From an uncultured delta proteobacterium (GTDB taxonomy: Bacteria; Myxococcota_A; Polyangia; Fen-1088): a DNA stretch of 64,000 bases. Of the stretch, positions 1-64,000 are shown in pieces. The DNA lies in contig CAVYGB010000009.1 of NCBI GenBank assembly GCA_963767925.1, positions 1-64,000 on the forward strand, written 5' to 3'. Position numbers and translations under genes: made by a program. The notes below the pieces were generated by a model that was not told the origin of the DNA, searched no databases, and saw only the letters and a list, made by a program, of their open reading frames with translations. The number at the start of each line of letters is the position of its first letter. Positions within the stretch are counted from its first letter, which is position 1.

Positions 1-4
1 CGAG

Positions 5-712
5 GTGCACGGCGATCGGGAGGGCACGCCGCTCGTGCTCCTCCATGGCTCCTTCATGGGGATCGAGACCACCTGGGCGCCGATCTTGCCCAGCCTCACG
101 GCCTCGCGGAAGGTCATCGCGATCGAGTTCCGGGGGCACGGGCACTCGACGGACACCAGCGATCCCTTCAGCTTCCCGGCGATGGCCGCGGACGTCGCGG
201 CCGTGCTGCGCCACCTGGACGTCAAGCAGGCGGACGTCCTCGGCTACAGCATGGGCGGCACCGTCGCGGCGGGCGTCGCCCTCCGCCACCCGGAGCTCGT
301 GCGCAAGCTCATCGTCGTGAGCGCGGCGTTCGAGACAGGCGGCTTCGACCCGGCGGCCTTCGAGCAGTTCAAGGCGCTGCCGGCCGACTTCGCGCCGAAG
401 CCCCTCACCGATGTGTACGAGAAGGTCGCGCCCGATCCGAAGCACTGGCCCGTCCTCGTGCAGAAGGTGAAGCAGATGGGAATCCAGTTCCCCGGCTGGC
501 CCGACAGGGAGCTGCGCACGTTGAAGGCCCCCCTCCTCATCGTGATGGGAGACCGCGATGGGTACCGCACCGAGCGCGCCGTGGCGATCTCCCGCCTCGT
601 CCCGAGCGGCCAGATCGGGGTGGTCCCCGGCGGCGACCACTTCTTTCTCTGGAGCCGCACCGACCTGCTCCTGCCGATGGTGACCACCTTCCTCGACGCC
701 CCCGGTTCGTGA
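5..712 (+). CDS. Alpha/beta fold hydrolase (probably 5'-truncated by window edge)
   Basis: LVLLHG motif, nucleophile elbow GYSMGG, GDRD acid, GGDH catalytic His. Confidence 0.9.
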   Translation: MHGDREGTPLVLLHGSFMGIETTWAPILPSLTASRKVIAIEFRGHGHSTDTSDPFSFPAMAADVAAVLRHLDVKQADVLGYSMGGTVAAGVALRHPELVRKLIVVSAAFETGGFDPAAFEQFKALPADFAPKPLTDVYEKVAPDPKHWPVLVQKVKQMGIQFPGWPDRELRTLKAPLLIVMGDRDGYRTERAVAISRLVPSGQIGVVPGGDHFFLWSRTDLLLPMVTTFLDAPGS

Positions 713-725
713 TCGTCCGGGCAGG

Positions 726-884
726 ATGTCCATTCTGCCCGCCCAGTGGCAGATCATACCCACCGTGCTCATGGATCTCATGAACGACCCGGATCCGATC
801 AAGAGCGGCCGCGTGGCGCAGGCCATGATGAAGATGCAGAAGATCGACATTGCGGGCCTGCGGCGGGCCTACGACAACGGCTGA
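726..884 (+). pseudogene. C-terminal fragment of a VOC/PhnB-like (3-demethylubiquinone-9 3-methyltransferase family) protein
   Basis: Manual translation WQIIPTVLMDLMNDPDPIKSGRVAQAMMKMQKIDIAGLRRAY* matches the typical family C-terminus; N-terminus absent. Confidence 0.65.
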
Positions 885-1069
885 CCAGATCGCGGGCGCC
901 AGCGCCCCGCTCGCGTTCTGCCGATGACCGGCGGGCCTATCAGCCAGGCCAGCCGGCTCGCGCAGCCCGCCGCACAACCCCTTCGGCCCGCCGCTGCTCG
1001 ATTGACCGGGGGGCCCGGCCGCTGAACCGCCTCCTGTCGGCAGGCCCTACGCCATGTTGGCGACACGCC

Positions 1070-1981
1070 TCAGAGGCCGGCGGCGTCGAGGATCGGCTTC
1101 TCGTAGGTGTCGTTCTCGCCGGGGAAGCGCAGGCCGGCGTGTCCCTTGGCCTTGGCCAGGCCCCAGATCACGCTCTGGCCGGCGGGAAGGATGCGCGGTT
1201 CCTCCCGGTGCACGGGATCCTGGAAGGCGGCGGCGGGGGCGATCACCTTCCAGTTGCGGTCGCGGTACATCCGGATCACGTCGGGCAGGAAGGCTGCGTT
1301 GATCTCGTTGGTGTGCAGGAGCAGCGTGTGTTTCACGCTGCGGCCGAGGACCTTCCGGGCGAGGCCGTCGTAATACATCGTCCGGTCCCACAGGTGCGCG
1401 AGGTAGGCGGCGCGGAACGGGGCGGGATCGGCCCCCGGGTGGCGCTTCTGCCAGGCGCGAAAGCGCATGCTGTAGTACCAGTCGCTGGCGTCGATGGTGA
1501 CGGGCCCGTGGCGGTAGCCGCGCTCGCGCAGGAAGGCCCGGAAGCCGTCGCGCTTGCCGGCGGTCTCACCCTCGTGCAGGAAGGGGTAACGGAACAGGCG
1601 GGTGAACCCGGGCAGCTCGCGCAGCAGGGCCTCGTTGCGGAGCACGTCGGCCTGGAAGTCGGCCAAGGTGGTGGCGGCTTTGCCCAGGCTGCGGTGCGAG
1701 TAGGAGTGGTTCGCGACCAGGTGGCCGGCGGCCCCCCAGCGGCGGACCTGGGCCAGCCCCCGCGGCGGGTCCACGTGCCCCCCCGCCACGAACAGCACGC
1801 TCCGGACCTTCGCCTCCGCGAGCGCCCTCAGGATCCCGGTGTTGATCGGCTCGGAGTCGGTGGCGTCGTCGAAGGTGAGAGCCACCTCGGGTGACGGTTC
1901 GGCAGGAGCCCCCGCGGCGGCGGTGGTCAGCAGCGCCCAGGCGGCGGCGCAGGCGAGAGCGGTCGAGATGCGTGGTCGCAT
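1070..1981 (-). CDS. Secreted polysaccharide deacetylase (CE4/NodB family)
   Basis: Signal peptide MRPRISTALACAAAWALL, ALTFDD, NHSYSH and FRYPF motifs. Confidence 0.9.
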   Translation of the reverse strand: MRPRISTALACAAAWALLTTAAAGAPAEPSPEVALTFDDATDSEPINTGILRALAEAKVRSVLFVAGGHVDPPRGLAQVRRWGAAGHLVANHSYSHRSLGKAATTLADFQADVLRNEALLRELPGFTRLFRYPFLHEGETAGKRDGFRAFLRERGYRHGPVTIDASDWYYSMRFRAWQKRHPGADPAPFRAAYLAHLWDRTMYYDGLARKVLGRSVKHTLLLHTNEINAAFLPDVIRMYRDRNWKVIAPAAAFQDPVHREEPRILPAGQSVIWGLAKAKGHAGLRFPGENDTYEKPILDAAGL

Positions 1982-2109
1982 GTCCCCTCCAGCCCCGAGC
2001 TTAGACGATCGGGAGCCCGGAAGCGCCACCACGTCCACGCCGAGGGCAGTGAGTACAAGGTTGGTTTTTCGCTCGCGTCAAGAATCGTTCGATAGCCCAC
2101 TTCGGTCAC

Positions 2110-2821
2110 GTGATCGATCGGAAACTGGCCTGGATCGAGGGGGTCACCAGGGGCAAGACACCCACTCCGCTACCGGTGGTGCTCACCAGATCCGAGGGAC
2201 ACGCGGTTCTTTCGCAGATGTCCGGACCTCCGGCCCTGGTCAGCGCGTTGCTTTACGGAAGCGGCCTCCGGCTGTTCGAAGCGCTCGAGCTGAGGGCCAA
2301 GGACCTCGATCTGGAAAAACACGAAGTCCTCGTGCGCGACGGTAAGGGCCGCAAGGACCGGCGGACCATGCTGCCCACGAGGTCGGTACCGGCGCTGCGC
2401 GAGCACCTGGCCACCATTCAGCTCCAGCACGCCGCCGACCTGGAGGCCGGCACCGGCACCGTCGCCCTTCCCGACGCGCTAGCGATCAAGTACCCGTCCG
2501 CACCCCGCGAATGGCGCTGGCAGTGGGTCTTCCCTGCAACCCGACACTACCGCGACCGCCTCACCGGCGCAGTCCGCCGTCATCACCTCCACGACACCGT
2601 GATCCAGCGAGCCGTCCGCGCCGCCGCCGCCCGTGCCAGGATCACCAAGCCCGTCCCCCCACACCTTCCGCCACAGCCTCGCCACCCACCTCCTGGAAGA
2701 CGGCTACGACATCCGAACGATCCAGGAGCTCCTCGGCCATCAAGACGTGACCACCACCATGATCTACACCCACGTCCTCAACCGCGGCCCCGCCGGCGTC
2801 CGCAGCCCCCTCGACCGCTGA
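2110..2821 (+). pseudogene. intI: Integron integrase IntI, N-terminally truncated, with a frameshift near 2655-2660
   Basis: LPVVLT, LLYGSGLR, VRDGKGRKDR, integron-specific insert ALPDALAIKYP..W.WQWVFPA..RRHH; continues in another frame as [51 protein letters not shown]. Confidence 0.92.
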
Positions 2822-2989
2822 CCATCGCCCCAACGCGGCCCTCGCAACCTTCTCCCGATCCCGTTATCAAATTATCCATCGCTGGGCAGCACCCCATCCA
2901 GCCGCCTCCCCCCGAGAAGAGCCAAGGAAATCCCACGACTTGCTCCTCGTGCCCACACCGCGCTCGCTCCCGTCGACAGACAGGACCAT

Positions 2990-3022
2990 GGCCGCGTAAC
3001 GATCTACAATTCAAAGTTAGCC
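2990..3022 (+). other. Putative attI-like core site (GTTAGCC at 3016-3022) before the first cassette
   Basis: GTTRRRY-like heptamer 22 bp upstream of the first cassette ORF and downstream of intI. Confidence 0.45.
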
Positions 3023-3044
3023 GCACGAGCTTGAGATTCCGAAC

Positions 3045-3318
3045 ATGCGATTCGAGTGGGACCCGAAGAAGGCCAAGAAGAATCTCGAGAAGCACGGAGT
3101 CTCGTTCGAGGAGGCTGCGACGGCGTTTGGCGATCCCCAGTCGCTTGCCGACTACGATCCCGACCACTCGGACGAAGAGGATCGATTCGTCCTTCTCGGA
3201 GCTACCCATGCCGGCCGCTTGGTGGTCGTCGCTCACACCGACCGAGGTGAGACCGTCAGACCCATCAGTGCTAAGACTTGCCACGAAGCGCGAGCGGAGG
3301 TCGTATGCCAGCGGCTAA
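3045..3318 (+). CDS. brnT: BrnT family toxin (gene cassette; 1-nt frameshift near 3273)
   Basis: MRFEWDPKKAKKNLEKHGVSFEEA...EDRFVLLG...ISAR(L)ATKRERRSY. Confidence 0.9.
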
Positions 3319-3547
3319 AAAACCCAAGAACCGCGACGATGGTGACGAGATGAGAGCGGAGTATGACTTCTCGAAGGCCGTGCGCGGCAAGTACGCCGCA
3401 AGGTTCACCCAAGGATCGAACGTCGTGGTACTAGCGCCCGACGTGGCCGAAGTCTTCAAGACTGCGAAAGCGGTGAACGACGCGCTGCGCTCTCAACTCC
3501 GTAGGAAGCCGCCCGCGAAACGGAAGCGGCGGCTAACCAGCCGTTGA
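3305..3547 (+). CDS. brnA: BrnA-type antitoxin; stop codon lies inside attC
   Basis: DEMRAEYDFSKAVRGKYA...VVLAPDVAEVFKTAKAVNDALR; overlaps the brnT end. Confidence 0.8.
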   Translation: MPAAKKPKNRDDGDEMRAEYDFSKAVRGKYAARFTQGSNVVVLAPDVAEVFKTAKAVNDALRSQLRRKPPAKRKRRLTSR

Positions 3548-3615
3548 AGCTGACGAACGCCTCCCTCCCTTAGGCCGGTCGGCTGTTCGCAGCTTTAACC
3601 GCAAGGTCGTTGGAC
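3531..3615 (+). other. attC site (integron cassette recombination site)
   Basis: Inverse core GGCTAAC (3531) to core GTTGGAC (3609-3615), with internal imperfect palindrome AAGCTGACGAAC...GTTCGCAGCTT. Confidence 0.85.
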
Positions 3616-3633
3616 GGACCGGAAGCTCCGCGT

Positions 3634-4020
3634 ATGGAGAACATCTACCTTGGCTACGACCCTGGTGGCGGCGGAGCGCACGGCGTCGCTCGTATCTCGG
3701 GCTCGGAGCTATCCTCCGCGGTTGTGGATACCACAGAAGCCGCATTGCAATGGTTTCGCGTCGCCTGTGAGAACGCCAAGCCACGGGCGCTCGGCGTGGA
3801 TACGCTAACGTTGTGGAGCACGGGGCCCTCTGGATGGCGTCCCGCCGACCGCGCCCTCCGGGCCGCCTATCCCGAGGTAGCAGGTTCCGTCGTGGCACCC
3901 AACTCACTCTTTGGCGCCATGCCGCTGAACGGCGCTATCGCAGCGGCACTTCTCCTGGTGATTTACCCGAATCTCCTCGCCATGTGCGGTCCGTGCAGCG
4001 GTTACGATGTAAGGTACTGA
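3634..4020 (+). pseudogene. DUF429-like (predicted RNase H-fold nuclease) cassette, apparently 3'-truncated
   Basis: YLGYDPGG, ALGVDTLTLWSTGPSGWRPADRALR, VVAPNSL; the C-terminus looks aberrant and no clear attC follows. Confidence 0.55.
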
Positions 4021-4064
4021 GGACGTCATTGGCAGGTCGGCTCGGCTCGGCTTTTACACCGGCC

Positions 4065-4092
4065 TTGCAAAGTCTATACGTTCATATATACT
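4065..4092 (+). promoter_or_regulatory. Putative sigma70 promoter and operator palindrome of vapBC
   Basis: TTGCAA (4065) N16 TATACT (4087); AGTCTATA-cgttca-TATATACT inverted repeat overlapping it. Confidence 0.55.
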
Positions 4093-4098
4093 TTGCAG

Positions 4099-4344
4099 GT
4101 GGCTGAGCGAGCGAAGATTTTTCAGAACGGTGGCAGCCAGGCGGTGCGCCTTCCAAAGTCATGTCGCTTCGACGATGGCCAGGAAGAGGTGATCGTTCGA
4201 CGGGTTGGCAAGAAGGTCATACTCGAGCCCGCCGATACGTGGTCGGAGGAGTTCTTGGAGTGCCTGGGCGCATGGCGAGAGGACATCCCACGGCCGGCTC
4301 AAAGCCCGATCGGAGGCAAGAAGAACCCCCTCGATCGATCATGA
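4099..4344 (+). CDS. vapB: VapB/VagC antitoxin (AbrB/MazE fold)
   Basis: AKIFQNGGSQAVRLPKSCRF...EVIVRRVGKKVILEP. Confidence 0.9.
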   Translation: MAERAKIFQNGGSQAVRLPKSCRFDDGQEEVIVRRVGKKVILEPADTWSEEFLECLGAWREDIPRPAQSPIGGKKNPLDRS

Positions 4345-4733
4345 GGTATCTCCTCGATACAGACAGTGTGAGCTACGCCCTGCGTGGCCAGGGCGACGTT
4401 GCCTCTAGGATCAAGAGCCAGCGGCCCTCCGAGCTCTGCGTGAGCGCTATAACCGTCGCGGAGCTGCGGTTCGGCGCGGACCGAAAGGGATCGAAGAAAT
4501 TGCACGGCCTCATCGACGCCTTTGCGTCGGCCATCGAGGTGGCGCCCTTTGACGAAGAGGCAGCCGGTGAATTCGGCAAGATCGGTCATCTGCTAGGTGA
4601 AAGAGGGACGCCGATCGGGGACTTTGATGTCCTCATCGCCGCACACGCGGTGGCCCTCAGATGCACGCTTGTCACGAACAACACGCGCCACTTCGCGAAG
4701 GTGCCTGGGTTGTCCCTGGAGAATTGGCTGTGA
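4341..4733 (+). CDS. vapC: VapC PIN-domain toxin
   Basis: MRYLLDTD, SAITVAELRFG, GTPIGDFDVLIAAHA, LVTNNTRHF; ATGA overlap with vapB. Confidence 0.95.
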   Translation: MRYLLDTDSVSYALRGQGDVASRIKSQRPSELCVSAITVAELRFGADRKGSKKLHGLIDAFASAIEVAPFDEEAAGEFGKIGHLLGERGTPIGDFDVLIAAHAVALRCTLVTNNTRHFAKVPGLSLENWL

Positions 4734-4740
4734 ATGCGCC

Positions 4741-4815
4741 GCCCAACCCGGCATCGAAGCTGCCGAACGCCTCAGTCGCTTCGCTCCTTCGTGCATTCGC
4801 AGCTCAATGCCAAGG
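4741..4815 (+). other. Second attC site with its right end disrupted
   Basis: GCCCAAC then GAAGCTGCCGAACGCCT...TTCGCAGCT, similar to attC 3531-3615; no proper GTTRRRY at the expected position. Confidence 0.7.
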
Positions 4816-4868
4816 ATCCCGCTGTTGATCGGCTCGCCCCCCTGGGCGTGGACGTGGTGGCGCTTCCG

Positions 4869-5016
4869 TTCACCGCCCTCACCGTCGGCGCCCGCTCGCA
4901 GAATGCCCCCGAGTCCGACTTCTACGCCGGCCGCATCGACGACATCATCATCTACGAGCGGGCCCTGTCAGCCGCCGAGGTGCGCCTGCTGTCCGAGGGC
5001 AAGTCGCCCTGGCAGC
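4869..5016 (+). pseudogene. LamG-like jellyroll domain C-terminal fragment
   Basis: LTVGARSQ...FYAGRIDDIIIYERALSAAEVRLL signature. Confidence 0.6.
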
Positions 5017-5018
5017 CC

Positions 5019-5693
5019 CTACTGCTCGGGTCCTCGCCGGTAGTTGAGCAGGCCAGTCGGCAGAGGCTGATCGACGGCCGCCCCCTGGAGATCGGGCAGC
5101 GCCGGCCCGGCGGGCAGGAGCCGCAAGGGCAGGTGCCCCGCCCAGCACGGCACCAGGAGATCGTCCTCGTCGTCGAGGGGCCCGCCGGTGCGCAGCTTGG
5201 CCGAGCCCTCGACGATGGGCAGGGCCACCAGCCTGGTGGCGGCCAGTTCCTTGGGGTTGGGGGCTCGCGCCACGGCGGCGCGACCGGGGAGCACGTGCTC
5301 CAGCAAGGCCTCCATGGCCGCCCGGCGCTGACCATCGTCCGTGAGCTCCCGGGCCTGTCCCAGGATCACCGCCGAGCGGTAGTTCATCGAGTGGTGGAAG
5401 GCCGAGCGCGCCAGCACCAGACCGTCCACCAGGGTAACGGTCAGGCACAGGGGCGCGCCCGCGGCGGCCAGGGTCATGGCCCGGCTGGCCCGCGCCCCGT
5501 GCAGCACCACCAGATCACCCAGGCGGGCGTAGGCCATGGGCATCACGAAGGGCTGGGCCTGGTCGCCGCCGGCAAAGCCGACGTGGGCCACCAGCCCTTC
5601 ATCCAGGATGGCGTTGATGGTGGCCCGGTCGTGGCTGCCCCGGGCCGGTACCCGGTGCAGGCGGGTGCGGGGGGTGACGTCGAGGTCGCTCAT
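5019..5693 (-). CDS. Pyridoxamine 5'-phosphate oxidase-like (NimA-type) flavin-binding protein
   Basis: RGSHDRATINAILDEGLVAHVGF, LVDGLVLARSAFHHSMNYRSAV; divergent from a MocR regulator. Confidence 0.9.
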   Translation of the reverse strand: MSDLDVTPRTRLHRVPARGSHDRATINAILDEGLVAHVGFAGGDQAQPFVMPMAYARLGDLVVLHGARASRAMTLAAAGAPLCLTVTLVDGLVLARSAFHHSMNYRSAVILGQARELTDDGQRRAAMEALLEHVLPGRAAVARAPNPKELAATRLVALPIVEGSAKLRTGGPLDDEDDLLVPCWAGHLPLRLLPAGPALPDLQGAAVDQPLPTGLLNYRRGPEQ

Positions 5694-5718
5694 GTCCTGC
5701 AGGCTGCGGCAACAATGG

Positions 5719-5737
5719 ACTGGCAAGAAGATCCAGT
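5719..5737. promoter_or_regulatory. Possible MocR-family operator (ACTGG-N9-CCAGT)
   Basis: Inverted repeat in the 66-bp divergent intergenic region. Confidence 0.4.
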
Positions 5738-5759
5738 TCGACGAAAATGCACATACCAG

Positions 5760-7343
5760 ATGCCCGCCCCTTCCCTGCCCCCCGCCATCACCCTGGACCC
5801 CGCCGGCAGCGGGCCGCTGTTCGTGCGCATCGCCCAGGCCATCGCCCGGGACATCTCCCGCGGCCGGCTGCGCCCCGGAGACCGCCTGCCCGGCACGCGC
5901 ACCCTGGCCACCGACCTGCGGGTCCACCGCAGCACGGTGGTGGCGGCGTACCAGGATCTGGCGGCCCAGGGGTGGACGGTCAGCCGCCCGGCGGGCGCCA
6001 CCCTGGTGGCTCCGACCTCGCCAGAGGCCGATCTACCTGGTACCGGCGCCGGCCGCCGCCGGCGGGGCGGGGGGCTGGCCGCTGCCCCCGGCTTCCCGGT
6101 GCCCGCCTCGTCGGTGCCGGCGCTGCTGCGTCCACCGGCGATGCCTCCCGCTTCGCGCGACGCCTTGCCCCTGTGGGGTGGGGTGCCGGACATCCGCCTC
6201 TGCCCCACCGACCTGCTGGGGCGCGCCCTGCGGCGGGCGGTCCGCCAGCCGGGAGGGGCTCTTCTGCAGTACGCCAGCGATCGCCGCGGTCATGCGCCGC
6301 TGCGGGCGCGGCTGGCGGCGATGATGGCGGCGGTGCGCGGGATCCCCTGCACCGCCGACGATGTGCTGGTCACCCAGGGCAGTCAGATGGCGCTCGATCT
6401 CATCGGGCGCTGTCTGCTGGGACCGGGCGACGCGGTGGCGGTGGAGGCGGTGGGCTATCGCCCGGCCTGGGCGGCGCTGGTCGGCCGGGGGGCGCGCCTG
6501 TTGCCCGTCCCCCTCGACGACGAGGGGCTGGACGTCGACCGCCTGGCGGCGCTGGCGGCCACCGCCCCCGACCTGCGCGCCATCTACCTCACTCCGCAGC
6601 ACCACTACCCCACCACGGTGGTGCTCTCGCCCCGGCGGCGGGCGGCGCTGCTGGCCCTGGCCCGCCAGCGGCGTCTCTGCATCATCGAGGACGACTACGA
6701 CCACGAGTTTCACTACGAGGGCCGCCCCTCGCTTCCCCTCATCAGCGGCGACGAGGAGGGACGGGTGCTGTACGTGGGCAGCCTGGCCAAGATCCTGGCC
6801 CCCGGTCTGCGCATCGGCTTCGTGGTGGGCCCGCGCGAGATGATCGACCGGCTGGCTGACGAGCGGGCGCTGCTGGATCGCCACGGCCCGCCGATGCTGG
6901 AGGCGGCGGTGGCCGATCTCCTGGAGGAAGGGGAGGTGGCCCGTCATGCACGGCGGGTGCGGCGGATCTTTCACCGGCGCCGGGACGTGCTGTGCGCGGC
7001 CCTGGCCCGCCACCTGCCACAGGCCCTCAGCTTCCGTATCCCACCAGGGGGGATGGCTCTGTGGGCGCGGGTGGCCAGGGGCATCGACGGCCTGGCCTGG
7101 CATCGCCAGGCGGCTGCTATCGCCGCAGCTCTTCGGCTGAATCGCCCACATTCCCTTCGCCTTCTATTCCCCCGCCGCTGGGGCGCAGCCCTGCCCTCAG
7201 TCGCCCATTGCGTGGGCCCCAGTCCGAAAAACCGGGCACGGGAACGGGAACGGGAACGGGAACGGGAACGGGAACGATCGGGAACACGGCGCCGGTGGCC
7301 GCGCGACCGCCAGCGTTGCCGCCTGATGAATAATCCCGCCTAG
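5760..7343 (+). CDS. GntR/MocR family PLP-dependent regulator (native C-terminus appears lost after ~7110)
   Basis: wHTH GRLRPGDRLPGTRTLA, VTQGSQMAL, YLTPQHHYPT, IIEDDYDHEF, GSLAKILAPGLRIG; the tail runs into an (ER)n repeat. Confidence 0.85.
   Translation: MPAPSLPPAITLDPAGSGPLFVRIAQAIARDISRGRLRPGDRLPGTRTLATDLRVHRSTVVAAYQDLAAQGWTVSRPAGATLVAPTSPEADLPGTGAGRRRRGGGLAAAPGFPVPASSVPALLRPPAMPPASRDALPLWGGVPDIRLCPTDLLGRALRRAVRQPGGALLQYASDRRGHAPLRARLAAMMAAVRGIPCTADDVLVTQGSQMALDLIGRCLLGPGDAVAVEAVGYRPAWAALVGRGARLLPVPLDDEGLDVDRLAALAATAPDLRAIYLTPQHHYPTTVVLSPRRRAALLALARQRRLCIIEDDYDHEFHYEGRPSLPLISGDEEGRVLYVGSLAKILAPGLRIGFVVGPREMIDRLADERALLDRHGPPMLEAAVADLLEEGEVARHARRVRRIFHRRRDVLCAALARHLPQALSFRIPPGGMALWARVARGIDGLAWHRQAAAIAAALRLNRPHSLRLLFPRRWGAALPSVAHCVGPSPKNRARERERERERERERSGTRRRWPRDRQRCRLMNNPA
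7241..7277 (+). repeat. (GGAACG)n hexamer microsatellite
   Basis: About six tandem GGAACG units; related imperfect tract at 47156-47197. Confidence 0.85.
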
Positions 7344-7407
7344 AAGGTGCCCGGCACGGTGGGGGAGGGGGAACGCGTCGGCGGGGGCATGGCGGAGGTT
7401 GGAACCT

Positions 7408-10400
7408 TCACCAGCCGCTTACGCTCGCTGCGGTGATCCTTCGCGACCAGCACGTAGACCGAGGGGACCACGAACAGCGTGAAGAGCGTGCCGATGGCCA
7501 TGCCGCCCACCAGGACGATGCCGATCGAGTTGCGCGCCGCCGCGCCCGGGCCGGTCGACCAGCGTGAGCGGGAAGTGCCCGGCGACGGTGGCGATGGTGG
7601 TCATCAGGATGGGGCGCAGCCGGGTCTCGGCCGCGCGCCTGCACGGCCTCGACCTTGCGACAGCCCCGCGGTCCTGCTGCGGCGTTGGCGAACTCGACGA
7701 TCAGGATGCCGTTCTTGGCGATGAGGCCGACCAGCGTGACCAGCCCGACCTGCGAGTAGATGTTGAGCGTGGTGGTCCAGCCCTCGGTGAGCCCGAATGT
7801 CATGCCGGGCGGCCCGGCGAACTTCAGGAAGGTGAAGATCAGCGCGCCGAACATCGCCAGCGGCACCGAGCCGGCCAGGACCACGAAGGGATCGCGGAAC
7901 GAGTTGAACTGCGCGGCCAGCACCAGGAAGATGAGCAGGATCGCCAGGCCCATCGCGGGCAGGAACTTGCCGCCCTCCTGGCGCAGCTGGCGCGACTCGC
8001 CGGTGTAGTCGATGCGGCTAGCCGGGCGGCAGCACTTCTCGGCCGCGCGTCTCGAGCACCTGCAGGCCCTCGTCGAGCGACTGCGGGCGCCACGCCGGAG
8101 ATCTTGACGGCGTTGAGCTGCTGGAAGCGGTTGAGCGTGCGCGGCTCGACGCCGGTCGCGCAGCGTGGCGATCGACGACAGCGGGATCAGCGTGCCGCCC
8201 GGGCCGGTGACGTGGATCTCGCGCGAGCTGCTCGGGGTGAGGCGGCCGGCGCGCTCGACCTGCGCGATCACCTTGTAGCTGCGGCCGTCGATGTTGAAGC
8301 GGTTGACGAAGTTGCCGCCCAGCATCGAGGCCAGGTCGGCGCCGACCTGCTGCATGCTGAGCCCCATCGACGCGATCTTGTCGCGGTCGAAGACGATCTC
8401 GCGTCTTGCGCCTGATCGATGCGCACGTCGGTGACGGGCGGGAACGCGAACTGACCGCTCTTGATCGCCTCGCCGACGATCTGGTCGGCGACCCGCACCA
8501 GCTCCTCGTGGCTGCCGGTCGAGGCGATGACGAACTCGACCGGGAAGAGGCCCGCGCTGGGCAGCGCCGGGGGCAAGAACACGGGCGCGCGCACGCCGGT
8601 GATGCCGCATCAGCTTGCCGAACACCTCCTGCTGGATGGCGAAGATGTCTGCGCGTCGCGCTCGTTCCAGGGCTTGACGATCATGCCCGCCGAAGCCGCG
8701 CGCTCGGGAACGTGATCTGGAAGCTGTGGCCGAACTCGGGCGTCGACTGGAAGACGTCGGAGACCTGCTTCGGTGAACGGGGTGAGCTGCTCCAGCGTGG
8801 CGTTGGCCGGCACGTCGATCGCGCCGAACACCACGCCCTGGTCCTCGGTCGGCGCCAGCTCCTTGGCCGAGAACATGTACATCGGGACGACCAGCAGCGA
8901 CGAGCACGACCCAGACCGCGTAGACCGCGGGCCGATTGGCGCAGCGTCGCTGTCCAGCATGCGCGCGTAGCGCGCGCCTGATCCGCGTCGAAGGTCGCGG
9001 TCGACCCGCGCGGTGAAGCGGCCCGTGCGCGTGCTCGGCCGGAGCAGCACGCGACGCCATCATCGGCGAGAGCGTGAGCGCCACGATGCCCGAGATGAGC
9101 ACCGCGCCCGCCAGCGTGAAGGCGAACTCGCGGAACAGCGCGCCGGTGAGACCGCCCTGAAAGCCGATCGGCGCGTACACCGCGGCCAGCGTGATGGTCA
9201 TGGCGATGATCGGCCCGACCAGCTCGCGCGCGCCGAGCAGCGCGGCCTCGAGCGCGGTCTTGCCCTCGCGGATGTGGCGCTCGACGTTCTCGACCACGAC
9301 GATGGCGTCGTCGACCACCAGGCCGACCGAGAGCACGATGGCCAGCAGCGTGAGCAGGTTCAGCGTGAAGCCGAAGACCTGCATCAGGAAGATGGCGCCG
9401 ATCAGCGAGACCGGGATGGCGACCACCGGCACCAGCACCGTCGCGCAGCGACCCCAGGAACAGGAAGATGACGACGATGACGATGAGGACCGTCTCGATC
9501 AGCGTCTCGCGCACCTCGTGGATGGCGTTGTCGATGTACTTGGTCGAGTCGAAGGCGACGTGCGCCGTCGAGGCCGCGTCGGCAGCTCGCGCCTTGATCT
9601 TGTCCATCTCGGCGCGCACCCGGCCGATGACGTCGAGCGAGTTGGCGTTGGGCAGCACCCAGACGCCCATGAAGACCGCGCGCTTGCCGGACATGCGCAC
9701 GTCCTGCTCGTAGTTGTCGGCGCCCAGCACCACGTCGGCCACGTCCTCCAGCCGCACCAGCGCGCCGCCCTCCTGCGCGGATGACCAGCCGCTGGAACTC
9801 CTCGACCGATTCGAGGTCGGTGGTGGCCGTGAGGTTGAGCTGCACGAAGGTGCCCTTGGTCTGCCCGACCGCCGACAGGTAGTTGTTGGCCGCCAGCGCC
9901 TGCCGCACCTGGGTCGGGCTGACGTTCAGCGCCGCCATGCGGTCCGGCTTCAGCCAGGCGCGCAGGGCGAAGGTGCGCCCGCCCAGGATGTCGGCGCGCT
10001 GCACGCCCGTCGATCGCCGACAGGCGCGGCTGCACGACGCGGATCAGGTAGTCGGTGACCTGGTTCTCCTCGAGGATCTTCGAGCTCGAAGCTCAGGTAC
10101 ATCGCCGCGAACTGCGCGTCCGAGGGCTCGATGGCGATGGCCGGGACCTCGGCCTCGGGCGGCAGATCGCCGCGCACCTGGTTCACGCGCGCGCTGATGT
10201 CGGCCAGCGCCCGGGCGGCGTCGAAGTTCAGCTCGAGGCGGACGTTGATGGTCGACAGGCCCTGGTCGCTCTGCGACTCGATGTAGTCGATGCCGTCGGC
10301 GGCCGCGATCGAGCGCTCGAGCGGGGTGGTGATGAAGCCGCGCACCAGGTCGGCGTTGGCGCCCACGTAGGGCGTGCGGACGGTGACGGTCGCGCTCTCC

Positions 10401-10519
10401 AGCCGCGGGTACTGGCGGACGTTGAGCGTGCGGATGGCCTGCAGCCCGGCGATGATGATGACCAGGTTGACGACGATCGCCAGGACCGGCCGCCGGATGA
10501 AGATGTCGGTGAGGCTCAT
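7408..10519 (-). CDS. RND efflux permease (AcrB/MexW-like), multiple frameshifts
   Basis: MSLTDIFIRRPVLAIVV, GLVVDDAIVVVENV, LAAQFNSFRDP, GLIAKNGILIVEFAN spread over several frames. Confidence 0.9.
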
Positions 10520-10521
10520 GG

Positions 10522-11769
10522 TCAGCGGTTCTCCGGTCGGGGGGTCAGCGAGGGCGTCAGCTTGACCTGGTTGTTGACCATGATCCCGGCGCCGTTGCGC
10601 AGCTTGAACGCGCCCTGGGTGACCACCTCCTGTCCCGGCTTGACCCCATCCGCGACGGCGACGAAGTCGCCGCGCGCCTGCCCCAGCCGCACGAACTGCT
10701 GCCGGGCCACCTTGGCCGGCTTGCCGTCGGGCCCGTTCACGGGGCGCCCCTTGTCGTCCTTGCGGGTCTCGACGACGTAGACCGAGTCGCCGTAAGGAGC
10801 GCGGAGGATGGCGGTCGCCGGGACCGAGACCACCGTTCGCCCGCTCCGGGCAGCACGACCGAGACGTTGACGAACATGCCGGGCCGGAGCTCGTCCTTGT
10901 CGTCCTTGACGCTGGCGCGCAGCTTGACGGCGCGGGTGGCGGAGTCGACGCTGGGATCGACGCGCCGCGATCTTCCCGTCCAGCGTCCGCGGTGGCTGCG
11001 CGCCAGGCAGCACGATCCGCACCGCCGAGCCGACCGGGACGCGCGCGAGCTCCTGCTGGGGGATGGTGAAGTCGACGAACACGGCCTCCAGCGACTCGAG
11101 CATGGTGATGGGCGTGCCCGGGTTGAGGTACTGCCCCAGGTTGATCGACCGGATGCCGAGCTTGCCCGCGAAGGGCGCCCGGACGATCTTGCGCTCGATC
11201 TGCGCCTCCAGCGCATCCGACGTCGGCGCTGACGGTCTTCAGCTGGGCATCGTCGCGTCTCGAGCTGGGCCTCGGTGTTGGCCCCCGACGCGACGAGTCT
11301 CCGGGTGCGCTGGGCGGTGCTGTCCGCCAGCTCCAGCCGCGCCTTCAGCGAAGCCAGCTGCGCCCGCTCGACACTGGCGTCCAGCTCGATCAGCACCTGC
11401 CCCGCCCGCACCTTCGCCCCCGACTCGAAGCGAATGGAGCGGACGACGCCCGGGCTCTCGTTGCTGATGGTCACCCCGCGCGCGGCGGCGACGCTGCCCA
11501 CCGTCTCGAACACCGAGTCCCAGGTCCCCTGCGTGGCCACGTCGGTCCCCACCGCCTCCGGCGGCGGCCCCGCCGCCTCCGCCGCCTTTCCGGCGTCGAT
11601 GAGGCTCGAGATCTGCGCGAACTTGGTCGCCAGCGAGAACACCCACGACGAGCAAGCAGATGCAAGCCGCGATCAGGAACCGCTTGCCGTTCGAAAGGCG
11701 TCGGGTCTCGGGTTCCGGGGGGTCAATCTCCGATAGGTCTTCACGGGGGGGGACGGGCGTTCCTCGCAT
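10522..11769 (-). CDS. RND periplasmic adaptor (MFP), frameshifted
   Basis: GVVRSIRFESGAKVRAGQVLIELD, ELRPGMFVNV, GVKPGQEVVTQGAFKLRNG across frames. Confidence 0.88.
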
Positions 11770-11899
11770 GGGAGAGGGTCTCTGTCACAGATTCCTCGGT
11801 GCTCCAAGAAGCCAGACCACCCTTTGCCAGCGCGATTAGCCTCCAAACGTCGTGTTTCAGACCCGCCTCGACTGCCCGAATTTCGGCGCTCCCGTCGTA

Positions 11900-12340
11900 T
11901 CCGTACGGGCTCGGCTGGTACGAGATCGTCAAGGCCGGCACCCTCGACCGGAGCTCTATCGCCCAGCACTGGCAGGACACCACCCTCCCCGCGCGCGCCG
12001 CAACGGGGCGCCAAGGTCATCCTCTCGCCCTCCACCCGCACCTACCTCAACATGAAGTACGACGCCGCCACCCGGGTAGGCTCCGACCGGGCCGGCTACA
12101 ACGACGAGCAGGACTCGTACGAGTGGGAACCCGTCATCGGGGTCCCCGGCCTGGTCGAGGCCGACGTGCTGGGAGCGCCGCCATGGACCCTGGTGTTCCG
12201 TTCGGTCGCCGACAAGGACTACTTCTCCTTTCCCCGGCTCCCCGGCCACGCCGAGATCGCCTGGTCCCCCGCCGCCGGAAATCGTGGATCACTCGTCGCC
12301 GGCGGACGGATGACTTCGGAGGCCTCTCGTTACTCGCCGT
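11900..12340 (+). pseudogene. GH20 beta-N-acetylhexosaminidase C-terminal fragment (boundaries approximate)
   Basis: GAKVILSPSTRTYLNMKYD..., SYEWEP, FPRLPGHAEIAWSP. Confidence 0.7.
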
Positions 12341-12384
12341 TGAACGCCAGGACGTTGGGCTGGTCCTCCAGACCGCGGGGGCTA

Positions 12385-13521
12385 CTACGGGCGCGAGCTT
12401 CGCTCCGGTCCGCCCGCGCCTGTCACTTCTTCGACGGCGTGACGGGCGGCGATCTTCTGGGCGATGTGCTCTCGGCCGAAGTCTTGCTCGGCGGCGTAGC
12501 GGTTGTGGGCGTGGCAGCGCAGGCTCAGGTTCGCGGTGGTCGGAGCTCCGCCCCTGGCGAAGGGATCGACGTGGTGGAGCTCGAGCTGGTGCCGGGAGGT
12601 ACATCGCTGGCCGGTACTGCCCACGAAGGCGCATTGGCCGCCATCGCGCGTCCACACCTCGTGCCGGACGGCGGCCGGCACATAGCGACTGCCCTGCGGA
12701 GGCGACTTCGCCGAGGTCTTCTTGCCCGCTCCGCGGCGGCGACCCTGTATGTGCCCCAGCGTGATGCGCAGGCACTCGTGCAGCACCTGCTCCAGTCCGG
12801 CCCCCGGCAGCTTGTGCGACAGCGCCTGGCGAACCGCCTCCAGATCGGCGACGAAGGTGGCCCGGACGGTGATCCTGAGGACGTGGCGATCCAAAGCGAT
12901 CGGCTGCACACTTGCCGCCGTGCCAGCCGAGGGACGCGCGGATGCGGGGCCCGGCTGGGCGAGCCCCGCTGGTGCCGTCGGCGCGGCGGGCGGAAGTGGC
13001 GAGGCTGGCATCGGCAGCTCTGCTGTCTGGTGGGCGGTGCCGCCCGGGACCGGTTCCGGCCCGGAGCCACAGCCGTCATTCCGCGGAGTTGGCAGCTTCC
13101 GTAGCAGGTCTGGAGGTGCCGGCTGCGGCCGAAGGGCAGCCACCATCTCCTTGACCTGATCCTCGGTTCGCCCCGCGGCGCGGTCCAGGATCTGGGTCGC
13201 GTGCGCTTCGTCGAGCACGTCGCGCAGCTCGACGAGGGTGGTCAGGTTCAGTCTGCCGTCGGCGAGGTATTCGGCGACCACGGGAAAGCGCGCCAGTAGC
13301 CGCGCGGCCGTGGTGCGACGAAAGGCCGACGCCTTGGTAAGCCGGAGACGATCGGTGCAGAACGAAAACAGCGACGAGTACCCGAGCGCCAGGACCGTCC
13401 TCCGACGATCGAGCTCGGCCAGGAGGCTCAGCAGCTCGACGAGCAGGCTGCGTTCGTGCTTGCGGATCTCGAGGAGCCGCGTGGTGAGCGCTTGATCTGG
13501 AAGATCTGCCAGGATCGACAT
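12385..13521 (-). CDS. HNH endonuclease with helical N-terminal (DUF222-like) region
   Basis: LGYSSLFSFC..RL...AFRR N-terminal block; C-terminal VWTRDGGQC...C...LELHHVDPFARGG...NLSLRCHAHN. Confidence 0.85.
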   Translation of the reverse strand: MSILADLPDQALTTRLLEIRKHERSLLVELLSLLAELDRRRTVLALGYSSLFSFCTDRLRLTKASAFRRTTAARLLARFPVVAEYLADGRLNLTTLVELRDVLDEAHATQILDRAAGRTEDQVKEMVAALRPQPAPPDLLRKLPTPRNDGCGSGPEPVPGGTAHQTAELPMPASPLPPAAPTAPAGLAQPGPASARPSAGTAASVQPIALDRHVLRITVRATFVADLEAVRQALSHKLPGAGLEQVLHECLRITLGHIQGRRRGAGKKTSAKSPPQGSRYVPAAVRHEVWTRDGGQCAFVGSTGQRCTSRHQLELHHVDPFARGGAPTTANLSLRCHAHNRYAAEQDFGREHIAQKIAARHAVEEVTGAGGPERSSRP

Positions 13522-13740
13522 GATCCTGTTGTACTGCCGGGTTTTCCCGGCTCGCCTCGCGCACCAGGCTGCCCTGGCAGCGATCCTCTCGAGGAGGGGC
13601 TCGGCACCGACCGAGGGCTGCCGCGAAGACGTGGATGGTCCGCTATCGCGCGCTTGAGCGCGCAAATGGGCACGACGGCGGAAAAAATCCGCAAATCGAC
13701 AGATCCGTGTCAAGCACAATCGCCTCGAACCGCCCGCCTG

Positions 13741-13930
13741 CGGTTCCACGATCTGCGGCACACGACTGCCAGCTTGCTGCTCATGGCGGGCGCGAACCCG
13801 GCCGCCGTCCAGCGGATCCTGCGGCACAGCGACCCGCGCATCACGACCGAGGTCTGCGGGCACCTTCTGCCGGGGTACCTGCGGGCGGAGATCGACCGGC
13901 TCGGCTTCGGCGTCAGCCCGGGCGCAGGAG
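13741..13930 (+). pseudogene. Tyrosine integrase C-terminal remnant (near-identical to 36077-36260)
   Basis: RFHDLRHTTASLLLMAGANPAAVQRILRHSDPRITTEVCGHL. Confidence 0.85.
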
Positions 13931-14045
13931 CGTCTCCTGGCGAAAACCCGGCTCCGGTTCTTCACCCTTCTACAGGGCGCCTCCGGAGCGCTTCCCGAGC
14001 CTCACTCCGGCCCCGCGGGGCCGGGCGATCGGGGCGGTTCGACTG

Positions 14046-14088
14046 TGGGCGCGGCGGGACTCGAACCCATTACCCCCGGCTTCGGAGG
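14046..14088 (-). other. att site: duplicated 3' 43 bp of tRNA-Arg(CCG)
   Basis: TGGGCGCGGCGGGACTCGAACCCATTACCCCCGGCTTCGGAGG matches 36387-36429 with one mismatch. Confidence 0.9.
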
Positions 14089-14264
14089 AGGGTGGACGGG
14101 GTGAGGAGGGTGTGGCAGGCGGTGGTAAGTCTGCGGAACCGTTGGTGGTGGAAGGGGTGAGGGAGTCCAGCGCTGCTGTAGAAAACGCAGGATCTCGTAG
14201 AGGTTTTTCTTCACCCTTTCTACAGGCCGCGGGTCCCGGGGCGGCGGCCCTCCGGATCGGGGGG

Positions 14265-14468
14265 GTGCTCGAGTTCCTCACGGTCCGGGAGGTCGCCAGG
14301 GCCCTGCGCGTCTGCACGGCCACGGTGTACCGCATGTGCGAGCGCGGCGAGCTTGGTCACGTGCGGGCGGCGAACGCCATCCGGGTAAGCGCAGCGTCTC
14401 TGGCCGCGTTCATCCGAACCTGCTCGAACGACCCCTCAACGCGGAGCGCTGCCGGCCCGATTGCTTGA
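14265..14468 (+). CDS. Excisionase-type HTH DNA-binding protein
   Basis: FLTVREVARALRVCTATVYRMCERGELGHVRAANAIRV; adjacent to att; start codon inferred. Confidence 0.8.
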   Translation: MLEFLTVREVARALRVCTATVYRMCERGELGHVRAANAIRVSAASLAAFIRTCSNDPSTRSAAGPIA

Positions 14469-14498
14469 CATGAAGCTGCCCGGCGCCAAGATCTGATG

Positions 14499-14698
14499 AT
14501 GGCCAGTAGCCCGCGCGTCCTGCACTTGATCAAGGAGGTCTCCGAGCTCACGGAGGCCGAGCGGGCCGAGCTGGCCGACGAGCTTGAACGCCTCAGGCTG
14601 GCGGCAGCTCGGCTTTTGCTGGACAATACGTTGCCGAGCACGGGCCAATCAGTGACGACGAGCGCGCCCAGGTCCGCCGCGAATGGCCGAGGGACTGA
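14499..14698 (+). pseudogene. Probable antitoxin (frameshifted, possibly chimeric)
   Basis: Ends in alternative frame AEHGPISDDERAQVRREWPRD*, overlapping the PIN gene start. Confidence 0.5.
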
Positions 14699-15064
14699 CG
14701 CTCGATAGCGGCGCCCTCATCGCCGCCGAGAAGGGCGAGAAAAGGTTCTGGACGTACTGGGAGGAGGCGCTCGACCGGCGTGCGGTCGTGACGGTGCCGG
14801 TGGTCGTGGTTGCGCAAGTCTGGCGGGGTAACAGCCCCATCATTGCCCGGATCCTAGCGGCCTGCAGGGTCGAGACACACGATCTGGCATCGGCGAGGCG
14901 GGCGGGAGAGTTACTCGCTGCGAGCCGCTCCTCAGACGTGGTCGACGCCCTCGTGGTCCTCGGTGCCGCTATGAGGCGTGATGCCATCCTCACCTCCGAT
15001 CCAAGACGACATCTCCCGCCTCGTGGCGGCGCATGGGAACCGCAGCCGGGTACTTCGTATCTAA
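14683..15064 (+). CDS. PIN-domain toxin (1-nt frameshift near 15003)
   Basis: LTLDSGALIA, PVVVVAQVWRG, DVVDALVV, ILTSDP then DDISRL in the shifted frame. Confidence 0.8.
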
Positions 15065-15574
15065 CAGCATTGGACGCCGTGCCGCCCGCCGCTTTGAGTC
15101 TCTTACCGAGGGTCGGGCACTCGCCAGCCGCGCGCATCCGCTGGGGCGGCTTCTAGCCGCTGTGCGCGGTCGTGTTCTTCCAGCTGAGCCGGGCGACAGG
15201 ATTCGAACCTGCCCGGCGTGCTCGGAACAAACAGAGGTGCGGGCGCGGACTTCGCCATGTTTTCCGAGTGACCCCGGGTGTTGGCGGGATTTTGGTCGCC
15301 CCGGCTCGTGCCGTTTGGTGCCGGGTCGAACCGATGGATTCCGGGTCGGCGCAAACCAGGTGCAAACAGAAGCACCGTCTCCGGCAGCGACAGGGTACGT
15401 GCGCGACCAAAGGGCGGCGCCACCGTCCAAAGGGGGCACCTTCGACACCACCCAGGACGCGACCAATTCCTGCGGATTCCAGCATCGTTGTTCCCTCATG
15501 GCCGCTCCGATTCCCTCATGAATCGGGACGGATCCAGCTTTGAGTGGCCAGCGAACCCGCTCAAGTAGTGATCT

Positions 15575-16627
15575 TTAGGGCTCGCGTCGGCGGCCCCCAG
15601 GCCCTCCCACCATTTCAGCAGCACCATCGCCCGGGAGATAAGCGGCGGGCTCGGGTTCTGCCTCGGCCGCCGCCGCTGGGGCCGCTTCAGCCTCGGCCGC
15701 CAGCTCCGCCTCGGTCGGAGGCTCCATCTCTTCGGCCGGAAGCGGCTTCAGCAGCTCATCCATCGACAGTTGCTCGAAGGTCTCGGGCGGCGCGACGACT
15801 TTGGTGTAGGCGCGCGCCATGAGCCCCGGTGCGGCCGGGTGGTCGGTCGCGTGAATCATGTAGTACATCACCGCCCCCTGGCAGTTCTCGCGACCCATGA
15901 TGGGCCAGGCCTTCGCGGAGACGTACCCCAGTTCGTTCTTGAACCTATCGGCCAGCAAGTTGGCGCGATCCACACCGTTCATACCCTGCAGCGACTCCCA
16001 ATCCTCCCGACCCCACCAGTCCGCCCCCTTTTGCTTGTTCACGGTCAGCGCGGCCAGCGAGCGGTCGAGCCAGCCGGTGCCCAGGAAGTAGAACAACTCG
16101 ATCTTGTGCTCGCCCACCGGCTTGTACTGCGCCAGCTCCTTTATCGTTTCCCACTTGCACTCGAACGTGCGTTGGTCGAGCAGGCAGAACGTGGCCTTGT
16201 CCTTGATGCTCCGGGTCGCCAGAAGCTTCTTGATCTCCTCGTTGAAGTCCCCGCGCGTGACGAACACGTCGCGCTTCAACGGCTTCTCCATCGGTGGCTG
16301 AGCGTCCCGCAGCCTCTCCAGGTGCATCACCTGCGCCGGATCCACGTCGAACAGGTAGAAGTAGCGGAACCACCGTGGCTTCATCTCCAGCACGAGCTTG
16401 GCGCTCCACATGTCGTGCTTGTCGTCCCGCTGGGGGCCGGCGAAGCCGTCGATGTACGTCCCGTGGTGAGTGACCATCTCGAAGAAGAACAGGTACCGCT
16501 CGATGAGCTTCGCCTTGTGCTCCGTCCAGATTGGTCGCCGGGGTCGCCTCACCGCCGGGTCCACGGGCTTCGGCGGGCCCATGTCGAAGAGGTCCATGGT
16601 GCGCTCGTCCTGCTTGTCCTTCGCCAC
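15575..16627 (-). CDS. tcmP: Three-Cys-motif partner protein TcmP family
   Basis: WTEHKAKLIERYL, YIDGFAGP, GDFNEEI, FCLLDQ, YYMIHATDHP; downstream of DUF5131; start inferred. Confidence 0.85.
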   Translation of the reverse strand: MAKDKQDERTMDLFDMGPPKPVDPAVRRPRRPIWTEHKAKLIERYLFFFEMVTHHGTYIDGFAGPQRDDKHDMWSAKLVLEMKPRWFRYFYLFDVDPAQVMHLERLRDAQPPMEKPLKRDVFVTRGDFNEEIKKLLATRSIKDKATFCLLDQRTFECKWETIKELAQYKPVGEHKIELFYFLGTGWLDRSLAALTVNKQKGADWWGREDWESLQGMNGVDRANLLADRFKNELGYVSAKAWPIMGRENCQGAVMYYMIHATDHPAAPGLMARAYTKVVAPPETFEQLSMDELLKPLPAEEMEPPTEAELAAEAEAAPAAAAEAEPEPAAYLPGDGAAEMVGGPGGRRREP

Positions 16628-16641
16628 GAGCGACGCCCTCC

Positions 16642-17475
16642 CTATCCCGCCGAGCCTTTGCGTTGCAGAGGTTGCACCACCTGGGCGTCGCGGCCTGCCC
16701 ATGCGCCGGCCATCTCCCGCCGCTCGCTTCGCGCCGGAATCGGACGCTTCAGCCTGGGCGGCATGCCGTCGTAGGTGCGGCCGTCCAGCTCGCGCCCGGC
16801 GCGCTTCTTGTGAACGCCGCCCCACTGCTTGAAAAAGAATGGCACCCGGGCAGACTTGCATTGGTCGCGGATGGAGCGCACCCACGCGGGATCCATCTTC
16901 CGAGAGCGCACCCCGCTTTCGCCACCGACGATCACCCAATGGATGCCGTCGAGGGGCAGCTCGCCGAGGTCTTCCAGCAGTGGTTCGACAGACAGGAACC
17001 GGACGCCCGCCGGCGTGTCCTGCAGTTCGCGGATCCTGGGGAGGCCGTGCTTCTTGTCCTCGACGCTCACGCCCCACCAGATATGGGGTGCCTCAGCGCC
17101 GCCGCGCAGCGCGCCCGTGAGCAGCTCGCGCATTCGGTCGGCTCGCTTGGTGAGCACCTGGTAGGTGTGCCAGTTCGCATCCAGCATGATGCCGATCACG
17201 TCGTCCACGTACCACTCGGGAACGGCCTCTTGGAAGAGGTCGGACATTGAGTTCACGAACACGAGGCGTGGCCCGTTCCAGTCGAACACCTCGGTGAGCT
17301 TCCCGGGGATGAGGCGCGGGTCGAAGCCCTGCTCGTAGGGGTGCCCAGGCACGCCGCGGAAGCGCTCGGCGAACGTCTCGGCGTAGCAGTGCTTGCACCC
17401 GGGGCTCACCTTCACGCAGCCGCGCACTGGGTTCCAGGTCGCGTCCGTCCATTCGATTGTGGATCCATCACTCAT
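16642..17475 (-). CDS. DUF5131 (phage Gp37/Gp68 family) radical-SAM-like protein
   Basis: IEWTDATWNPVRGCVKVSPGCKHCYAE, FVNSMSDLF, RFLSVEPLL, WVIVGGESG, FFFKQWGG. Confidence 0.95.
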   Translation of the reverse strand: MSDGSTIEWTDATWNPVRGCVKVSPGCKHCYAETFAERFRGVPGHPYEQGFDPRLIPGKLTEVFDWNGPRLVFVNSMSDLFQEAVPEWYVDDVIGIMLDANWHTYQVLTKRADRMRELLTGALRGGAEAPHIWWGVSVEDKKHGLPRIRELQDTPAGVRFLSVEPLLEDLGELPLDGIHWVIVGGESGVRSRKMDPAWVRSIRDQCKSARVPFFFKQWGGVHKKRAGRELDGRTYDGMPPRLKRPIPARSERREMAGAWAGRDAQVVQPLQRKGSAG

Positions 17476-17836
17476 TGGTACGCCTTCCCCGCCTTTCCCC
17501 GTCTGGTGGGCAGCATTCCGAAGCCTACCCTCGTGCTGACGCACCCCCAACTTTCTGGATCGCGAACGCCCCCCTGACCGTCGGTGCGCCGGTTCCGAGC
17601 GGTCGGCGGTGACTTTCGTCCGCCGCGGAGCCTACTCGCCCCCCCCCGGGCCGTGGTTGAGTTACTTCGTGTGGCCTGCGGGCGGCCCCGACCGGCAGGG
17701 TCGAGTGGACGAGCATCGAACGGTCTGCTTCACCCGGGGAGATCCCTGCGGTTTTTCGAGACCGTCGGGCGCCCGGCAGCTTGACGCAACGGGGCGTGAC
17801 GGACGGTCTGGCGCAGGTCACCTGCCCGCCGTCCTT

Positions 17837-19706
17837 CTAGAACGCCGAACGGTTTGAAAGTGCAGTAATCAAGCGGCCTTACGGAGCGGGACGCAGGCGT
17901 CGAGGCTGCGATCGATCACCTCGAGGTTCTGGACGGCGGCTGCGCGCCTGAGGTCGAAGAGGTTCTTGCGGGTTCCGCAGTATCGGGCGCGATTGCCCTG
18001 CCTACGCCCGAGGTGGGCGAGGCGATGCTCGACGGCGACTCGTTCCCGAAGGCGCTCACGTCCCTGTGACGTGGAGACCAGTTTGCGCAGCCTATGCTGT
18101 AGGCGTTCGTTGTCGGCGATGCTCACGGTTCGGCCGCTGCCGGGGCCAGCGGTGGTGCATTTGGTGCGCTAGGGGCAGCGGACGCAGGCCTCCGGGTTGA
18201 ATTCGACGTGAGCGCCCAGGTCGATGGGCTCGACCTCGCCCGCCGGACAGGTGATGGTCATCGCGCGCAGGTTGATCTTGAAGTCGGTCTTGGTGAACAG
18301 AGAGCCGCTGCGCGGCACCCAGGGTTTACAGATGACCTGGCCGCCGTAGGCCAGGATCTCAGCGACCACCGAGCTGGCGATGTAGCCACGGTCGATGTAC
18401 AGCTCCCAGATGGCGCGGCCCTGACGTTCGATGTCCGCCTTGAGCACAGGGCGGCCTCTTCCTCGGGCCGGTTGGCCGGCGTCATGGCGCAGGCGATGAT
18501 CAGGTCGGTGTCCAGGTCGGTGGCAATGTGCCGCTTGTAGCCATTGAACAGCTTCGTCCTGCTCTTGCGACCATGTCGCATGTCCGGATCCTGGATCGAC
18601 ACCCGTCGTTCTGGTGCGACACCCCTGCGAATGCGAGTCCCGCCGCCACCGCCTTCCGGGTCGGGTTCGAGGTCTTGGGTCCGAATCTGGACGAGCGTGT
18701 CGACGTGCTCCTTGAGGGGAGGCTCGGTCACGGCGTCAGGCAGCCGCTTTCGCAGCCAAGCATCGAGGGAGTCGAGTTGCTCGACGAGGGTGCTGAGGGC
18801 TCCGGCCTTCGCCTCGGGGTTGCTCCATTCGATATCGAGCCCTCGCTTGACGCTACTGCTGAGCAGGAGGGGCATGCCCGCCTCGCGCGCCACCCGTTCG
18901 GCGGACCAACCCAGAAGCTCGGCGGCACACTCGACCACCTTGCGGGCAGCGTGTGCCAGCAGGTTGATGGTGTCCTCGACGCGCCCGGCACCGACGAGCG
19001 GACTGGAGTCGACGGCGACCCGCAGGGTCTTGGGCAGCTTCTTCGAGTCGAATGCGTTCGTGCGGCGGGCTAGCTCCACCGTCCGCTCGAGCAGTCGAAG
19101 GTCCAGATTGGCCCGAATCAACCGCGCGCGGAAGTCGACCAGCGTGCCCTGGGCAAAGGCGGGCTCGTCTTCGCCGAGCCGGTCGAGCACCATCTGCCAC
19201 CGTAGATCCATCACGGTCAGATCGACGGCTTCGGCGTCGGAGATCCCCTGGTAGCTCTGCAGGATAACCACCATCGCCAGCAGAGCGGGTGGTGTCGGAT
19301 CCTTGCCCGCCCCCGTGCTTCGGTACATGGACTCGAGCTCGGCCTGGAAGGCTTCGTCGAACAGCTCGTGGCGGTGGTCGCGAAGGAAGGCGAACAGCTT
19401 CGGCGTCTTGCGCAGGCGCTTGAGCAGGCGTTCTTCTTGCTTGGTGTAGTCGAGCCGCGGCTTCCAACGATCAAGTGGCATGAGGATCCTCCCGCCGGCG
19501 AGGCGCAAACCCGCCGTCGGTGCCCATGAAGGCCACGACTGTATCGATCCCGCCAATTTCCCCCTCTTCCAGACGGGGCCGGCGCAGTCGCCGCTGGGCG
19601 CGGGCCCCGCGGGTTCGTCCTCGTCGCGCCCCCGCCGAAAAGGGGACGCCTCGCCGATCACGCAAATCCGCGATTTTCCTGGGTTTCAAACCGTTCGGCG
19701 TTCTAG
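17837..19706 (-). mobile_element. IS1182-like insertion sequence; transposase 17869-19481 disrupted (frameshift ~18447, stop at 18169)
   Basis: Perfect 23-bp terminal inverted repeat CTAGAACGCCGAACGGTTTGAAA (17837-17859 / 19684-19706); AVDSSPL, DPDMRHGRKS, GYKRH, YIDRGY, RERVAVEH motifs. Confidence 0.85.
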
Positions 19707-20122
19707 GACGCGACACATGAACTGGACCGGGAAGGCCACCCTCTTCGCCTCGATGAAGGCGAATTTCACTCGCTCTCCTTCGCGAAGAAGGTGGCCGCTG
19801 CTTTTAAAATCTCACGCTCCCTCTCCAGCCTTTTGACATCACGCCGCAGGCGGGCGAGTTCCTCCCGCTTCGCTGTTGTCAGGGATCCAGGGGGTCCCTT
19901 CCCAGCATCGATGTCTGCTCTTCGAACCCACTCCCGCAGAGCCGTCTCGGTCAGGTCCAGGTCCTTCGCCACCTGTCCGATGCTGCGGTCGCCGGCCTTG
20001 CACAGCCGGACCGCCTCGACCTTGAAGTCATCATCGAACGCTCGCCGCTTCCGCTTCGCCATGGTTCACTCCTTGCGCATCTTCGCGCGGTTCGGGGTGT
20101 TCACGAAAGCGGGGGAGGATCA
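19707..20122 (-). mobile_element. IS3-family remnant: orfA (19766-20062) plus first codons of orfB, cut by the IS1182-like element
   Basis: RRAFDDDFKVEAVRL...REILKAAATFFAKE, then VKFAFIEA...FPVQFMCRVL; end sequence TGATCCTCCCCCGCTTTCGTGAACA. Confidence 0.85.
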
Positions 20123-20134
20123 GAAATCGTCGCC

Positions 20135-20452
20135 TTACGTCGGCCTCGGGAACGACATATCCCCCGGGGCGGCAACGCGCGGTGAACCGCGTAGTCTTCG
20201 GAGGGCAGCTCTAGAAATGAAGGCGGATGCGCACGCCAATGTCCTCCGGACGTACATCAGCTTCGCGTACATCTTCGACGACAGCGTCGTCTCGATGCGA
20301 ACTCTCCTCCCGTCGTTCGGCCTCGTCGAACCGCCGGTGGAACTCTCCCCCAGCCGCCATGAGACATCTGGATAGAGCAGCGTCAGGAACTGTCGATCAA
20401 ATGCGGTTTTGCCCGCATTATTCGCCCCGGCGATAACGATCGATTCTGGCAT
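20135..20452 (-). pseudogene. Degraded zeta-toxin-like P-loop ATPase
   Basis: IVIAGANNAGKTAF and IETTLS motifs with internal deletions. Confidence 0.5.
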
Positions 20453-20694
20453 TCCGTCACCGCTGGCTCTGGTTCAACCTGAGGCCGCCTCACAACCCAA
20501 CGATCAGGCATTCAGGGACCTGGTTCCGAGCGTAAACGAGGGCCAGGTTCGCCTGCAACGGCCGGTTGCAAGCGTTCATCGTCGCGTGCCGGAATCCCAC
20601 AGATGACCGAGGCAATAGGCGACTCCGCGAACACGCGAGCCGAAGCAGCCGGCCCTGACGCAAGATCCTTCGTCGATGCCGCTGCGGCTCACGC

Positions 20695-21546
20695 ATGAAA
20701 CACCTCGTACATGCGGCAGAGACGTATCGTAAGGAGGCGATGCGCCAGCGTTCTGGTATCATCGATTCGATGCCCAGGTCCATCGCGGATATGCTGGCGG
20801 CACTCCACGCCGTCCATGGCGCCTTTCTGACGAGCGCAGCCAGTGACGTTCGGACGAGCTGCCAGTCGCTCGTGGCTGTCGCCCCGCTTGTTCATCGAAC
20901 TGGCCGGGCGGGAGCAACGGCGGTCACGGAGATCCTAGCGTCCGAAACGCTACTCGCGCAGGACTCGGGGACTGAGTGCGAACGCGGCGCCGGGATGCCG
21001 CGATCGGTCTATTTCTTCCTCGGTTCCGCTTCCTATCCTCTAGGAAACTTTGCTTTCCTGCTCCGGCCCATGATCTTGCAGGGGTTGCAGTCAAATGCGA
21101 CGCCGTTCGACAGCGGCGCATGTGGAAAAGGTTACCTCGAAAGAACGGCAGCTCCCTTCATCGGAGAGAACGAACGATGTCACTGCTTGGATGACCATAC
21201 TCTCGACAGCACGGTCGCTCTTTCGGCCTTCGCACACGACTACATCCTTTGCCATTTTGACAACCCTGTCGACTACGTGAAGCTGCCGCAAATATCCCTG
21301 CCCGACCGGCCGACGTACCACGGCCTTGAGTCAATGAATCGCGATCGGCGAGCATGGACGATAGAGGTGCAATGCCGTGAGCACCTAAGTATGCCTCCCG
21401 ACCCGCACCTAATCGAACGTATCGTTGTGGAGGACCGGGACCTACTAGCGGAGATCCCGCTTCCCTACCGGCGTCTGGCGTTGGTCGCGGCGCCGCTGAC
21501 GATTCCGGAAGCAGTGGCGACATTTTGTATTTCCCAAATGAGGTGA
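20695..21546 (+). CDS. Hypothetical protein, possible ADP-ribosyltransferase fold
   Basis: Intact 283-aa ORF, first of three tightly coupled genes; LVHRT...EIL...L, SVYFFLG, ATPFDSG, WTIEVQ. Confidence 0.75.
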   Translation: MKHLVHAAETYRKEAMRQRSGIIDSMPRSIADMLAALHAVHGAFLTSAASDVRTSCQSLVAVAPLVHRTGRAGATAVTEILASETLLAQDSGTECERGAGMPRSVYFFLGSASYPLGNFAFLLRPMILQGLQSNATPFDSGACGKGYLERTAAPFIGENERCHCLDDHTLDSTVALSAFAHDYILCHFDNPVDYVKLPQISLPDRPTYHGLESMNRDRRAWTIEVQCREHLSMPPDPHLIERIVVEDRDLLAEIPLPYRRLALVAAPLTIPEAVATFCISQMR

Positions 21547-21550
21547 AGCG

Positions 21551-22342
21551 ATGGACCTTGATCTAGCTCCTCTGGTCGTCTCGGGCGGGCTTCGCGGGCT
21601 GAATTCGAAAGCGCCGTTCGCGCGCGCGCCGGTCGTCCTACGTAAGCCAGGGAACCTCGAGTATTTTGTCGTGCGGCGTTTTTCCGTCTCGACAGGAGGA
21701 GTCGACAGCTATGATGTCCTCTCCAGCGAGGACTGGACGCATCTGCTCCGAACCAATGAAGCCTTTGAGGCTCCCATCCAAAGAAGGGCAGAAGCGAACC
21801 AAGCCTTTTGGATCTTTCGACCTGGCTCTAGCGAAAAAGAACTAAAAGCTTGGTTGTCCGATCTTAAGAGGACAGGGGCATTAGTCTCGCAAAATAGAAT
21901 AAAATCGGCAACCGTTGCACTTGTCAACGAAGCCGTTGGCGCCACACGGCGAGACGAATGGTGTGCAGTGCATTTTGGACGCGCCTGGACGCTTGCTTTG
22001 GATGGAAAGCTGAAGGCCGCCGTTACTAGCGCCGAACTAGCATGGCTAATGCAGAGGTATCCAGCAGATGACACAGCCGTGCTCTACTCCTTGCTCCTGG
22101 AGAGGGCTGGCCATCAGCAAGAAGCGCGAGCCATTCTTTCTGTTCAGAGCAACTCCGGGAGTTCGAGCCTGGCCAGCATGGAGGAACTCATGCAAGCAAT
22201 GGGTCGACGGCTAGACCACGAAGCCAATTCACCGCGCGCGAAACCCAGAAGACTTGCTCGAGGACCGCGTCCTCAAGAGCCGGCAATTTTCAAACGGGCG
22301 GTGACTCCCACATTCAGTATTGATCCCTCGCATTCTCCTTAA
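21551..22342 (+). CDS. Hypothetical protein with TPR-like helical C-terminal half
   Basis: Intact 263-aa ORF, GAGGTG RBS, 4-bp gap from upstream gene; AWTLALDGKLKAAV...AVLYSLLLERAGHQQEARAIL. Confidence 0.75.
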   Translation: MDLDLAPLVVSGGLRGLNSKAPFARAPVVLRKPGNLEYFVVRRFSVSTGGVDSYDVLSSEDWTHLLRTNEAFEAPIQRRAEANQAFWIFRPGSSEKELKAWLSDLKRTGALVSQNRIKSATVALVNEAVGATRRDEWCAVHFGRAWTLALDGKLKAAVTSAELAWLMQRYPADDTAVLYSLLLERAGHQQEARAILSVQSNSGSSSLASMEELMQAMGRRLDHEANSPRAKPRRLARGPRPQEPAIFKRAVTPTFSIDPSHSP

Positions 22343-22345
22343 ACC

Positions 22346-24802
22346 ATGGTGTCCCCTCAAAACCTACTCGGGGCCATTGCCGGATTGGCGGTTCCTCTAT
22401 CCAGGTCTGTGGCTGCATTTTTGGAGACCTGCGAAGAGCTCAACCGCGAGGGCATCGAATTTTCGGGAAGACACACGTCGCCTGACGAACTCCTGGGACG
22501 TACGAGGGACTGGGCACTTGGTCGAAACGGGATCCAGGCCGTACTGACAGGCGCCGCGTTCATTAATTGGGAGGACGCGGACCGCAGAGCCGACTTGTGG
22601 GAACGAAGGCTCGCCGCCACTGTGCTACGCACGTGGAACAACATCCGCGCTAACTCTGCCAGAAGGCCCGACGTTCTCCGGTCCACAGTGACCTTGCTGT
22701 CGAATCCGGAGGCGCCTCACACGAAGGAGGTTGTTCGATACGCTCTAGTCCTGGCTCTGCGATCACTTTACGGCGTCGAGAATGAGCCGGCGTCCCTTGC
22801 GCGCCTTTGGGAAGCGTACGAAGGCTTAACAGCGCGTCTTAATGATCAGCAGCGAAGGCGCGTCCTTAAAGACGTGCTCGGAGAAGAGCCATTTCTGATC
22901 GATTTGCTGTGTATGAGTGGCTATTTGTATCGGGCGGCGCTTAGAGGAAACCTGGACGAATACTATCAAGCCTACTATCGGGTTCCATTTGGCGTGGACC
23001 CAAAGCAACGCATTCGCCACTTTGCAGCCCATGGCGATTGGCCAGAGATCCATGGGTCAATTCCTGATTTTTCCACTATTCTTAATCTCTCTTTCAATCA
23101 GCCGCTGGCGCTAGCCGGGTTGGACGAGGTAACGGGTGGGCTAATGCCCACCATGGCGGAATCTCAAGGTCTACGTCCAGGCGGCGTAATTTCTCTCGTA
23201 GCGGGGCCTCCCGGGTCCGGCAAGACCACCCTTGCGATGTCGCTGGGATCGCGGATGGCTGAACTCGGCTCTGAGGTAGTATATCTTACCGCCGAGGAAG
23301 GCTTGCTCAGCCTAAGCGCCAAGAGGATCTCCGTTGTTGACACGAATCGCGTACTCCGATCTTTGTGGCCGGACGCCCAAATTGCCGGCCTTGAGCATCA
23401 GTTTTCGATACGAGACAATGGTTCGTTGGACTCACTTCGTTCCATCGTTAACGCAGTAAAGTCCGATCTCGGAACGCCTCCGCAGGTACCATCGTTTCCC
23501 GGCCAAGTTGTGTTGGCCTTCCCGCACGTTGTGATCGTCGATAGCATCAGTGCTCTAATTGGCGAGGCATCTCCATCGCCAACACGGGCGGTCTCACATG
23601 GCCGACTAGAACTGGCCAGTATGCTAAGGGAGCTCAGGGAGCTTGGGGTTTGCGTCTTTTTGATTGGCGAGAAAAGCCATATACGCAGCGGCGACCTCGC
23701 ATATTTAGTTGATAATGTGTTTGTCCTAGATATTGACCCGGACACGTCAACGAGTCATCCGAAGCGGACTTTTTCTATAGAAAAGACGCGACTCCAGTTG
23801 AGCTTCAGAGGGCGACACGTCTATCATCTGTCCAGATTTGAGGGACCGACCATAAGTCCGTCGCTTCATGCCGTACTGAGACTTGTCGCTCGAGACAACG
23901 GCGAACAATCTCAGAAAGAGGCTCGAGTGGTCATGTGGTCAAGTTTTCCGAAACAGACCGCGTTACCAGGGATCGATGCTACTGGAGGCGTAGGGGAGGC
24001 GATTAGTGTTCGGGCCAACTCTCACCTATTAATTTATGGGTGGGGCACGACCGGAAAGGCGAGATTGGCACTGAGTACGGCATTTGCCACGCAGGTGCCG
24101 ACTGAAGAGCTTGAGAGGCGCTTGGACAACCGGTCTGGCGCAGATCAGACTGAGCTCACCGCTTATGGGCGGATCTGGATGGAACGCGTTCGCGTTCTAG
24201 TTTTCAGCTTCCTATATCCGCAGGACTACTACAGTCGCATCATCGAGGAAATCCTGCGCCAACGTCGCCTCAAGACTGGCTCTAAGGAAATCGACAGTCG
24301 TGCAACAGTCGAAGCGCTCTACCCCGGATACCTAGATCCGGAGACGCTCATTGACCGCTTGCGGCGTCGGCTGGCTACGGCTCGGCAACAGGGTCGACCT
24401 TACACCGCAGTAGTAATGGACGGTGTCCATAACATGCTGCTGCAGTTTCCCTTGCTATCGAGCGAGAATCTTTTGTGGCCTACGATTTTTCGAATCCTTC
24501 GCGCCGAAGGGGTCACAGCAATCTCCACGTTCACGTTCTTCCAAATCTCGGCTTCCGAGAAGATCCCTGGCACATCGATAGCGGCTGTCGAGTCGGCTAT
24601 GGTTCCCAGTGATCTGGAGCGAATGTTTCACCATTTGCTGGTTAGCAATTGCGACTATTCCTTCTTGGTGACCCGCCTGACGGAGGGTCCTCCAAAGAGA
24701 CGACTGCACGTCGCGCGTACGGCGACAATTGATGGGATGGGCAAAGAGAGGATGCAGTTCTACTGGGATAGCGATCGGCTAGAATGCTGGTGCGAAGACT
24801 GA
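22346..24802 (+). CDS. Tandem KaiC/RAD55-like RecA-superfamily ATPase with long N-terminal helical extension
   Basis: GLDEVTGG, Walker A GPPGSGKTT, YLTAEE, Walker B VIVDSIS, YLVDNVFVL, IEKTR; second domain GWGTTGKA and VVMDG. Confidence 0.85.
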   Translation: MVSPQNLLGAIAGLAVPLSRSVAAFLETCEELNREGIEFSGRHTSPDELLGRTRDWALGRNGIQAVLTGAAFINWEDADRRADLWERRLAATVLRTWNNIRANSARRPDVLRSTVTLLSNPEAPHTKEVVRYALVLALRSLYGVENEPASLARLWEAYEGLTARLNDQQRRRVLKDVLGEEPFLIDLLCMSGYLYRAALRGNLDEYYQAYYRVPFGVDPKQRIRHFAAHGDWPEIHGSIPDFSTILNLSFNQPLALAGLDEVTGGLMPTMAESQGLRPGGVISLVAGPPGSGKTTLAMSLGSRMAELGSEVVYLTAEEGLLSLSAKRISVVDTNRVLRSLWPDAQIAGLEHQFSIRDNGSLDSLRSIVNAVKSDLGTPPQVPSFPGQVVLAFPHVVIVDSISALIGEASPSPTRAVSHGRLELASMLRELRELGVCVFLIGEKSHIRSGDLAYLVDNVFVLDIDPDTSTSHPKRTFSIEKTRLQLSFRGRHVYHLSRFEGPTISPSLHAVLRLVARDNGEQSQKEARVVMWSSFPKQTALPGIDATGGVGEAISVRANSHLLIYGWGTTGKARLALSTAFATQVPTEELERRLDNRSGADQTELTAYGRIWMERVRVLVFSFLYPQDYYSRIIEEILRQRRLKTGSKEIDSRATVEALYPGYLDPETLIDRLRRRLATARQQGRPYTAVVMDGVHNMLLQFPLLSSENLLWPTIFRILRAEGVTAISTFTFFQISASEKIPGTSIAAVESAMVPSDLERMFHHLLVSNCDYSFLVTRLTEGPPKRRLHVARTATIDGMGKERMQFYWDSDRLECWCED

Positions 24803-25140
24803 CTTGGGCCCATTGCTGGCGCAGGCAGTAGGTTGACGGACGGAACGGGGTTGGTGAGCCGGTTTATCCTGTAAGAACCTATCCAATGACGCGAGCGAGG
24901 GGTCCGTGCGCTGAAAGGTATCCCGCGGGCCTGACGGGTTTCCGCTTGGTCCCGAGGGATGCGCTTGGGTCAGCCGGGCTGGGGACGACGGCCGCCGCGT
25001 CCGCGATTGCTCGCGTTTCCGATTCCTGCTTCACGGTCCGCGGGACTCTCGTTCACGGCAGGCGGGGAGTCCCGGTCAATCTGACTGCGCTTCAGCGGAT
25101 CGCGCCGCAGTCTCTTGACCAGGCGCTTGTCCCGTCTTCC

Positions 25141-25280
25141 TCCTCGACGAGGCCCACCTCCTTCACCAGGACATGCTCGACCACCTGCACATCCTGCTCA
25201 ACTACCAGTGGGACAGTCGGGCGCTTCTGTCTCTCGTCCTCGTCGGACTGCCCGAGCTGAACGACCGACTCGCGCTTCGG
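25141..25280 (+). pseudogene. ExeA-like transposon-associated AAA ATPase fragment
   Basis: LDEAHLLHQDMLDHLHILLNYQWDSRALLSLVLVGLPEL. Confidence 0.6.
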
Positions 25281-25606
25281 AACCTGTCAACGATTCTGAG
25301 ACAGCCAACTGTTGAATTTGCGCTCGCGCCTCCTCGGTCGCTGGAGCTTCTTCCTTGGGTGGATTGATCCACACGGTTTCTGGTGGCCGACGAGGGTCGG
25401 TGGCCGTCGGACGAAGCGCTCCGGCCTCGCGGCGTAAGCGGCGTCGAGGACGAGGGCGCGCTGGCCAATGCGCTGGTCGACGAGGCCGTGATGGACGTCG
25501 GTGGGCGTGAGGAGGGCCAGGCGGCTGTGATGGTGCTCGGTGTTGTACCAGGCGAAGAACTCCCGCAGGAAAGCGCGCGCGTGCTCCAGGGACGCGAAGC
25601 GCTCGG
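25281..25606 (-). mobile_element. IS3-family 3'-end fragment (inverted paralogue of ~35480-35804)
   Basis: ERFASLEHARAFLREFFAWYNTEHHHSRLALLTP; end GTTGACAGGTT. Confidence 0.8.
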
Positions 25607-25790
25607 GTGGAGAGGGCCGCCGACGTGGACGTCGACGCCCACCTGCGCCGGCTGCACCTGGCAAACGCCCGACGCATCTGGCGCGAGCTGGGGGCCCGTG
25701 CCGAGACCGAGCAGTGGTCCCTCGGCGAATTCCTGGCCATCCTGGTCGCCGAGGAGGTCGCCCATCGTCAGCAGACCCGCCTCGCCCGCC
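25607..25790 (+). pseudogene. istB: IS21-family istB N-terminal fragment
   Basis: LRRLHLANARRIWREL..RAETEQWSLGEFLAILVAEEVAHRQQTRL. Confidence 0.7.
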
Positions 25791-26860
25791 TATGCCGAGC
25801 CCTTCTCCTCGAGCTCCTGGTCAAGGATCTCCACCGTGAAACGCGGCAGGTCGCTCGCGAGTAGATCACGGCGACCTTTCGGTTTGGCCCGCTCGCCGGG
25901 GGACGCAGGTTGCTGGGACTCGGCGCCCGTGTCTTCCTTCGCCTTGGCGACAGCCGCGTCTAGCTCCTTTTGCAGCCGCGCCTCGCTCGCCATCAGATCC
26001 CCGAGCGCCAGCTGCGCCTCGCTCGTGTGGCTGCGCTCAGTCTTGTTCCCGAACAGACGCCGCTTGAGCAGCAGGTTCTCCTGCGCCAGGTTTGCGATCG
26101 TCTCCTCCAGCGACGCCACCTTCGCCCCCAGCGTCACCTTCAACCCGACCAGCTCGCTCTGCAGCGCCGCCAGGAGCGAGCCTGCTTCTTCTGTCGACAG
26201 CGTCTGGCCGTCTGCGGCAGGAGGCGCGCTCTTCACCCAGTCACCTATACGCGAGCAGGATCGTGCCTCGCAAGCATGATTCGCCCCAATCAATGAGTTC
26301 GTCGCCGAGAAGCGCGCGGCGAGACGGTGACACCCTTGTGGATGACCTCGAAGATCGCGTCGCTTACCAGGACATGCTGCTCGCCGGGGCCCGTCGCCCG
26401 CGGCAACTCGAATCGGCCAGCGTCCAGCTTCTTGTGGATCACGATCGTCCCGGAGCCGTCCCAGGTCAGCACCTTCATGCTGTGGCCACGCTTGCTCACG
26501 AAGACAAAGAGGGCCCTCGATCGCGGCTCTGCCCGCATCCGTTCCCGCACCACCGCTCCCAAACGCTCGCTTCCGAGTCGCATGTCCACTGGCTCCAAGG
26601 CCACATAAATGGCAGACCCGCCGCGATCACAGCGCACCTCCGCCAAGCGCGTTCCCGTACCACCGCGCCCAAGCGCTCTTCCGAGTCGCATGTCCACTGG
26701 CTCCAGGGCCACTTAAATTGGCAGCCCCGCCGCGATCACGGGGCACCTCCGCCAAGCGCTTCCACCACCGCCCGTAGCAGGTCCCGATCGAAGTCGCGCG
26801 GCACCTGGATCTCAGCGCCCCCGACCAGCACCGTGATCCTCGCGGAAGACCTCGCTACTC
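25790..26860 (-). mobile_element. IS66-family remnant: tnpA 3' end, accessory tnpB (26290-26712) and truncated tnpC
   Basis: EPVDMRLG, ALFVFVSKRGHSMKVLTWDGSG, KKLDAGRF; LLKRRLFGNKTER; ~110-bp internal tandem duplication at about 26547-26765. Confidence 0.85.
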
Positions 26861-26937
26861 GGCACGAGTCGGACGAACATCTGCTCCAACTTGATCTAAC
26901 TGAGGAGCAACTCGGTCTTTGGTGCTTAACACGGACC

Positions 26938-27720
26938 CTACGGGCCGTCCGGCCCCGCATCTGGCTTTGGAAGGAGGTCGGGTCGCCAAATTGCAATCCA
27001 GCGGTCCCAGGGAGAAAGGTTCATGAATGGCAGAACCATTGGATCGAACGTGGCCATCTCCAAGGCTCTCCGAATTTCTTCGTCCGGTTTTCCTACGAAC
27101 GATTTTGCGAGGGCACCGGAGCCACGCGCTTCAACGTCGGCCGTTGAGACTTGATCGCCCTGTACTCCAAAAACCGCATCCCCCGCTAAGGGGCTCCACC
27201 CGATGGTGTATGAGATAAATGGTTCCCGCCGTCGCATCCCCGTATTGTTAGGCGGGGCAGGTTCGAAGAGCGGTGCAGTGGTTATCGGCAACAAATACCT
27301 TCCGCCGACCTCGATCCGGGGACAGTCCAGCAGCGCAAATCGAATCTTCTTGCCACCCCTGCGCAGGACCCATCCAGATACGGCGAATTCGAACTCCGCT
27401 GGTGCAGTTTCGGTGGCCTGCGGCGACGTCCAAATAGTCCGCTCGACGCGCACACGGACCTTTCGTCCCAAGTAGCCTTCTTGCCGATCGGCAACCGTCT
27501 GCGGAGGAGGAATCTCTGACTCTTCCAACACCAGCACTTGGGAGAGTTGGAGACTCCACGACACCCAGTCTGTCAGGGTAGTCGACGGATAGAGCCCCTC
27601 TCCTCGACCTATGACGATGTCGGGGTCGGGATCGGGATCGGCGCCAGCTTCGCAGCCTACAGCGGCACCGACCGTCCCCGCAGCGAGGACAAAACGCAAT
27701 AGGCCTCTAGCGCATCGCAT
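26938..27720 (-). CDS. Putative lipoprotein (paralogue of 27955-28701)
   Basis: Lipobox-like AVGC; shares EGY.GR.V.V.V...IW..P, VSGW, PR.EVGGRYL.P, WSPL..DAVF.V.GDQV...DVE.RG..ALA with its neighbour. Confidence 0.8.
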   Translation of the reverse strand: MRCARGLLRFVLAAGTVGAAVGCEAGADPDPDPDIVIGRGEGLYPSTTLTDWVSWSLQLSQVLVLEESEIPPPQTVADRQEGYLGRKVRVRVERTIWTSPQATETAPAEFEFAVSGWVLRRGGKKIRFALLDCPRIEVGGRYLLPITTAPLFEPAPPNNTGMRRREPFISYTIGWSPLAGDAVFGVQGDQVSTADVEARGSGALAKSFVGKPDEEIRRALEMATFDPMVLPFMNLSPWDRWIAIWRPDLLPKPDAGPDGP

Positions 27721-27954
27721 GGTTACCCCGTCTTTTGCTCCTCAGACTCTTCTTCCATCTAGCTCAGCATGTACAACCTATTCGGGGACCGCAAGCGATT
27801 GTCGCCCGTTACTTAACTTCATCCCGCTGGAACTGGGCCTCAACGGCTGGCGGGAGCGAGGAGCGCGCCGTCCGTGCCATGCCGCATCGCCTAAGCGGAT
27901 GCCCCGACGAGGCGTGCGGCATTGTAGACGCTGTTCCAGCGGGACCGGTCTCCT

Positions 27955-28701
27955 TTACTGTCTAGCCGCCTGGACGGCTCTGATTCTCTCGTGTGGCGGA
28001 AGGGCAATATGCTTCTTCACGTCTGGATCTATCGTGGCTTCTTCCAGTCGCAGCTTCAACGCAGCACGGTCCAGCTTCGACAGCTCACGGGCCAAGGCGC
28101 TATTACCCCGAGACTCCACGTCCCGCATTGCAACTTGGTCGCCGGGAACGGCAAAAACTGCGTCGGTCGATAGTGGGCTCCACTGCATTTCGGTGGGAAC
28201 GGGCGTTGGGGATTCTGGACGGGTTGTACGCTCGGGGAGTTGGAAACCGACCACGGGTCGAGGCAACTCGACGACGGGCATAAGATATCGTCCACCAACT
28301 TCCAAACGCGGACTCTGAACCATGGAAAAGGGGCTCAACTGCTCGTTCTTCAATATCCACCCCGATACGACCATACGCGTTTCCGCGGGAATGTTGGGTG
28401 CTCCGGGAGCCGACCAGATGACGTCGTTTACCTGGACGGCGACTTGCCTCCCCACATAGCCTTCGCCACGCGTGAACACCCGCTGGGGCGGAGGTATCTG
28501 GTCCTCGCCCAGGACCGCGACTTCGACGACGTGGTAGGCGTAAGAGACCAGGTCCTTAATCGTTTCGGCAGGAAATAGCCCGTCTCCATGACCGACTCGC
28601 GTTTCTGAGTGCGGCGTGCCGCTCCTGGCGCTGCACCCAGAATTGCCAGAAACGACGAAAGCGGCCATTGCTGTGAAGATTGCAGCTTCCTTAATCATCA
28701 T
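27955..28701 (-). CDS. Putative lipoprotein (paralogue of 26938-27720)
   Basis: GGAGG RBS, hydrophobic N-terminus ending NSGC, shared motifs with its neighbour. Confidence 0.8.
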   Translation of the reverse strand: MMIKEAAIFTAMAAFVVSGNSGCSARSGTPHSETRVGHGDGLFPAETIKDLVSYAYHVVEVAVLGEDQIPPPQRVFTRGEGYVGRQVAVQVNDVIWSAPGAPNIPAETRMVVSGWILKNEQLSPFSMVQSPRLEVGGRYLMPVVELPRPVVGFQLPERTTRPESPTPVPTEMQWSPLSTDAVFAVPGDQVAMRDVESRGNSALARELSKLDRAALKLRLEEATIDPDVKKHIALPPHERIRAVQAARQ

Positions 28702-29127
28702 GTCACCGCCTCCTTCAATACGCAGCGTTGAGCTGTGTAACGTTGTGAGTCCCGAGCGTGGTATCACCGGCCGAGACAGGGGTTTTCATACAATTAAGTG
28801 ACGAGTCGGTCTGTTGCATCCAACCCCAGGCTTGCGCCCCATGGGTTAGGCCGACCGCGTGCCCGGTCTCGTGGCACGTGAGCGGGCGGGTTATGACAAA
28901 TTCGTTGATAAATCCGACATACGTCTGATCGCACCATTGATTAGGGATGTAGTTTTGGGTTCGATCACACCAGGTTATACCCTGAAAGGGTGCTGGGATA
29001 TCCAGCCGGATTTCATAGATGATATCGGTTTCTCCTGGAAATTGTCCGCTGTTATAGACAGGTGATGATGTCTCCGTCAGGTGGAGGTCAGTTGGATTGT
29101 TGAATACGTCGTTTATAGTGCTAAGCA

Positions 29128-32100
29128 CAATGCCGATCGGTTAGCGGCCAAGTGATCGAAATTGATCCGGTTTTCCTGTGGATAAAATAGTAATAGAAGT
29201 TACTCCAGAGTTTTTCCATTATGGCGGTGCACTTGGAACCAGCCCATGCACCTCGAAAACTCTCTCAAAGCGGTTAGCGCGTTTACGTCTCCCGAGCAAT
29301 TCGCGGACGTTCGCAAACACATCGACCCCGCTTGGGTCGCACTTGCGTTGGAGGCCACGGGAACGGCCACTGTGAGGAAGAGGCGGCTGCCGGCGGAGCA
29401 GGTCGTGTGGTTGGTGATTGGAATGGCGCTGTTCCGAAAGTTCCCGATCCACGACCTGGTAGGGAAGCTGGACCTCGTTTTGCCGGGGCCGACGGCTTCG
29501 GTCGCGCCCAGCTCCGTGGTCGAGGCACGGTGAGTGTCAAGGTAGTTGCCGCCTGAAATCTGCTCTCAGATCTGAATCTTCGCCGCCGTCGGGGAGGGCG
29601 ATTGTCGGGGAGTGCTCGGGCCGGTCAAGGGTTCGCTCGCAGGCTCGCCGGCGGCGGACCGCCGCCCTTGACCCGCCCTGCGCCCTCCCCGGAGCGCCGC
29701 GTATCGACGGCTGGGCCAGGTCTCGACGGGCGCAGGCTTGGGTTGAGGCATACGACTGCGACCGGCGTCCAGTCGCGTGTCTGCCGCGTCCAGCGCTGGG
29801 GTGTCCGTCCTCGGGCGGCCTCGTACACCTGGCGGCGCGTGGCGAGGATGGCGCTGTCCCGCCCCTCGTGCCGCTCCACCGGAGTGACGAAGCGGATCCC
29901 GCTGTGCTGGTGGTCCTCGTTGTACCAGCGCACGAACGCGTCGACCCACGCCTGCGCGGCCTCGAGGGTGATGAACGCCCCGTCAGGGTACGACGGCCGA
30001 TACTTCATGGTCCGAAAGAGCGCCTCCGAGAATGCGTTGTCGTCGCTGGTGTGCGGTCGGCTGAACGTGCTGGTCACCCCCAGGTCCCGGAGCTTGACGA
30101 GCAAGGTCTGGCCCTTCATAGCTGGACCGTTGTCGCTGTGGAGCCCCAGTTGTCCAGGCCTCACACCCTCACGGTGATACGCCTCCTCCAGCAGAGCCGC
30201 CGCCAGCTCGTCCGACTCCCGTTCATGAACCCGCGCCGCCACGATCCTGCGGCTCCACACGTCGACGACCATGTACAGCATCCAGAACATCCCTCGCACC
30301 GGCGAGCGCAGGTACGTGATGTCCCACGCCCACGCCTGCAGCGGTCCCGTCGCCCGGCGCTCGGGTGGACGTCGGCGGACGCGCGGTCGGCTTCGATGGC
30401 GGTGTGCCAGGAGCTTCCGCTTGTTCAGCAGCCGATACATCGTCCTCTCGGACGCCATGTACATCTTCATGTCCGCCAACTTCGGCACCACCTGGTTGGG
30501 GCTCAGGTCGACGAACTCGGGCGACGTCAGCAACTCCAAGATGTCCTGCTCTTCCTTCGCGGTCAGGGCGTTGCCAGGTCGGGTACGCGGTCCTCGCCGA
30601 CCGTCTTCACCGTCCGGGTCACGCCGCCACCGCTGTACGGTCCTGGCGTCGATCCCTGCCTCTTTGCATGCGCTCTCCAGGCGGGCCCCAGCCCTAACAG
30701 CCTCATCCACGAGGGCGATCGTCACGGCTCGTTCTTCTCGTCCGTGTCGTCGTCCCCGTCCCCCCAGAGAGCATTCAATTTTTTTCGCAGCACCAGCAGT
30801 GCCGCTGTCTCGGCCAGGGCCTTGTCCTTCTTGCGCAGCTCTCGCTCGAGCTCCTTGATCCGCTTGCTCTCCGCAGCAGTCCTCCGCCGCCTCGCCCTCG
30901 GGCCCTCGAGCCCTTCCTTGGCATCCGCTCGCCACTGCTCCAACTGCTCACGGTGCAGCCCGCTCCGCCGCAGGTACTCGCCCAGTGCCTCCCCTTCGAG
31001 CCCGCTCGTTTCCACCACGGCGCGCAGCTTCTCCTCTGCGCTCCATTCCTGTGGCCGCTTCGGAGGCCGGGTCGGGCGGTCCGCCGGCTGGTCATCCTTC
31101 TCTGCCATCCGCCGAACCTTACCCGCCTCCCGGTACCACTTCGACAGGGCGCTCTGCGAGATCCCTGTTTCCCGCGCCAGGGCGTTCGCACTCAGCCCCC
31201 CGGGACCCACCATCCGACGCACCATCCTCGCCCGGATCGTGTCGCTGTACACCATTGGTCCTTCATCGCTTCTCGCCCCCTCCTCCGCCTTCGCGTCGAG
31301 GCGGCAACTACCCTGTCACAGGGGGGGCACGACAGGAGCTCGGAGCAGCTCCCCTCGAGCGCATCTTCGAGATGAGCGCCGAGAAATGGGCGCATGCCAG
31401 CGCGCGCGAGCAGGCGTGGCGCGGCCTTGCTGTCTACGGAGTGGATGGCTCTACCCTTCGCGTGGCGGACTCGCCCGAGAATCGCGCGCACTTCGGCGGA
31501 ACCAGCGGCGATAGAGGCGACAGCGGCTACCCGCTCCTTCGGGTCGCAGCTCTAATGACCCTCCGCTCGCACATCCTCGCCGCGGCTGCATTTGGCCCGT
31601 ACAGAGACAGCGAGATCGTGCTGAGCGCCGGACTGTGGCGATCCGTCCCGAACGACTCTTTGGTGGTCGTCGACCGCGGGTTCCTTGCAGCCGGTATCCT
31701 GATTCCGCTGGCGCGTGATGGCCAGAACCGACACTGGCTGACCCGCGCGAAGTCCACGACGAAATGGAAGGTCGTGCGCTCCCTGTCCAAGAAGGAGGAT
31801 TTGGTGGAACTCACCGTGTCTCCCCAGGCCAAGGGCTACGATCCGTCTTTGCCAAAGACGTACCTGGCCCGTGCGATCCGCTATCAAATGAAGGGCTTTC
31901 AGCCGCAGACGTTGCTGACGTCCATGCTCGACTCCGACAGGTACCCGACCCAAGAGGTCGTTGGCCTCTATCATGAGCGTTGGGAGCTGGAACTCGGGTT
32001 TGACGAGATCAAGACCGAGATGCTCGACCGCCTGGAGAGCATCCGAAGCCGAACTGTAGCTGGCGTGGAACAGGAAACCTGGGGCATCCTTCTCGCGTAC

Positions 32101-32389
32101 AACCTGGTTCGTCTCGAGATGGCGCGTACCGCGGCCGAGCTCGGCGTCGAGCCCACGCGCATCAGCTTCGTCACCGCCCTTCGGATCATCTGCGATACCT
32201 GGTCCTGGTGTGCGGTAGCTTCGCCCGGCGCTTTGCCGGCCAGACTGAAGAACATGCGGGACATCTTCACGCGCTTGATACTTCCAGAGCGGCGCCGATC
32301 ACGTCGATACCCTCGAGCCGTGAAGATCAAGATGAGCAAATTCCCGCGAAAACGCCCCGATCATGCCAACCCTTAACCGACCGGCATTG
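29128..32389 (+). mobile_element. IS4-family element (transposase 29246-29529 plus 31332-32376), interrupted by an IS3 element
   Basis: IRs CAATGCCGATCGGTTA / TAACCGACCGGCATTG; 10-bp TSD GTGCTAAGCA (29118-29127, 32390-32399); YGVDGST, VVDRGF, YHERWELELGFDEIK. Confidence 0.93.
29530..31325 (-). mobile_element. Apparently intact IS3-family element (orfA 30722-31255, orfB ending at 29625; A7 slippery site ~30779-30785)
   Basis: 6-bp TSD GGCACG (29524-29529, 31326-31331); subterminal IR GGTAGTTGCCGCC; WDITYL, LHSDNG, DNAFSEALFRTMK. Confidence 0.92.
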
Positions 32390-33811
32390 GTGCTAAGCAT
32401 GGCCGCCCACGTCGGATCGCTAATGCCAAAGTCAATGAAGTGACTGATGTGCGTCTGGCCGCCCGAGCTAGTTCCCCAGATTAGGCAAAAAAAACTCGAA
32501 CCAGTGCCGGTGCCCCCGCTAGTACAGGTCCACGGAGTCCCGTCTGGAGGAGTTGACGTCGCCGCTACCGGATAGAGGCTATCGGTGTGGTGGGCGTAAG
32601 CAAGACCGCCACCGACAATCAAGGCGACAGCAAATGCCGCATTTCGAGTGAGAGGCGGTAGTCGGAATCTCAGACCAGTTGCACGTTTCATGTGAGTCCT
32701 CCGATGGAGCTTTACAACTGAGCGGCCGGAATGGCCGGGCGCGCAGTATATCACTCGCTGTTTGCCGATTTCAATTGCCAAGTAGATTGCAGCTGTCGTT
32801 GCTGCTCAGCCGGATGTAGTTGGTTCGTCGCACACCACACGGCACAAGCCGTGATTGCTCGCCTGGAACCCCAGGTGTGACTTGGGTGTTGCAGAGGTCC
32901 CAATGATTACCGCCGACGTCAGGGTCTGAGTAGACCCGGAGTCGCGTTTAACGAGGGGGCCAAGGACAGTTGTCCTGGGTAATTGATACGCCGCACGCGG
33001 AAACCGAGGAGACTTCCGGTCTGTTTGTTACGGTAGATCTACCGATGGCGTGGGCCCGTTAGCGAGTGAGCATACGACAGGGGCGCCGACGTTAGGCTCG
33101 AACACTTCACTCCGGTCCTATAAACGTCGACCCGTCCGCGTGAACGACAAGGTGGGCAAGGGCCCTTTCAACCGCCCGTGCTCAAGCCGGAACGTCTACG
33201 CGGCCACCTTCACGCTTCGGGATACCTCCGAACGGATCGCGTCCGCTTTCGAGTCTGCGCCGCTCGCGCCGCTCGCGCCGACGCATATGAGGCGAGCACT
33301 GAGGCCCGTCGCTCGTCCGGACATTCGATATTGCCTCTCGCGTGGCTCCACTGTCGATTACGGCCCATTACGACTCGCCTCCGACTGTTCCCTACTTGAG
33401 CTTCGTAGACGGTGCGTGGTGGTGGGGCGAACTCCGCGCCGTCGGGGCCTGGACCCAGAAGAATCAAGGCTCCTCTTCCGCCCTCACGCCAATCTCCAAG
33501 TCCCCGAATCCGAAAGTGGGGCCCGCGGTCCCCGTATGCCGATGGTCAGCGACTCGATACTTCCGATCACTGGCCGCAGTCGTAGGCCTCCGGAGGAGAC
33601 CCCGGTCCTTCTCGTCGGCACGGCTCCGTCCGTGTAAGGCCCCGGCTAGAAATGCCCCCTTTGGGCCGAGATGAAGGGATTGCGCCCCACCGGTGGACGC
33701 CTCTGCGGGTGCGAACGCGGAGGCCGGCGTCCACGCCTTCTCCAAGTGCGCGCCACCGTGGCCTGGTCATGAACGTTTACATTTCAAGGACCCGCAGGAC
33801 TCCTGACGGCC

Positions 33812-33955
33812 GCCAGGCTCATGGGGCCAGGGGCGGGCGTTTTCGCCAGGGTCATGGGGCCACGGATTCGCCAGAGTCATGGGGCCAGTCGCGGGTGACC
33901 GGTCCTGGGTTTCGCCAGGGTCATGGGGCCAGTCGATCGCCAGGGTCATGGGCCA
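33812..33955 (+). repeat. Five copies of GCCAGGGTCATGGGGCCA; likely IS21-family end repeats
   Basis: Copies at about 33812, 33845, 33870, 33914, 33939, directly upstream of an istA pseudogene. Confidence 0.75.
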
Positions 33956-34029
33956 TCTATGACCAGCCGCGGCGACTGACCTTGGCATCGAAACCGAAGG
34001 CAAGACTGACCGCCGAGGCGGCCGCCGCG

Positions 34030-34740
34030 ATGGCCACATGAACTTTTCGGGAGATCACGATGTAAGACGTATCCGAGGTACTGCGCCGCTGGCAGGCGGG
34101 GCAAAGCGCGCGGCGAATCGGGCGAGAGACGGGCCTGGACCGCAAGACCGTGGGCCGCTACATCGAGGAGGCCCAGGCCGGAGGGGTAGTGGCCGAGGTC
34201 GCGGTGACCGAGCAGGAGGTGCGTGCCGCCGGCAAAGGGGCGCAGGCGCGTCCGCTCCCGTCGCCGTCGCAGCAAAGGCAGGCCTTGGCCGGGCGCCGCG
34301 AGCAGATCAGCGTCTGGCTCGGGGGCGATCGGCCGTTGCGACTCGTACGTGTGCACGAGCTGCTTGAGCGGGATGAGGTGGTGGTCCGCTACACCACTCT
34401 CCGCCGCTACGTGCAGCGCGAGCTCGGCTGGCGCAAGAAGCAGCCGACGGTGCGGCTCAAGGATCCGGAACCAGGGCAAGAGGCCCAGATCGACTTCGGG
34501 CTAATGGGTACCATCGCCGACGAGGAGGGCAAGCCGCGAAAGCTGTATGCGCTGATCGTAACGCTGTCGTCGAGTCGACACATGTTCGTTTGACCGACGC
34601 TGCGGCAGACGATCGAGGAGGTGTGCGCCGGACTCGACGCCGCATGGCAGTTCTTCGGAGGCGTGCCCATGTACACGATCCTCGGTAACGCGACGGCGAT
34701 GATGTTGCGCGAGCCCTATCTGCCAACGTGACCTGAGATG
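34030..34740 (+). pseudogene. istA: IS21-family transposase istA, 5' part with stops
   Basis: EVLRRWQAGQSARRIGRETGLDRKTVGRY, PGQEAQIDFG, LSSSRHMFV*, AWQFFGGVP. Confidence 0.85.
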
Positions 34741-34788
34741 ACGCCGGGGCGGAATTTGGTGTCGAGGGCGAGCCTGGAACGATAGGAC

Positions 34789-35804
34789 ATGAGCAGTGTG
34801 TTGGCACAGGATGCCGAGGTCGTGGCGAAAGCAAGGCGGCGGTCGTTCACCGCCGAGTACAGGCGGGGGATTCTCAGTCAGGCCGCCGGGTGCAAGCTCG
34901 GCGAACTGGGGGCGCTGCTGCGCCGAGAGGGGCTCTACTCGTCGCACCTTACGGTGTGGCGCCGCGAGATGGAACAGCGTGGACTGGCTGGGCTAGCGCC
35001 CAGGAAGAGAGGGCCCAAGGTGACGCCACCGAGCCCGGAAGAGACCGAAAATCGCCGACTGCTCCGCGAGGTCGCCGTCCTGACGGCCCAGTACACCGCG
35101 CCCGAACTCATGGCGACCAAGCCCAATCAAGTGTGTAGTTGGGACATCACGAAGTTGAAGACTTTCGTCAAGTGCCAGTACCTTCACCTGTACGTCATCC
35201 TCGACGTCTACTCTCGCTACGTCGTCGGCTGGCGGGTAGAGACCCGCGAATCCGGCGAGCTGGCCAGGGACCTGATGGAGACCTCGTGCGAGCGGCAGCA
35301 GATCCAGCCCGGCGTCCTCTCGATGCATTCCGACAACGGCCCCGCGATGATCTCTCAACCGGTGGCTCCCTGCTGATCACCCTCGACGTGGCCAAGAGCC
35401 ACTCGCGCCCCCACGTTTCCGACGACAACCCCTTCTCGGAGTCCCAGTTCAAAATCCTCAAGTTCCGCCCCTCATTTCCCGAACGCTTCGCCTCCCTGGA
35501 GCACGCACGGGCTTTCCTGCGGCAGTTCTTCGCTTCGTACAACACCGAGCACCACCAGAGCCGCTTGGCCCTCCTCACGCCCTCCGACGTCCATCATGGC
35601 CTCGTCGACCAGCGCATTGGCCAGCGCGCCCTCGTCCTCGACGCCGCCTTCGCCGCCAGGCCAGGCCGGAGCGCTTCGTCCGACCGCCACCCACCCCGCG
35701 TCGGCCACCTGAAACCGTGTGGATCAACCCTCCTAAGGAATCTCCAGCGACCGAGGCGCGAGCGTAAATTCAACAGTCGGCGATCTGAGAATCGTTGACA
35801 GGTT
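34789..35804 (+). mobile_element. Degraded IS3-family element (internal deletion, frameshift)
   Basis: RRRSFTAEYRRGIL, LLRREGLYSSHL, WDITKL, HSDNG, SHSRPHVSDDNPFSESQFK. Confidence 0.85.
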
Positions 35805-36260
35805 CCGCCGAGCTGATCCCATTTCTGCGGCAGGTGGTGCTGGAGTCTCATTCGGACCTGGTCTTCCCGAAGCCGGACGGGTCAATGATGAGCGAGGAGG
35901 TCAACCTGGAGGACGTGCTCCGCTGGGCGCTGGCCCGGGCGGGCATCGTGCTCGGGTACGTACACGTCTGCCGGAGGAAGGCCTGCGGCTACGAGGAACA
36001 GACCGGCGACGCGACCGAGCGCCGCTGTCCGACGCACGGGATGCGCCTGTGGCCGAAGGCCCGCCACCGTCCGATCCGGTTCCACGATCTGCGGCACACG
36101 ACTGCCAGCTTGCGGCTCATGGCGGGCGCGAATCCGGCCGCCGTCCAGCGGATCCTGCGGCACAGCGACCCGCGCATCACGACCGAGGTCTGCGGGCACC
36201 TTCTGCCGGGGTACCTGCGGGCGGAGATCGACCGGCTCGCCTTCGGCGTCAGCCCGGGCG
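35805..36260 (+). pseudogene. Island tyrosine integrase, C-terminal part only (truncated by IS3)
   Basis: LVFPKPDG, Cys-rich insert HVCRRKACG...RCPTHG, RFHDLRHTTAS...HSDPRITTEVCGH. Confidence 0.85.
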
Positions 36261-36386
36261 CAGAAGAGCGTCTCCTGGCAAAGAACCTCGCTCCGTTTTC
36301 TTCACCCTTTCTACCGGGCGCCTGCGGAGCGCTTCCCGAGCCTCTCTCCGGCCCCGCGGGGCCGGGTGATCGGGGCGATTCGACTG

Positions 36387-36460
36387 TGGGCGCGGCGGGA
36401 CTCGAACCCACTACCCCCGGCTTCGGAGGCCGGTACTCTATCCAGATGAGCTACGCGCCC
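36387..36460 (-). tRNA. tRNA-Arg(CCG)
   Basis: Reverse complement GGGCGCGTAGCTCATCTGGATAGAGTACCGGCCTCCGAAGCCGGGGGTAGTGGGTTCGAGTCCCGCCGCGCCCA folds as a cloverleaf; anticodon loop CTCCGAA. Confidence 0.95.
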
Positions 36461-36710
36461 AGTGGGACTGGGATTCGACGCGGGCGTCGAAGCGGTGTCT
36501 TTAGCGCGGTTTGGCTTCTGCGTAAAGACGTTGTCGAGGGGGGTGGGGCGGGGGGCGGGGGGTAAAAATTGGGTCAGGGGGGGGCTGGGGGGCGGGTGGG
36601 GGAGGTTCGGGGGGGCGCGGGGTCGGAGAATCGTGCCATCTTAGGGCGCTCGCCGGCTGGACCGGGGCCGGGGGTGGGCGGGGGCGGTCCGGTGGCGGGT
36701 GGATGGACGA

Positions 36711-37509
36711 ATGATTGAGCTTGCCGGGATTCAAAAGGCCTACCGCGTCGGGGCCCGCACGCTGCCGGTGCTGCGTGATGTGAGCTTGCGGGTTGGGGAG
36801 GGGGAGTTCGTGGCGGTCATGGGGGCTTCGGGGTCGGGCAAGTCGACGATGCTCAACGTCCTCGGGATCCTCGACGACTACGACGAGGGGGAGTACCGGC
36901 TCGACGGGACGCTGATCCGGGGGCTGTCGGAGCGGCGGGCGGCGGTGTACCGCAACCGGTTCATCGGGTTCGTGTTCCAGGCGTTCAACCTGCTGCCCTA
37001 CAAGACGGCGGTCGAAAACGTCGAGCTGCCCCTGCAGTACCGGGGGATCGCGCGGGGGCGGCGGCGGGAGATGGCGCTGGCGGCGCTCGAGCGGGTGGGG
37101 CTGGCGGCGCGCGGCGAGCACGTGCCCGCGGAGCTGTCGGGCGGCGAGAAGCAGCGGGTGGCGATCGCCCGGGCGCTCATCGGGCAGCCCCGGCTGATCC
37201 TGGCCGACGAGCCGACCGGCGCGCTCGACACCACTACCTCCGGCGCAGATCATGGACCTGCTCGACGAGGCCAACCGCGCCGGCATCACCATCGTGATGG
37301 TCACCCACGAGGCCGACGTCGCGGCCCGCGCCCACCGCCTGGTCCGCATCCGCGACGGCCGCATCGTCGAGGACACGCGCCATCCACCGCTCCGTGCCCC
37401 CAACCGTCGCCTCCGACGAGGTCAGCCGTCAAATGACGGGGTTGATCGCGTGGCGGAGCCGCCGAGCTTGCTCGGCGCGAAGCTTCGCGGGAGGGAGGGA
37501 ACCCTTTGA
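36711..37509 (+). CDS. MacB/LolD-type ABC ATP-binding protein (frameshift ~37245)
   Basis: GASGSGKST, ELSGGEKQRVAIARAL, ILADEPTGALD, MVTHE. Confidence 0.92.
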
Positions 37510-37521
37510 GGGTTCCGGGCC

Positions 37522-38796
<1,275 letters not shown>

Positions 38797-38808
38797 ACGA
38801 GGCGGGCC

Positions 38809-40089
38809 ATGGCGCATCTTCGAGCTCGACCACTTCCACGAGATCCTGCAGACGCTGCGGCGCAACCGCCTGCGCACCTTCCTCACCGCCTGCGGGTGTT
38901 CTGGGGGGTGTTCATGCTGGTGCGTGATGCTCGGCTTCGGCCGCGGGCTGGAGAAGGCGGTCGAGGAGGACATCGGCTTCTTCGCCATCAACAACATCGG
39001 CTTTCGGGGCGAGAACACCAGCAAGCCCTTCGCCGGCCAGCAGGCCGGGCCGCCGGGTCTGGCTCACCCTCGACGACATGGAGGCGGTCCGCGCAGGTGC
39101 CCGGGGTGCAGGTCGCCTTCGGCCGCAACCACCTGCAGGGCTCGACTGGCCTCGCGCGGCGAGAAGACCGTCGACAGCGATGTTGATCGGCGACTACCCC
39201 GAGGGCTGCGCTCACCGAGCGCAGCGTGCATCAGCCGCGGCCGCTTCCTCAACGCGATCGGACATGAAGGAGGCGCGCAAGGTGGCGGTCATCGGCACCA
39301 AGATCCAGGAGGTGCTGTTCGCGCCCGGCGAGGATCCCATCGGGGAGACCATCCGGGCGGGCAACGCCATCTTCCAGGTGGTGGGCGTGCTCGACACGAC
39401 CGGCTTCGGACCGGGCGGGCAGCAGCGCGACTTCTTCAACAGCCGCATCTTCGTCCCCCGACCGGCGCTGGCCCGCATCCTGGGCATGGGCGATCGCATC
39501 ACCACCATCCCGATCCTGCTCGACTCGACCCGCCCCTCGATCGAGGTCGGAGAACGACGTCAAGGCCCTGCTGCAAGGCCCGCCACCGCGTCGCCCCCGA
39601 CGACGAACGGGCCATCATGGGCTTCAACCGGGACAAGAGCTTCAAGCGCTTCCAGGCCCTGTTCTTCGGCATCCGCACCCTGACCTGGGTGGTGGGGGTG
39701 TTGACCCTGTTCGCGGGGGCCATCGGCGTCTCGAACATCATGATGATCGCGGTGGCCGAGCGGACCCGGGAGATCGGCATCCGCAAGGCGATCGGCGCCA
39801 CGCCCGCCTCGATCATGGGGCAGATCGTCGCCGAGGCCACCGTGCTGACCGGGCTGGCCGGCTACCTGGGGCTGTGCGCGGGGGTGGGCGCTGCTGCAGA
39901 TCGCCGCCAAGATCGTCAAGCGCCCTGCCGGCCGGGGCGGGCCCCCGCTTCTTTTCCAGCCCCGAGCTGGATCTGGGCAAGGCGGTGCTGGCCGCCGTCG
40001 TCCTCACCCTGGCCGGGGCCCTGGCCGGTCTGGCCCCCGCCCGGGCGGCGGTGGCGGTGCGCCCGGTCGAGGCTCTGGCCCATGAATGA
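38809..40089 (+). CDS. Second MacB/FtsX-family ABC permease (frameshifted)
   Basis: GVSNIMMIAVAERTREIGIRKAIGA, APARAAVAVRPVEAL. Confidence 0.88.
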
Positions 40090-40117
40090 CGATCCTGTGC
40101 GAGCTGAAGCCGAAGGC

Positions 40118-41240
40118 ATGAAGAGCAAACGCATCTGTTCCCGTTCGCGATCGCGGTGGTCATCGTCGGCATGTTCGGCGGCACCCTCTGGTTCCTCTGG
40201 GCCAAGTCGCGCCCCAAGGCGGTCGAGCTGGTCAGACCGAGCAGCCGATGGTCACCGACATCGTCAAGAAGGTCGTCGCCTCGGGCACCATCGAGCCGCG
40301 CAGGGAGATCGAGATCAAGCCGCGCATCTCGGGCATCCTGCGCAAGCTCAACGTGCAGCCCGGCCAGCAGGTCAAGCGCGGCGACCTGCTCGGCGAGGTG
40401 CAGGTCATCCCCGACGTGGTCAGCCTCAACGAGGCCGAGCTGCGCGAGCGGTCGAGCCGGCTGGCGGTCGAGCGGTCCAAGCGCGAGCTCGACCGGGCGG
40501 TGAAGCTGGGGGCCAGCGGCGCGGCCACCCTCGGCGAGCTGGACAGGCTGCGCTCGGACTACGAGCTGGCGGTCGAGGAGCTGCGGGGGGCCGAGGCCCG
40601 CGTGCGCCTGGTGCGGGTGGGGGCGGCCAGCAAGGCCCGGGGAGCAGCGGCCTCCACCTCGGTCGAGTCGACGGTGAACGGGACCGTGCTCACCGTGCCG
40701 GTCAAGGAGGGCAGCTCGGTCATCAACGCCAACAGCTTCAACCCCGGGACCACGGTGGCGGTGGTGGCCGACATGAGCGACATGATCTTCAAGGGCCGGG
40801 TCGACGAGTCGGAGGTGGGCAAGCTGCGCAGCGGGATGCCGGTCGAGATCGTCGTCGGCGCCCTCGAGGACACCCGGTTCGTCGGCACGCTCGAGCACAT
40901 CGCCCCCAAGAGCCAGATCAAGGACGGCACCACCGAGTTCGAGATCGAGGCCGCCTTCCGCACCCCGCCCGACGTCGTCGTGCGCGCCGGCTACAGCGCC
41001 AACGCCAACATCGTGCTCGACCGGCGGCAGAGCGTGCTCGCCATCAACGAGAGCCTGCTCATGTTCGAGAAGGACCGCCGCTTCGTCGAGGTGGAGGTGG
41101 CCCCCACCCGGTTCGAGCGGCGCGAGGTCCGCCTGGGCCTGTCCGACGGTGTCCGGGTCGAGGTCATCTCCGGGCTGAAGAAGGACACTGTCCTGCGCAA
41201 GCCGGTGCGGGGCGCCGCCGGCCCCATGGGCCGCATCTGA
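40118..41240 (+). CDS. MacA-like efflux periplasmic adaptor (N-terminal frameshifts)
   Basis: VVASGTIEPRREIEIKPRISG, GRVDESEVGKL, RAGYSANANI, VRLGLSDG. Confidence 0.9.
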
Positions 41241-41308
41241 GCGCCTTCGCCGTCCGGAGCGGGGGCAGACCCGATAAGCGTCCGCGTCGGACCTGCTAGA
41301 ACTTCCGG

Positions 41309-46280
<4,972 letters not shown>

Positions 46281-46284
46281 CGAC

Positions 46285-47142
46285 ATGCCCGAGGGCGATA
46301 CCATCCACCGGGCCGCCGCCAACCTGCAGCGCGCGCTGCAGGGGCGGGTCGTCACCGACTTCCAGACCGGCTACGCCCAGCTCGCGCGGGTCGACGACGA
46401 CGCGCCCATCGCCGGCCGCACGGTCGAGTCGGTGCAGGCGGCCGGCAAGCACCTGCTCATGCGCTTCGGCGCCCACCCCGGCGAGGGGGGCGCGCCGCTC
46501 ACCTTGCGCACGCACATGCGCATGAGCGGGAGCTGGCACATCTACCGCCCGGGCGATCGCTGGCAGCGCTCCCGCCGCGACATGCGCATCCTCGTCGCCA
46601 CCGAGGCCTACCTGGCGGTGGCCTTCTCGGTGCCGGTGGCCGAGCTGCTCGACGACCGCGCGCTCGCCCGCGACCCCACCCTGCGCCGCCTGGGCCCCGA
46701 CCTGCTGGGCGAGGCCTTCGACCCCACCGAGGCTCTGCGCCGCCTGCGCGCCCGCCCCGCCGCCCCGATCGGCGAGCTGCTGCTCGACCAGAGCGTGGTG
46801 GCCGGCGCGGGCAACGTCTACCGCTCGGAGCTGCTCTTCCTCGCCCGCCTCGATCCCGACCGCCCCGTCGCCGACATCCCCGACGAGAAGCTCGGCGAGC
46901 TGCTGGCCATCGCCGAGCGAACCATGCGAGCCAACGTCGCCACCGGCGGCCTCAGCCGCGACGGCAGCATCGTCACCTACACCGGCCTGCGCCGCACCAC
47001 CCACCGCAGCGACCCCTCCGCCCGCCTCTGGGTCTACGGCCGCCGCAACCAACCCTGCCGCCGCTGCGGCACCCCCATCGCCTACAAGAAGACCGGTGTG
47101 CACGCCCGCGGCCTCTACCACTGCCCCACCTGCCAGCACTGA
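46285..47142 (+). CDS. nei: Fpg/Nei family DNA glycosylase
   Basis: N-terminal MPEGD, GKHL, HMRMSGSW, LLDQSVVAGAGNVYRSE, C-terminal zinc finger CRRC...CPTCQ. Confidence 0.93.
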   Translation: MPEGDTIHRAAANLQRALQGRVVTDFQTGYAQLARVDDDAPIAGRTVESVQAAGKHLLMRFGAHPGEGGAPLTLRTHMRMSGSWHIYRPGDRWQRSRRDMRILVATEAYLAVAFSVPVAELLDDRALARDPTLRRLGPDLLGEAFDPTEALRRLRARPAAPIGELLLDQSVVAGAGNVYRSELLFLARLDPDRPVADIPDEKLGELLAIAERTMRANVATGGLSRDGSIVTYTGLRRTTHRSDPSARLWVYGRRNQPCRRCGTPIAYKKTGVHARGLYHCPTCQH

Positions 47143-47264
47143 CCCTTCCCCCCACGGGAACGGGAACGGGGGAACGGGGAACGGGGAACGGGAACGGCTA
47201 CGCGTCCCCGTCCCCGTATGCGTCCCCGTCCCCGCCCGCCCTGCCCTATCCCTCCGCCCCGCCG

Positions 47265-48137
47265 TCACTGCCGCGCGACGATCATCGACGACACCATATC
47301 GTTCGCGCCCCCGAGATACGCCGACGCGTGACCCGGCCCGAACGCCGCCAGCGTCAGCCCCTGATAATTCCCGTGCTCGAACATCTGCAGCGTGGTCCCC
47401 GGGCCGACCTTCACCGAAGACACAGTGTCGTTCCCCACCCCTTCCCGGAACATGGGCACATACCCGGCGGGTCCACGGGGCGCCTGGCAGGGCTGGCCCC
47501 AGCGGCACTCGATGGTCTCGAAGTCGCCTTCCTCCCAGATGGGCAGATCCTGGTCGGCCCGGTACACCTGGCAGCGCGCCCCCTCGAAGTTGGCGTCGTC
47601 CCACACCGCCACCTCACCCTCGCCCGGCTGGAAGCCCGGGTTCAGGGAGCAGTCGCCGCCGCGCACGACGATCTTGAACGAGGAGGTGGCGTCGTTCATC
47701 GCCACGTTGTTCGAGCCGTCGAGCCGGATGGCCCCGCCCTGCAGGCCGCCGTCCGCGAACAGGATCACCGAGACGTTGCCGCCGACGAGCACGGAGCTGA
47801 GGGCGTCGTTGGGGAAGAGCGACCCGTCCCAGGTCGGGTAGACGGCGGGGCCGTCGAACACCGCGCAGTGTCCCTGGAAACCGCCGTCGACGAAGAAGGC
47901 GACCTGGTCGGGGCCCGGCTGGCAGCCGGTCCGGAGCGCCCGGGTCACCACCTCGACCTGGTCGGCCGCCGGCTCGGGCGAGGGGACTTCGACCCCGGCG
48001 CCGGTTTCGTCGGGCAGCGGGCCGCAGGCGGGCAGGGCAAAGGCGAGGCAGGTGGCGAACAGGCTCGAGGTCATTCGGAGGGAGGTGGCGGTCGGCATGG
48101 TAGGCCTCCAGGTTCGAGGGGCTTGTTGAGTGGACAT
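47265..48137 (-). CDS. Exported protein with beta/gamma-crystallin (Protein S-like) motifs
   Basis: Repeated F.D..F.G and NDALSSV / NDATSSF / NDTVSSV / NDMVSSM motifs; lipobox-like ALPAC. Confidence 0.8.
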   Translation of the reverse strand: MSTQQAPRTWRPTMPTATSLRMTSSLFATCLAFALPACGPLPDETGAGVEVPSPEPAADQVEVVTRALRTGCQPGPDQVAFFVDGGFQGHCAVFDGPAVYPTWDGSLFPNDALSSVLVGGNVSVILFADGGLQGGAIRLDGSNNVAMNDATSSFKIVVRGGDCSLNPGFQPGEGEVAVWDDANFEGARCQVYRADQDLPIWEEGDFETIECRWGQPCQAPRGPAGYVPMFREGVGNDTVSSVKVGPGTTLQMFEHGNYQGLTLAAFGPGHASAYLGGANDMVSSMIVARQ

Positions 48138-48403
48138 TCCCTCCTGCTGCAAGCCCCAAGCCACGGAATCCACGGCCGGATCTTCCGCGCGCGCCGGCCC
48201 CCTGTGGTGGCGCGGCGACAGATCTTTGCCGTTTTATTCACACACCGATTCGCCGTTTATTCACACACCGGTTTCGAGGCGAGCGTCCCTCACCCGCCGC
48301 AGCTGCGGCGACCTCTCCCCGCTTCGCCCGGCGAAGTGAGGAGGCGGGTGGGACGGGGAGGGGGCAGGGAAGGGAAGGAGCGAGCGGAGCAGGGGCGCGT
48401 GCG

Positions 48404-48486
48404 GGTCAGCGGAGCTGGACGGGAAGTCGAGGGTCAGCAGGGGCTGGACGGGAAGTCGAGGGTCAGCGGAGCTGGACGGGAAGTCG
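48404..48486. repeat. Three tandem 28-29 bp copies of the serine hydrolase 3' end
   Basis: GGTCAGC(A)GG(A/G)GCTGGACGGGAAGTCG x3. Confidence 0.85.
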
Positions 48487-50172
48487 GGGGGGCGCGCTGG
48501 GCTGGCGGGCCAGGCGGAGCAGGGCGCTTTCGCCGGCGGCGCGGAAGGGGGCTTTCCCCGCGGCGGGGGGCCCGGTGGACGCCGCCATCCGGGCGGCGTG
48601 GCCGGCGCGGGTGGCGAGGTATTCGGCCTGGCCGCTGCGGTCGCGCCAGAAGGTGAGGGGGAGCTCGATCCCCTCCACCGTCAGCGAAAAGGTGTCGCGG
48701 GCGAGCTGGGTCAGCGGGTAGCGGGCGCCGTCGTCGAAGGTGGTCAGGACGAGCTGCTCGCCCTCCAGCGTGACCTCCATCAGGCCGAGGCCGAGGGCGG
48801 GGAAGCCCCCCGCGGGGATGCGGCCGTCGTAGTGTCCGACGTACCGGCCCCAGTCCGACGGCGGCGTCATCCAGTCCGGTGGGGGGATGTCCTTGGCCCC
48901 GACGAAGGTGTCGATCGCCTGGATGGCCGCGGCGATGGGCGGGTAGGCGTCGCCGTTGACCAGCATGACCACCCCGAACCGCGCCTGCGGCACCATCCAG
49001 AGGGCGGCGTGCAGCCCCGGCAGGTCGCCGGGGTGGCCCACGATGAGCCGGCCCCGGTCCGGCAACGCGAACAGCCCCAGCCCGTACACCTGCTCGGGCG
49101 GCGCCTGGGTCGAGATGGTGGGCAGCGCCATCTGCACGACCGACCAGGGGCTCAGGGCGTCGCCGCCACCGGCCAGCAGGGCCGTCACCAGCTTGCCGAG
49201 GTCGGTCACGCTGGCGTAGAGGTACCCCGGCGGCTCGGTCAGCGCGCAGCGGGTGAAGGTGGGGTCGCGCCCGTCGGCCGCGTGGGCCACGGCGTAGTCG
49301 CCCCCGGCGAGCACCTCGTCGACGTCGAAGGTGGCGGTCGCCATCCCCAGCGGCTCGAGCACCCGCCCCTCGATGAGCTCGCGAAAGGGGGCGCCGGCGG
49401 CCCGCTCGGCGGCCAGCCCGGCCAGCGAGAAGCCGAGGTTCGAATAGCTCCAGAGCCGGCCCGGCGGCGACCACAAGACCAGGTCGGGGTGGGCGTCGAA
49501 CCAGGCGCCGAGCGCGCCCGGCCCCTCGGCGCATTCCGGCTCGATGTGGTCGGGCACGCCCGCGGTGTGCGACAGCAGGCGGCGCAGGGTGAGCTGCGCG
49601 GGATCGAACGGCGGCAGCAGCCGCAGCTCGGGCAGGTAGCGGGTGACCGGGGCGTCGAGCGAGACCCGTCCCTCCTCGGTCAAGGCCATCACCATCGCCG
49701 CCACGAGCGTCTTGCTGGTGGACGCCACCCGGAACACGGTGTCGGCCCCGACCGCGTCCGCGCCGCCCGCGCGCTTGACCCCCATCCCGGTGACGAAGGC
49801 CAGCCGCCCGTCCTCGACGATCGCCAGCGCGCCCCCCGGCGTCCCCGTCCTCTCGAGCTGCCCCGCGATCCGATCCGCGAATGCCCGGTAGCGATCTTCG
49901 ACGTCCGTCGCCACCCCGCCGCGCGCTTCCCCGAGCGCGCTCACCGCCGCCACCTCGCCGCGCGCTTCCCCGAGCGCGGTCACCGCCGCCACCTCGCGGC
50001 GCGCGTTCAGCCCGGCCGCGCCTGGCGCGCCCTCTTCGCCGCCGGCGCCGCACCCGGCGCCCGCCCCGAGCAGCCCAGCGATCACCCACGAGCGCCACCC
50101 CATCAGCCGGGCCGTCGCCCCGCGGGTCTGGGTTCCTCCGGTCCGATCGATCGCGGCGCGCGGGTAGCTCAT
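48463..50172 (-). CDS. Serine hydrolase (beta-lactamase/AmpC-like family), exported
   Basis: FRVASTSK (SxxK), LLSHTAG, WSYSNLGF (YxN), GHPGD. Confidence 0.9.
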   Translation of the reverse strand: MSYPRAAIDRTGGTQTRGATARLMGWRSWVIAGLLGAGAGCGAGGEEGAPGAAGLNARREVAAVTALGEARGEVAAVSALGEARGGVATDVEDRYRAFADRIAGQLERTGTPGGALAIVEDGRLAFVTGMGVKRAGGADAVGADTVFRVASTSKTLVAAMVMALTEEGRVSLDAPVTRYLPELRLLPPFDPAQLTLRRLLSHTAGVPDHIEPECAEGPGALGAWFDAHPDLVLWSPPGRLWSYSNLGFSLAGLAAERAAGAPFRELIEGRVLEPLGMATATFDVDEVLAGGDYAVAHAADGRDPTFTRCALTEPPGYLYASVTDLGKLVTALLAGGGDALSPWSVVQMALPTISTQAPPEQVYGLGLFALPDRGRLIVGHPGDLPGLHAALWMVPQARFGVVMLVNGDAYPPIAAAIQAIDTFVGAKDIPPPDWMTPPSDWGRYVGHYDGRIPAGGFPALGLGLMEVTLEGEQLVLTTFDDGARYPLTQLARDTFSLTVEGIELPLTFWRDRSGQAEYLATRAGHAARMAASTGPPAAGKAPFRAAGESALLRLARQPSAPPRLPVQLR

Positions 50173-50412
50173 GGCTCTTCTCCTCCGTCTCTCTTCCTCT
50201 TCTCGGGCGCTCGTGACCCCTCGGTCCAGCGCGGGGCAAGCTTCCCTCACTTTTCCAGCCGGCGTTCGCCGGAATCGCCCGGTCCGCCGATCTTTGCTCG
50301 CTATTCCCTAAGCCCTGACCCGCGTCCGAACGACCGCGGGATCGCGCGCACCCCGGGGTTTTCTCGTCGGGACATGGGCATTTCCCCGCGCCCTGACGTA
50401 GAACCAGCCCCC

Positions 50413-51657
50413 ATGCCTTCCGGGCCTCCGGCCTCCGAGCGGCGGATCATCGGCCTCCTCGCCGCCGTCTCCTTCGTGAACATCCTCGACTTCATGATGG
50501 TGATGCCGCTCGGCCCCGACTTCGCCCGGGCCCTCGGGATCCCCACCTCGAACCTCGGCATCATCGGCGGCAGCTACACCGCGGCGGCGGCCGTGTCGGG
50601 GCTGGTGGCGGCGCTGTTCCTGGATCGCTTCGACCGGCGCAGCGCCCTGGCGGTGGCGATGCTGGGCCTGGTGCTCGGCACCGCGGCGGGCGGCTTCGCG
50701 GTGGGCTTGAACAGCCTGGTGGCGTCGCGGGTGGTGGCCGGCATGTTCGGCGGCCCCGCCACAACCCTGGGGCTGTCCATTCTGGCCGACGTCGTCCCCC
50801 TCGAGCGTCGCGGGCGGGCCATGGGCGCCCTGATGGGCGCCTTCTCGGCCGCCTCGGTGTTCGGCGTGCCCGCCGGCCTGCGCCTGGCCCGCATCGGCGA
50901 CTGGCGCACGCCCTTCTTCGCGGTGGCCGGGCTGGGCGTGGTGCTCGTCGTCGCCGCCATCGCCGTCATGCCGAAGCTGCGCGGCCACCTCGAGCGCACC
51001 CGGGAGGCGCCGCCCCGCGACCTCGGCGCCTTCCTGCGCGATCCCGCCGTGCGCCTCTCGATCGTCGCCACGGTGGCGGTGTTCGCCGCCGGCTTCTCGG
51101 TCATCCCCAACCTCTCGGCCTACCTGCAGCAGAACCTGGGCTATCCGCGGGCCGGCCTCGAGCTGCTCTATCTCGTGGGCGGCATCGTCAGCTTCGTGGC
51201 CATGCGGATCGGGGGGGCGGTCGTCGATCGGCGCGGGCCGGTGCTGGTGACCGCCGTCGGCACCAGCCTGCTGGTGCTGGATCTGCTGGTGGGGTTCGTG
51301 CCCCCCCGGCCCCTGGTCCCGGTGATGGTCGTGTTCGTGCTGTTCATGCTGGCCAACTCCATCCGCTCGGTGGCGCTGCACACCCTGTCGTCGCGCGTCC
51401 CCTTCCCGGCCGAGCGCGCCCGCTTCATGTCGGGGCTGTCGGCCGCGCAGCACCTGGCCGCGGCGGTGGGCGCGTTGATGTCGTCGCTGCTGCTCTCCGA
51501 GCGGCCCGATGGCACCCTGGCCGGGATGGCCACGGTGGCCCTGCTCGCCGCCGGGCTCTCCGCCACCGTCCCCTTCCTGGTGCGGGCGATCGCTCGCCGG
51601 GTGCAGGCCCGTCCGGCCGTCGTCAGCGCAGTGGCCCACACCGCCCCGGCCGCCTGA
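50413..51657 (+). CDS. MFS transporter
   Basis: FVNILDFMMVMPLGP, LDRFDRR, ERRGRAMG; multiple hydrophobic segments. Confidence 0.9.
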   Translation: MPSGPPASERRIIGLLAAVSFVNILDFMMVMPLGPDFARALGIPTSNLGIIGGSYTAAAAVSGLVAALFLDRFDRRSALAVAMLGLVLGTAAGGFAVGLNSLVASRVVAGMFGGPATTLGLSILADVVPLERRGRAMGALMGAFSAASVFGVPAGLRLARIGDWRTPFFAVAGLGVVLVVAAIAVMPKLRGHLERTREAPPRDLGAFLRDPAVRLSIVATVAVFAAGFSVIPNLSAYLQQNLGYPRAGLELLYLVGGIVSFVAMRIGGAVVDRRGPVLVTAVGTSLLVLDLLVGFVPPRPLVPVMVVFVLFMLANSIRSVALHTLSSRVPFPAERARFMSGLSAAQHLAAAVGALMSSLLLSERPDGTLAGMATVALLAAGLSATVPFLVRAIARRVQARPAVVSAVAHTAPAA

Positions 51658-51778
51658 GCCCGGCCGGTCGGGCCGGGCCCGCAATCGCCGGGTTTTGCCG
51701 CCCGGGCGAGGATTCGTCGCCCGGGCGCTCGCCGCGCGCAAACCTGGACCCATCTTGGTGGCCCAACAGGAGGGGTCC

Positions 51779-52246
51779 ATGAGCTTCAATCGTGCGAACA
51801 GCCAGGGGTCGTTGAAGAAGGCGCTGGGGGCCGGGTTTGCGGGGGCCGCCGCCCTCACCATCGCCCACGAGACGTTGCGGCGCTTCCGCTCGGACGCGCC
51901 CCGCATGGACGTGGTGGGAGGGCGAGCGCTGTCCGCGGTGTGGCGCTGGACCGGCAATCGCCCGCCCCGGGGCACGCGCCTGTACCTCGCCACCCTCGGC
52001 GCCGATTTCCTGTCGAACACCGCCTACTTCACCGGCTTTCTCCTGGGCCGCCCGCGCCACCCCTACGTCCGCCAGACCGCCGCCGGCCTCCTGGCCGGGG
52101 TGGCCGCCTTCCTGCTGCCGCCGGTGCTGCGCCTCGGCTTCGCCCCCAAGTCCTACCGCCGCAGCAACCGCCTGCTGACCATCGGCCTTTACCTGCTGGG
52201 CGGCGCCGTCGCCGCCACCGCCTTCGACCGCGCCCGCCGGGCGTAG
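51779..52246 (+). CDS. Hypothetical membrane protein
   Basis: GGAGG RBS; ALTIAHET...APRMDVVG...GADFLSNTAY, three to four hydrophobic segments. Confidence 0.7.
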   Translation: MSFNRANSQGSLKKALGAGFAGAAALTIAHETLRRFRSDAPRMDVVGGRALSAVWRWTGNRPPRGTRLYLATLGADFLSNTAYFTGFLLGRPRHPYVRQTAAGLLAGVAAFLLPPVLRLGFAPKSYRRSNRLLTIGLYLLGGAVAATAFDRARRA

Positions 52247-52259
52247 CGCGGTGGCGCGC

Positions 52260-53990
52260 TCAGCGGCGCAGCAGCCACCGGCGGGCCAGCTCGAGGCGCT
52301 GCTCGAGCTGCTTGACGGTGGCCTCGCTGACCCGGCGGATGCCGGCCTTGCGGTTCAGGTCGGCGTTCAGCTCGGCGTGCCCCTTGCCGGTGCTGTGGAC
52401 CAGCTCGCGCACCAGCTCGCTGTTGGCCTCGCGCAGCTCGCGCCGGCGGGCGAGGGCGCTCTTGGGCTTGCCGGTCGGGCCGCTGGCCGCCCCTGGCTCG
52501 TCCGGGTCGGGCAGGGGCAGCGGGGGCGGCGCCATGGCCATCGCCATCGCCTGCGCCGTCACCGGGGCCGACACCTGGGCGATACCGGGCGCGCCCGGGC
52601 CGTCGGGGGCGCCGGGGCTGCCCCACTCCGGGATGGGGTCGTCCCCACCGGCCGACTCGTCCTCGTAGATGCGCCCGGTCTGCAGCGGGCGCCCGTGCTC
52701 GTCGAGCGGCACCGCCGAGATCACCGAGAACAGCGAGAGCTGCTCCTCCAGGGCCGGCTCCTGCGCCTCCCCGTCGGCCGGCCCCTCCTCCTCGCGCGGC
52801 CGCTCCTCCTCGAGCTTGCGCAGGTTGTGGCGGCGCTGCTCGGCGATCGCCCCGGCGAAGGTGCGCAGGCGCGGATCGTCGGGGATGAACATGTAGGCCG
52901 CCTGGCGCCCGAGCCCGCTCCGCCAGCGCACCAGCCGCCCCACCGCCTGCCGGAAGAACAGCTCGGTCACGGTGTTGGTGGCGTAGACCCCGACCCGCAG
53001 CCGGGGGATGTCGACCCCCTCGGAGACCATGCGCACCGCCACCAGCCAGGGCGCTTGCCCCTCGCCGAAGGCGCTGATCTTGCTGGAGGCGTCGGGATCA
53101 TCGGAGGTGGCCACCATCGGCGCCACCCCGAGGTTCTCGTACATGATGTCGGCGATGCCGCGAGCGTGCTCCTGGTCGATGGCGATCACCAGCCCGCCCG
53201 CCCGGGGGTCGCGCTGGCGCAGGTGGCCGAGCTGGGCGTGGGCCTGCCCCAGCACCGCCGGCAGCCACTCGCCCGCCACGTCGAGCGCCGCCCGCAGCCG
53301 CTGGTTGCCGAGGTCCTTGGTCAGGCGGTCGTCGAAGGTGGCGTTGTAGTCGGAGCCGTCGGGCGCCGTCCACTCCATGTGCCCGTTGATGCGGGGGAAA
53401 TACACCGGCCGCACGACCCCCGCCTCCTCGAGCGCCTGGCCGTAGCCGTATTCGTACTGGGCGTGCGCCAGGTCGCCCTCGTAGCGCACGAAGGGGATGG
53501 TGCGCTGGTCGGAGCGGAAGGGCGTCCCCGACAGGCACAGCCGCCGCGCCGCCGGCTCGAAGGCCAGGCGCACGGCATCGCCCCAGGCCCGGCTCTCGCC
53601 GGCGTGGTGGACCTCGTCGAGGATCACCATCGCCCCCCGCACCAGCGGCCGCATGGCCGCCGGGTTGGCCGCCACCTGCTGATAGGTCACCGCCACGCCG
53701 TGGACATCGGAGGGCAACCCGCCGTACCCCGCCGACCACTCCGGGTCGAGGTGGATGTGCACCCCTTCGGCGGCGTGGGCCCACTGCCGCTTGAGGTGCT
53801 GGGTGGGGACCACCACCACCAGCCGGCGCACCCGCCCCGCCCGCAGCGCGCGCAGCACCGCCCACAGCGCGAACACCGTCTTGCCCGCGCCAGGCGTCGC
53901 CACCGCGAGGAAGCTGCTCTCCTCGCTGGCCTCGAGCCGCGCGAGCGCGTCCCGTTGCCAGGGGCGCAGGGGCAGCTCCTCGGGCGCAAC
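52260..53990 (-). CDS. SF2 DEAD/DEAH-box helicase (ResIII-like); start uncertain
   Basis: LRPWQRDAL upstream of ATPGAGKT, LDEVHH, LSGTPFRSD, VRMVSEGVDIPRL, FRQAVGR. Confidence 0.9.
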   Translation of the reverse strand, partial: VAPEELPLRPWQRDALARLEASEESSFLAVATPGAGKTVFALWAVLRALRAGRVRRLVVVVPTQHLKRQWAHAAEGVHIHLDPEWSAGYGGLPSDVHGVAVTYQQVAANPAAMRPLVRGAMVILDEVHHAGESRAWGDAVRLAFEPAARRLCLSGTPFRSDQRTIPFVRYEGDLAHAQYEYGYGQALEEAGVVRPVYFPRINGHMEWTAPDGSDYNATFDDRLTKDLGNQRLRAALDVAGEWLPAVLGQAHAQLGHLRQRDPRAGGLVIAIDQEHARGIADIMYENLGVAPMVATSDDPDASSKISAFGEGQAPWLVAVRMVSEGVDIPRLRVGVYATNTVTELFFRQAVGRLVRWRSGLGRQAAYMFIPDDPRLRTFAGAIAEQRRHNLRKLEEERPREEEGPADGEAQEPALEEQLSLFSVISAVPLDEHGRPLQTGRIYEDESAGGDDPIPEWGSPGAPDGPGAPGIAQVSAPVTAQAMAMAMAPPPLPLPDPDEPGAASGPTGKPKSALARRRELREANSELVRELVHSTGKGHAELNADLNRKAGIRRVSEATVKQLEQRLELARRWLLRR

Positions 53991-54210
53991 GTCATCCGGC
54001 GCGGTCCACCGGTTCGTCTCGGTCGGGCTGGGAATCGGTAGATCTCCTGCGTCGGTCGAAACCGAGGTTCGGTCGAAACCGAGGAATCGAGCTAATTACC
54101 GCAACCCCTCCCCCCCGTCCAGGTGATCCGATCGCGCGCCGCTCTTTTCCGGAGCGCTCCCGGCCGCGAGCGAACGCCGCGGGTGCGCCGACGTGCGATA
54201 AAATGTGATC

Positions 54211-55065
<855 letters not shown>

Positions 55066-55092
55066 CCGCCCGCCCCCCGCGCCGCCGCCAGC

Positions 55093-55614
55093 TCAGCCCG
55101 GCAGCAGCCGGATCTCGACCATCAGATCGCCGGCCAGCCGCTCGAGGCTGTCCCGCACCGCCGCCAGGTCGACGCCGGCCGGGACCGCCAGACGGGCCCG
55201 CGCCCGGAACATCATCTCCGCCGACATCGGCGCGCTCGAGCGGTCGGTGACCAGCTCCTCGACGTTGATGTGCTGGGCGGCGAGCAGCCCCGAAACCTCG
55301 CGCACCAGCCCGGGGCGATCCAGGCCCAGCAGCTCCAGCTCCATCACCTGCTGCGGCTCGACCGCCGTCGCGCTCTCGCTCGGCTCGAGCACGATGCGCA
55401 GGCCCCGCGTCTCGAGCCGGGCGAGCGCCTCGCGCAGCGAATCGGTGGCGCCCGCGGGCAGCTCCACCCGCAACACGCCCGCGAACTTGCCGGCCAGGCG
55501 GGCCATGCGGCTCTCGACCCAGTTGCCCCCGCAGGCGACGATGGCCTGGGCCACCGCCTCCACGAGGCCGGGCCGATCCGGCCCGATCAGCGTCAACACG
55601 AGATCGGTGCTCAC
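55093..55614 (-). CDS. GcvR-like double ACT-domain protein
   Basis: LTLIGPDRPGLVE, GGNWVESRMARLAGKFAG, LLGLDRPGLVRE. Confidence 0.9.
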   Translation of the reverse strand: MSTDLVLTLIGPDRPGLVEAVAQAIVACGGNWVESRMARLAGKFAGVLRVELPAGATDSLREALARLETRGLRIVLEPSESATAVEPQQVMELELLGLDRPGLVREVSGLLAAQHINVEELVTDRSSAPMSAEMMFRARARLAVPAGVDLAAVRDSLERLAGDLMVEIRLLPG

Positions 55615-57503
55615 GGCGCGCTCCGGGGCGGCGGCCCCTGCGGCACGTCGAGCGTGAGGGTGAGGTTCTGATCGGCGTCGGTCATGAAGATGTCGTAGAG
55701 CGGTGAGTAGGTGTACACCTTGATGGTACGCCCATCCGCCAGGAACTCCAGCAGCCGCATGTAGCCCTCGCCACCGAGGGGGCGGACCTGGTAGTTCGAG
55801 AGCATCTGGTGACAGGTGTTCCCCTTGTCGGTGACGCTCGCCAGGTAGCCGGTGCCGTCCCCCAGCACGTGGCCGTTCAGGGTCATCACGAAGGCGTGGC
55901 GGCGCACCAGCTTCTGCCACAGCTCCTCGCCGTCGTTGACCCCGCCGGCGGTGCCGTAGTGGTGGGGGTTGAAGCTCTGCGGGCGGGTGGTGTCCGTGAC
56001 GTCGTAGCGGAAGTCGTTGTTGTTGAGGTAGGCGTGGGTGATGAGGATGCCGTAGCGGTCGGGGTGGCGGGTCATCACGCCGTCGGCCCAGGTGACGACC
56101 GCCTCGCGCGGTCCCCACTCCAGCGCCATCACGATGTAGTCGCGGCCCCCCGCCGAGAACAGGTGGTAGGTGTTCTCCAGCCGCCCGGGCTCGAAGGCCC
56201 CGCCGAAGGTGGGCCAGGCGGCCGTGCGATCGTAAGAGAAGTACTGGTTGAGCAAGGTGTCGCGGGTGGTGGCGTTGCCCGAGGGGCCGACGTCGTGGTT
56301 CCCGGTGACGAGCGCATAGGGCACGATCCCCTCGAGCAGCCACATCGCCTCGGACGCCCGCTGCCACTCGAGCGGGCTGTTCTGATCGACGATGTCGCCG
56401 AGATGGAGCGCGTAGGCGATGCGCCGGCGCTGGGCGTTGGCCGCGATCCAGCTCGTCTGGGCGGTGTAGATGCCCGGCCAGGCCAGCGAGTAGTACTGGG
56501 TGTCAGGCAGCACCGCCAGCATGAAGGCCCCGTCGCCCAGCACGGGCTCGTTCTGCGAGGGCGTCACCGCCACCGGCGGCGCCTGCCGCCGGCACACGCC
56601 CCGCACGTACTGGTACAGGTTGGCGAAGAAGGCCCGGTTGAAGGCGTCGCGATCCGGGCCCAGCCCCCGCGACTTGTCGGCGGGGATGGCGCTCAGGAGG
56701 AAGCGGCCCTGGGCGTAGGCCCCCTCCATGAGGGCGGCGCTCCCGGCGTTGCTGTTCCCGGCCAGCAGCACCGCGAACCCCCGCTGGGTGGCGAAGGTCT
56801 CCCAGCCGAGCTGGGGGAACCGCCAGGTCAAGGTGCCGTCCGCCTCGATGGGCACCCCCGCCAGCAGCGGGTGGGACCGGTCGAGGGCGTGGAGCCGCTC
56901 GACGTCGACGTCGTTACGTTGCGCCGTCTGCGAGTTGGGCAGGAAGCCCGGCACCGCCTCGGTCTGGTCGGCCTGGGGCATCTGCAGCAGCACGTTGGCC
57001 GCGTCGACGAAGGTGTAGATGGCCCGCGCGTTCGTCGCGACGTAATCGCGGTAGGCCTGGCTCTCGCTGGCGAAGGTGCCGAAGAACAGCAGCCCCTGCA
57101 GCTCGCGGGGGTCGCGATCGAGCGGCAGCGGCTTGACCTCGAACCCGGCCTGGACCAGCAGCTCGGAGGCGTTGCCCAGCTCGCCGGTGTGCGGATCGAG
57201 GAAGTCGAACACCCAGGCGGTCGGCACCTCGGGGCAGTTGAACTGGGCGGGGTCCGGCAGCGGCGCGTCGCCGGTTCCCGGCGCGGCATCGCCCACCCCC
57301 GGAGCGGGCCCACCGTCCCGGCCCGCCCAGGGCGACTGGCCATCGCCCGTGCCCGGATAACCCGAACCGCCCACGCCGCCGGTCGGCGGAAACGGATCCG
57401 GACCGGGCAGCCCGTCGTCGTCCCCACAGGTGGCGGACGCGGCCAGGAGCAGGAGCAGGCCGATGCGGCAGGAGACCGGGAAAGGCAGCGAGGGGGCGGT
57501 CAC
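55611..57503 (-). CDS. Exported calcineurin-like metallophosphoesterase
   Basis: VLPDTQYY, HLGDIVD, VTGNHD, ITHAY, NGH; lipobox-like SATC; start inferred. Confidence 0.88.
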   Translation of the reverse strand: MTAPSLPFPVSCRIGLLLLLAASATCGDDDGLPGPDPFPPTGGVGGSGYPGTGDGQSPWAGRDGGPAPGVGDAAPGTGDAPLPDPAQFNCPEVPTAWVFDFLDPHTGELGNASELLVQAGFEVKPLPLDRDPRELQGLLFFGTFASESQAYRDYVATNARAIYTFVDAANVLLQMPQADQTEAVPGFLPNSQTAQRNDVDVERLHALDRSHPLLAGVPIEADGTLTWRFPQLGWETFATQRGFAVLLAGNSNAGSAALMEGAYAQGRFLLSAIPADKSRGLGPDRDAFNRAFFANLYQYVRGVCRRQAPPVAVTPSQNEPVLGDGAFMLAVLPDTQYYSLAWPGIYTAQTSWIAANAQRRRIAYALHLGDIVDQNSPLEWQRASEAMWLLEGIVPYALVTGNHDVGPSGNATTRDTLLNQYFSYDRTAAWPTFGGAFEPGRLENTYHLFSAGGRDYIVMALEWGPREAVVTWADGVMTRHPDRYGILITHAYLNNNDFRYDVTDTTRPQSFNPHHYGTAGGVNDGEELWQKLVRRHAFVMTLNGHVLGDGTGYLASVTDKGNTCHQMLSNYQVRPLGGEGYMRLLEFLADGRTIKVYTYSPLYDIFMTDADQNLTLTLDVPQGPPPRSAP

Positions 57504-57629
57504 CGCGGTCAGTTGTAACCCGAAATCGGGACTCTTCGCGACGGGGGCACAGGGGACAGCCCGCGTGTTACCCTCCGGCGGCGAGGGCGGCGGCGGTCTG
57601 GTACCCCCCATCTCAGGAGGCGGCAAGTC

Positions 57630-57998
57630 ATCCGCATCACAGCTCTGGGCGTCTATCCCATCGAAGACGCGCCCGACCCCTGCCATCTGATCGAGCTGCA
57701 CCTGGAGGCCGACGCTCCCGGTGAGACGCTCGATCTGCGCGCCGTCACCCAGGAGGCGGCGGGCCCCGGCATCGGGCGCTGGCAGTCGCCCTCCGAGGAG
57801 CACCTGCTCGATGCGGACGGCGAGAAGGGGGCGCTGCTCGACGCGGGGGAGGTCGCCGCGGTCACCGCGCCCGCCCGCGTCGCCTTCTTCTTTCACTTTC
57901 TCCGCTCCGATCGCCCCCTGCTGACCCCCGCCGGCCCGGTGATCCTCCCGGGAGCGGGCCCTCGTCCCGACCGCCTCCGCTTTCTCACCTACATCTGA
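57630..57998 (+). CDS. Hypothetical protein lacking a canonical start codon (missed by the ORF track)
   Basis: Open frame with high GC3: IRITALGVYPIEDAPDPCHLIELHL...RVAFFFHFLRSDRPLLTPAGPVILP...YI*; AGGAGG just upstream. Confidence 0.5.
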   Translation: MRITALGVYPIEDAPDPCHLIELHLEADAPGETLDLRAVTQEAAGPGIGRWQSPSEEHLLDADGEKGALLDAGEVAAVTAPARVAFFFHFLRSDRPLLTPAGPVILPGAGPRPDRLRFLTYI

Positions 57999-58020
57999 GC
58001 CCCCGCTCCGCTACGCCCGC

Positions 58021-59370
58021 TCATGAGGCGGCGCGACCCGCCTGCTCTGGCCGGGCCCGGGCGGCCAGCAGGCGGTTGAAGGGGCTCTCCGGCTTCTGCG
58101 CCGTCCGCTCGGCGGCCAGCGCCTGGGCCAGCGCCGTGCGCCCGGAGCGCAGGGCTGCCTCGAGCAGGGTCAGGGACAGGACGTCGCGCTGGGCGTGGCT
58201 GCCCCCGAAGCGGTGGGCCTGCGGGCGGATGGCCAGCAGATCTTCGATGGCGGCGGCGTGGTCCCCGCGCGAGAAGGCGCGCAGGGCGCGGGCGAAGGGC
58301 AGGCCGACCTCGCGGGCCATCATGCCGTTGCCGCCCGGGTGGCCGTCCCGGGCCTGGCTGGCGAGCGTGGCCACCGTGCGGTCGGCCAGATCCCCGCGCC
58401 CGGCGCCCAGGAAGGCCATCACCGCGTGAACGTCGTTGAAGGCGTAAAAGCCGTTCTCCACCGAGGGGGTCCAGGCCTGGGCCAGCTCCTGCCAGCGGTT
58501 GCCCACGTCCACGCCCCGCAGGCTCAGCCGCCAGAGCAGCGCCGAGGCGTCGATGTTCTCGTAGGTCACCTGGGTCGGCTGCGGGCGCACGAGCTGGTCG
58601 TAGACCGCCAGCGCCCGCTGCTCTTCGCCGAGCTCGAGGTGGTAGAGGGCGAGGTGCCACCAGTTGTGGTAGGCGAAGCCGTTGCCGGGCGCCCAGTCCC
58701 CGCTGCTGCTGTTGAGCCAGGTGATCCCCTCGGCCGTCCGCCCCTGCATCTCCATCACGTGGGTCACGGCGTGCACGCTCCAGGGATCGCGCGGCTCGAG
58801 CTCGAGCGCGCGCCGGCCCGTCTCCTCGGCCGTCTCGTACCGGTTTGTCTCCTCGAGGCCGAAGGCGTACATGCCGAGCAGGTAGCTGTACCCGGGCAGG
58901 TCCTGGCTCCAGCGCGGCAGCACCTGGGCCACCCGGTCGCGCAGCATCTGGGACTGCCCCAGCAGGAAGTCGCCGACGTGGGCGGCCTGCAGGGCGACCA
59001 GATCGCGCGGGTGCGTGAGCAGCACTTCGCCGTACAGACGCACCGAGCGGTGCAGGTCGCCCTCCAGCCAGGCGCGCGCGGCGGCGGCGTGCCCGCGCTC
59101 GCGGTCGTTGGCGCTGGCCCCGCAGCGCTCGATGGCAGCGAGGCTGTCGGCCAGCAAAGGCAGGGCGTCCTTCTCTGTCGACAGGAGCGCCAGGGCCGCC
59201 TTCAGGCAGTGGCCCATGACGAAGTCGGGATCTTCGACGAGGGCCTGCTCGATGCGGGCCAGCGGGTCGACGAAGTAGCTCACCGCCAGGGTGGTGGCCT
59301 CCTCGAGGGCGGCCAGGGAGGCCGGGTTGGAGGTGGAGACCGGGACGCCGCGGACATCTTTGAGGGACAT
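58021..59370 (-). CDS. TTC38-like tetratricopeptide repeat protein
   Basis: HPRDLVAL, GMYAFGLEETN, DPWSVHAVTHVMEMQGR, HNWWHLAL, DASALLWRL, GGSHAQRD. Confidence 0.9.
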   Translation of the reverse strand: MSLKDVRGVPVSTSNPASLAALEEATTLAVSYFVDPLARIEQALVEDPDFVMGHCLKAALALLSTEKDALPLLADSLAAIERCGASANDRERGHAAAARAWLEGDLHRSVRLYGEVLLTHPRDLVALQAAHVGDFLLGQSQMLRDRVAQVLPRWSQDLPGYSYLLGMYAFGLEETNRYETAEETGRRALELEPRDPWSVHAVTHVMEMQGRTAEGITWLNSSSGDWAPGNGFAYHNWWHLALYHLELGEEQRALAVYDQLVRPQPTQVTYENIDASALLWRLSLRGVDVGNRWQELAQAWTPSVENGFYAFNDVHAVMAFLGAGRGDLADRTVATLASQARDGHPGGNGMMAREVGLPFARALRAFSRGDHAAAIEDLLAIRPQAHRFGGSHAQRDVLSLTLLEAALRSGRTALAQALAAERTAQKPESPFNRLLAARARPEQAGRAAS

Positions 59371-59527
59371 GGGATTCTCCTTCGCTCGGCTCTGAACGGG
59401 GGGCCTTGCCGCGGGGCTCGCCAGGGTATCCGCGGGGGCGAGGACGCCGGACGCGCCCTCTATCTTTACTGGCGTGACCGGGGCGGTCACGTCGTGACCG
59501 GTGGGCGGGCTGTGTTAGAGGAGGGGG

Positions 59528-62500
59528 GTGTCCGGGCAGACCTTCGTGGGGAGGGGGCGGGAGATCGAGCAGCTCAGCGAGGGCCTGACCGCCCTGGCGG
59601 GCGGACGCGGCCGCCTGTTCTGTCTGACGGGGGAGCCCGGGATCGGCAAGACGCGGCTGGCCGACGAGCTGGCCGGTCACGCGGCACGCGCCGGCGCCAC
59701 CGTGGCCTGGGGCGCCGCCTGGGACGGAGGCGACGCGCCAGCTTACTGGCCCTGGATCGAGGTGGTGCGGGCCCTGCGCCCGCTGGTGCCCGCCCCCGAC
59801 GAGCGCCTGCGCCGGGACCTGGGCCCGCTCTGGGACGATGGCGGCGCCGCGCCGGACGCCAGCCGCCCCGAGGCCGTGGTCGACCCGGCCGACCCGGCCC
59901 TGCTCGGCTTTCGCCGCTTCGATGCCCTGCGGGCGGTCCTGCACGCCGCCGCCCAGCGCGCCCCGCTGCTGGTGATCCTCGAGGATCTGCACGCCGCCGA
60001 TCGCGCGTCGCTGCTGGCCCTGCAGCTCGTGGCCCGGGCCCTGCGCACCCTGCCGGTGCTGATCGTCGCTACCCACCGGGGTAACGAGGCGGCGCGCGAC
60101 CCGGCCCTCGGCGACCTCCTGGCCCGCATCGCCCGCGAGGGGACCACCTTGCCCCTGGCCCGGCTGGGCCGGCAGGAGGTCGCCACCTTGATGGCCGACC
60201 TGCCGCCGGCGCCCGGGCGCCTTGTCGACGAGGTGTACGAGGCCTGCGGGGGCAACCCCCTCTTCCTCGTCGAGAGCCTGCGCCTGGTGCGCCGGGACGG
60301 GCGCCTGCAGGGCGTGCCGGCGGGGGTGAGCGCCCTCATCGCCGAGCGGGTCGCCCAGTTCGGGGTGGCGACCCGGGAGGCGCTCGAGGCGGCGGCGCTG
60401 CTGGGCCGCGAGCTGACCCTGCCCGTGCTCGCCGACGCCTGTGGCGCCAGCCCCGAGGAGCTGCGCGCGCGCCTGCGCCTGCCCCTGTCAGCCGGCGTCC
60501 TCGAGGAGACCGACGACGGGCGGGTCCGCTTCGCCCACGGCCTGTACCGGGAGCGCCTGCTAACCGAGCTGTCGCCCGGTCGCCGCTCGGCCCTGCACCT
60601 GCGGCTGGCCGAGGCCCTGCTGCGCTGGCGGAGCGCCGGCCACCTCGAGGCGGAAGAGCCGCTGGCCCTGCACCTGCTGGCCGCCTGCCATCCCGGGGAG
60701 GCCGACCGGATCGGGGACCCCGGGTCTCCGGCGGGCGATCCCGCGCTGGCCGTGTCCTGGGCCCTGCGGGCGGCGGCGCGGGCCCGCGCGGCGCTGGCCT
60801 TCGACCGGGCGGTCGCGCTTTACGAGGGGGCGCGGGCGGCGCTCGCCCACCTGCCGGCGGTCGAGCCCACCCGCCAGATCGATCTCGAGCTGGATCTCGC
60901 GGAGGCACTTGTCGAGGTGGGAGCGGGGGCGCGCAGCCGGGCGCTTTGCCTGGCCGCCGCCGATCGGGCGCGCGCGCTGGGTGACGGCGGGCGCCTGGCC
61001 CGGGCGGCGCTGGCCCACGGGGCCGAGCTGCGCATCGGCGTCGTCGACGGCGTCCTGGTCGGGCTGCTGTCCGAGGCGCTGGCCGCGCTGCCCGCCGACG
61101 CCGCCCGGCTGCGCGCGCGCGTCCTGGCCCGGCTGGCCGCCGCCCAGCAGCCGGCGGCGGATCCCCAGGTGCCCGTGCGGCAGGCCCGGGAGGCCATCGC
61201 GCTGGCCCGGGCCAGCGGCGACGCCGAGACCTTGCTGGCCACCCTCTACACCGCCGGGTCGGCCCTCGGCGACTACGCCTCGGCCGAGGAGCGGCTGCCG
61301 CTGTCGCGCGAGCTGGTGGCGCTGGCCCTGCCGCGCGGCGAGCTCACCATCGGGCAGCGGGCCTACGCCCGCCTTGTCGTCGATTGCCTGGAGCTGGCCG
61401 CGGTGGCCGAGGCCGAGGGGGCCATCGCCGCCCACGAGCGGCTGGGGCAGGCCCTGGGCCACCCGCGCTGGCGCTGGCGGAGCGCGCTCTTGCGATCGAT
61501 GCAGGCGCTGCTGGCCGGCCGCTGGCAAGACGCCGACGCCGCCCAGGCCGAGGCCGAGCGGCTGATCGCCGAGACCGACGACGCCAGCGCCGGCCTGACC
61601 CTGCTCATCCACCGGGCGGGGGCCCTGCGGACGCGCGAGGGCGGCCACCCCGGCCTGCTGGCGATCTCCGAGCACCCCGCCCTGGGGCAGATCGAATACA
61701 CCGCCGGCGTGGGGCCGCTGCTGCGCGCCTCGCTGCTCGCGCGCATGGGCGATCGGGCGGGCGCCCGCCGCCTGCTCGACAGCTTGCCCCCCGAGCCCGC
61801 TTTCCTCGCCGCCGATCCGGTCGCCCTGGCCTTCCTGTGCGACGCCGTCGCCCTCATCGGCGACGCCGAGCGGGCGGCCCGCCTGCTCCCCCTGCTGGCC
61901 CCCTTCGAGGGGCGCAACCTCAGCTCGGGCCTGTTCGGCATGGTCTGGGAGGGCCCGGTGGCGCACCTCGAGGGCGGCCTGCTGCTCGCGCTGGGCCAGT
62001 GGAGCGAGGCGATCGGGCCGCTCGAGGAGGCGCAGGCGGTTGTCGCCGCCATGGGGGCCCGCCCGCTGGCCGCGCGCATCGGCGGCGAGCTGGCCCGGGC
62101 TCTGTTTCAACGCGACCGCCCCGGCGATCGCAGCCGCGCGGGGGAGCTGCTCGATCGCGCGCGCGAGGAGGCCGACACGCTCGGGATGGATCACCTTGCC
62201 ACCCGCCTGGCCGAGGTGGCGGCGCTGGCGGCCGCGCCACCTGCGGAGGTGGCCCCGGTCGGGCCCGGGTCCCCGGGCGCACGCACCGGCGTGGCGGCGG
62301 GCTCCGGCGGCGCCGCGGTCGACCCGGGCGCCGCGGCCTCGACCCCCCCGACCGCCCGTCCGGTTGCGTCCGATGGGCCCGCCACCGTCGAGCTGTCGCG
62401 CGAGGGGGAGGTCTGGAAGGTGGGCTGGGCCGGCCAGGAGACGCGGCTCAAGCACTCGCGCGGCCTCGAGATCCTGGCCCAGCTCGTGAGCAACCCGGGC

Positions 62501-62905
62501 CGCGCGTTCCACGTGTTGACCCTCGGCGCTGCCGACCCGGGCGAGGTGATCGACACCGGCGACGCCGGCGAGCTTCTCGACCAGGACGCCCGCCAGGCCT
62601 ACCGCCGCCGGATCGTCGAGCTGGGCCAGGAGCTGGAGGAGGCGGCCGCCTGGGCCGACGGCGCCCGCCGCGACCGCCTGCGCGCCGAGCGCGAATTCCT
62701 CCAGGACGAGCTGGCCCGCGCCGTCGGCCAGGGCGGCCGCGCCCGCCGGGCCGGCGCCGCTGTCGAGCGCGCGCGCAGCAACGTCCAGAAGCGCCTGCGC
62801 GCCGTCATCCGCAAGCTCGCCGAGACCGCGCCCGCCCTGGCCCACCACCTCGACACCGAAATAAAAACCGGCATCCACGTCACCTACCGCCGCCCCCTGC
62901 CCTGA
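59528..62905 (+). CDS. AAA ATPase / TPR-domain putative transcriptional regulator
   Basis: FVGRGRE, GEPGIGKTRL, LEDLHAAD, GGNPLFL, C-terminal RGLEILAQLV...ERARSNVQKR...IKTG. Confidence 0.88.
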   Translation: MSGQTFVGRGREIEQLSEGLTALAGGRGRLFCLTGEPGIGKTRLADELAGHAARAGATVAWGAAWDGGDAPAYWPWIEVVRALRPLVPAPDERLRRDLGPLWDDGGAAPDASRPEAVVDPADPALLGFRRFDALRAVLHAAAQRAPLLVILEDLHAADRASLLALQLVARALRTLPVLIVATHRGNEAARDPALGDLLARIAREGTTLPLARLGRQEVATLMADLPPAPGRLVDEVYEACGGNPLFLVESLRLVRRDGRLQGVPAGVSALIAERVAQFGVATREALEAAALLGRELTLPVLADACGASPEELRARLRLPLSAGVLEETDDGRVRFAHGLYRERLLTELSPGRRSALHLRLAEALLRWRSAGHLEAEEPLALHLLAACHPGEADRIGDPGSPAGDPALAVSWALRAAARARAALAFDRAVALYEGARAALAHLPAVEPTRQIDLELDLAEALVEVGAGARSRALCLAAADRARALGDGGRLARAALAHGAELRIGVVDGVLVGLLSEALAALPADAARLRARVLARLAAAQQPAADPQVPVRQAREAIALARASGDAETLLATLYTAGSALGDYASAEERLPLSRELVALALPRGELTIGQRAYARLVVDCLELAAVAEAEGAIAAHERLGQALGHPRWRWRSALLRSMQALLAGRWQDADAAQAEAERLIAETDDASAGLTLLIHRAGALRTREGGHPGLLAISEHPALGQIEYTAGVGPLLRASLLARMGDRAGARRLLDSLPPEPAFLAADPVALAFLCDAVALIGDAERAARLLPLLAPFEGRNLSSGLFGMVWEGPVAHLEGGLLLALGQWSEAIGPLEEAQAVVAAMGARPLAARIGGELARALFQRDRPGDRSRAGELLDRAREEADTLGMDHLATRLAEVAALAAAPPAEVAPVGPGSPGARTGVAAGSGGAAVDPGAAASTPPTARPVASDGPATVELSREGEVWKVGWAGQETRLKHSRGLEILAQLVSNPGRAFHVLTLGAADPGEVIDTGDAGELLDQDARQAYRRRIVELGQELEEAAAWADGARRDRLRAEREFLQDELARAVGQGGRARRAGAAVERARSNVQKRLRAVIRKLAETAPALAHHLDTEIKTGIHVTYRRPLP

Positions 62906-62982
62906 CGAATACGCCCGCCGCGCGCCAGCGCCATGCCGTTCGGGCACGGGATGCGAGGTAGCTCTCGCCGCCCGCGTCCCGA

Positions 62983-63174
62983 GAATTCACCTCTGAATTC
63001 ACCTCTGAATTCACCTCTGAATTCACCTCTGAATTCACCTCTGAATTCACCTCTGAATTCACCTCTGAATTCACCTCTGAATTCACCTCTGAATTCACCT
63101 CTGAATTCACCTCTGAATTCACCTCTGAATTCACCTCTGAATTCACCTCTGAATTCACCTCTGAATTCACCTCT
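62983..63174. repeat. Perfect 12-bp tandem repeat (GAATTCACCTCT)x16
   Basis: Counted directly from the sequence. Confidence 0.97.
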
Positions 63175-63295
63175 CCCCGCGGTCTGCCGTGGGGAGAGGT
63201 CGGCGCGTCTGCGCGCCGGGTGAGGGGCCTCCGGCGTGGCAACCGCCCCTCACCCTGCCCTCTCCCCACGGCCGCAGACGGCCGCGGGGAGAGGG
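63170..63295. repeat. REP-like palindromic intergenic element
   Basis: CCTCTCCCC...GGGGAGAGG hairpins twice, flanking GGGTGAGGGG / CCCCTCACCC inverted repeat. Confidence 0.65.
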
Positions 63296-63382
63296 TTGAC
63301 AGAGAGCTGACCGAACGGCGGGGAGCCAGCCGCCGTTCAGCACAGTCAGCTGTTCGATCGCTGTTCGATCAGCTGTTTCCGA

Positions 63383-63865
63383 TCAGCTGTTGCCGGTCTT
63401 GGCCTGGCGGATGGCGGCTTGCCAGAGTTCTTCCTCCTCGCGGGCCTCCTGCACCTCGCTGGCCCGGACGGCGAGGCGCTCGAGGCGCGCGCGGATCGAG
63501 CGACCGTCGGCGATCGCGGTGGGGGCGACGGCCGGGGTGGGGCGGCGGGTGGCGCGGTCGATCCGCTCCTCCCAGGCACGCAGGTCGAAGGACGGTCGCG
63601 CCCGGTCCGCCGGGGGAAAGGGCGGGGGCAAGGAAGGGGGCAGGGGGGGCGGCGTGCCCGGCGTGCGCGGGGTCAGCGCCGCCACGAACCGATCGACCTT
63701 CGCCCGCTGGATGGCGGCGGTCCACTCGGCCTCGTCGCTGGTCGCCGCCGCGGGCGGCTTGATCGCGCTTGCGGTCACGGTCGCAATCCTGGCCGCCTCC
63801 CACTCGGCCTGGTCGTTCTGCTCGATGCGTTCGTGTCGTCGCTTCTTGTTAGTTTCGGTCTTCAT
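63383..63865 (-). CDS. Hypothetical protein with repeated EWxAAI motif
   Basis: GAGGT RBS; AEWEAA, AEWTAAI, ELWQAAI. Confidence 0.55.
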   Translation of the reverse strand: MKTETNKKRRHERIEQNDQAEWEAARIATVTASAIKPPAAATSDEAEWTAAIQRAKVDRFVAALTPRTPGTPPPLPPSLPPPFPPADRARPSFDLRAWEERIDRATRRPTPAVAPTAIADGRSIRARLERLAVRASEVQEAREEEELWQAAIRQAKTGNS

Positions 63866-63919
63866 TTGCTTTTACCTCTCATCACCCTCAATCGATCGAA
63901 TTGGTCCGGCAGCCGAAGG

Positions 63920-64000
63920 TCACCGCCACCTGGTTGCCGCGTCGAGGGCGGCCAGCTCCTCGCCCACCCCGATCACGAAGACCGGGATGCCTCGCCGGCG
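63920..64000 (-). CDS. Partial CDS end, possibly vWA-like
   Basis: RRRGIPVFVIGVGEELAALDAATRWR*. Confidence 0.35.
   Translation of the reverse strand, partial: RRRGIPVFVIGVGEELAALDAATRWR

Follow-up and report, generated by a model that had tools for sequence, protein, structure and literature searches.

Does a compact set of three genes, kept intact within a decaying island, act as one system, and of which kind? The question is raised by a locus of the window, i.e., the whole stretch of 64,000 nucleotides analysed here, which comes from an uncultured delta proteobacterium. A sequence-only reading had taken this locus for a sensor/ATPase/effector defence system, an interpretation that is examined below from the layout of the genes, the properties of the three proteins and their occurrence elsewhere.

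Layout of the block and of its island

The block is composed of three plus-strand ORFs. ORF1 (20695..21546, 283 aa from the first ATG) is predicted to be an enzyme with an ADP-ribosyltransferase (ART) fold and is a putative effector or toxin. ORF2 (21551..22342, 263 aa) is a predicted non-catalytic adaptor or regulator. ORF3 (22346..24802, 818 aa) is a three-part P-loop ATPase of the KaiC/RadA/RecA type. ORF1 and ORF2 are separated by 4 nt, ORF2 and ORF3 by 3 nt; a Shine-Dalgarno-like GAGGTG precedes the start codon of ORF2, overlapping the 3' end of ORF1. The GC content is 0.592, 0.556 and 0.553 for ORF1, ORF2 and ORF3, respectively (host: ~70%), and GC3 is 0.66, 0.54 and 0.59 vs. 0.97-0.985 in three flanking host genes. 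The low-GC block stops at the stop codon of ORF3 (0.540 at 24600-24799, 0.655 at 24800-24999). These spacers, the GAGGTG overlap and the similar low GC fit acquisition and expression as one unit. Three observations made from the sequence alone are thus recovered: the ORF list gives exactly the co-directional ORFs with 4- and 3-bp gaps, the block is less GC-rich than the host genes (55-59% vs. ~70%), and the frames are fully intact, since 84-100% of ORF3 is covered by its relatives and every family-invariant residue is kept in ORF1, ORF2 and ORF3 (family alignments). As each of the three has relatives, they are real genes and not chance ORFs. A consensus scan upstream of ORF1 did not find a promoter-like site, but such a scan carries no information here (1 site vs. 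1.8 expected). As the island is in decay, expression of the three genes in this host may have been lost.

The block sits inside a tRNA-Arg island bounded by direct repeats of ~350 nt. The left copy (13741..14093; repeat families D1, D2 and D10) marks the island boundary outside the operon and is 93-98% identical to 36077-36434. The right copy (36077..36460, minus strand; repeat alignment 36077-36434) overlaps tRNA-Arg(ccg) (36386-36460), so that the direct repeat takes in the 3' 49 nt of this tRNA gene, in agreement with the tRNA-integrated island initially proposed. The neighbours are fragmentary, in line with the truncation stated earlier: for example, the integrase is found as fragments covering positions 27-130 and 125-162 of a 172-position profile, with a C-terminal fragment within ORF 35795-36565, AcrB as two pieces (359-495 and 3-135 of 1021), DDE as positions 21-65 of 200, rve as positions 2-81 of 102, together with IS66 accessory pieces. 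No secretion genes were seen among the island ORFs scanned.

The markers of a defence hotspot that had been listed are only partly found. DUF5131 and TcmP are present as a pair ~3 kb upstream of the block, and this pair matches PDC-M41, one of the candidate systems in PADLOC (A: 9.5e-10; B: 3.1e-97); for the «TA pairs», just one PIN-domain ORF was seen (4161-4733, domain scan). The repeat-bounded tRNA-Arg island and the PDC-M41-like pair upstream were counted as context in favour of the explanation preferred below.

Properties of the three proteins

For ORF1, 44 relatives were found (lowest E 1.5e-55, best identity 43%), none with a name or a Pfam domain. Its start is ambiguous, i.e., ATG 20695 (283 aa), 20740 (268 aa) or 20770 (258 aa), and 27 of the 44 relatives start opposite its residues 26-35. 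ORF1 has no match in Pfam, PADLOC, NCBIfam or PHROG, and none of the 45 members of its family matches the ART Pfam families at E<=10. The comparison of its AF2 model (pLDDT 94.3) with the PDB (Foldseek) gives ART-fold enzymes for all the top 15 matches: 7 DarT chains, 4 OspC3, 2 CopC and 2 SopF, with probabilities of 0.51-1.00 (0.82 or higher for 13 of them). Tpt1 and PARPs come next. The best E-value is that of OspC3 (1.3e-3, probability 0.96); no PDB match reaches E<=1e-3, and TMq of 0.27-0.41 and TMt of 0.13-0.49 indicate that these matches are distant. The viral models of BFVD give 8 matches at E<=1e-3, among them granulovirus ORF32 and, lower down, ORF30 and iridovirus 422L (probability of the BFVD matches: 0.94-1.00). 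PMC9503650 describes the baculo-, asco- and iridovirus family ORF28 as related to DarT-like ARTs.

The conserved residues of the ORF1 family are H67-R68-T69, Y106, D139, H209 and E224, the latter being invariant. H67-R68-T69, Y106 and E224 are each on a predicted strand and in the order of the H-Y-E triad; this triad and the H-x-[S/T] rule of ARTs are given in PMC8120803 and PMC11543638. Their order and secondary structure, rather than a superposition, suggest that H67, Y106 and E224 are equivalent to the triad. In addition, the model has a helical N-terminal extension of ~60 aa, and a second helical segment is inserted at ~aa 150-200. According to this model, ORF1 has an ADP-ribosyltransferase fold, and it is likely to be an ADP-ribosylating enzyme. 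The former label «ART-like» is supported at the level of the fold (15/15 top PDB matches, H-x-T/Y/E kept) but not at that of the sequence family.

ORF2 is more divergent. A word-based sequence search found no relatives, whereas an exhaustive HMMER search found ~64 (best E 6e-26), the best one being 35% identical. Three parts are seen in its AF2 model (pLDDT 91.9): aa 1-126 form a beta-rich N-domain, aa 127-226 form a TPR-like helical repeat, and the remaining tail (aa 227-263) is disordered. The repeat matches the TPR folds of Sec72 and GmaR (probability 1.00), the N-domain has weak fold matches only, and neither a macrodomain nor a NADAR fold is found among the fold matches. «TPR-like» therefore describes the C-terminal half (127-226) and not the N-terminal beta-domain. 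The family keeps structural residues only (G12, F23, W87, V125 and Ala); no conserved catalytic or polar residues are found in the alignment. A C-terminal -AA ends 24 of the 66 ORF2-family proteins listed, vs. 4/45 and 0/21 in the two other families, which hints at a regulated, perhaps protease-targeted, tail. It must be noted that the ORF2 of the window ends in -SP, not -AA.

ORF3 has 20 relatives (35-51% identity, E down to 2.8e-260), 3 of which are named «KaiC/GvpD/RAD55 family RecA-like ATPase» in their source. Its Pfam matches are KaiC (PF06745, 9.3e-13, 48.5 bits vs. a cut-off of 26.6) and AAA_25 (1.2e-8); its PDB profile matches are RadA, KaiC, RAD51 paralogues and ArsA. The N-terminal domain (aa 1-250, 22346..23095, plus strand) is conserved in the family, with R88, P108, Y142, D186, R196, G216 and R224 invariant; it has no Pfam match at E<=10, and Atlas scores of 0.77-0.78 carry no information on its fold. 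Both KaiC Pfam stretches (1e-13) are localized in the first RecA/KaiC domain (aa 251-515, 23096..23890, plus strand). Walker A GPPGSGKT (K293), E317-E318 and the Walker-B-like D399 are invariant there in 17 aligned sequences, and K480-T481-R482 and R488-G489-H491 are also present. The intact Walker A/B motifs and Glu-Glu pair suggest that this domain is a predicted active ATPase.

The second RecA-like domain (aa 545-818, 23978..24799, plus strand) is degenerate, according to alignment invariants and hhalign. Its P-loop is a variant, GxGxxGKA (K571, A572); D692-G693-x-H695-N696 is present, and the Glu-Glu pair of the first domain has no counterpart in the alignment. It is barely detectable by itself (Pfam AAA_25 only at E=0.43, no PDB sequence match). 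Its hhalign alignment with the first domain extends over 142 columns (E=0.017) and places Walker A and B in register, vs. 14 columns and E=0.3 for the control alignment of the N-domain with the second domain. The «tandem KaiC-like» description is consequently firm for the first domain and weak for the second. ORF3 is far below the cut-offs of the clock KaiC, RadA and RadB equivalogs (KaiC clock: 25.1 vs. 408 bits). Its matches to the STAND family are limited to the P-loop and sub-threshold (nSTAND3: 19.3 bits vs. 27.2).

Occurrence elsewhere and rival explanations

The three families are rare and mostly come from metagenomes. The single genome scan gave 14 loci with P-loop-level matches only (20-42% identity), i.e., no orthologues, and none of the 14 has an ORF1- or ORF2-family ORF. 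Neither ORF1 nor ORF3 had a tblastn match in 72,556 plasmids and 50,697 phages, and 0/134 retrieved proteins match two of the three family profiles, i.e., there are no fusions among them. The contigs of the 20 ORF3 and 44 ORF1 relatives, compared by size, do not coincide except for the window's own; as only the longest contig is given for a multi-contig cluster, this comparison is a crude proxy, and firm conclusions are limited to the four ORF3 relatives located on contigs of 15.6-66.6 kb. There is thus no sign of co-occurrence of the three families in the genome scan, the fusion check or the shared-contig comparison.

The block looks like an undescribed toxin-based conflict module. The explanation tentatively preferred, with a chance somewhat short of even, is a horizontally acquired, ATPase-controlled ART toxin module of the defence or toxin-antitoxin type. 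ORF1 would be a divergent H-Y-E (DarT/diphtheria-toxin-like) ADP-ribosyltransferase using NAD+ on a macromolecule; judging by the closest folds, this target may be nucleic acid or an essential protein. ORF2 would be a non-enzymatic adaptor that keeps ORF1 inactive or ties it to the ATPase. ORF3 would be an oligomeric KaiC/RadA-type ATPase whose first domain hydrolyses ATP, the degenerate second domain and the N-domain serving as scaffold and sensor; as a switch, it would release or activate the effector on a trigger, e.g., phage infection or loss of the element. We infer in this way the joint action of the three proteins, the toxicity of ORF1, the binding partners, the trigger and the anti-phage role, and the sensor/ATPase/effector defence interpretation has the same status.

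It is rather unlikely that ORF1 and ORF2 are a two-gene toxin-antitoxin or toxin-immunity pair (an ART toxin, then a binding-type neutraliser, in the darT-darG order and without an ADP-ribose hydrolase) with the ATPase as an independent passenger. The toxin-like gene does come first and is followed by a small, fast-evolving partner (best-relative identity of 35% for ORF2, 43% for ORF1 and 51% for ORF3) whose family has a disordered tail and -AA ends; moreover, the ORF1 and ORF3 families are not connected by any fusion or common contig in the proteins and contigs compared. However, the ORF2-ORF3 gap is only 3 nt, the composition is the same in the three genes, ORF2 has no macrodomain or NADAR fold, and the co-occurrence of ORF1 and ORF2 elsewhere is just as unsupported as that of the trio. 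A mobile-element DNA-transaction module is improbable. A RadA/Sak4-like ATPase of the recombination or helicase type would then act in replication, recombination or maintenance of the island; in the same process, and not as a toxin, ORF1 would modify nucleic acid or the ends of DNA by a chemistry like that of Tpt1 and DarT. The location within a mobile island, the nucleic-acid enzymes DarT and Tpt1 among the fold neighbours of ORF1, and the matches of ORF3 to RadA/Sms, RadB, RecA and RAD51 paralogues and to the PHROG Sak4-like annealing protein, UvsX-like recombinase and DnaB-like helicase are in its favour. But these ORF3 matches are weak (E 1e-7 to 1e-3), limited to the P-loop region and far under the family cut-offs, the phage and plasmid records gave no match, and domain searches detected no DNA-binding domain in the three proteins.

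KaiC-family ATPases have signalling roles in many prokaryotes, protein substrates are commonly presented by TPR adaptors, and OspC3, CopC and SopF, fold neighbours of ORF1, modify proteins; a cellular regulatory module, i.e., a KaiC-like signalling ATPase with reversible DraT-like regulatory ADP-ribosylation of a host protein and ORF2 as substrate adaptor, could be proposed on this basis. It is very improbable given the foreign composition, the decaying island, the rarity of the families, the low score against the KaiC clock equivalog and the operon having no hydrolase gene to reverse the modification. Equally improbable is the lack of any joint function, i.e., three unrelated cargo genes juxtaposed by the history of the island and possibly unexpressed. 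The heavily degraded surroundings, the promoter scan and the lack of co-occurrence elsewhere are compatible with it, whereas three uninterrupted frames that keep the full length of their families and all invariant residues, a common atypical composition, and short spacers with an overlapping Shine-Dalgarno-like site, typical of co-translated operons, argue against it.

Comparison with known systems

PADLOC agrees that no named system is recognised: ORF1, ORF2 and their families have no match. The ATPase-controlled toxin module preferred here resembles DarTG by several properties: 7 DarT chains are among the closest folds of ORF1 (probability 0.82-1.00, TMt 0.42-0.49), the H...Y...E pattern of the family is that of the class to which PMC11543638 assigns DarT2, and a toxin-like gene comes first with a small partner directly after it, here in a mobile island. 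It differs from DarTG by the lack of sequence-level membership of ORF1, by the N-terminal region and insertion of ORF1, by a beta-domain + TPR partner where DarG is a macrodomain or NADAR hydrolase, and by the large ATPase gene attached. OspC3 gives the best E-value for ORF1, and CopC and SopF are within the top 15, but TM-scores are low; moreover, these effectors are secreted by host-associated bacteria and contain parts that bind a host cofactor, whereas ORF1 sits in an operon with an ATPase.

ORF3 belongs with the KaiC/RadA/RecA superfamily by its first domain, i.e., the PF06745 score, Walker A, Glu-Glu, Walker B and K-x-R...H, and departs from it by the unique conserved 250-aa N-domain and the degenerate second domain (GKA P-loop, no Glu-Glu). 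MADS was rejected for ORF3, as the mad8 match is weak and at the P-loop level only (1.8e-9, residues 280-441). According to PMC13662399, the MADS operon comprises eight genes and includes modules for a methyltransferase, a kinase and a nuclease, all absent from the three-gene block. A close general architecture, compared as a class only, is that of conflict systems with an NTPase, a TPR or adaptor protein and an effector, the class surveyed in PMC7159879: like these systems, the block is located in a mobile island and brings together an NTPase, an adaptor with helical repeats and an effector enzyme. ORF3 is however of the RecA/KaiC type and not a STAND or AAA+ NTPase, and the three parts are here separate small genes.

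A compact block of atypical composition inside a tRNA-integrated island

The three open reading frames lie at 20695-21546 (ORF1, 283 aa), 21551-22342 (ORF2, 263 aa) and 22346-24802 (ORF3, 818 aa), all on the + strand and separated by 4 nt and 3 nt in the ORF listing, i.e., positions, sizes and spacers are exactly those of the earlier sequence-only reading of the window. As judged by sequence comparison they are real genes, each with relatives. Their GC content is 0.592, 0.556 and 0.553 for ORF1, ORF2 and ORF3, respectively. The GC3 values (0.66, 0.54 and 0.59) are far below the 0.97-0.985 of three host genes, thus the lower GC content noticed at first reading is real. The edge of the low-GC block is the stop codon of ORF3. 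A Shine-Dalgarno-like GAGGTG overlaps the 3' end of ORF1. No convincing terminal repeats flank the block, no RNA family was found in 19000-26500 beyond a chance-level miRNA match (E 0.85), and the promoter/terminator scan gave only sites at or below the shuffled expectation.

The window contains two tRNAs, of which tRNA-Arg(ccg) is located at 36386-36460 on the minus strand. A direct repeat of ~350 nt (13741-14093 and 36077-36434, 93-98% identical, ~22.3 kb apart) takes in the last 49 nt (3' end) of tRNA-Arg(ccg), along with a C-terminal integrase fragment. Since this repeat, with the tRNA-Arg 3' end, stands around the block, the operon is inside a repeat-bounded, tRNA-integrated island. The repeat pair looks like att-type island boundaries. 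A further integrase fragment is found at 2110-3318; together with the repeats, it may mean that two elements have accumulated in tandem at the same tRNA. Most neighbours of the block had been described as truncated or IS-disrupted, and partial profile coverage indeed identifies most of them as fragments: integrases, AcrB, IS3/IS66/IS4-type transposases and rve integrases.

Predicted folds and conserved residues of the three proteins

ORF1 has 44 relatives (best E 1.5e-55). Three ATG codons are candidate starts, i.e., 20695, 20740 and 20770. AAGGAGG ends 2 nt before 20740, 27 of the 44 relatives have their first residue aligned with positions 26-35 of the 283-aa form, and the database gene call is 268 aa long. 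The start is thus ambiguous; the catalytic core is not touched by this choice. ORF1 matches no family of Pfam (0 families at E≤1), PADLOC, NCBIfam or PHROG. Among the 45 aligned members of its family, none matches an ART (ADP-ribosyltransferase) or DarT family of Pfam at E≤10 and none matches a PADLOC model. The PDB sequence search with the ORF1 profile gave nothing meaningful (best E 0.56, dynein light chain), and the nearest clusters in the ESM Atlas are unnamed hypothetical proteins.

The AlphaFold2 model of ORF1 computed with the family alignment has a mean pLDDT of 94.3 and a pTM of 0.88. The ART fold is defined by an NAD+-binding core, a split beta-sheet with about six strands. All the top 15 Foldseek matches in the PDB are ART-fold proteins (7 DarT chains, 4 OspC3, 2 CopC and 2 SopF), with probabilities of 0.51-1.00 (at least 0.82 in 13 of 15). 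It must be noted that these matches are distant: E ranges from 1.3e-3 to 3.2e-2 (none at E≤1e-3), TMq from 0.27 to 0.41 and TMt from 0.13 to 0.49. Next come weaker matches to Tpt1 and PARP catalytic domains. The viral library BFVD gave 8 matches at E≤1e-3, and the probability is at least 0.96 in 19 of the 21 top matches, including granulovirus ORF32 and ORF30, iridovirus 422L, giant-virus proteins and phage proteins. According to PMC9503650, baculo-, asco- and iridoviruses have an ORF28 family that is related to DarT-like DNA-modifying ARTs. The "ART-like" label of the sequence-only reading is thus upheld at the fold level, the similarity being distant.

The ORF1 family is characterized by the motifs P-L-V-H67-R68-T69-G, Y106-F-F-L-G, T-P-F-D139-S-G141, Y-H209-G-L and D-R-R-A-W221-T-I-E224-V. 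Conservation reaches at least 90% at H67-R68-T69 and Y106 and is complete at E224. ART classes are distinguished by the triad H-Y-E (ARTD) or R-S-E (ARTC), the His being typically in H-x-[S/T], according to PMC8120803 and PMC11543638. H67-R68-T69, Y106 and E224 are located on predicted strands (65-69, 103-109 and 224-227), in the same order as H-Y-E, and we infer from the model that H67, Y106 and E224 are equivalent to this triad. ORF1 is very probably an H-Y-E-type enzyme with the ART fold, and it would be the first example of a family that has no name.

No relatives of ORF2 were found by the word-based search. Exhaustive searching with HMMER brought up 65 proteins in addition to the query (best relative E 6e-26), and 23 entries, query included, have E≤1e-10. 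One of the 65, P0130, is missed by the family profile and is thus probably spurious, which leaves ~64 relatives. Conservation is restricted to G12, F23, W87, V125 and several Ala; the family alignment contains no polar catalytic candidates. The model (pLDDT 91.9) is composed of a beta-rich part (1-126), five helices (127-226) and a low-confidence tail. With Foldseek, the helical part matches the TPR domains of Sec72 and GmaR (probability 1.00) and FKBP51 (0.54-0.66), while the N-domain gives only weak leads, i.e., the FMRP tandem Tudor (0.87) and PARP1 chains with the WGR domain (0.25-0.51). The earlier "TPR-like" description thus holds for the helical half (127-226) but not for the beta-rich N-terminal half. 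At E≤1, ORF2 matches no Pfam family, TPR included. In its relative P0114, TPR hits remain below threshold in the homologous region (TPR_2, 26.4 bits vs. 27). No PADLOC model matches ORF2 or any of 55 members of its family.

Several relatives carry the ORF2-like module joined to other regions: a long TPR-bearing C-terminal region in P0113 (1180 aa), an ammonium-transporter-like region in P0114 (possibly a gene-call chimera), a Cys-rich N-terminal extension in P0118 and an extra C-terminal domain in P0106. These junctions with TPRs or other N- or C-terminal regions fit an adaptor module. The C-terminus is -AA in 24 of 66 ORF2-family proteins, and in 4 of 45 and 0 of 21 proteins of the ORF1 and ORF3 families, respectively. 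These -AA ends of the ORF2 family stand after a disordered tail; ORF2 of the window ends with -SP. C-terminal Ala-Ala resembles protease-targeting tags, thus the -AA ends are a lead for regulated turnover and may be a degradation or recognition tag.

ORF3 has 20 relatives (35-51% identity, best E 2.8e-260). It matches Pfam KaiC (PF06745) with 48.5 bits vs. a cut-off of 26.6 (51.7 bits for residues 251-515 alone), and also Pfam AAA_25. None of the NCBIfam matches (RadB, KaiC, RadA/Sms, RecA) comes near its cut-off: with 25.1 bits of the 408 required by the KaiC equivalog NF006799, ORF3 is not the clock protein. PDB profile matches around the P-loop are ArsA, RadA, KaiC, RuvBL1 and RAD51 paralogues (E 1e-7 to 1e-2).

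An alignment of 17 sequences was used to divide ORF3 into three parts and to define invariant residues. The N-domain (~250 aa) has the invariant residues R88, P108, Y142, D186, R196, G216 and R224. It has no Pfam match, and its ESM Atlas scores (0.77-0.78) are under the chance level, with no informative neighbour. The first RecA/KaiC domain contains GPPGSGKT (G287-T294, including K293), E317-E318, D399, K480-T481-R482 and R488-G489-H491; the Walker A motif GPPGSGKT, the catalytic Glu pair E317-E318 and the Walker B Asp D399 are invariant across the 17 sequences. In KaiC proper, the two homologous halves both bind nucleotides. The C-terminal domain of ORF3 contains GxGxxGKA (K571, A572) and D692-G-x-H-N; the Ser/Thr of Walker A is missing (GKA, not GK[ST]), as is the Glu-Glu pair. 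Its Walker A and B are in register with those of the first domain in a weak hhalign match (E=0.017 over 142 columns), compared with E=0.3 over 14 columns for the N-domain vs. C-domain control. The PDB sequence search with the C-terminal domain gave nothing meaningful (E 1.1). From its motifs, this domain is probably a degenerate, non-hydrolytic RecA-like domain. The "tandem KaiC-like" architecture proposed for ORF3 is thus confirmed by PF06745 for the first domain, in which both Pfam KaiC stretches fall, but it is only plausible for the second one.

Possible joint function and comparison with known systems

Joint function is suggested by the spacers of 3-4 nt, the GAGGTG overlap, the common atypical composition and the intactness of the genes amid decay. 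The defining claim, i.e., that they form one functional system with a defence role, is a hypothesis. The reading preferred here, with not quite an even chance of being right, is an ATPase-controlled toxin module. ORF1 would ADP-ribosylate a nucleic acid or an essential protein and ORF2 would restrain or position ORF1. In ORF3, probably oligomeric, ATP binding or hydrolysis by the first domain would be coupled to sensing via the N-domain and the pseudo-ATPase domain. The outcome would be growth arrest, either for phage defence or for element addiction. A more specific version appears unlikely: in a new tripartite system, a ring ATPase of the KaiC/RadA-like kind would govern a labile inhibitor with TPRs, which itself would restrain an unrecognised DarT-like ART family. 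The -AA ends, present in many relatives of this inhibitor, are reminiscent of protease-targeting tags. Upon infection or element loss, the ATPase would remove or remodel the inhibitor, and the ART would then modify nucleic acid and halt growth. If true, anti-phage or addiction systems would gain their first RecA/KaiC-type switch, as well as a new family of ART toxins.

Other readings divide the block or give it another role. ORF1 and ORF2 could be a toxin-antitoxin pair beside an unrelated ATPase, which is rather improbable. The data on association of the families are as follows. Judged by a crude contig-size proxy, no contig is common to ORF1 and ORF3 relatives except the 320,213-nt contig of the window itself. 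Since a multi-contig cluster is represented by its longest contig alone, this proxy can be relied on just for the four ORF3 relatives whose contigs measure 15.6-66.6 kb. It provides no positive evidence of pairing and mildly suggests that some ORF3-family ATPases lack an ORF1-family partner, which would be equally expected if effectors swap between loci. The genome scan with the ATPase alignment gave unrelated KaiC/RadA-like genes among the 14 loci listed, its matches being dominated by the generic GPPGSGKT pattern, and none of these 14 loci has an ORF1- or ORF2-family gene. Family profiles revealed no fusion linking the ORF1, ORF2 and ORF3 families among 134 proteins. An ATPase fusion was considered for the long ORF2 relatives P0113 and P0114 and rejected, the additional regions being TPR or transporter regions.

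A mobile-element DNA-transaction module would be quite unlikely; tblastn of ORF1 and ORF3 against plasmid and phage collections gave no match. It must be noted that the word-based search missed all the ORF2 relatives listed by HMMER, so word-based negatives are weak. Very little probability is given to a cellular regulatory ADP-ribosylation module, and just as little to three genes devoid of joint function in spite of their spacing and common composition.

Among known systems, DarTG is the closest to the block in predicted effector chemistry and in gene order. However, (i) ORF1 has no sequence match to the DarT family, Pfam DUF4433 (0/45 members at Pfam E≤10); (ii) the DarTG antitoxin is an ADP-ribose hydrolase, whereas neither a macrodomain nor NADAR is among the fold matches listed for ORF2. 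DarTG membership was thus rejected on both features tested, i.e., DarT-family sequence and hydrolase antitoxin. The block is broadly similar to conflict systems made of an NTPase, an adaptor and an effector, except that the NTPase is here of the RecA/KaiC type. MADS (mad1-mad8) is presented in PMC13662399 as an eight-gene methylation-based system with methyltransferase, kinase and ATPase-nuclease modules. The PADLOC mad8 model matches ORF3 at the P-loop level (35.6 bits, E 1.8e-9, residues 280-441) and mad1 gives 20 bits on an HTH gene at 13635-14468; ORF1 and ORF2 match no mad model. MADS membership was rejected, the mad8 match being at the P-loop level and the other MADS parts being absent here.

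The sequence-only reading had recognised no named system, and no model of PADLOC-DB v2.0.0 covers ORF1, ORF2 or their families. In the available text of the open literature on KaiC-type ATPases with ART/DarT or phage defence, no such architecture was found; this result is provisional, subscription journals and bioRxiv supplements being outside its scope. The architecture is thus considered, provisionally, as unusual and not in print. If the three genes act together, it would be new among bacterial conflict systems: ART toxins of a family that lacks a Pfam model and is far from DarT would be under a RecA/KaiC-type ATPase, whereas known defence systems commonly use STAND, AAA+ or ABC ATPases. 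There is interest in ART toxins that target nucleic acids, both as tools and as models for the ADP-ribosylation of DNA/RNA. Whatever the status of the system, ORF1 and ORF2 define two uncharacterised families (44 and ~64 relatives), now with confident folds.

Other cargo and features of the window

A pair of genes encoding TcmP and DUF5131, identified by TIGR04474 and DUF5131 profile matches, is located at 15575-17550 on the minus strand, ~3 kb upstream of the block. TcmP scores 125.3 bits with TIGR04474 (cut-off 53) and the adjacent gene matches DUF5131 with E 9.2e-95. Together they correspond to PDC-M41, a candidate system of PADLOC (A 9.5e-10, B 3.1e-97). Since the match to TcmP begins at residue 184 of a 500-aa ORF, the overlap with DUF5131 is probably a longest-ORF artefact.

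A second low-GC block (27000-29200, GC 0.57-0.60) contains four overlapping candidate ORFs: 26938-27720 (-), 27611-28318 (+), 27955-28767 (-) and 28715-29128 (-). None of the four has a Pfam or PADLOC match, and this block looks like another piece of foreign cargo. Also within the island, three imperfect copies of a 43-nt unit with the repeated word TTTCGCCAGGGTCATGGG are found at 33841-33952, in an intergenic stretch.

A large Lhr-type helicase (NCBIfam PRK09751) at 41309-46280 (+) is divided over two overlapping ORFs in different frames. The best stretch of ORF 41309-43252 corresponds to positions 14-230 of the 1538 profile positions, and ORF 42729-46280 to positions 427-1444. The split is a frameshift, due either to a pseudogene or to an error of sequencing. 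In ORF 52260-53903 (-, 547 aa), residues 1-48 match the N-terminus of TIGR04095, a restriction enzyme of the DNA phosphorothioation system (E 1.2e-17, 64 bits vs. a cut-off of 600). Finally, a short tandem run of the GGGAAC hexamer is found at 7233-7276, near the 3' end of ORF 4734-7343, which encodes a GntR-aminotransferase fusion.
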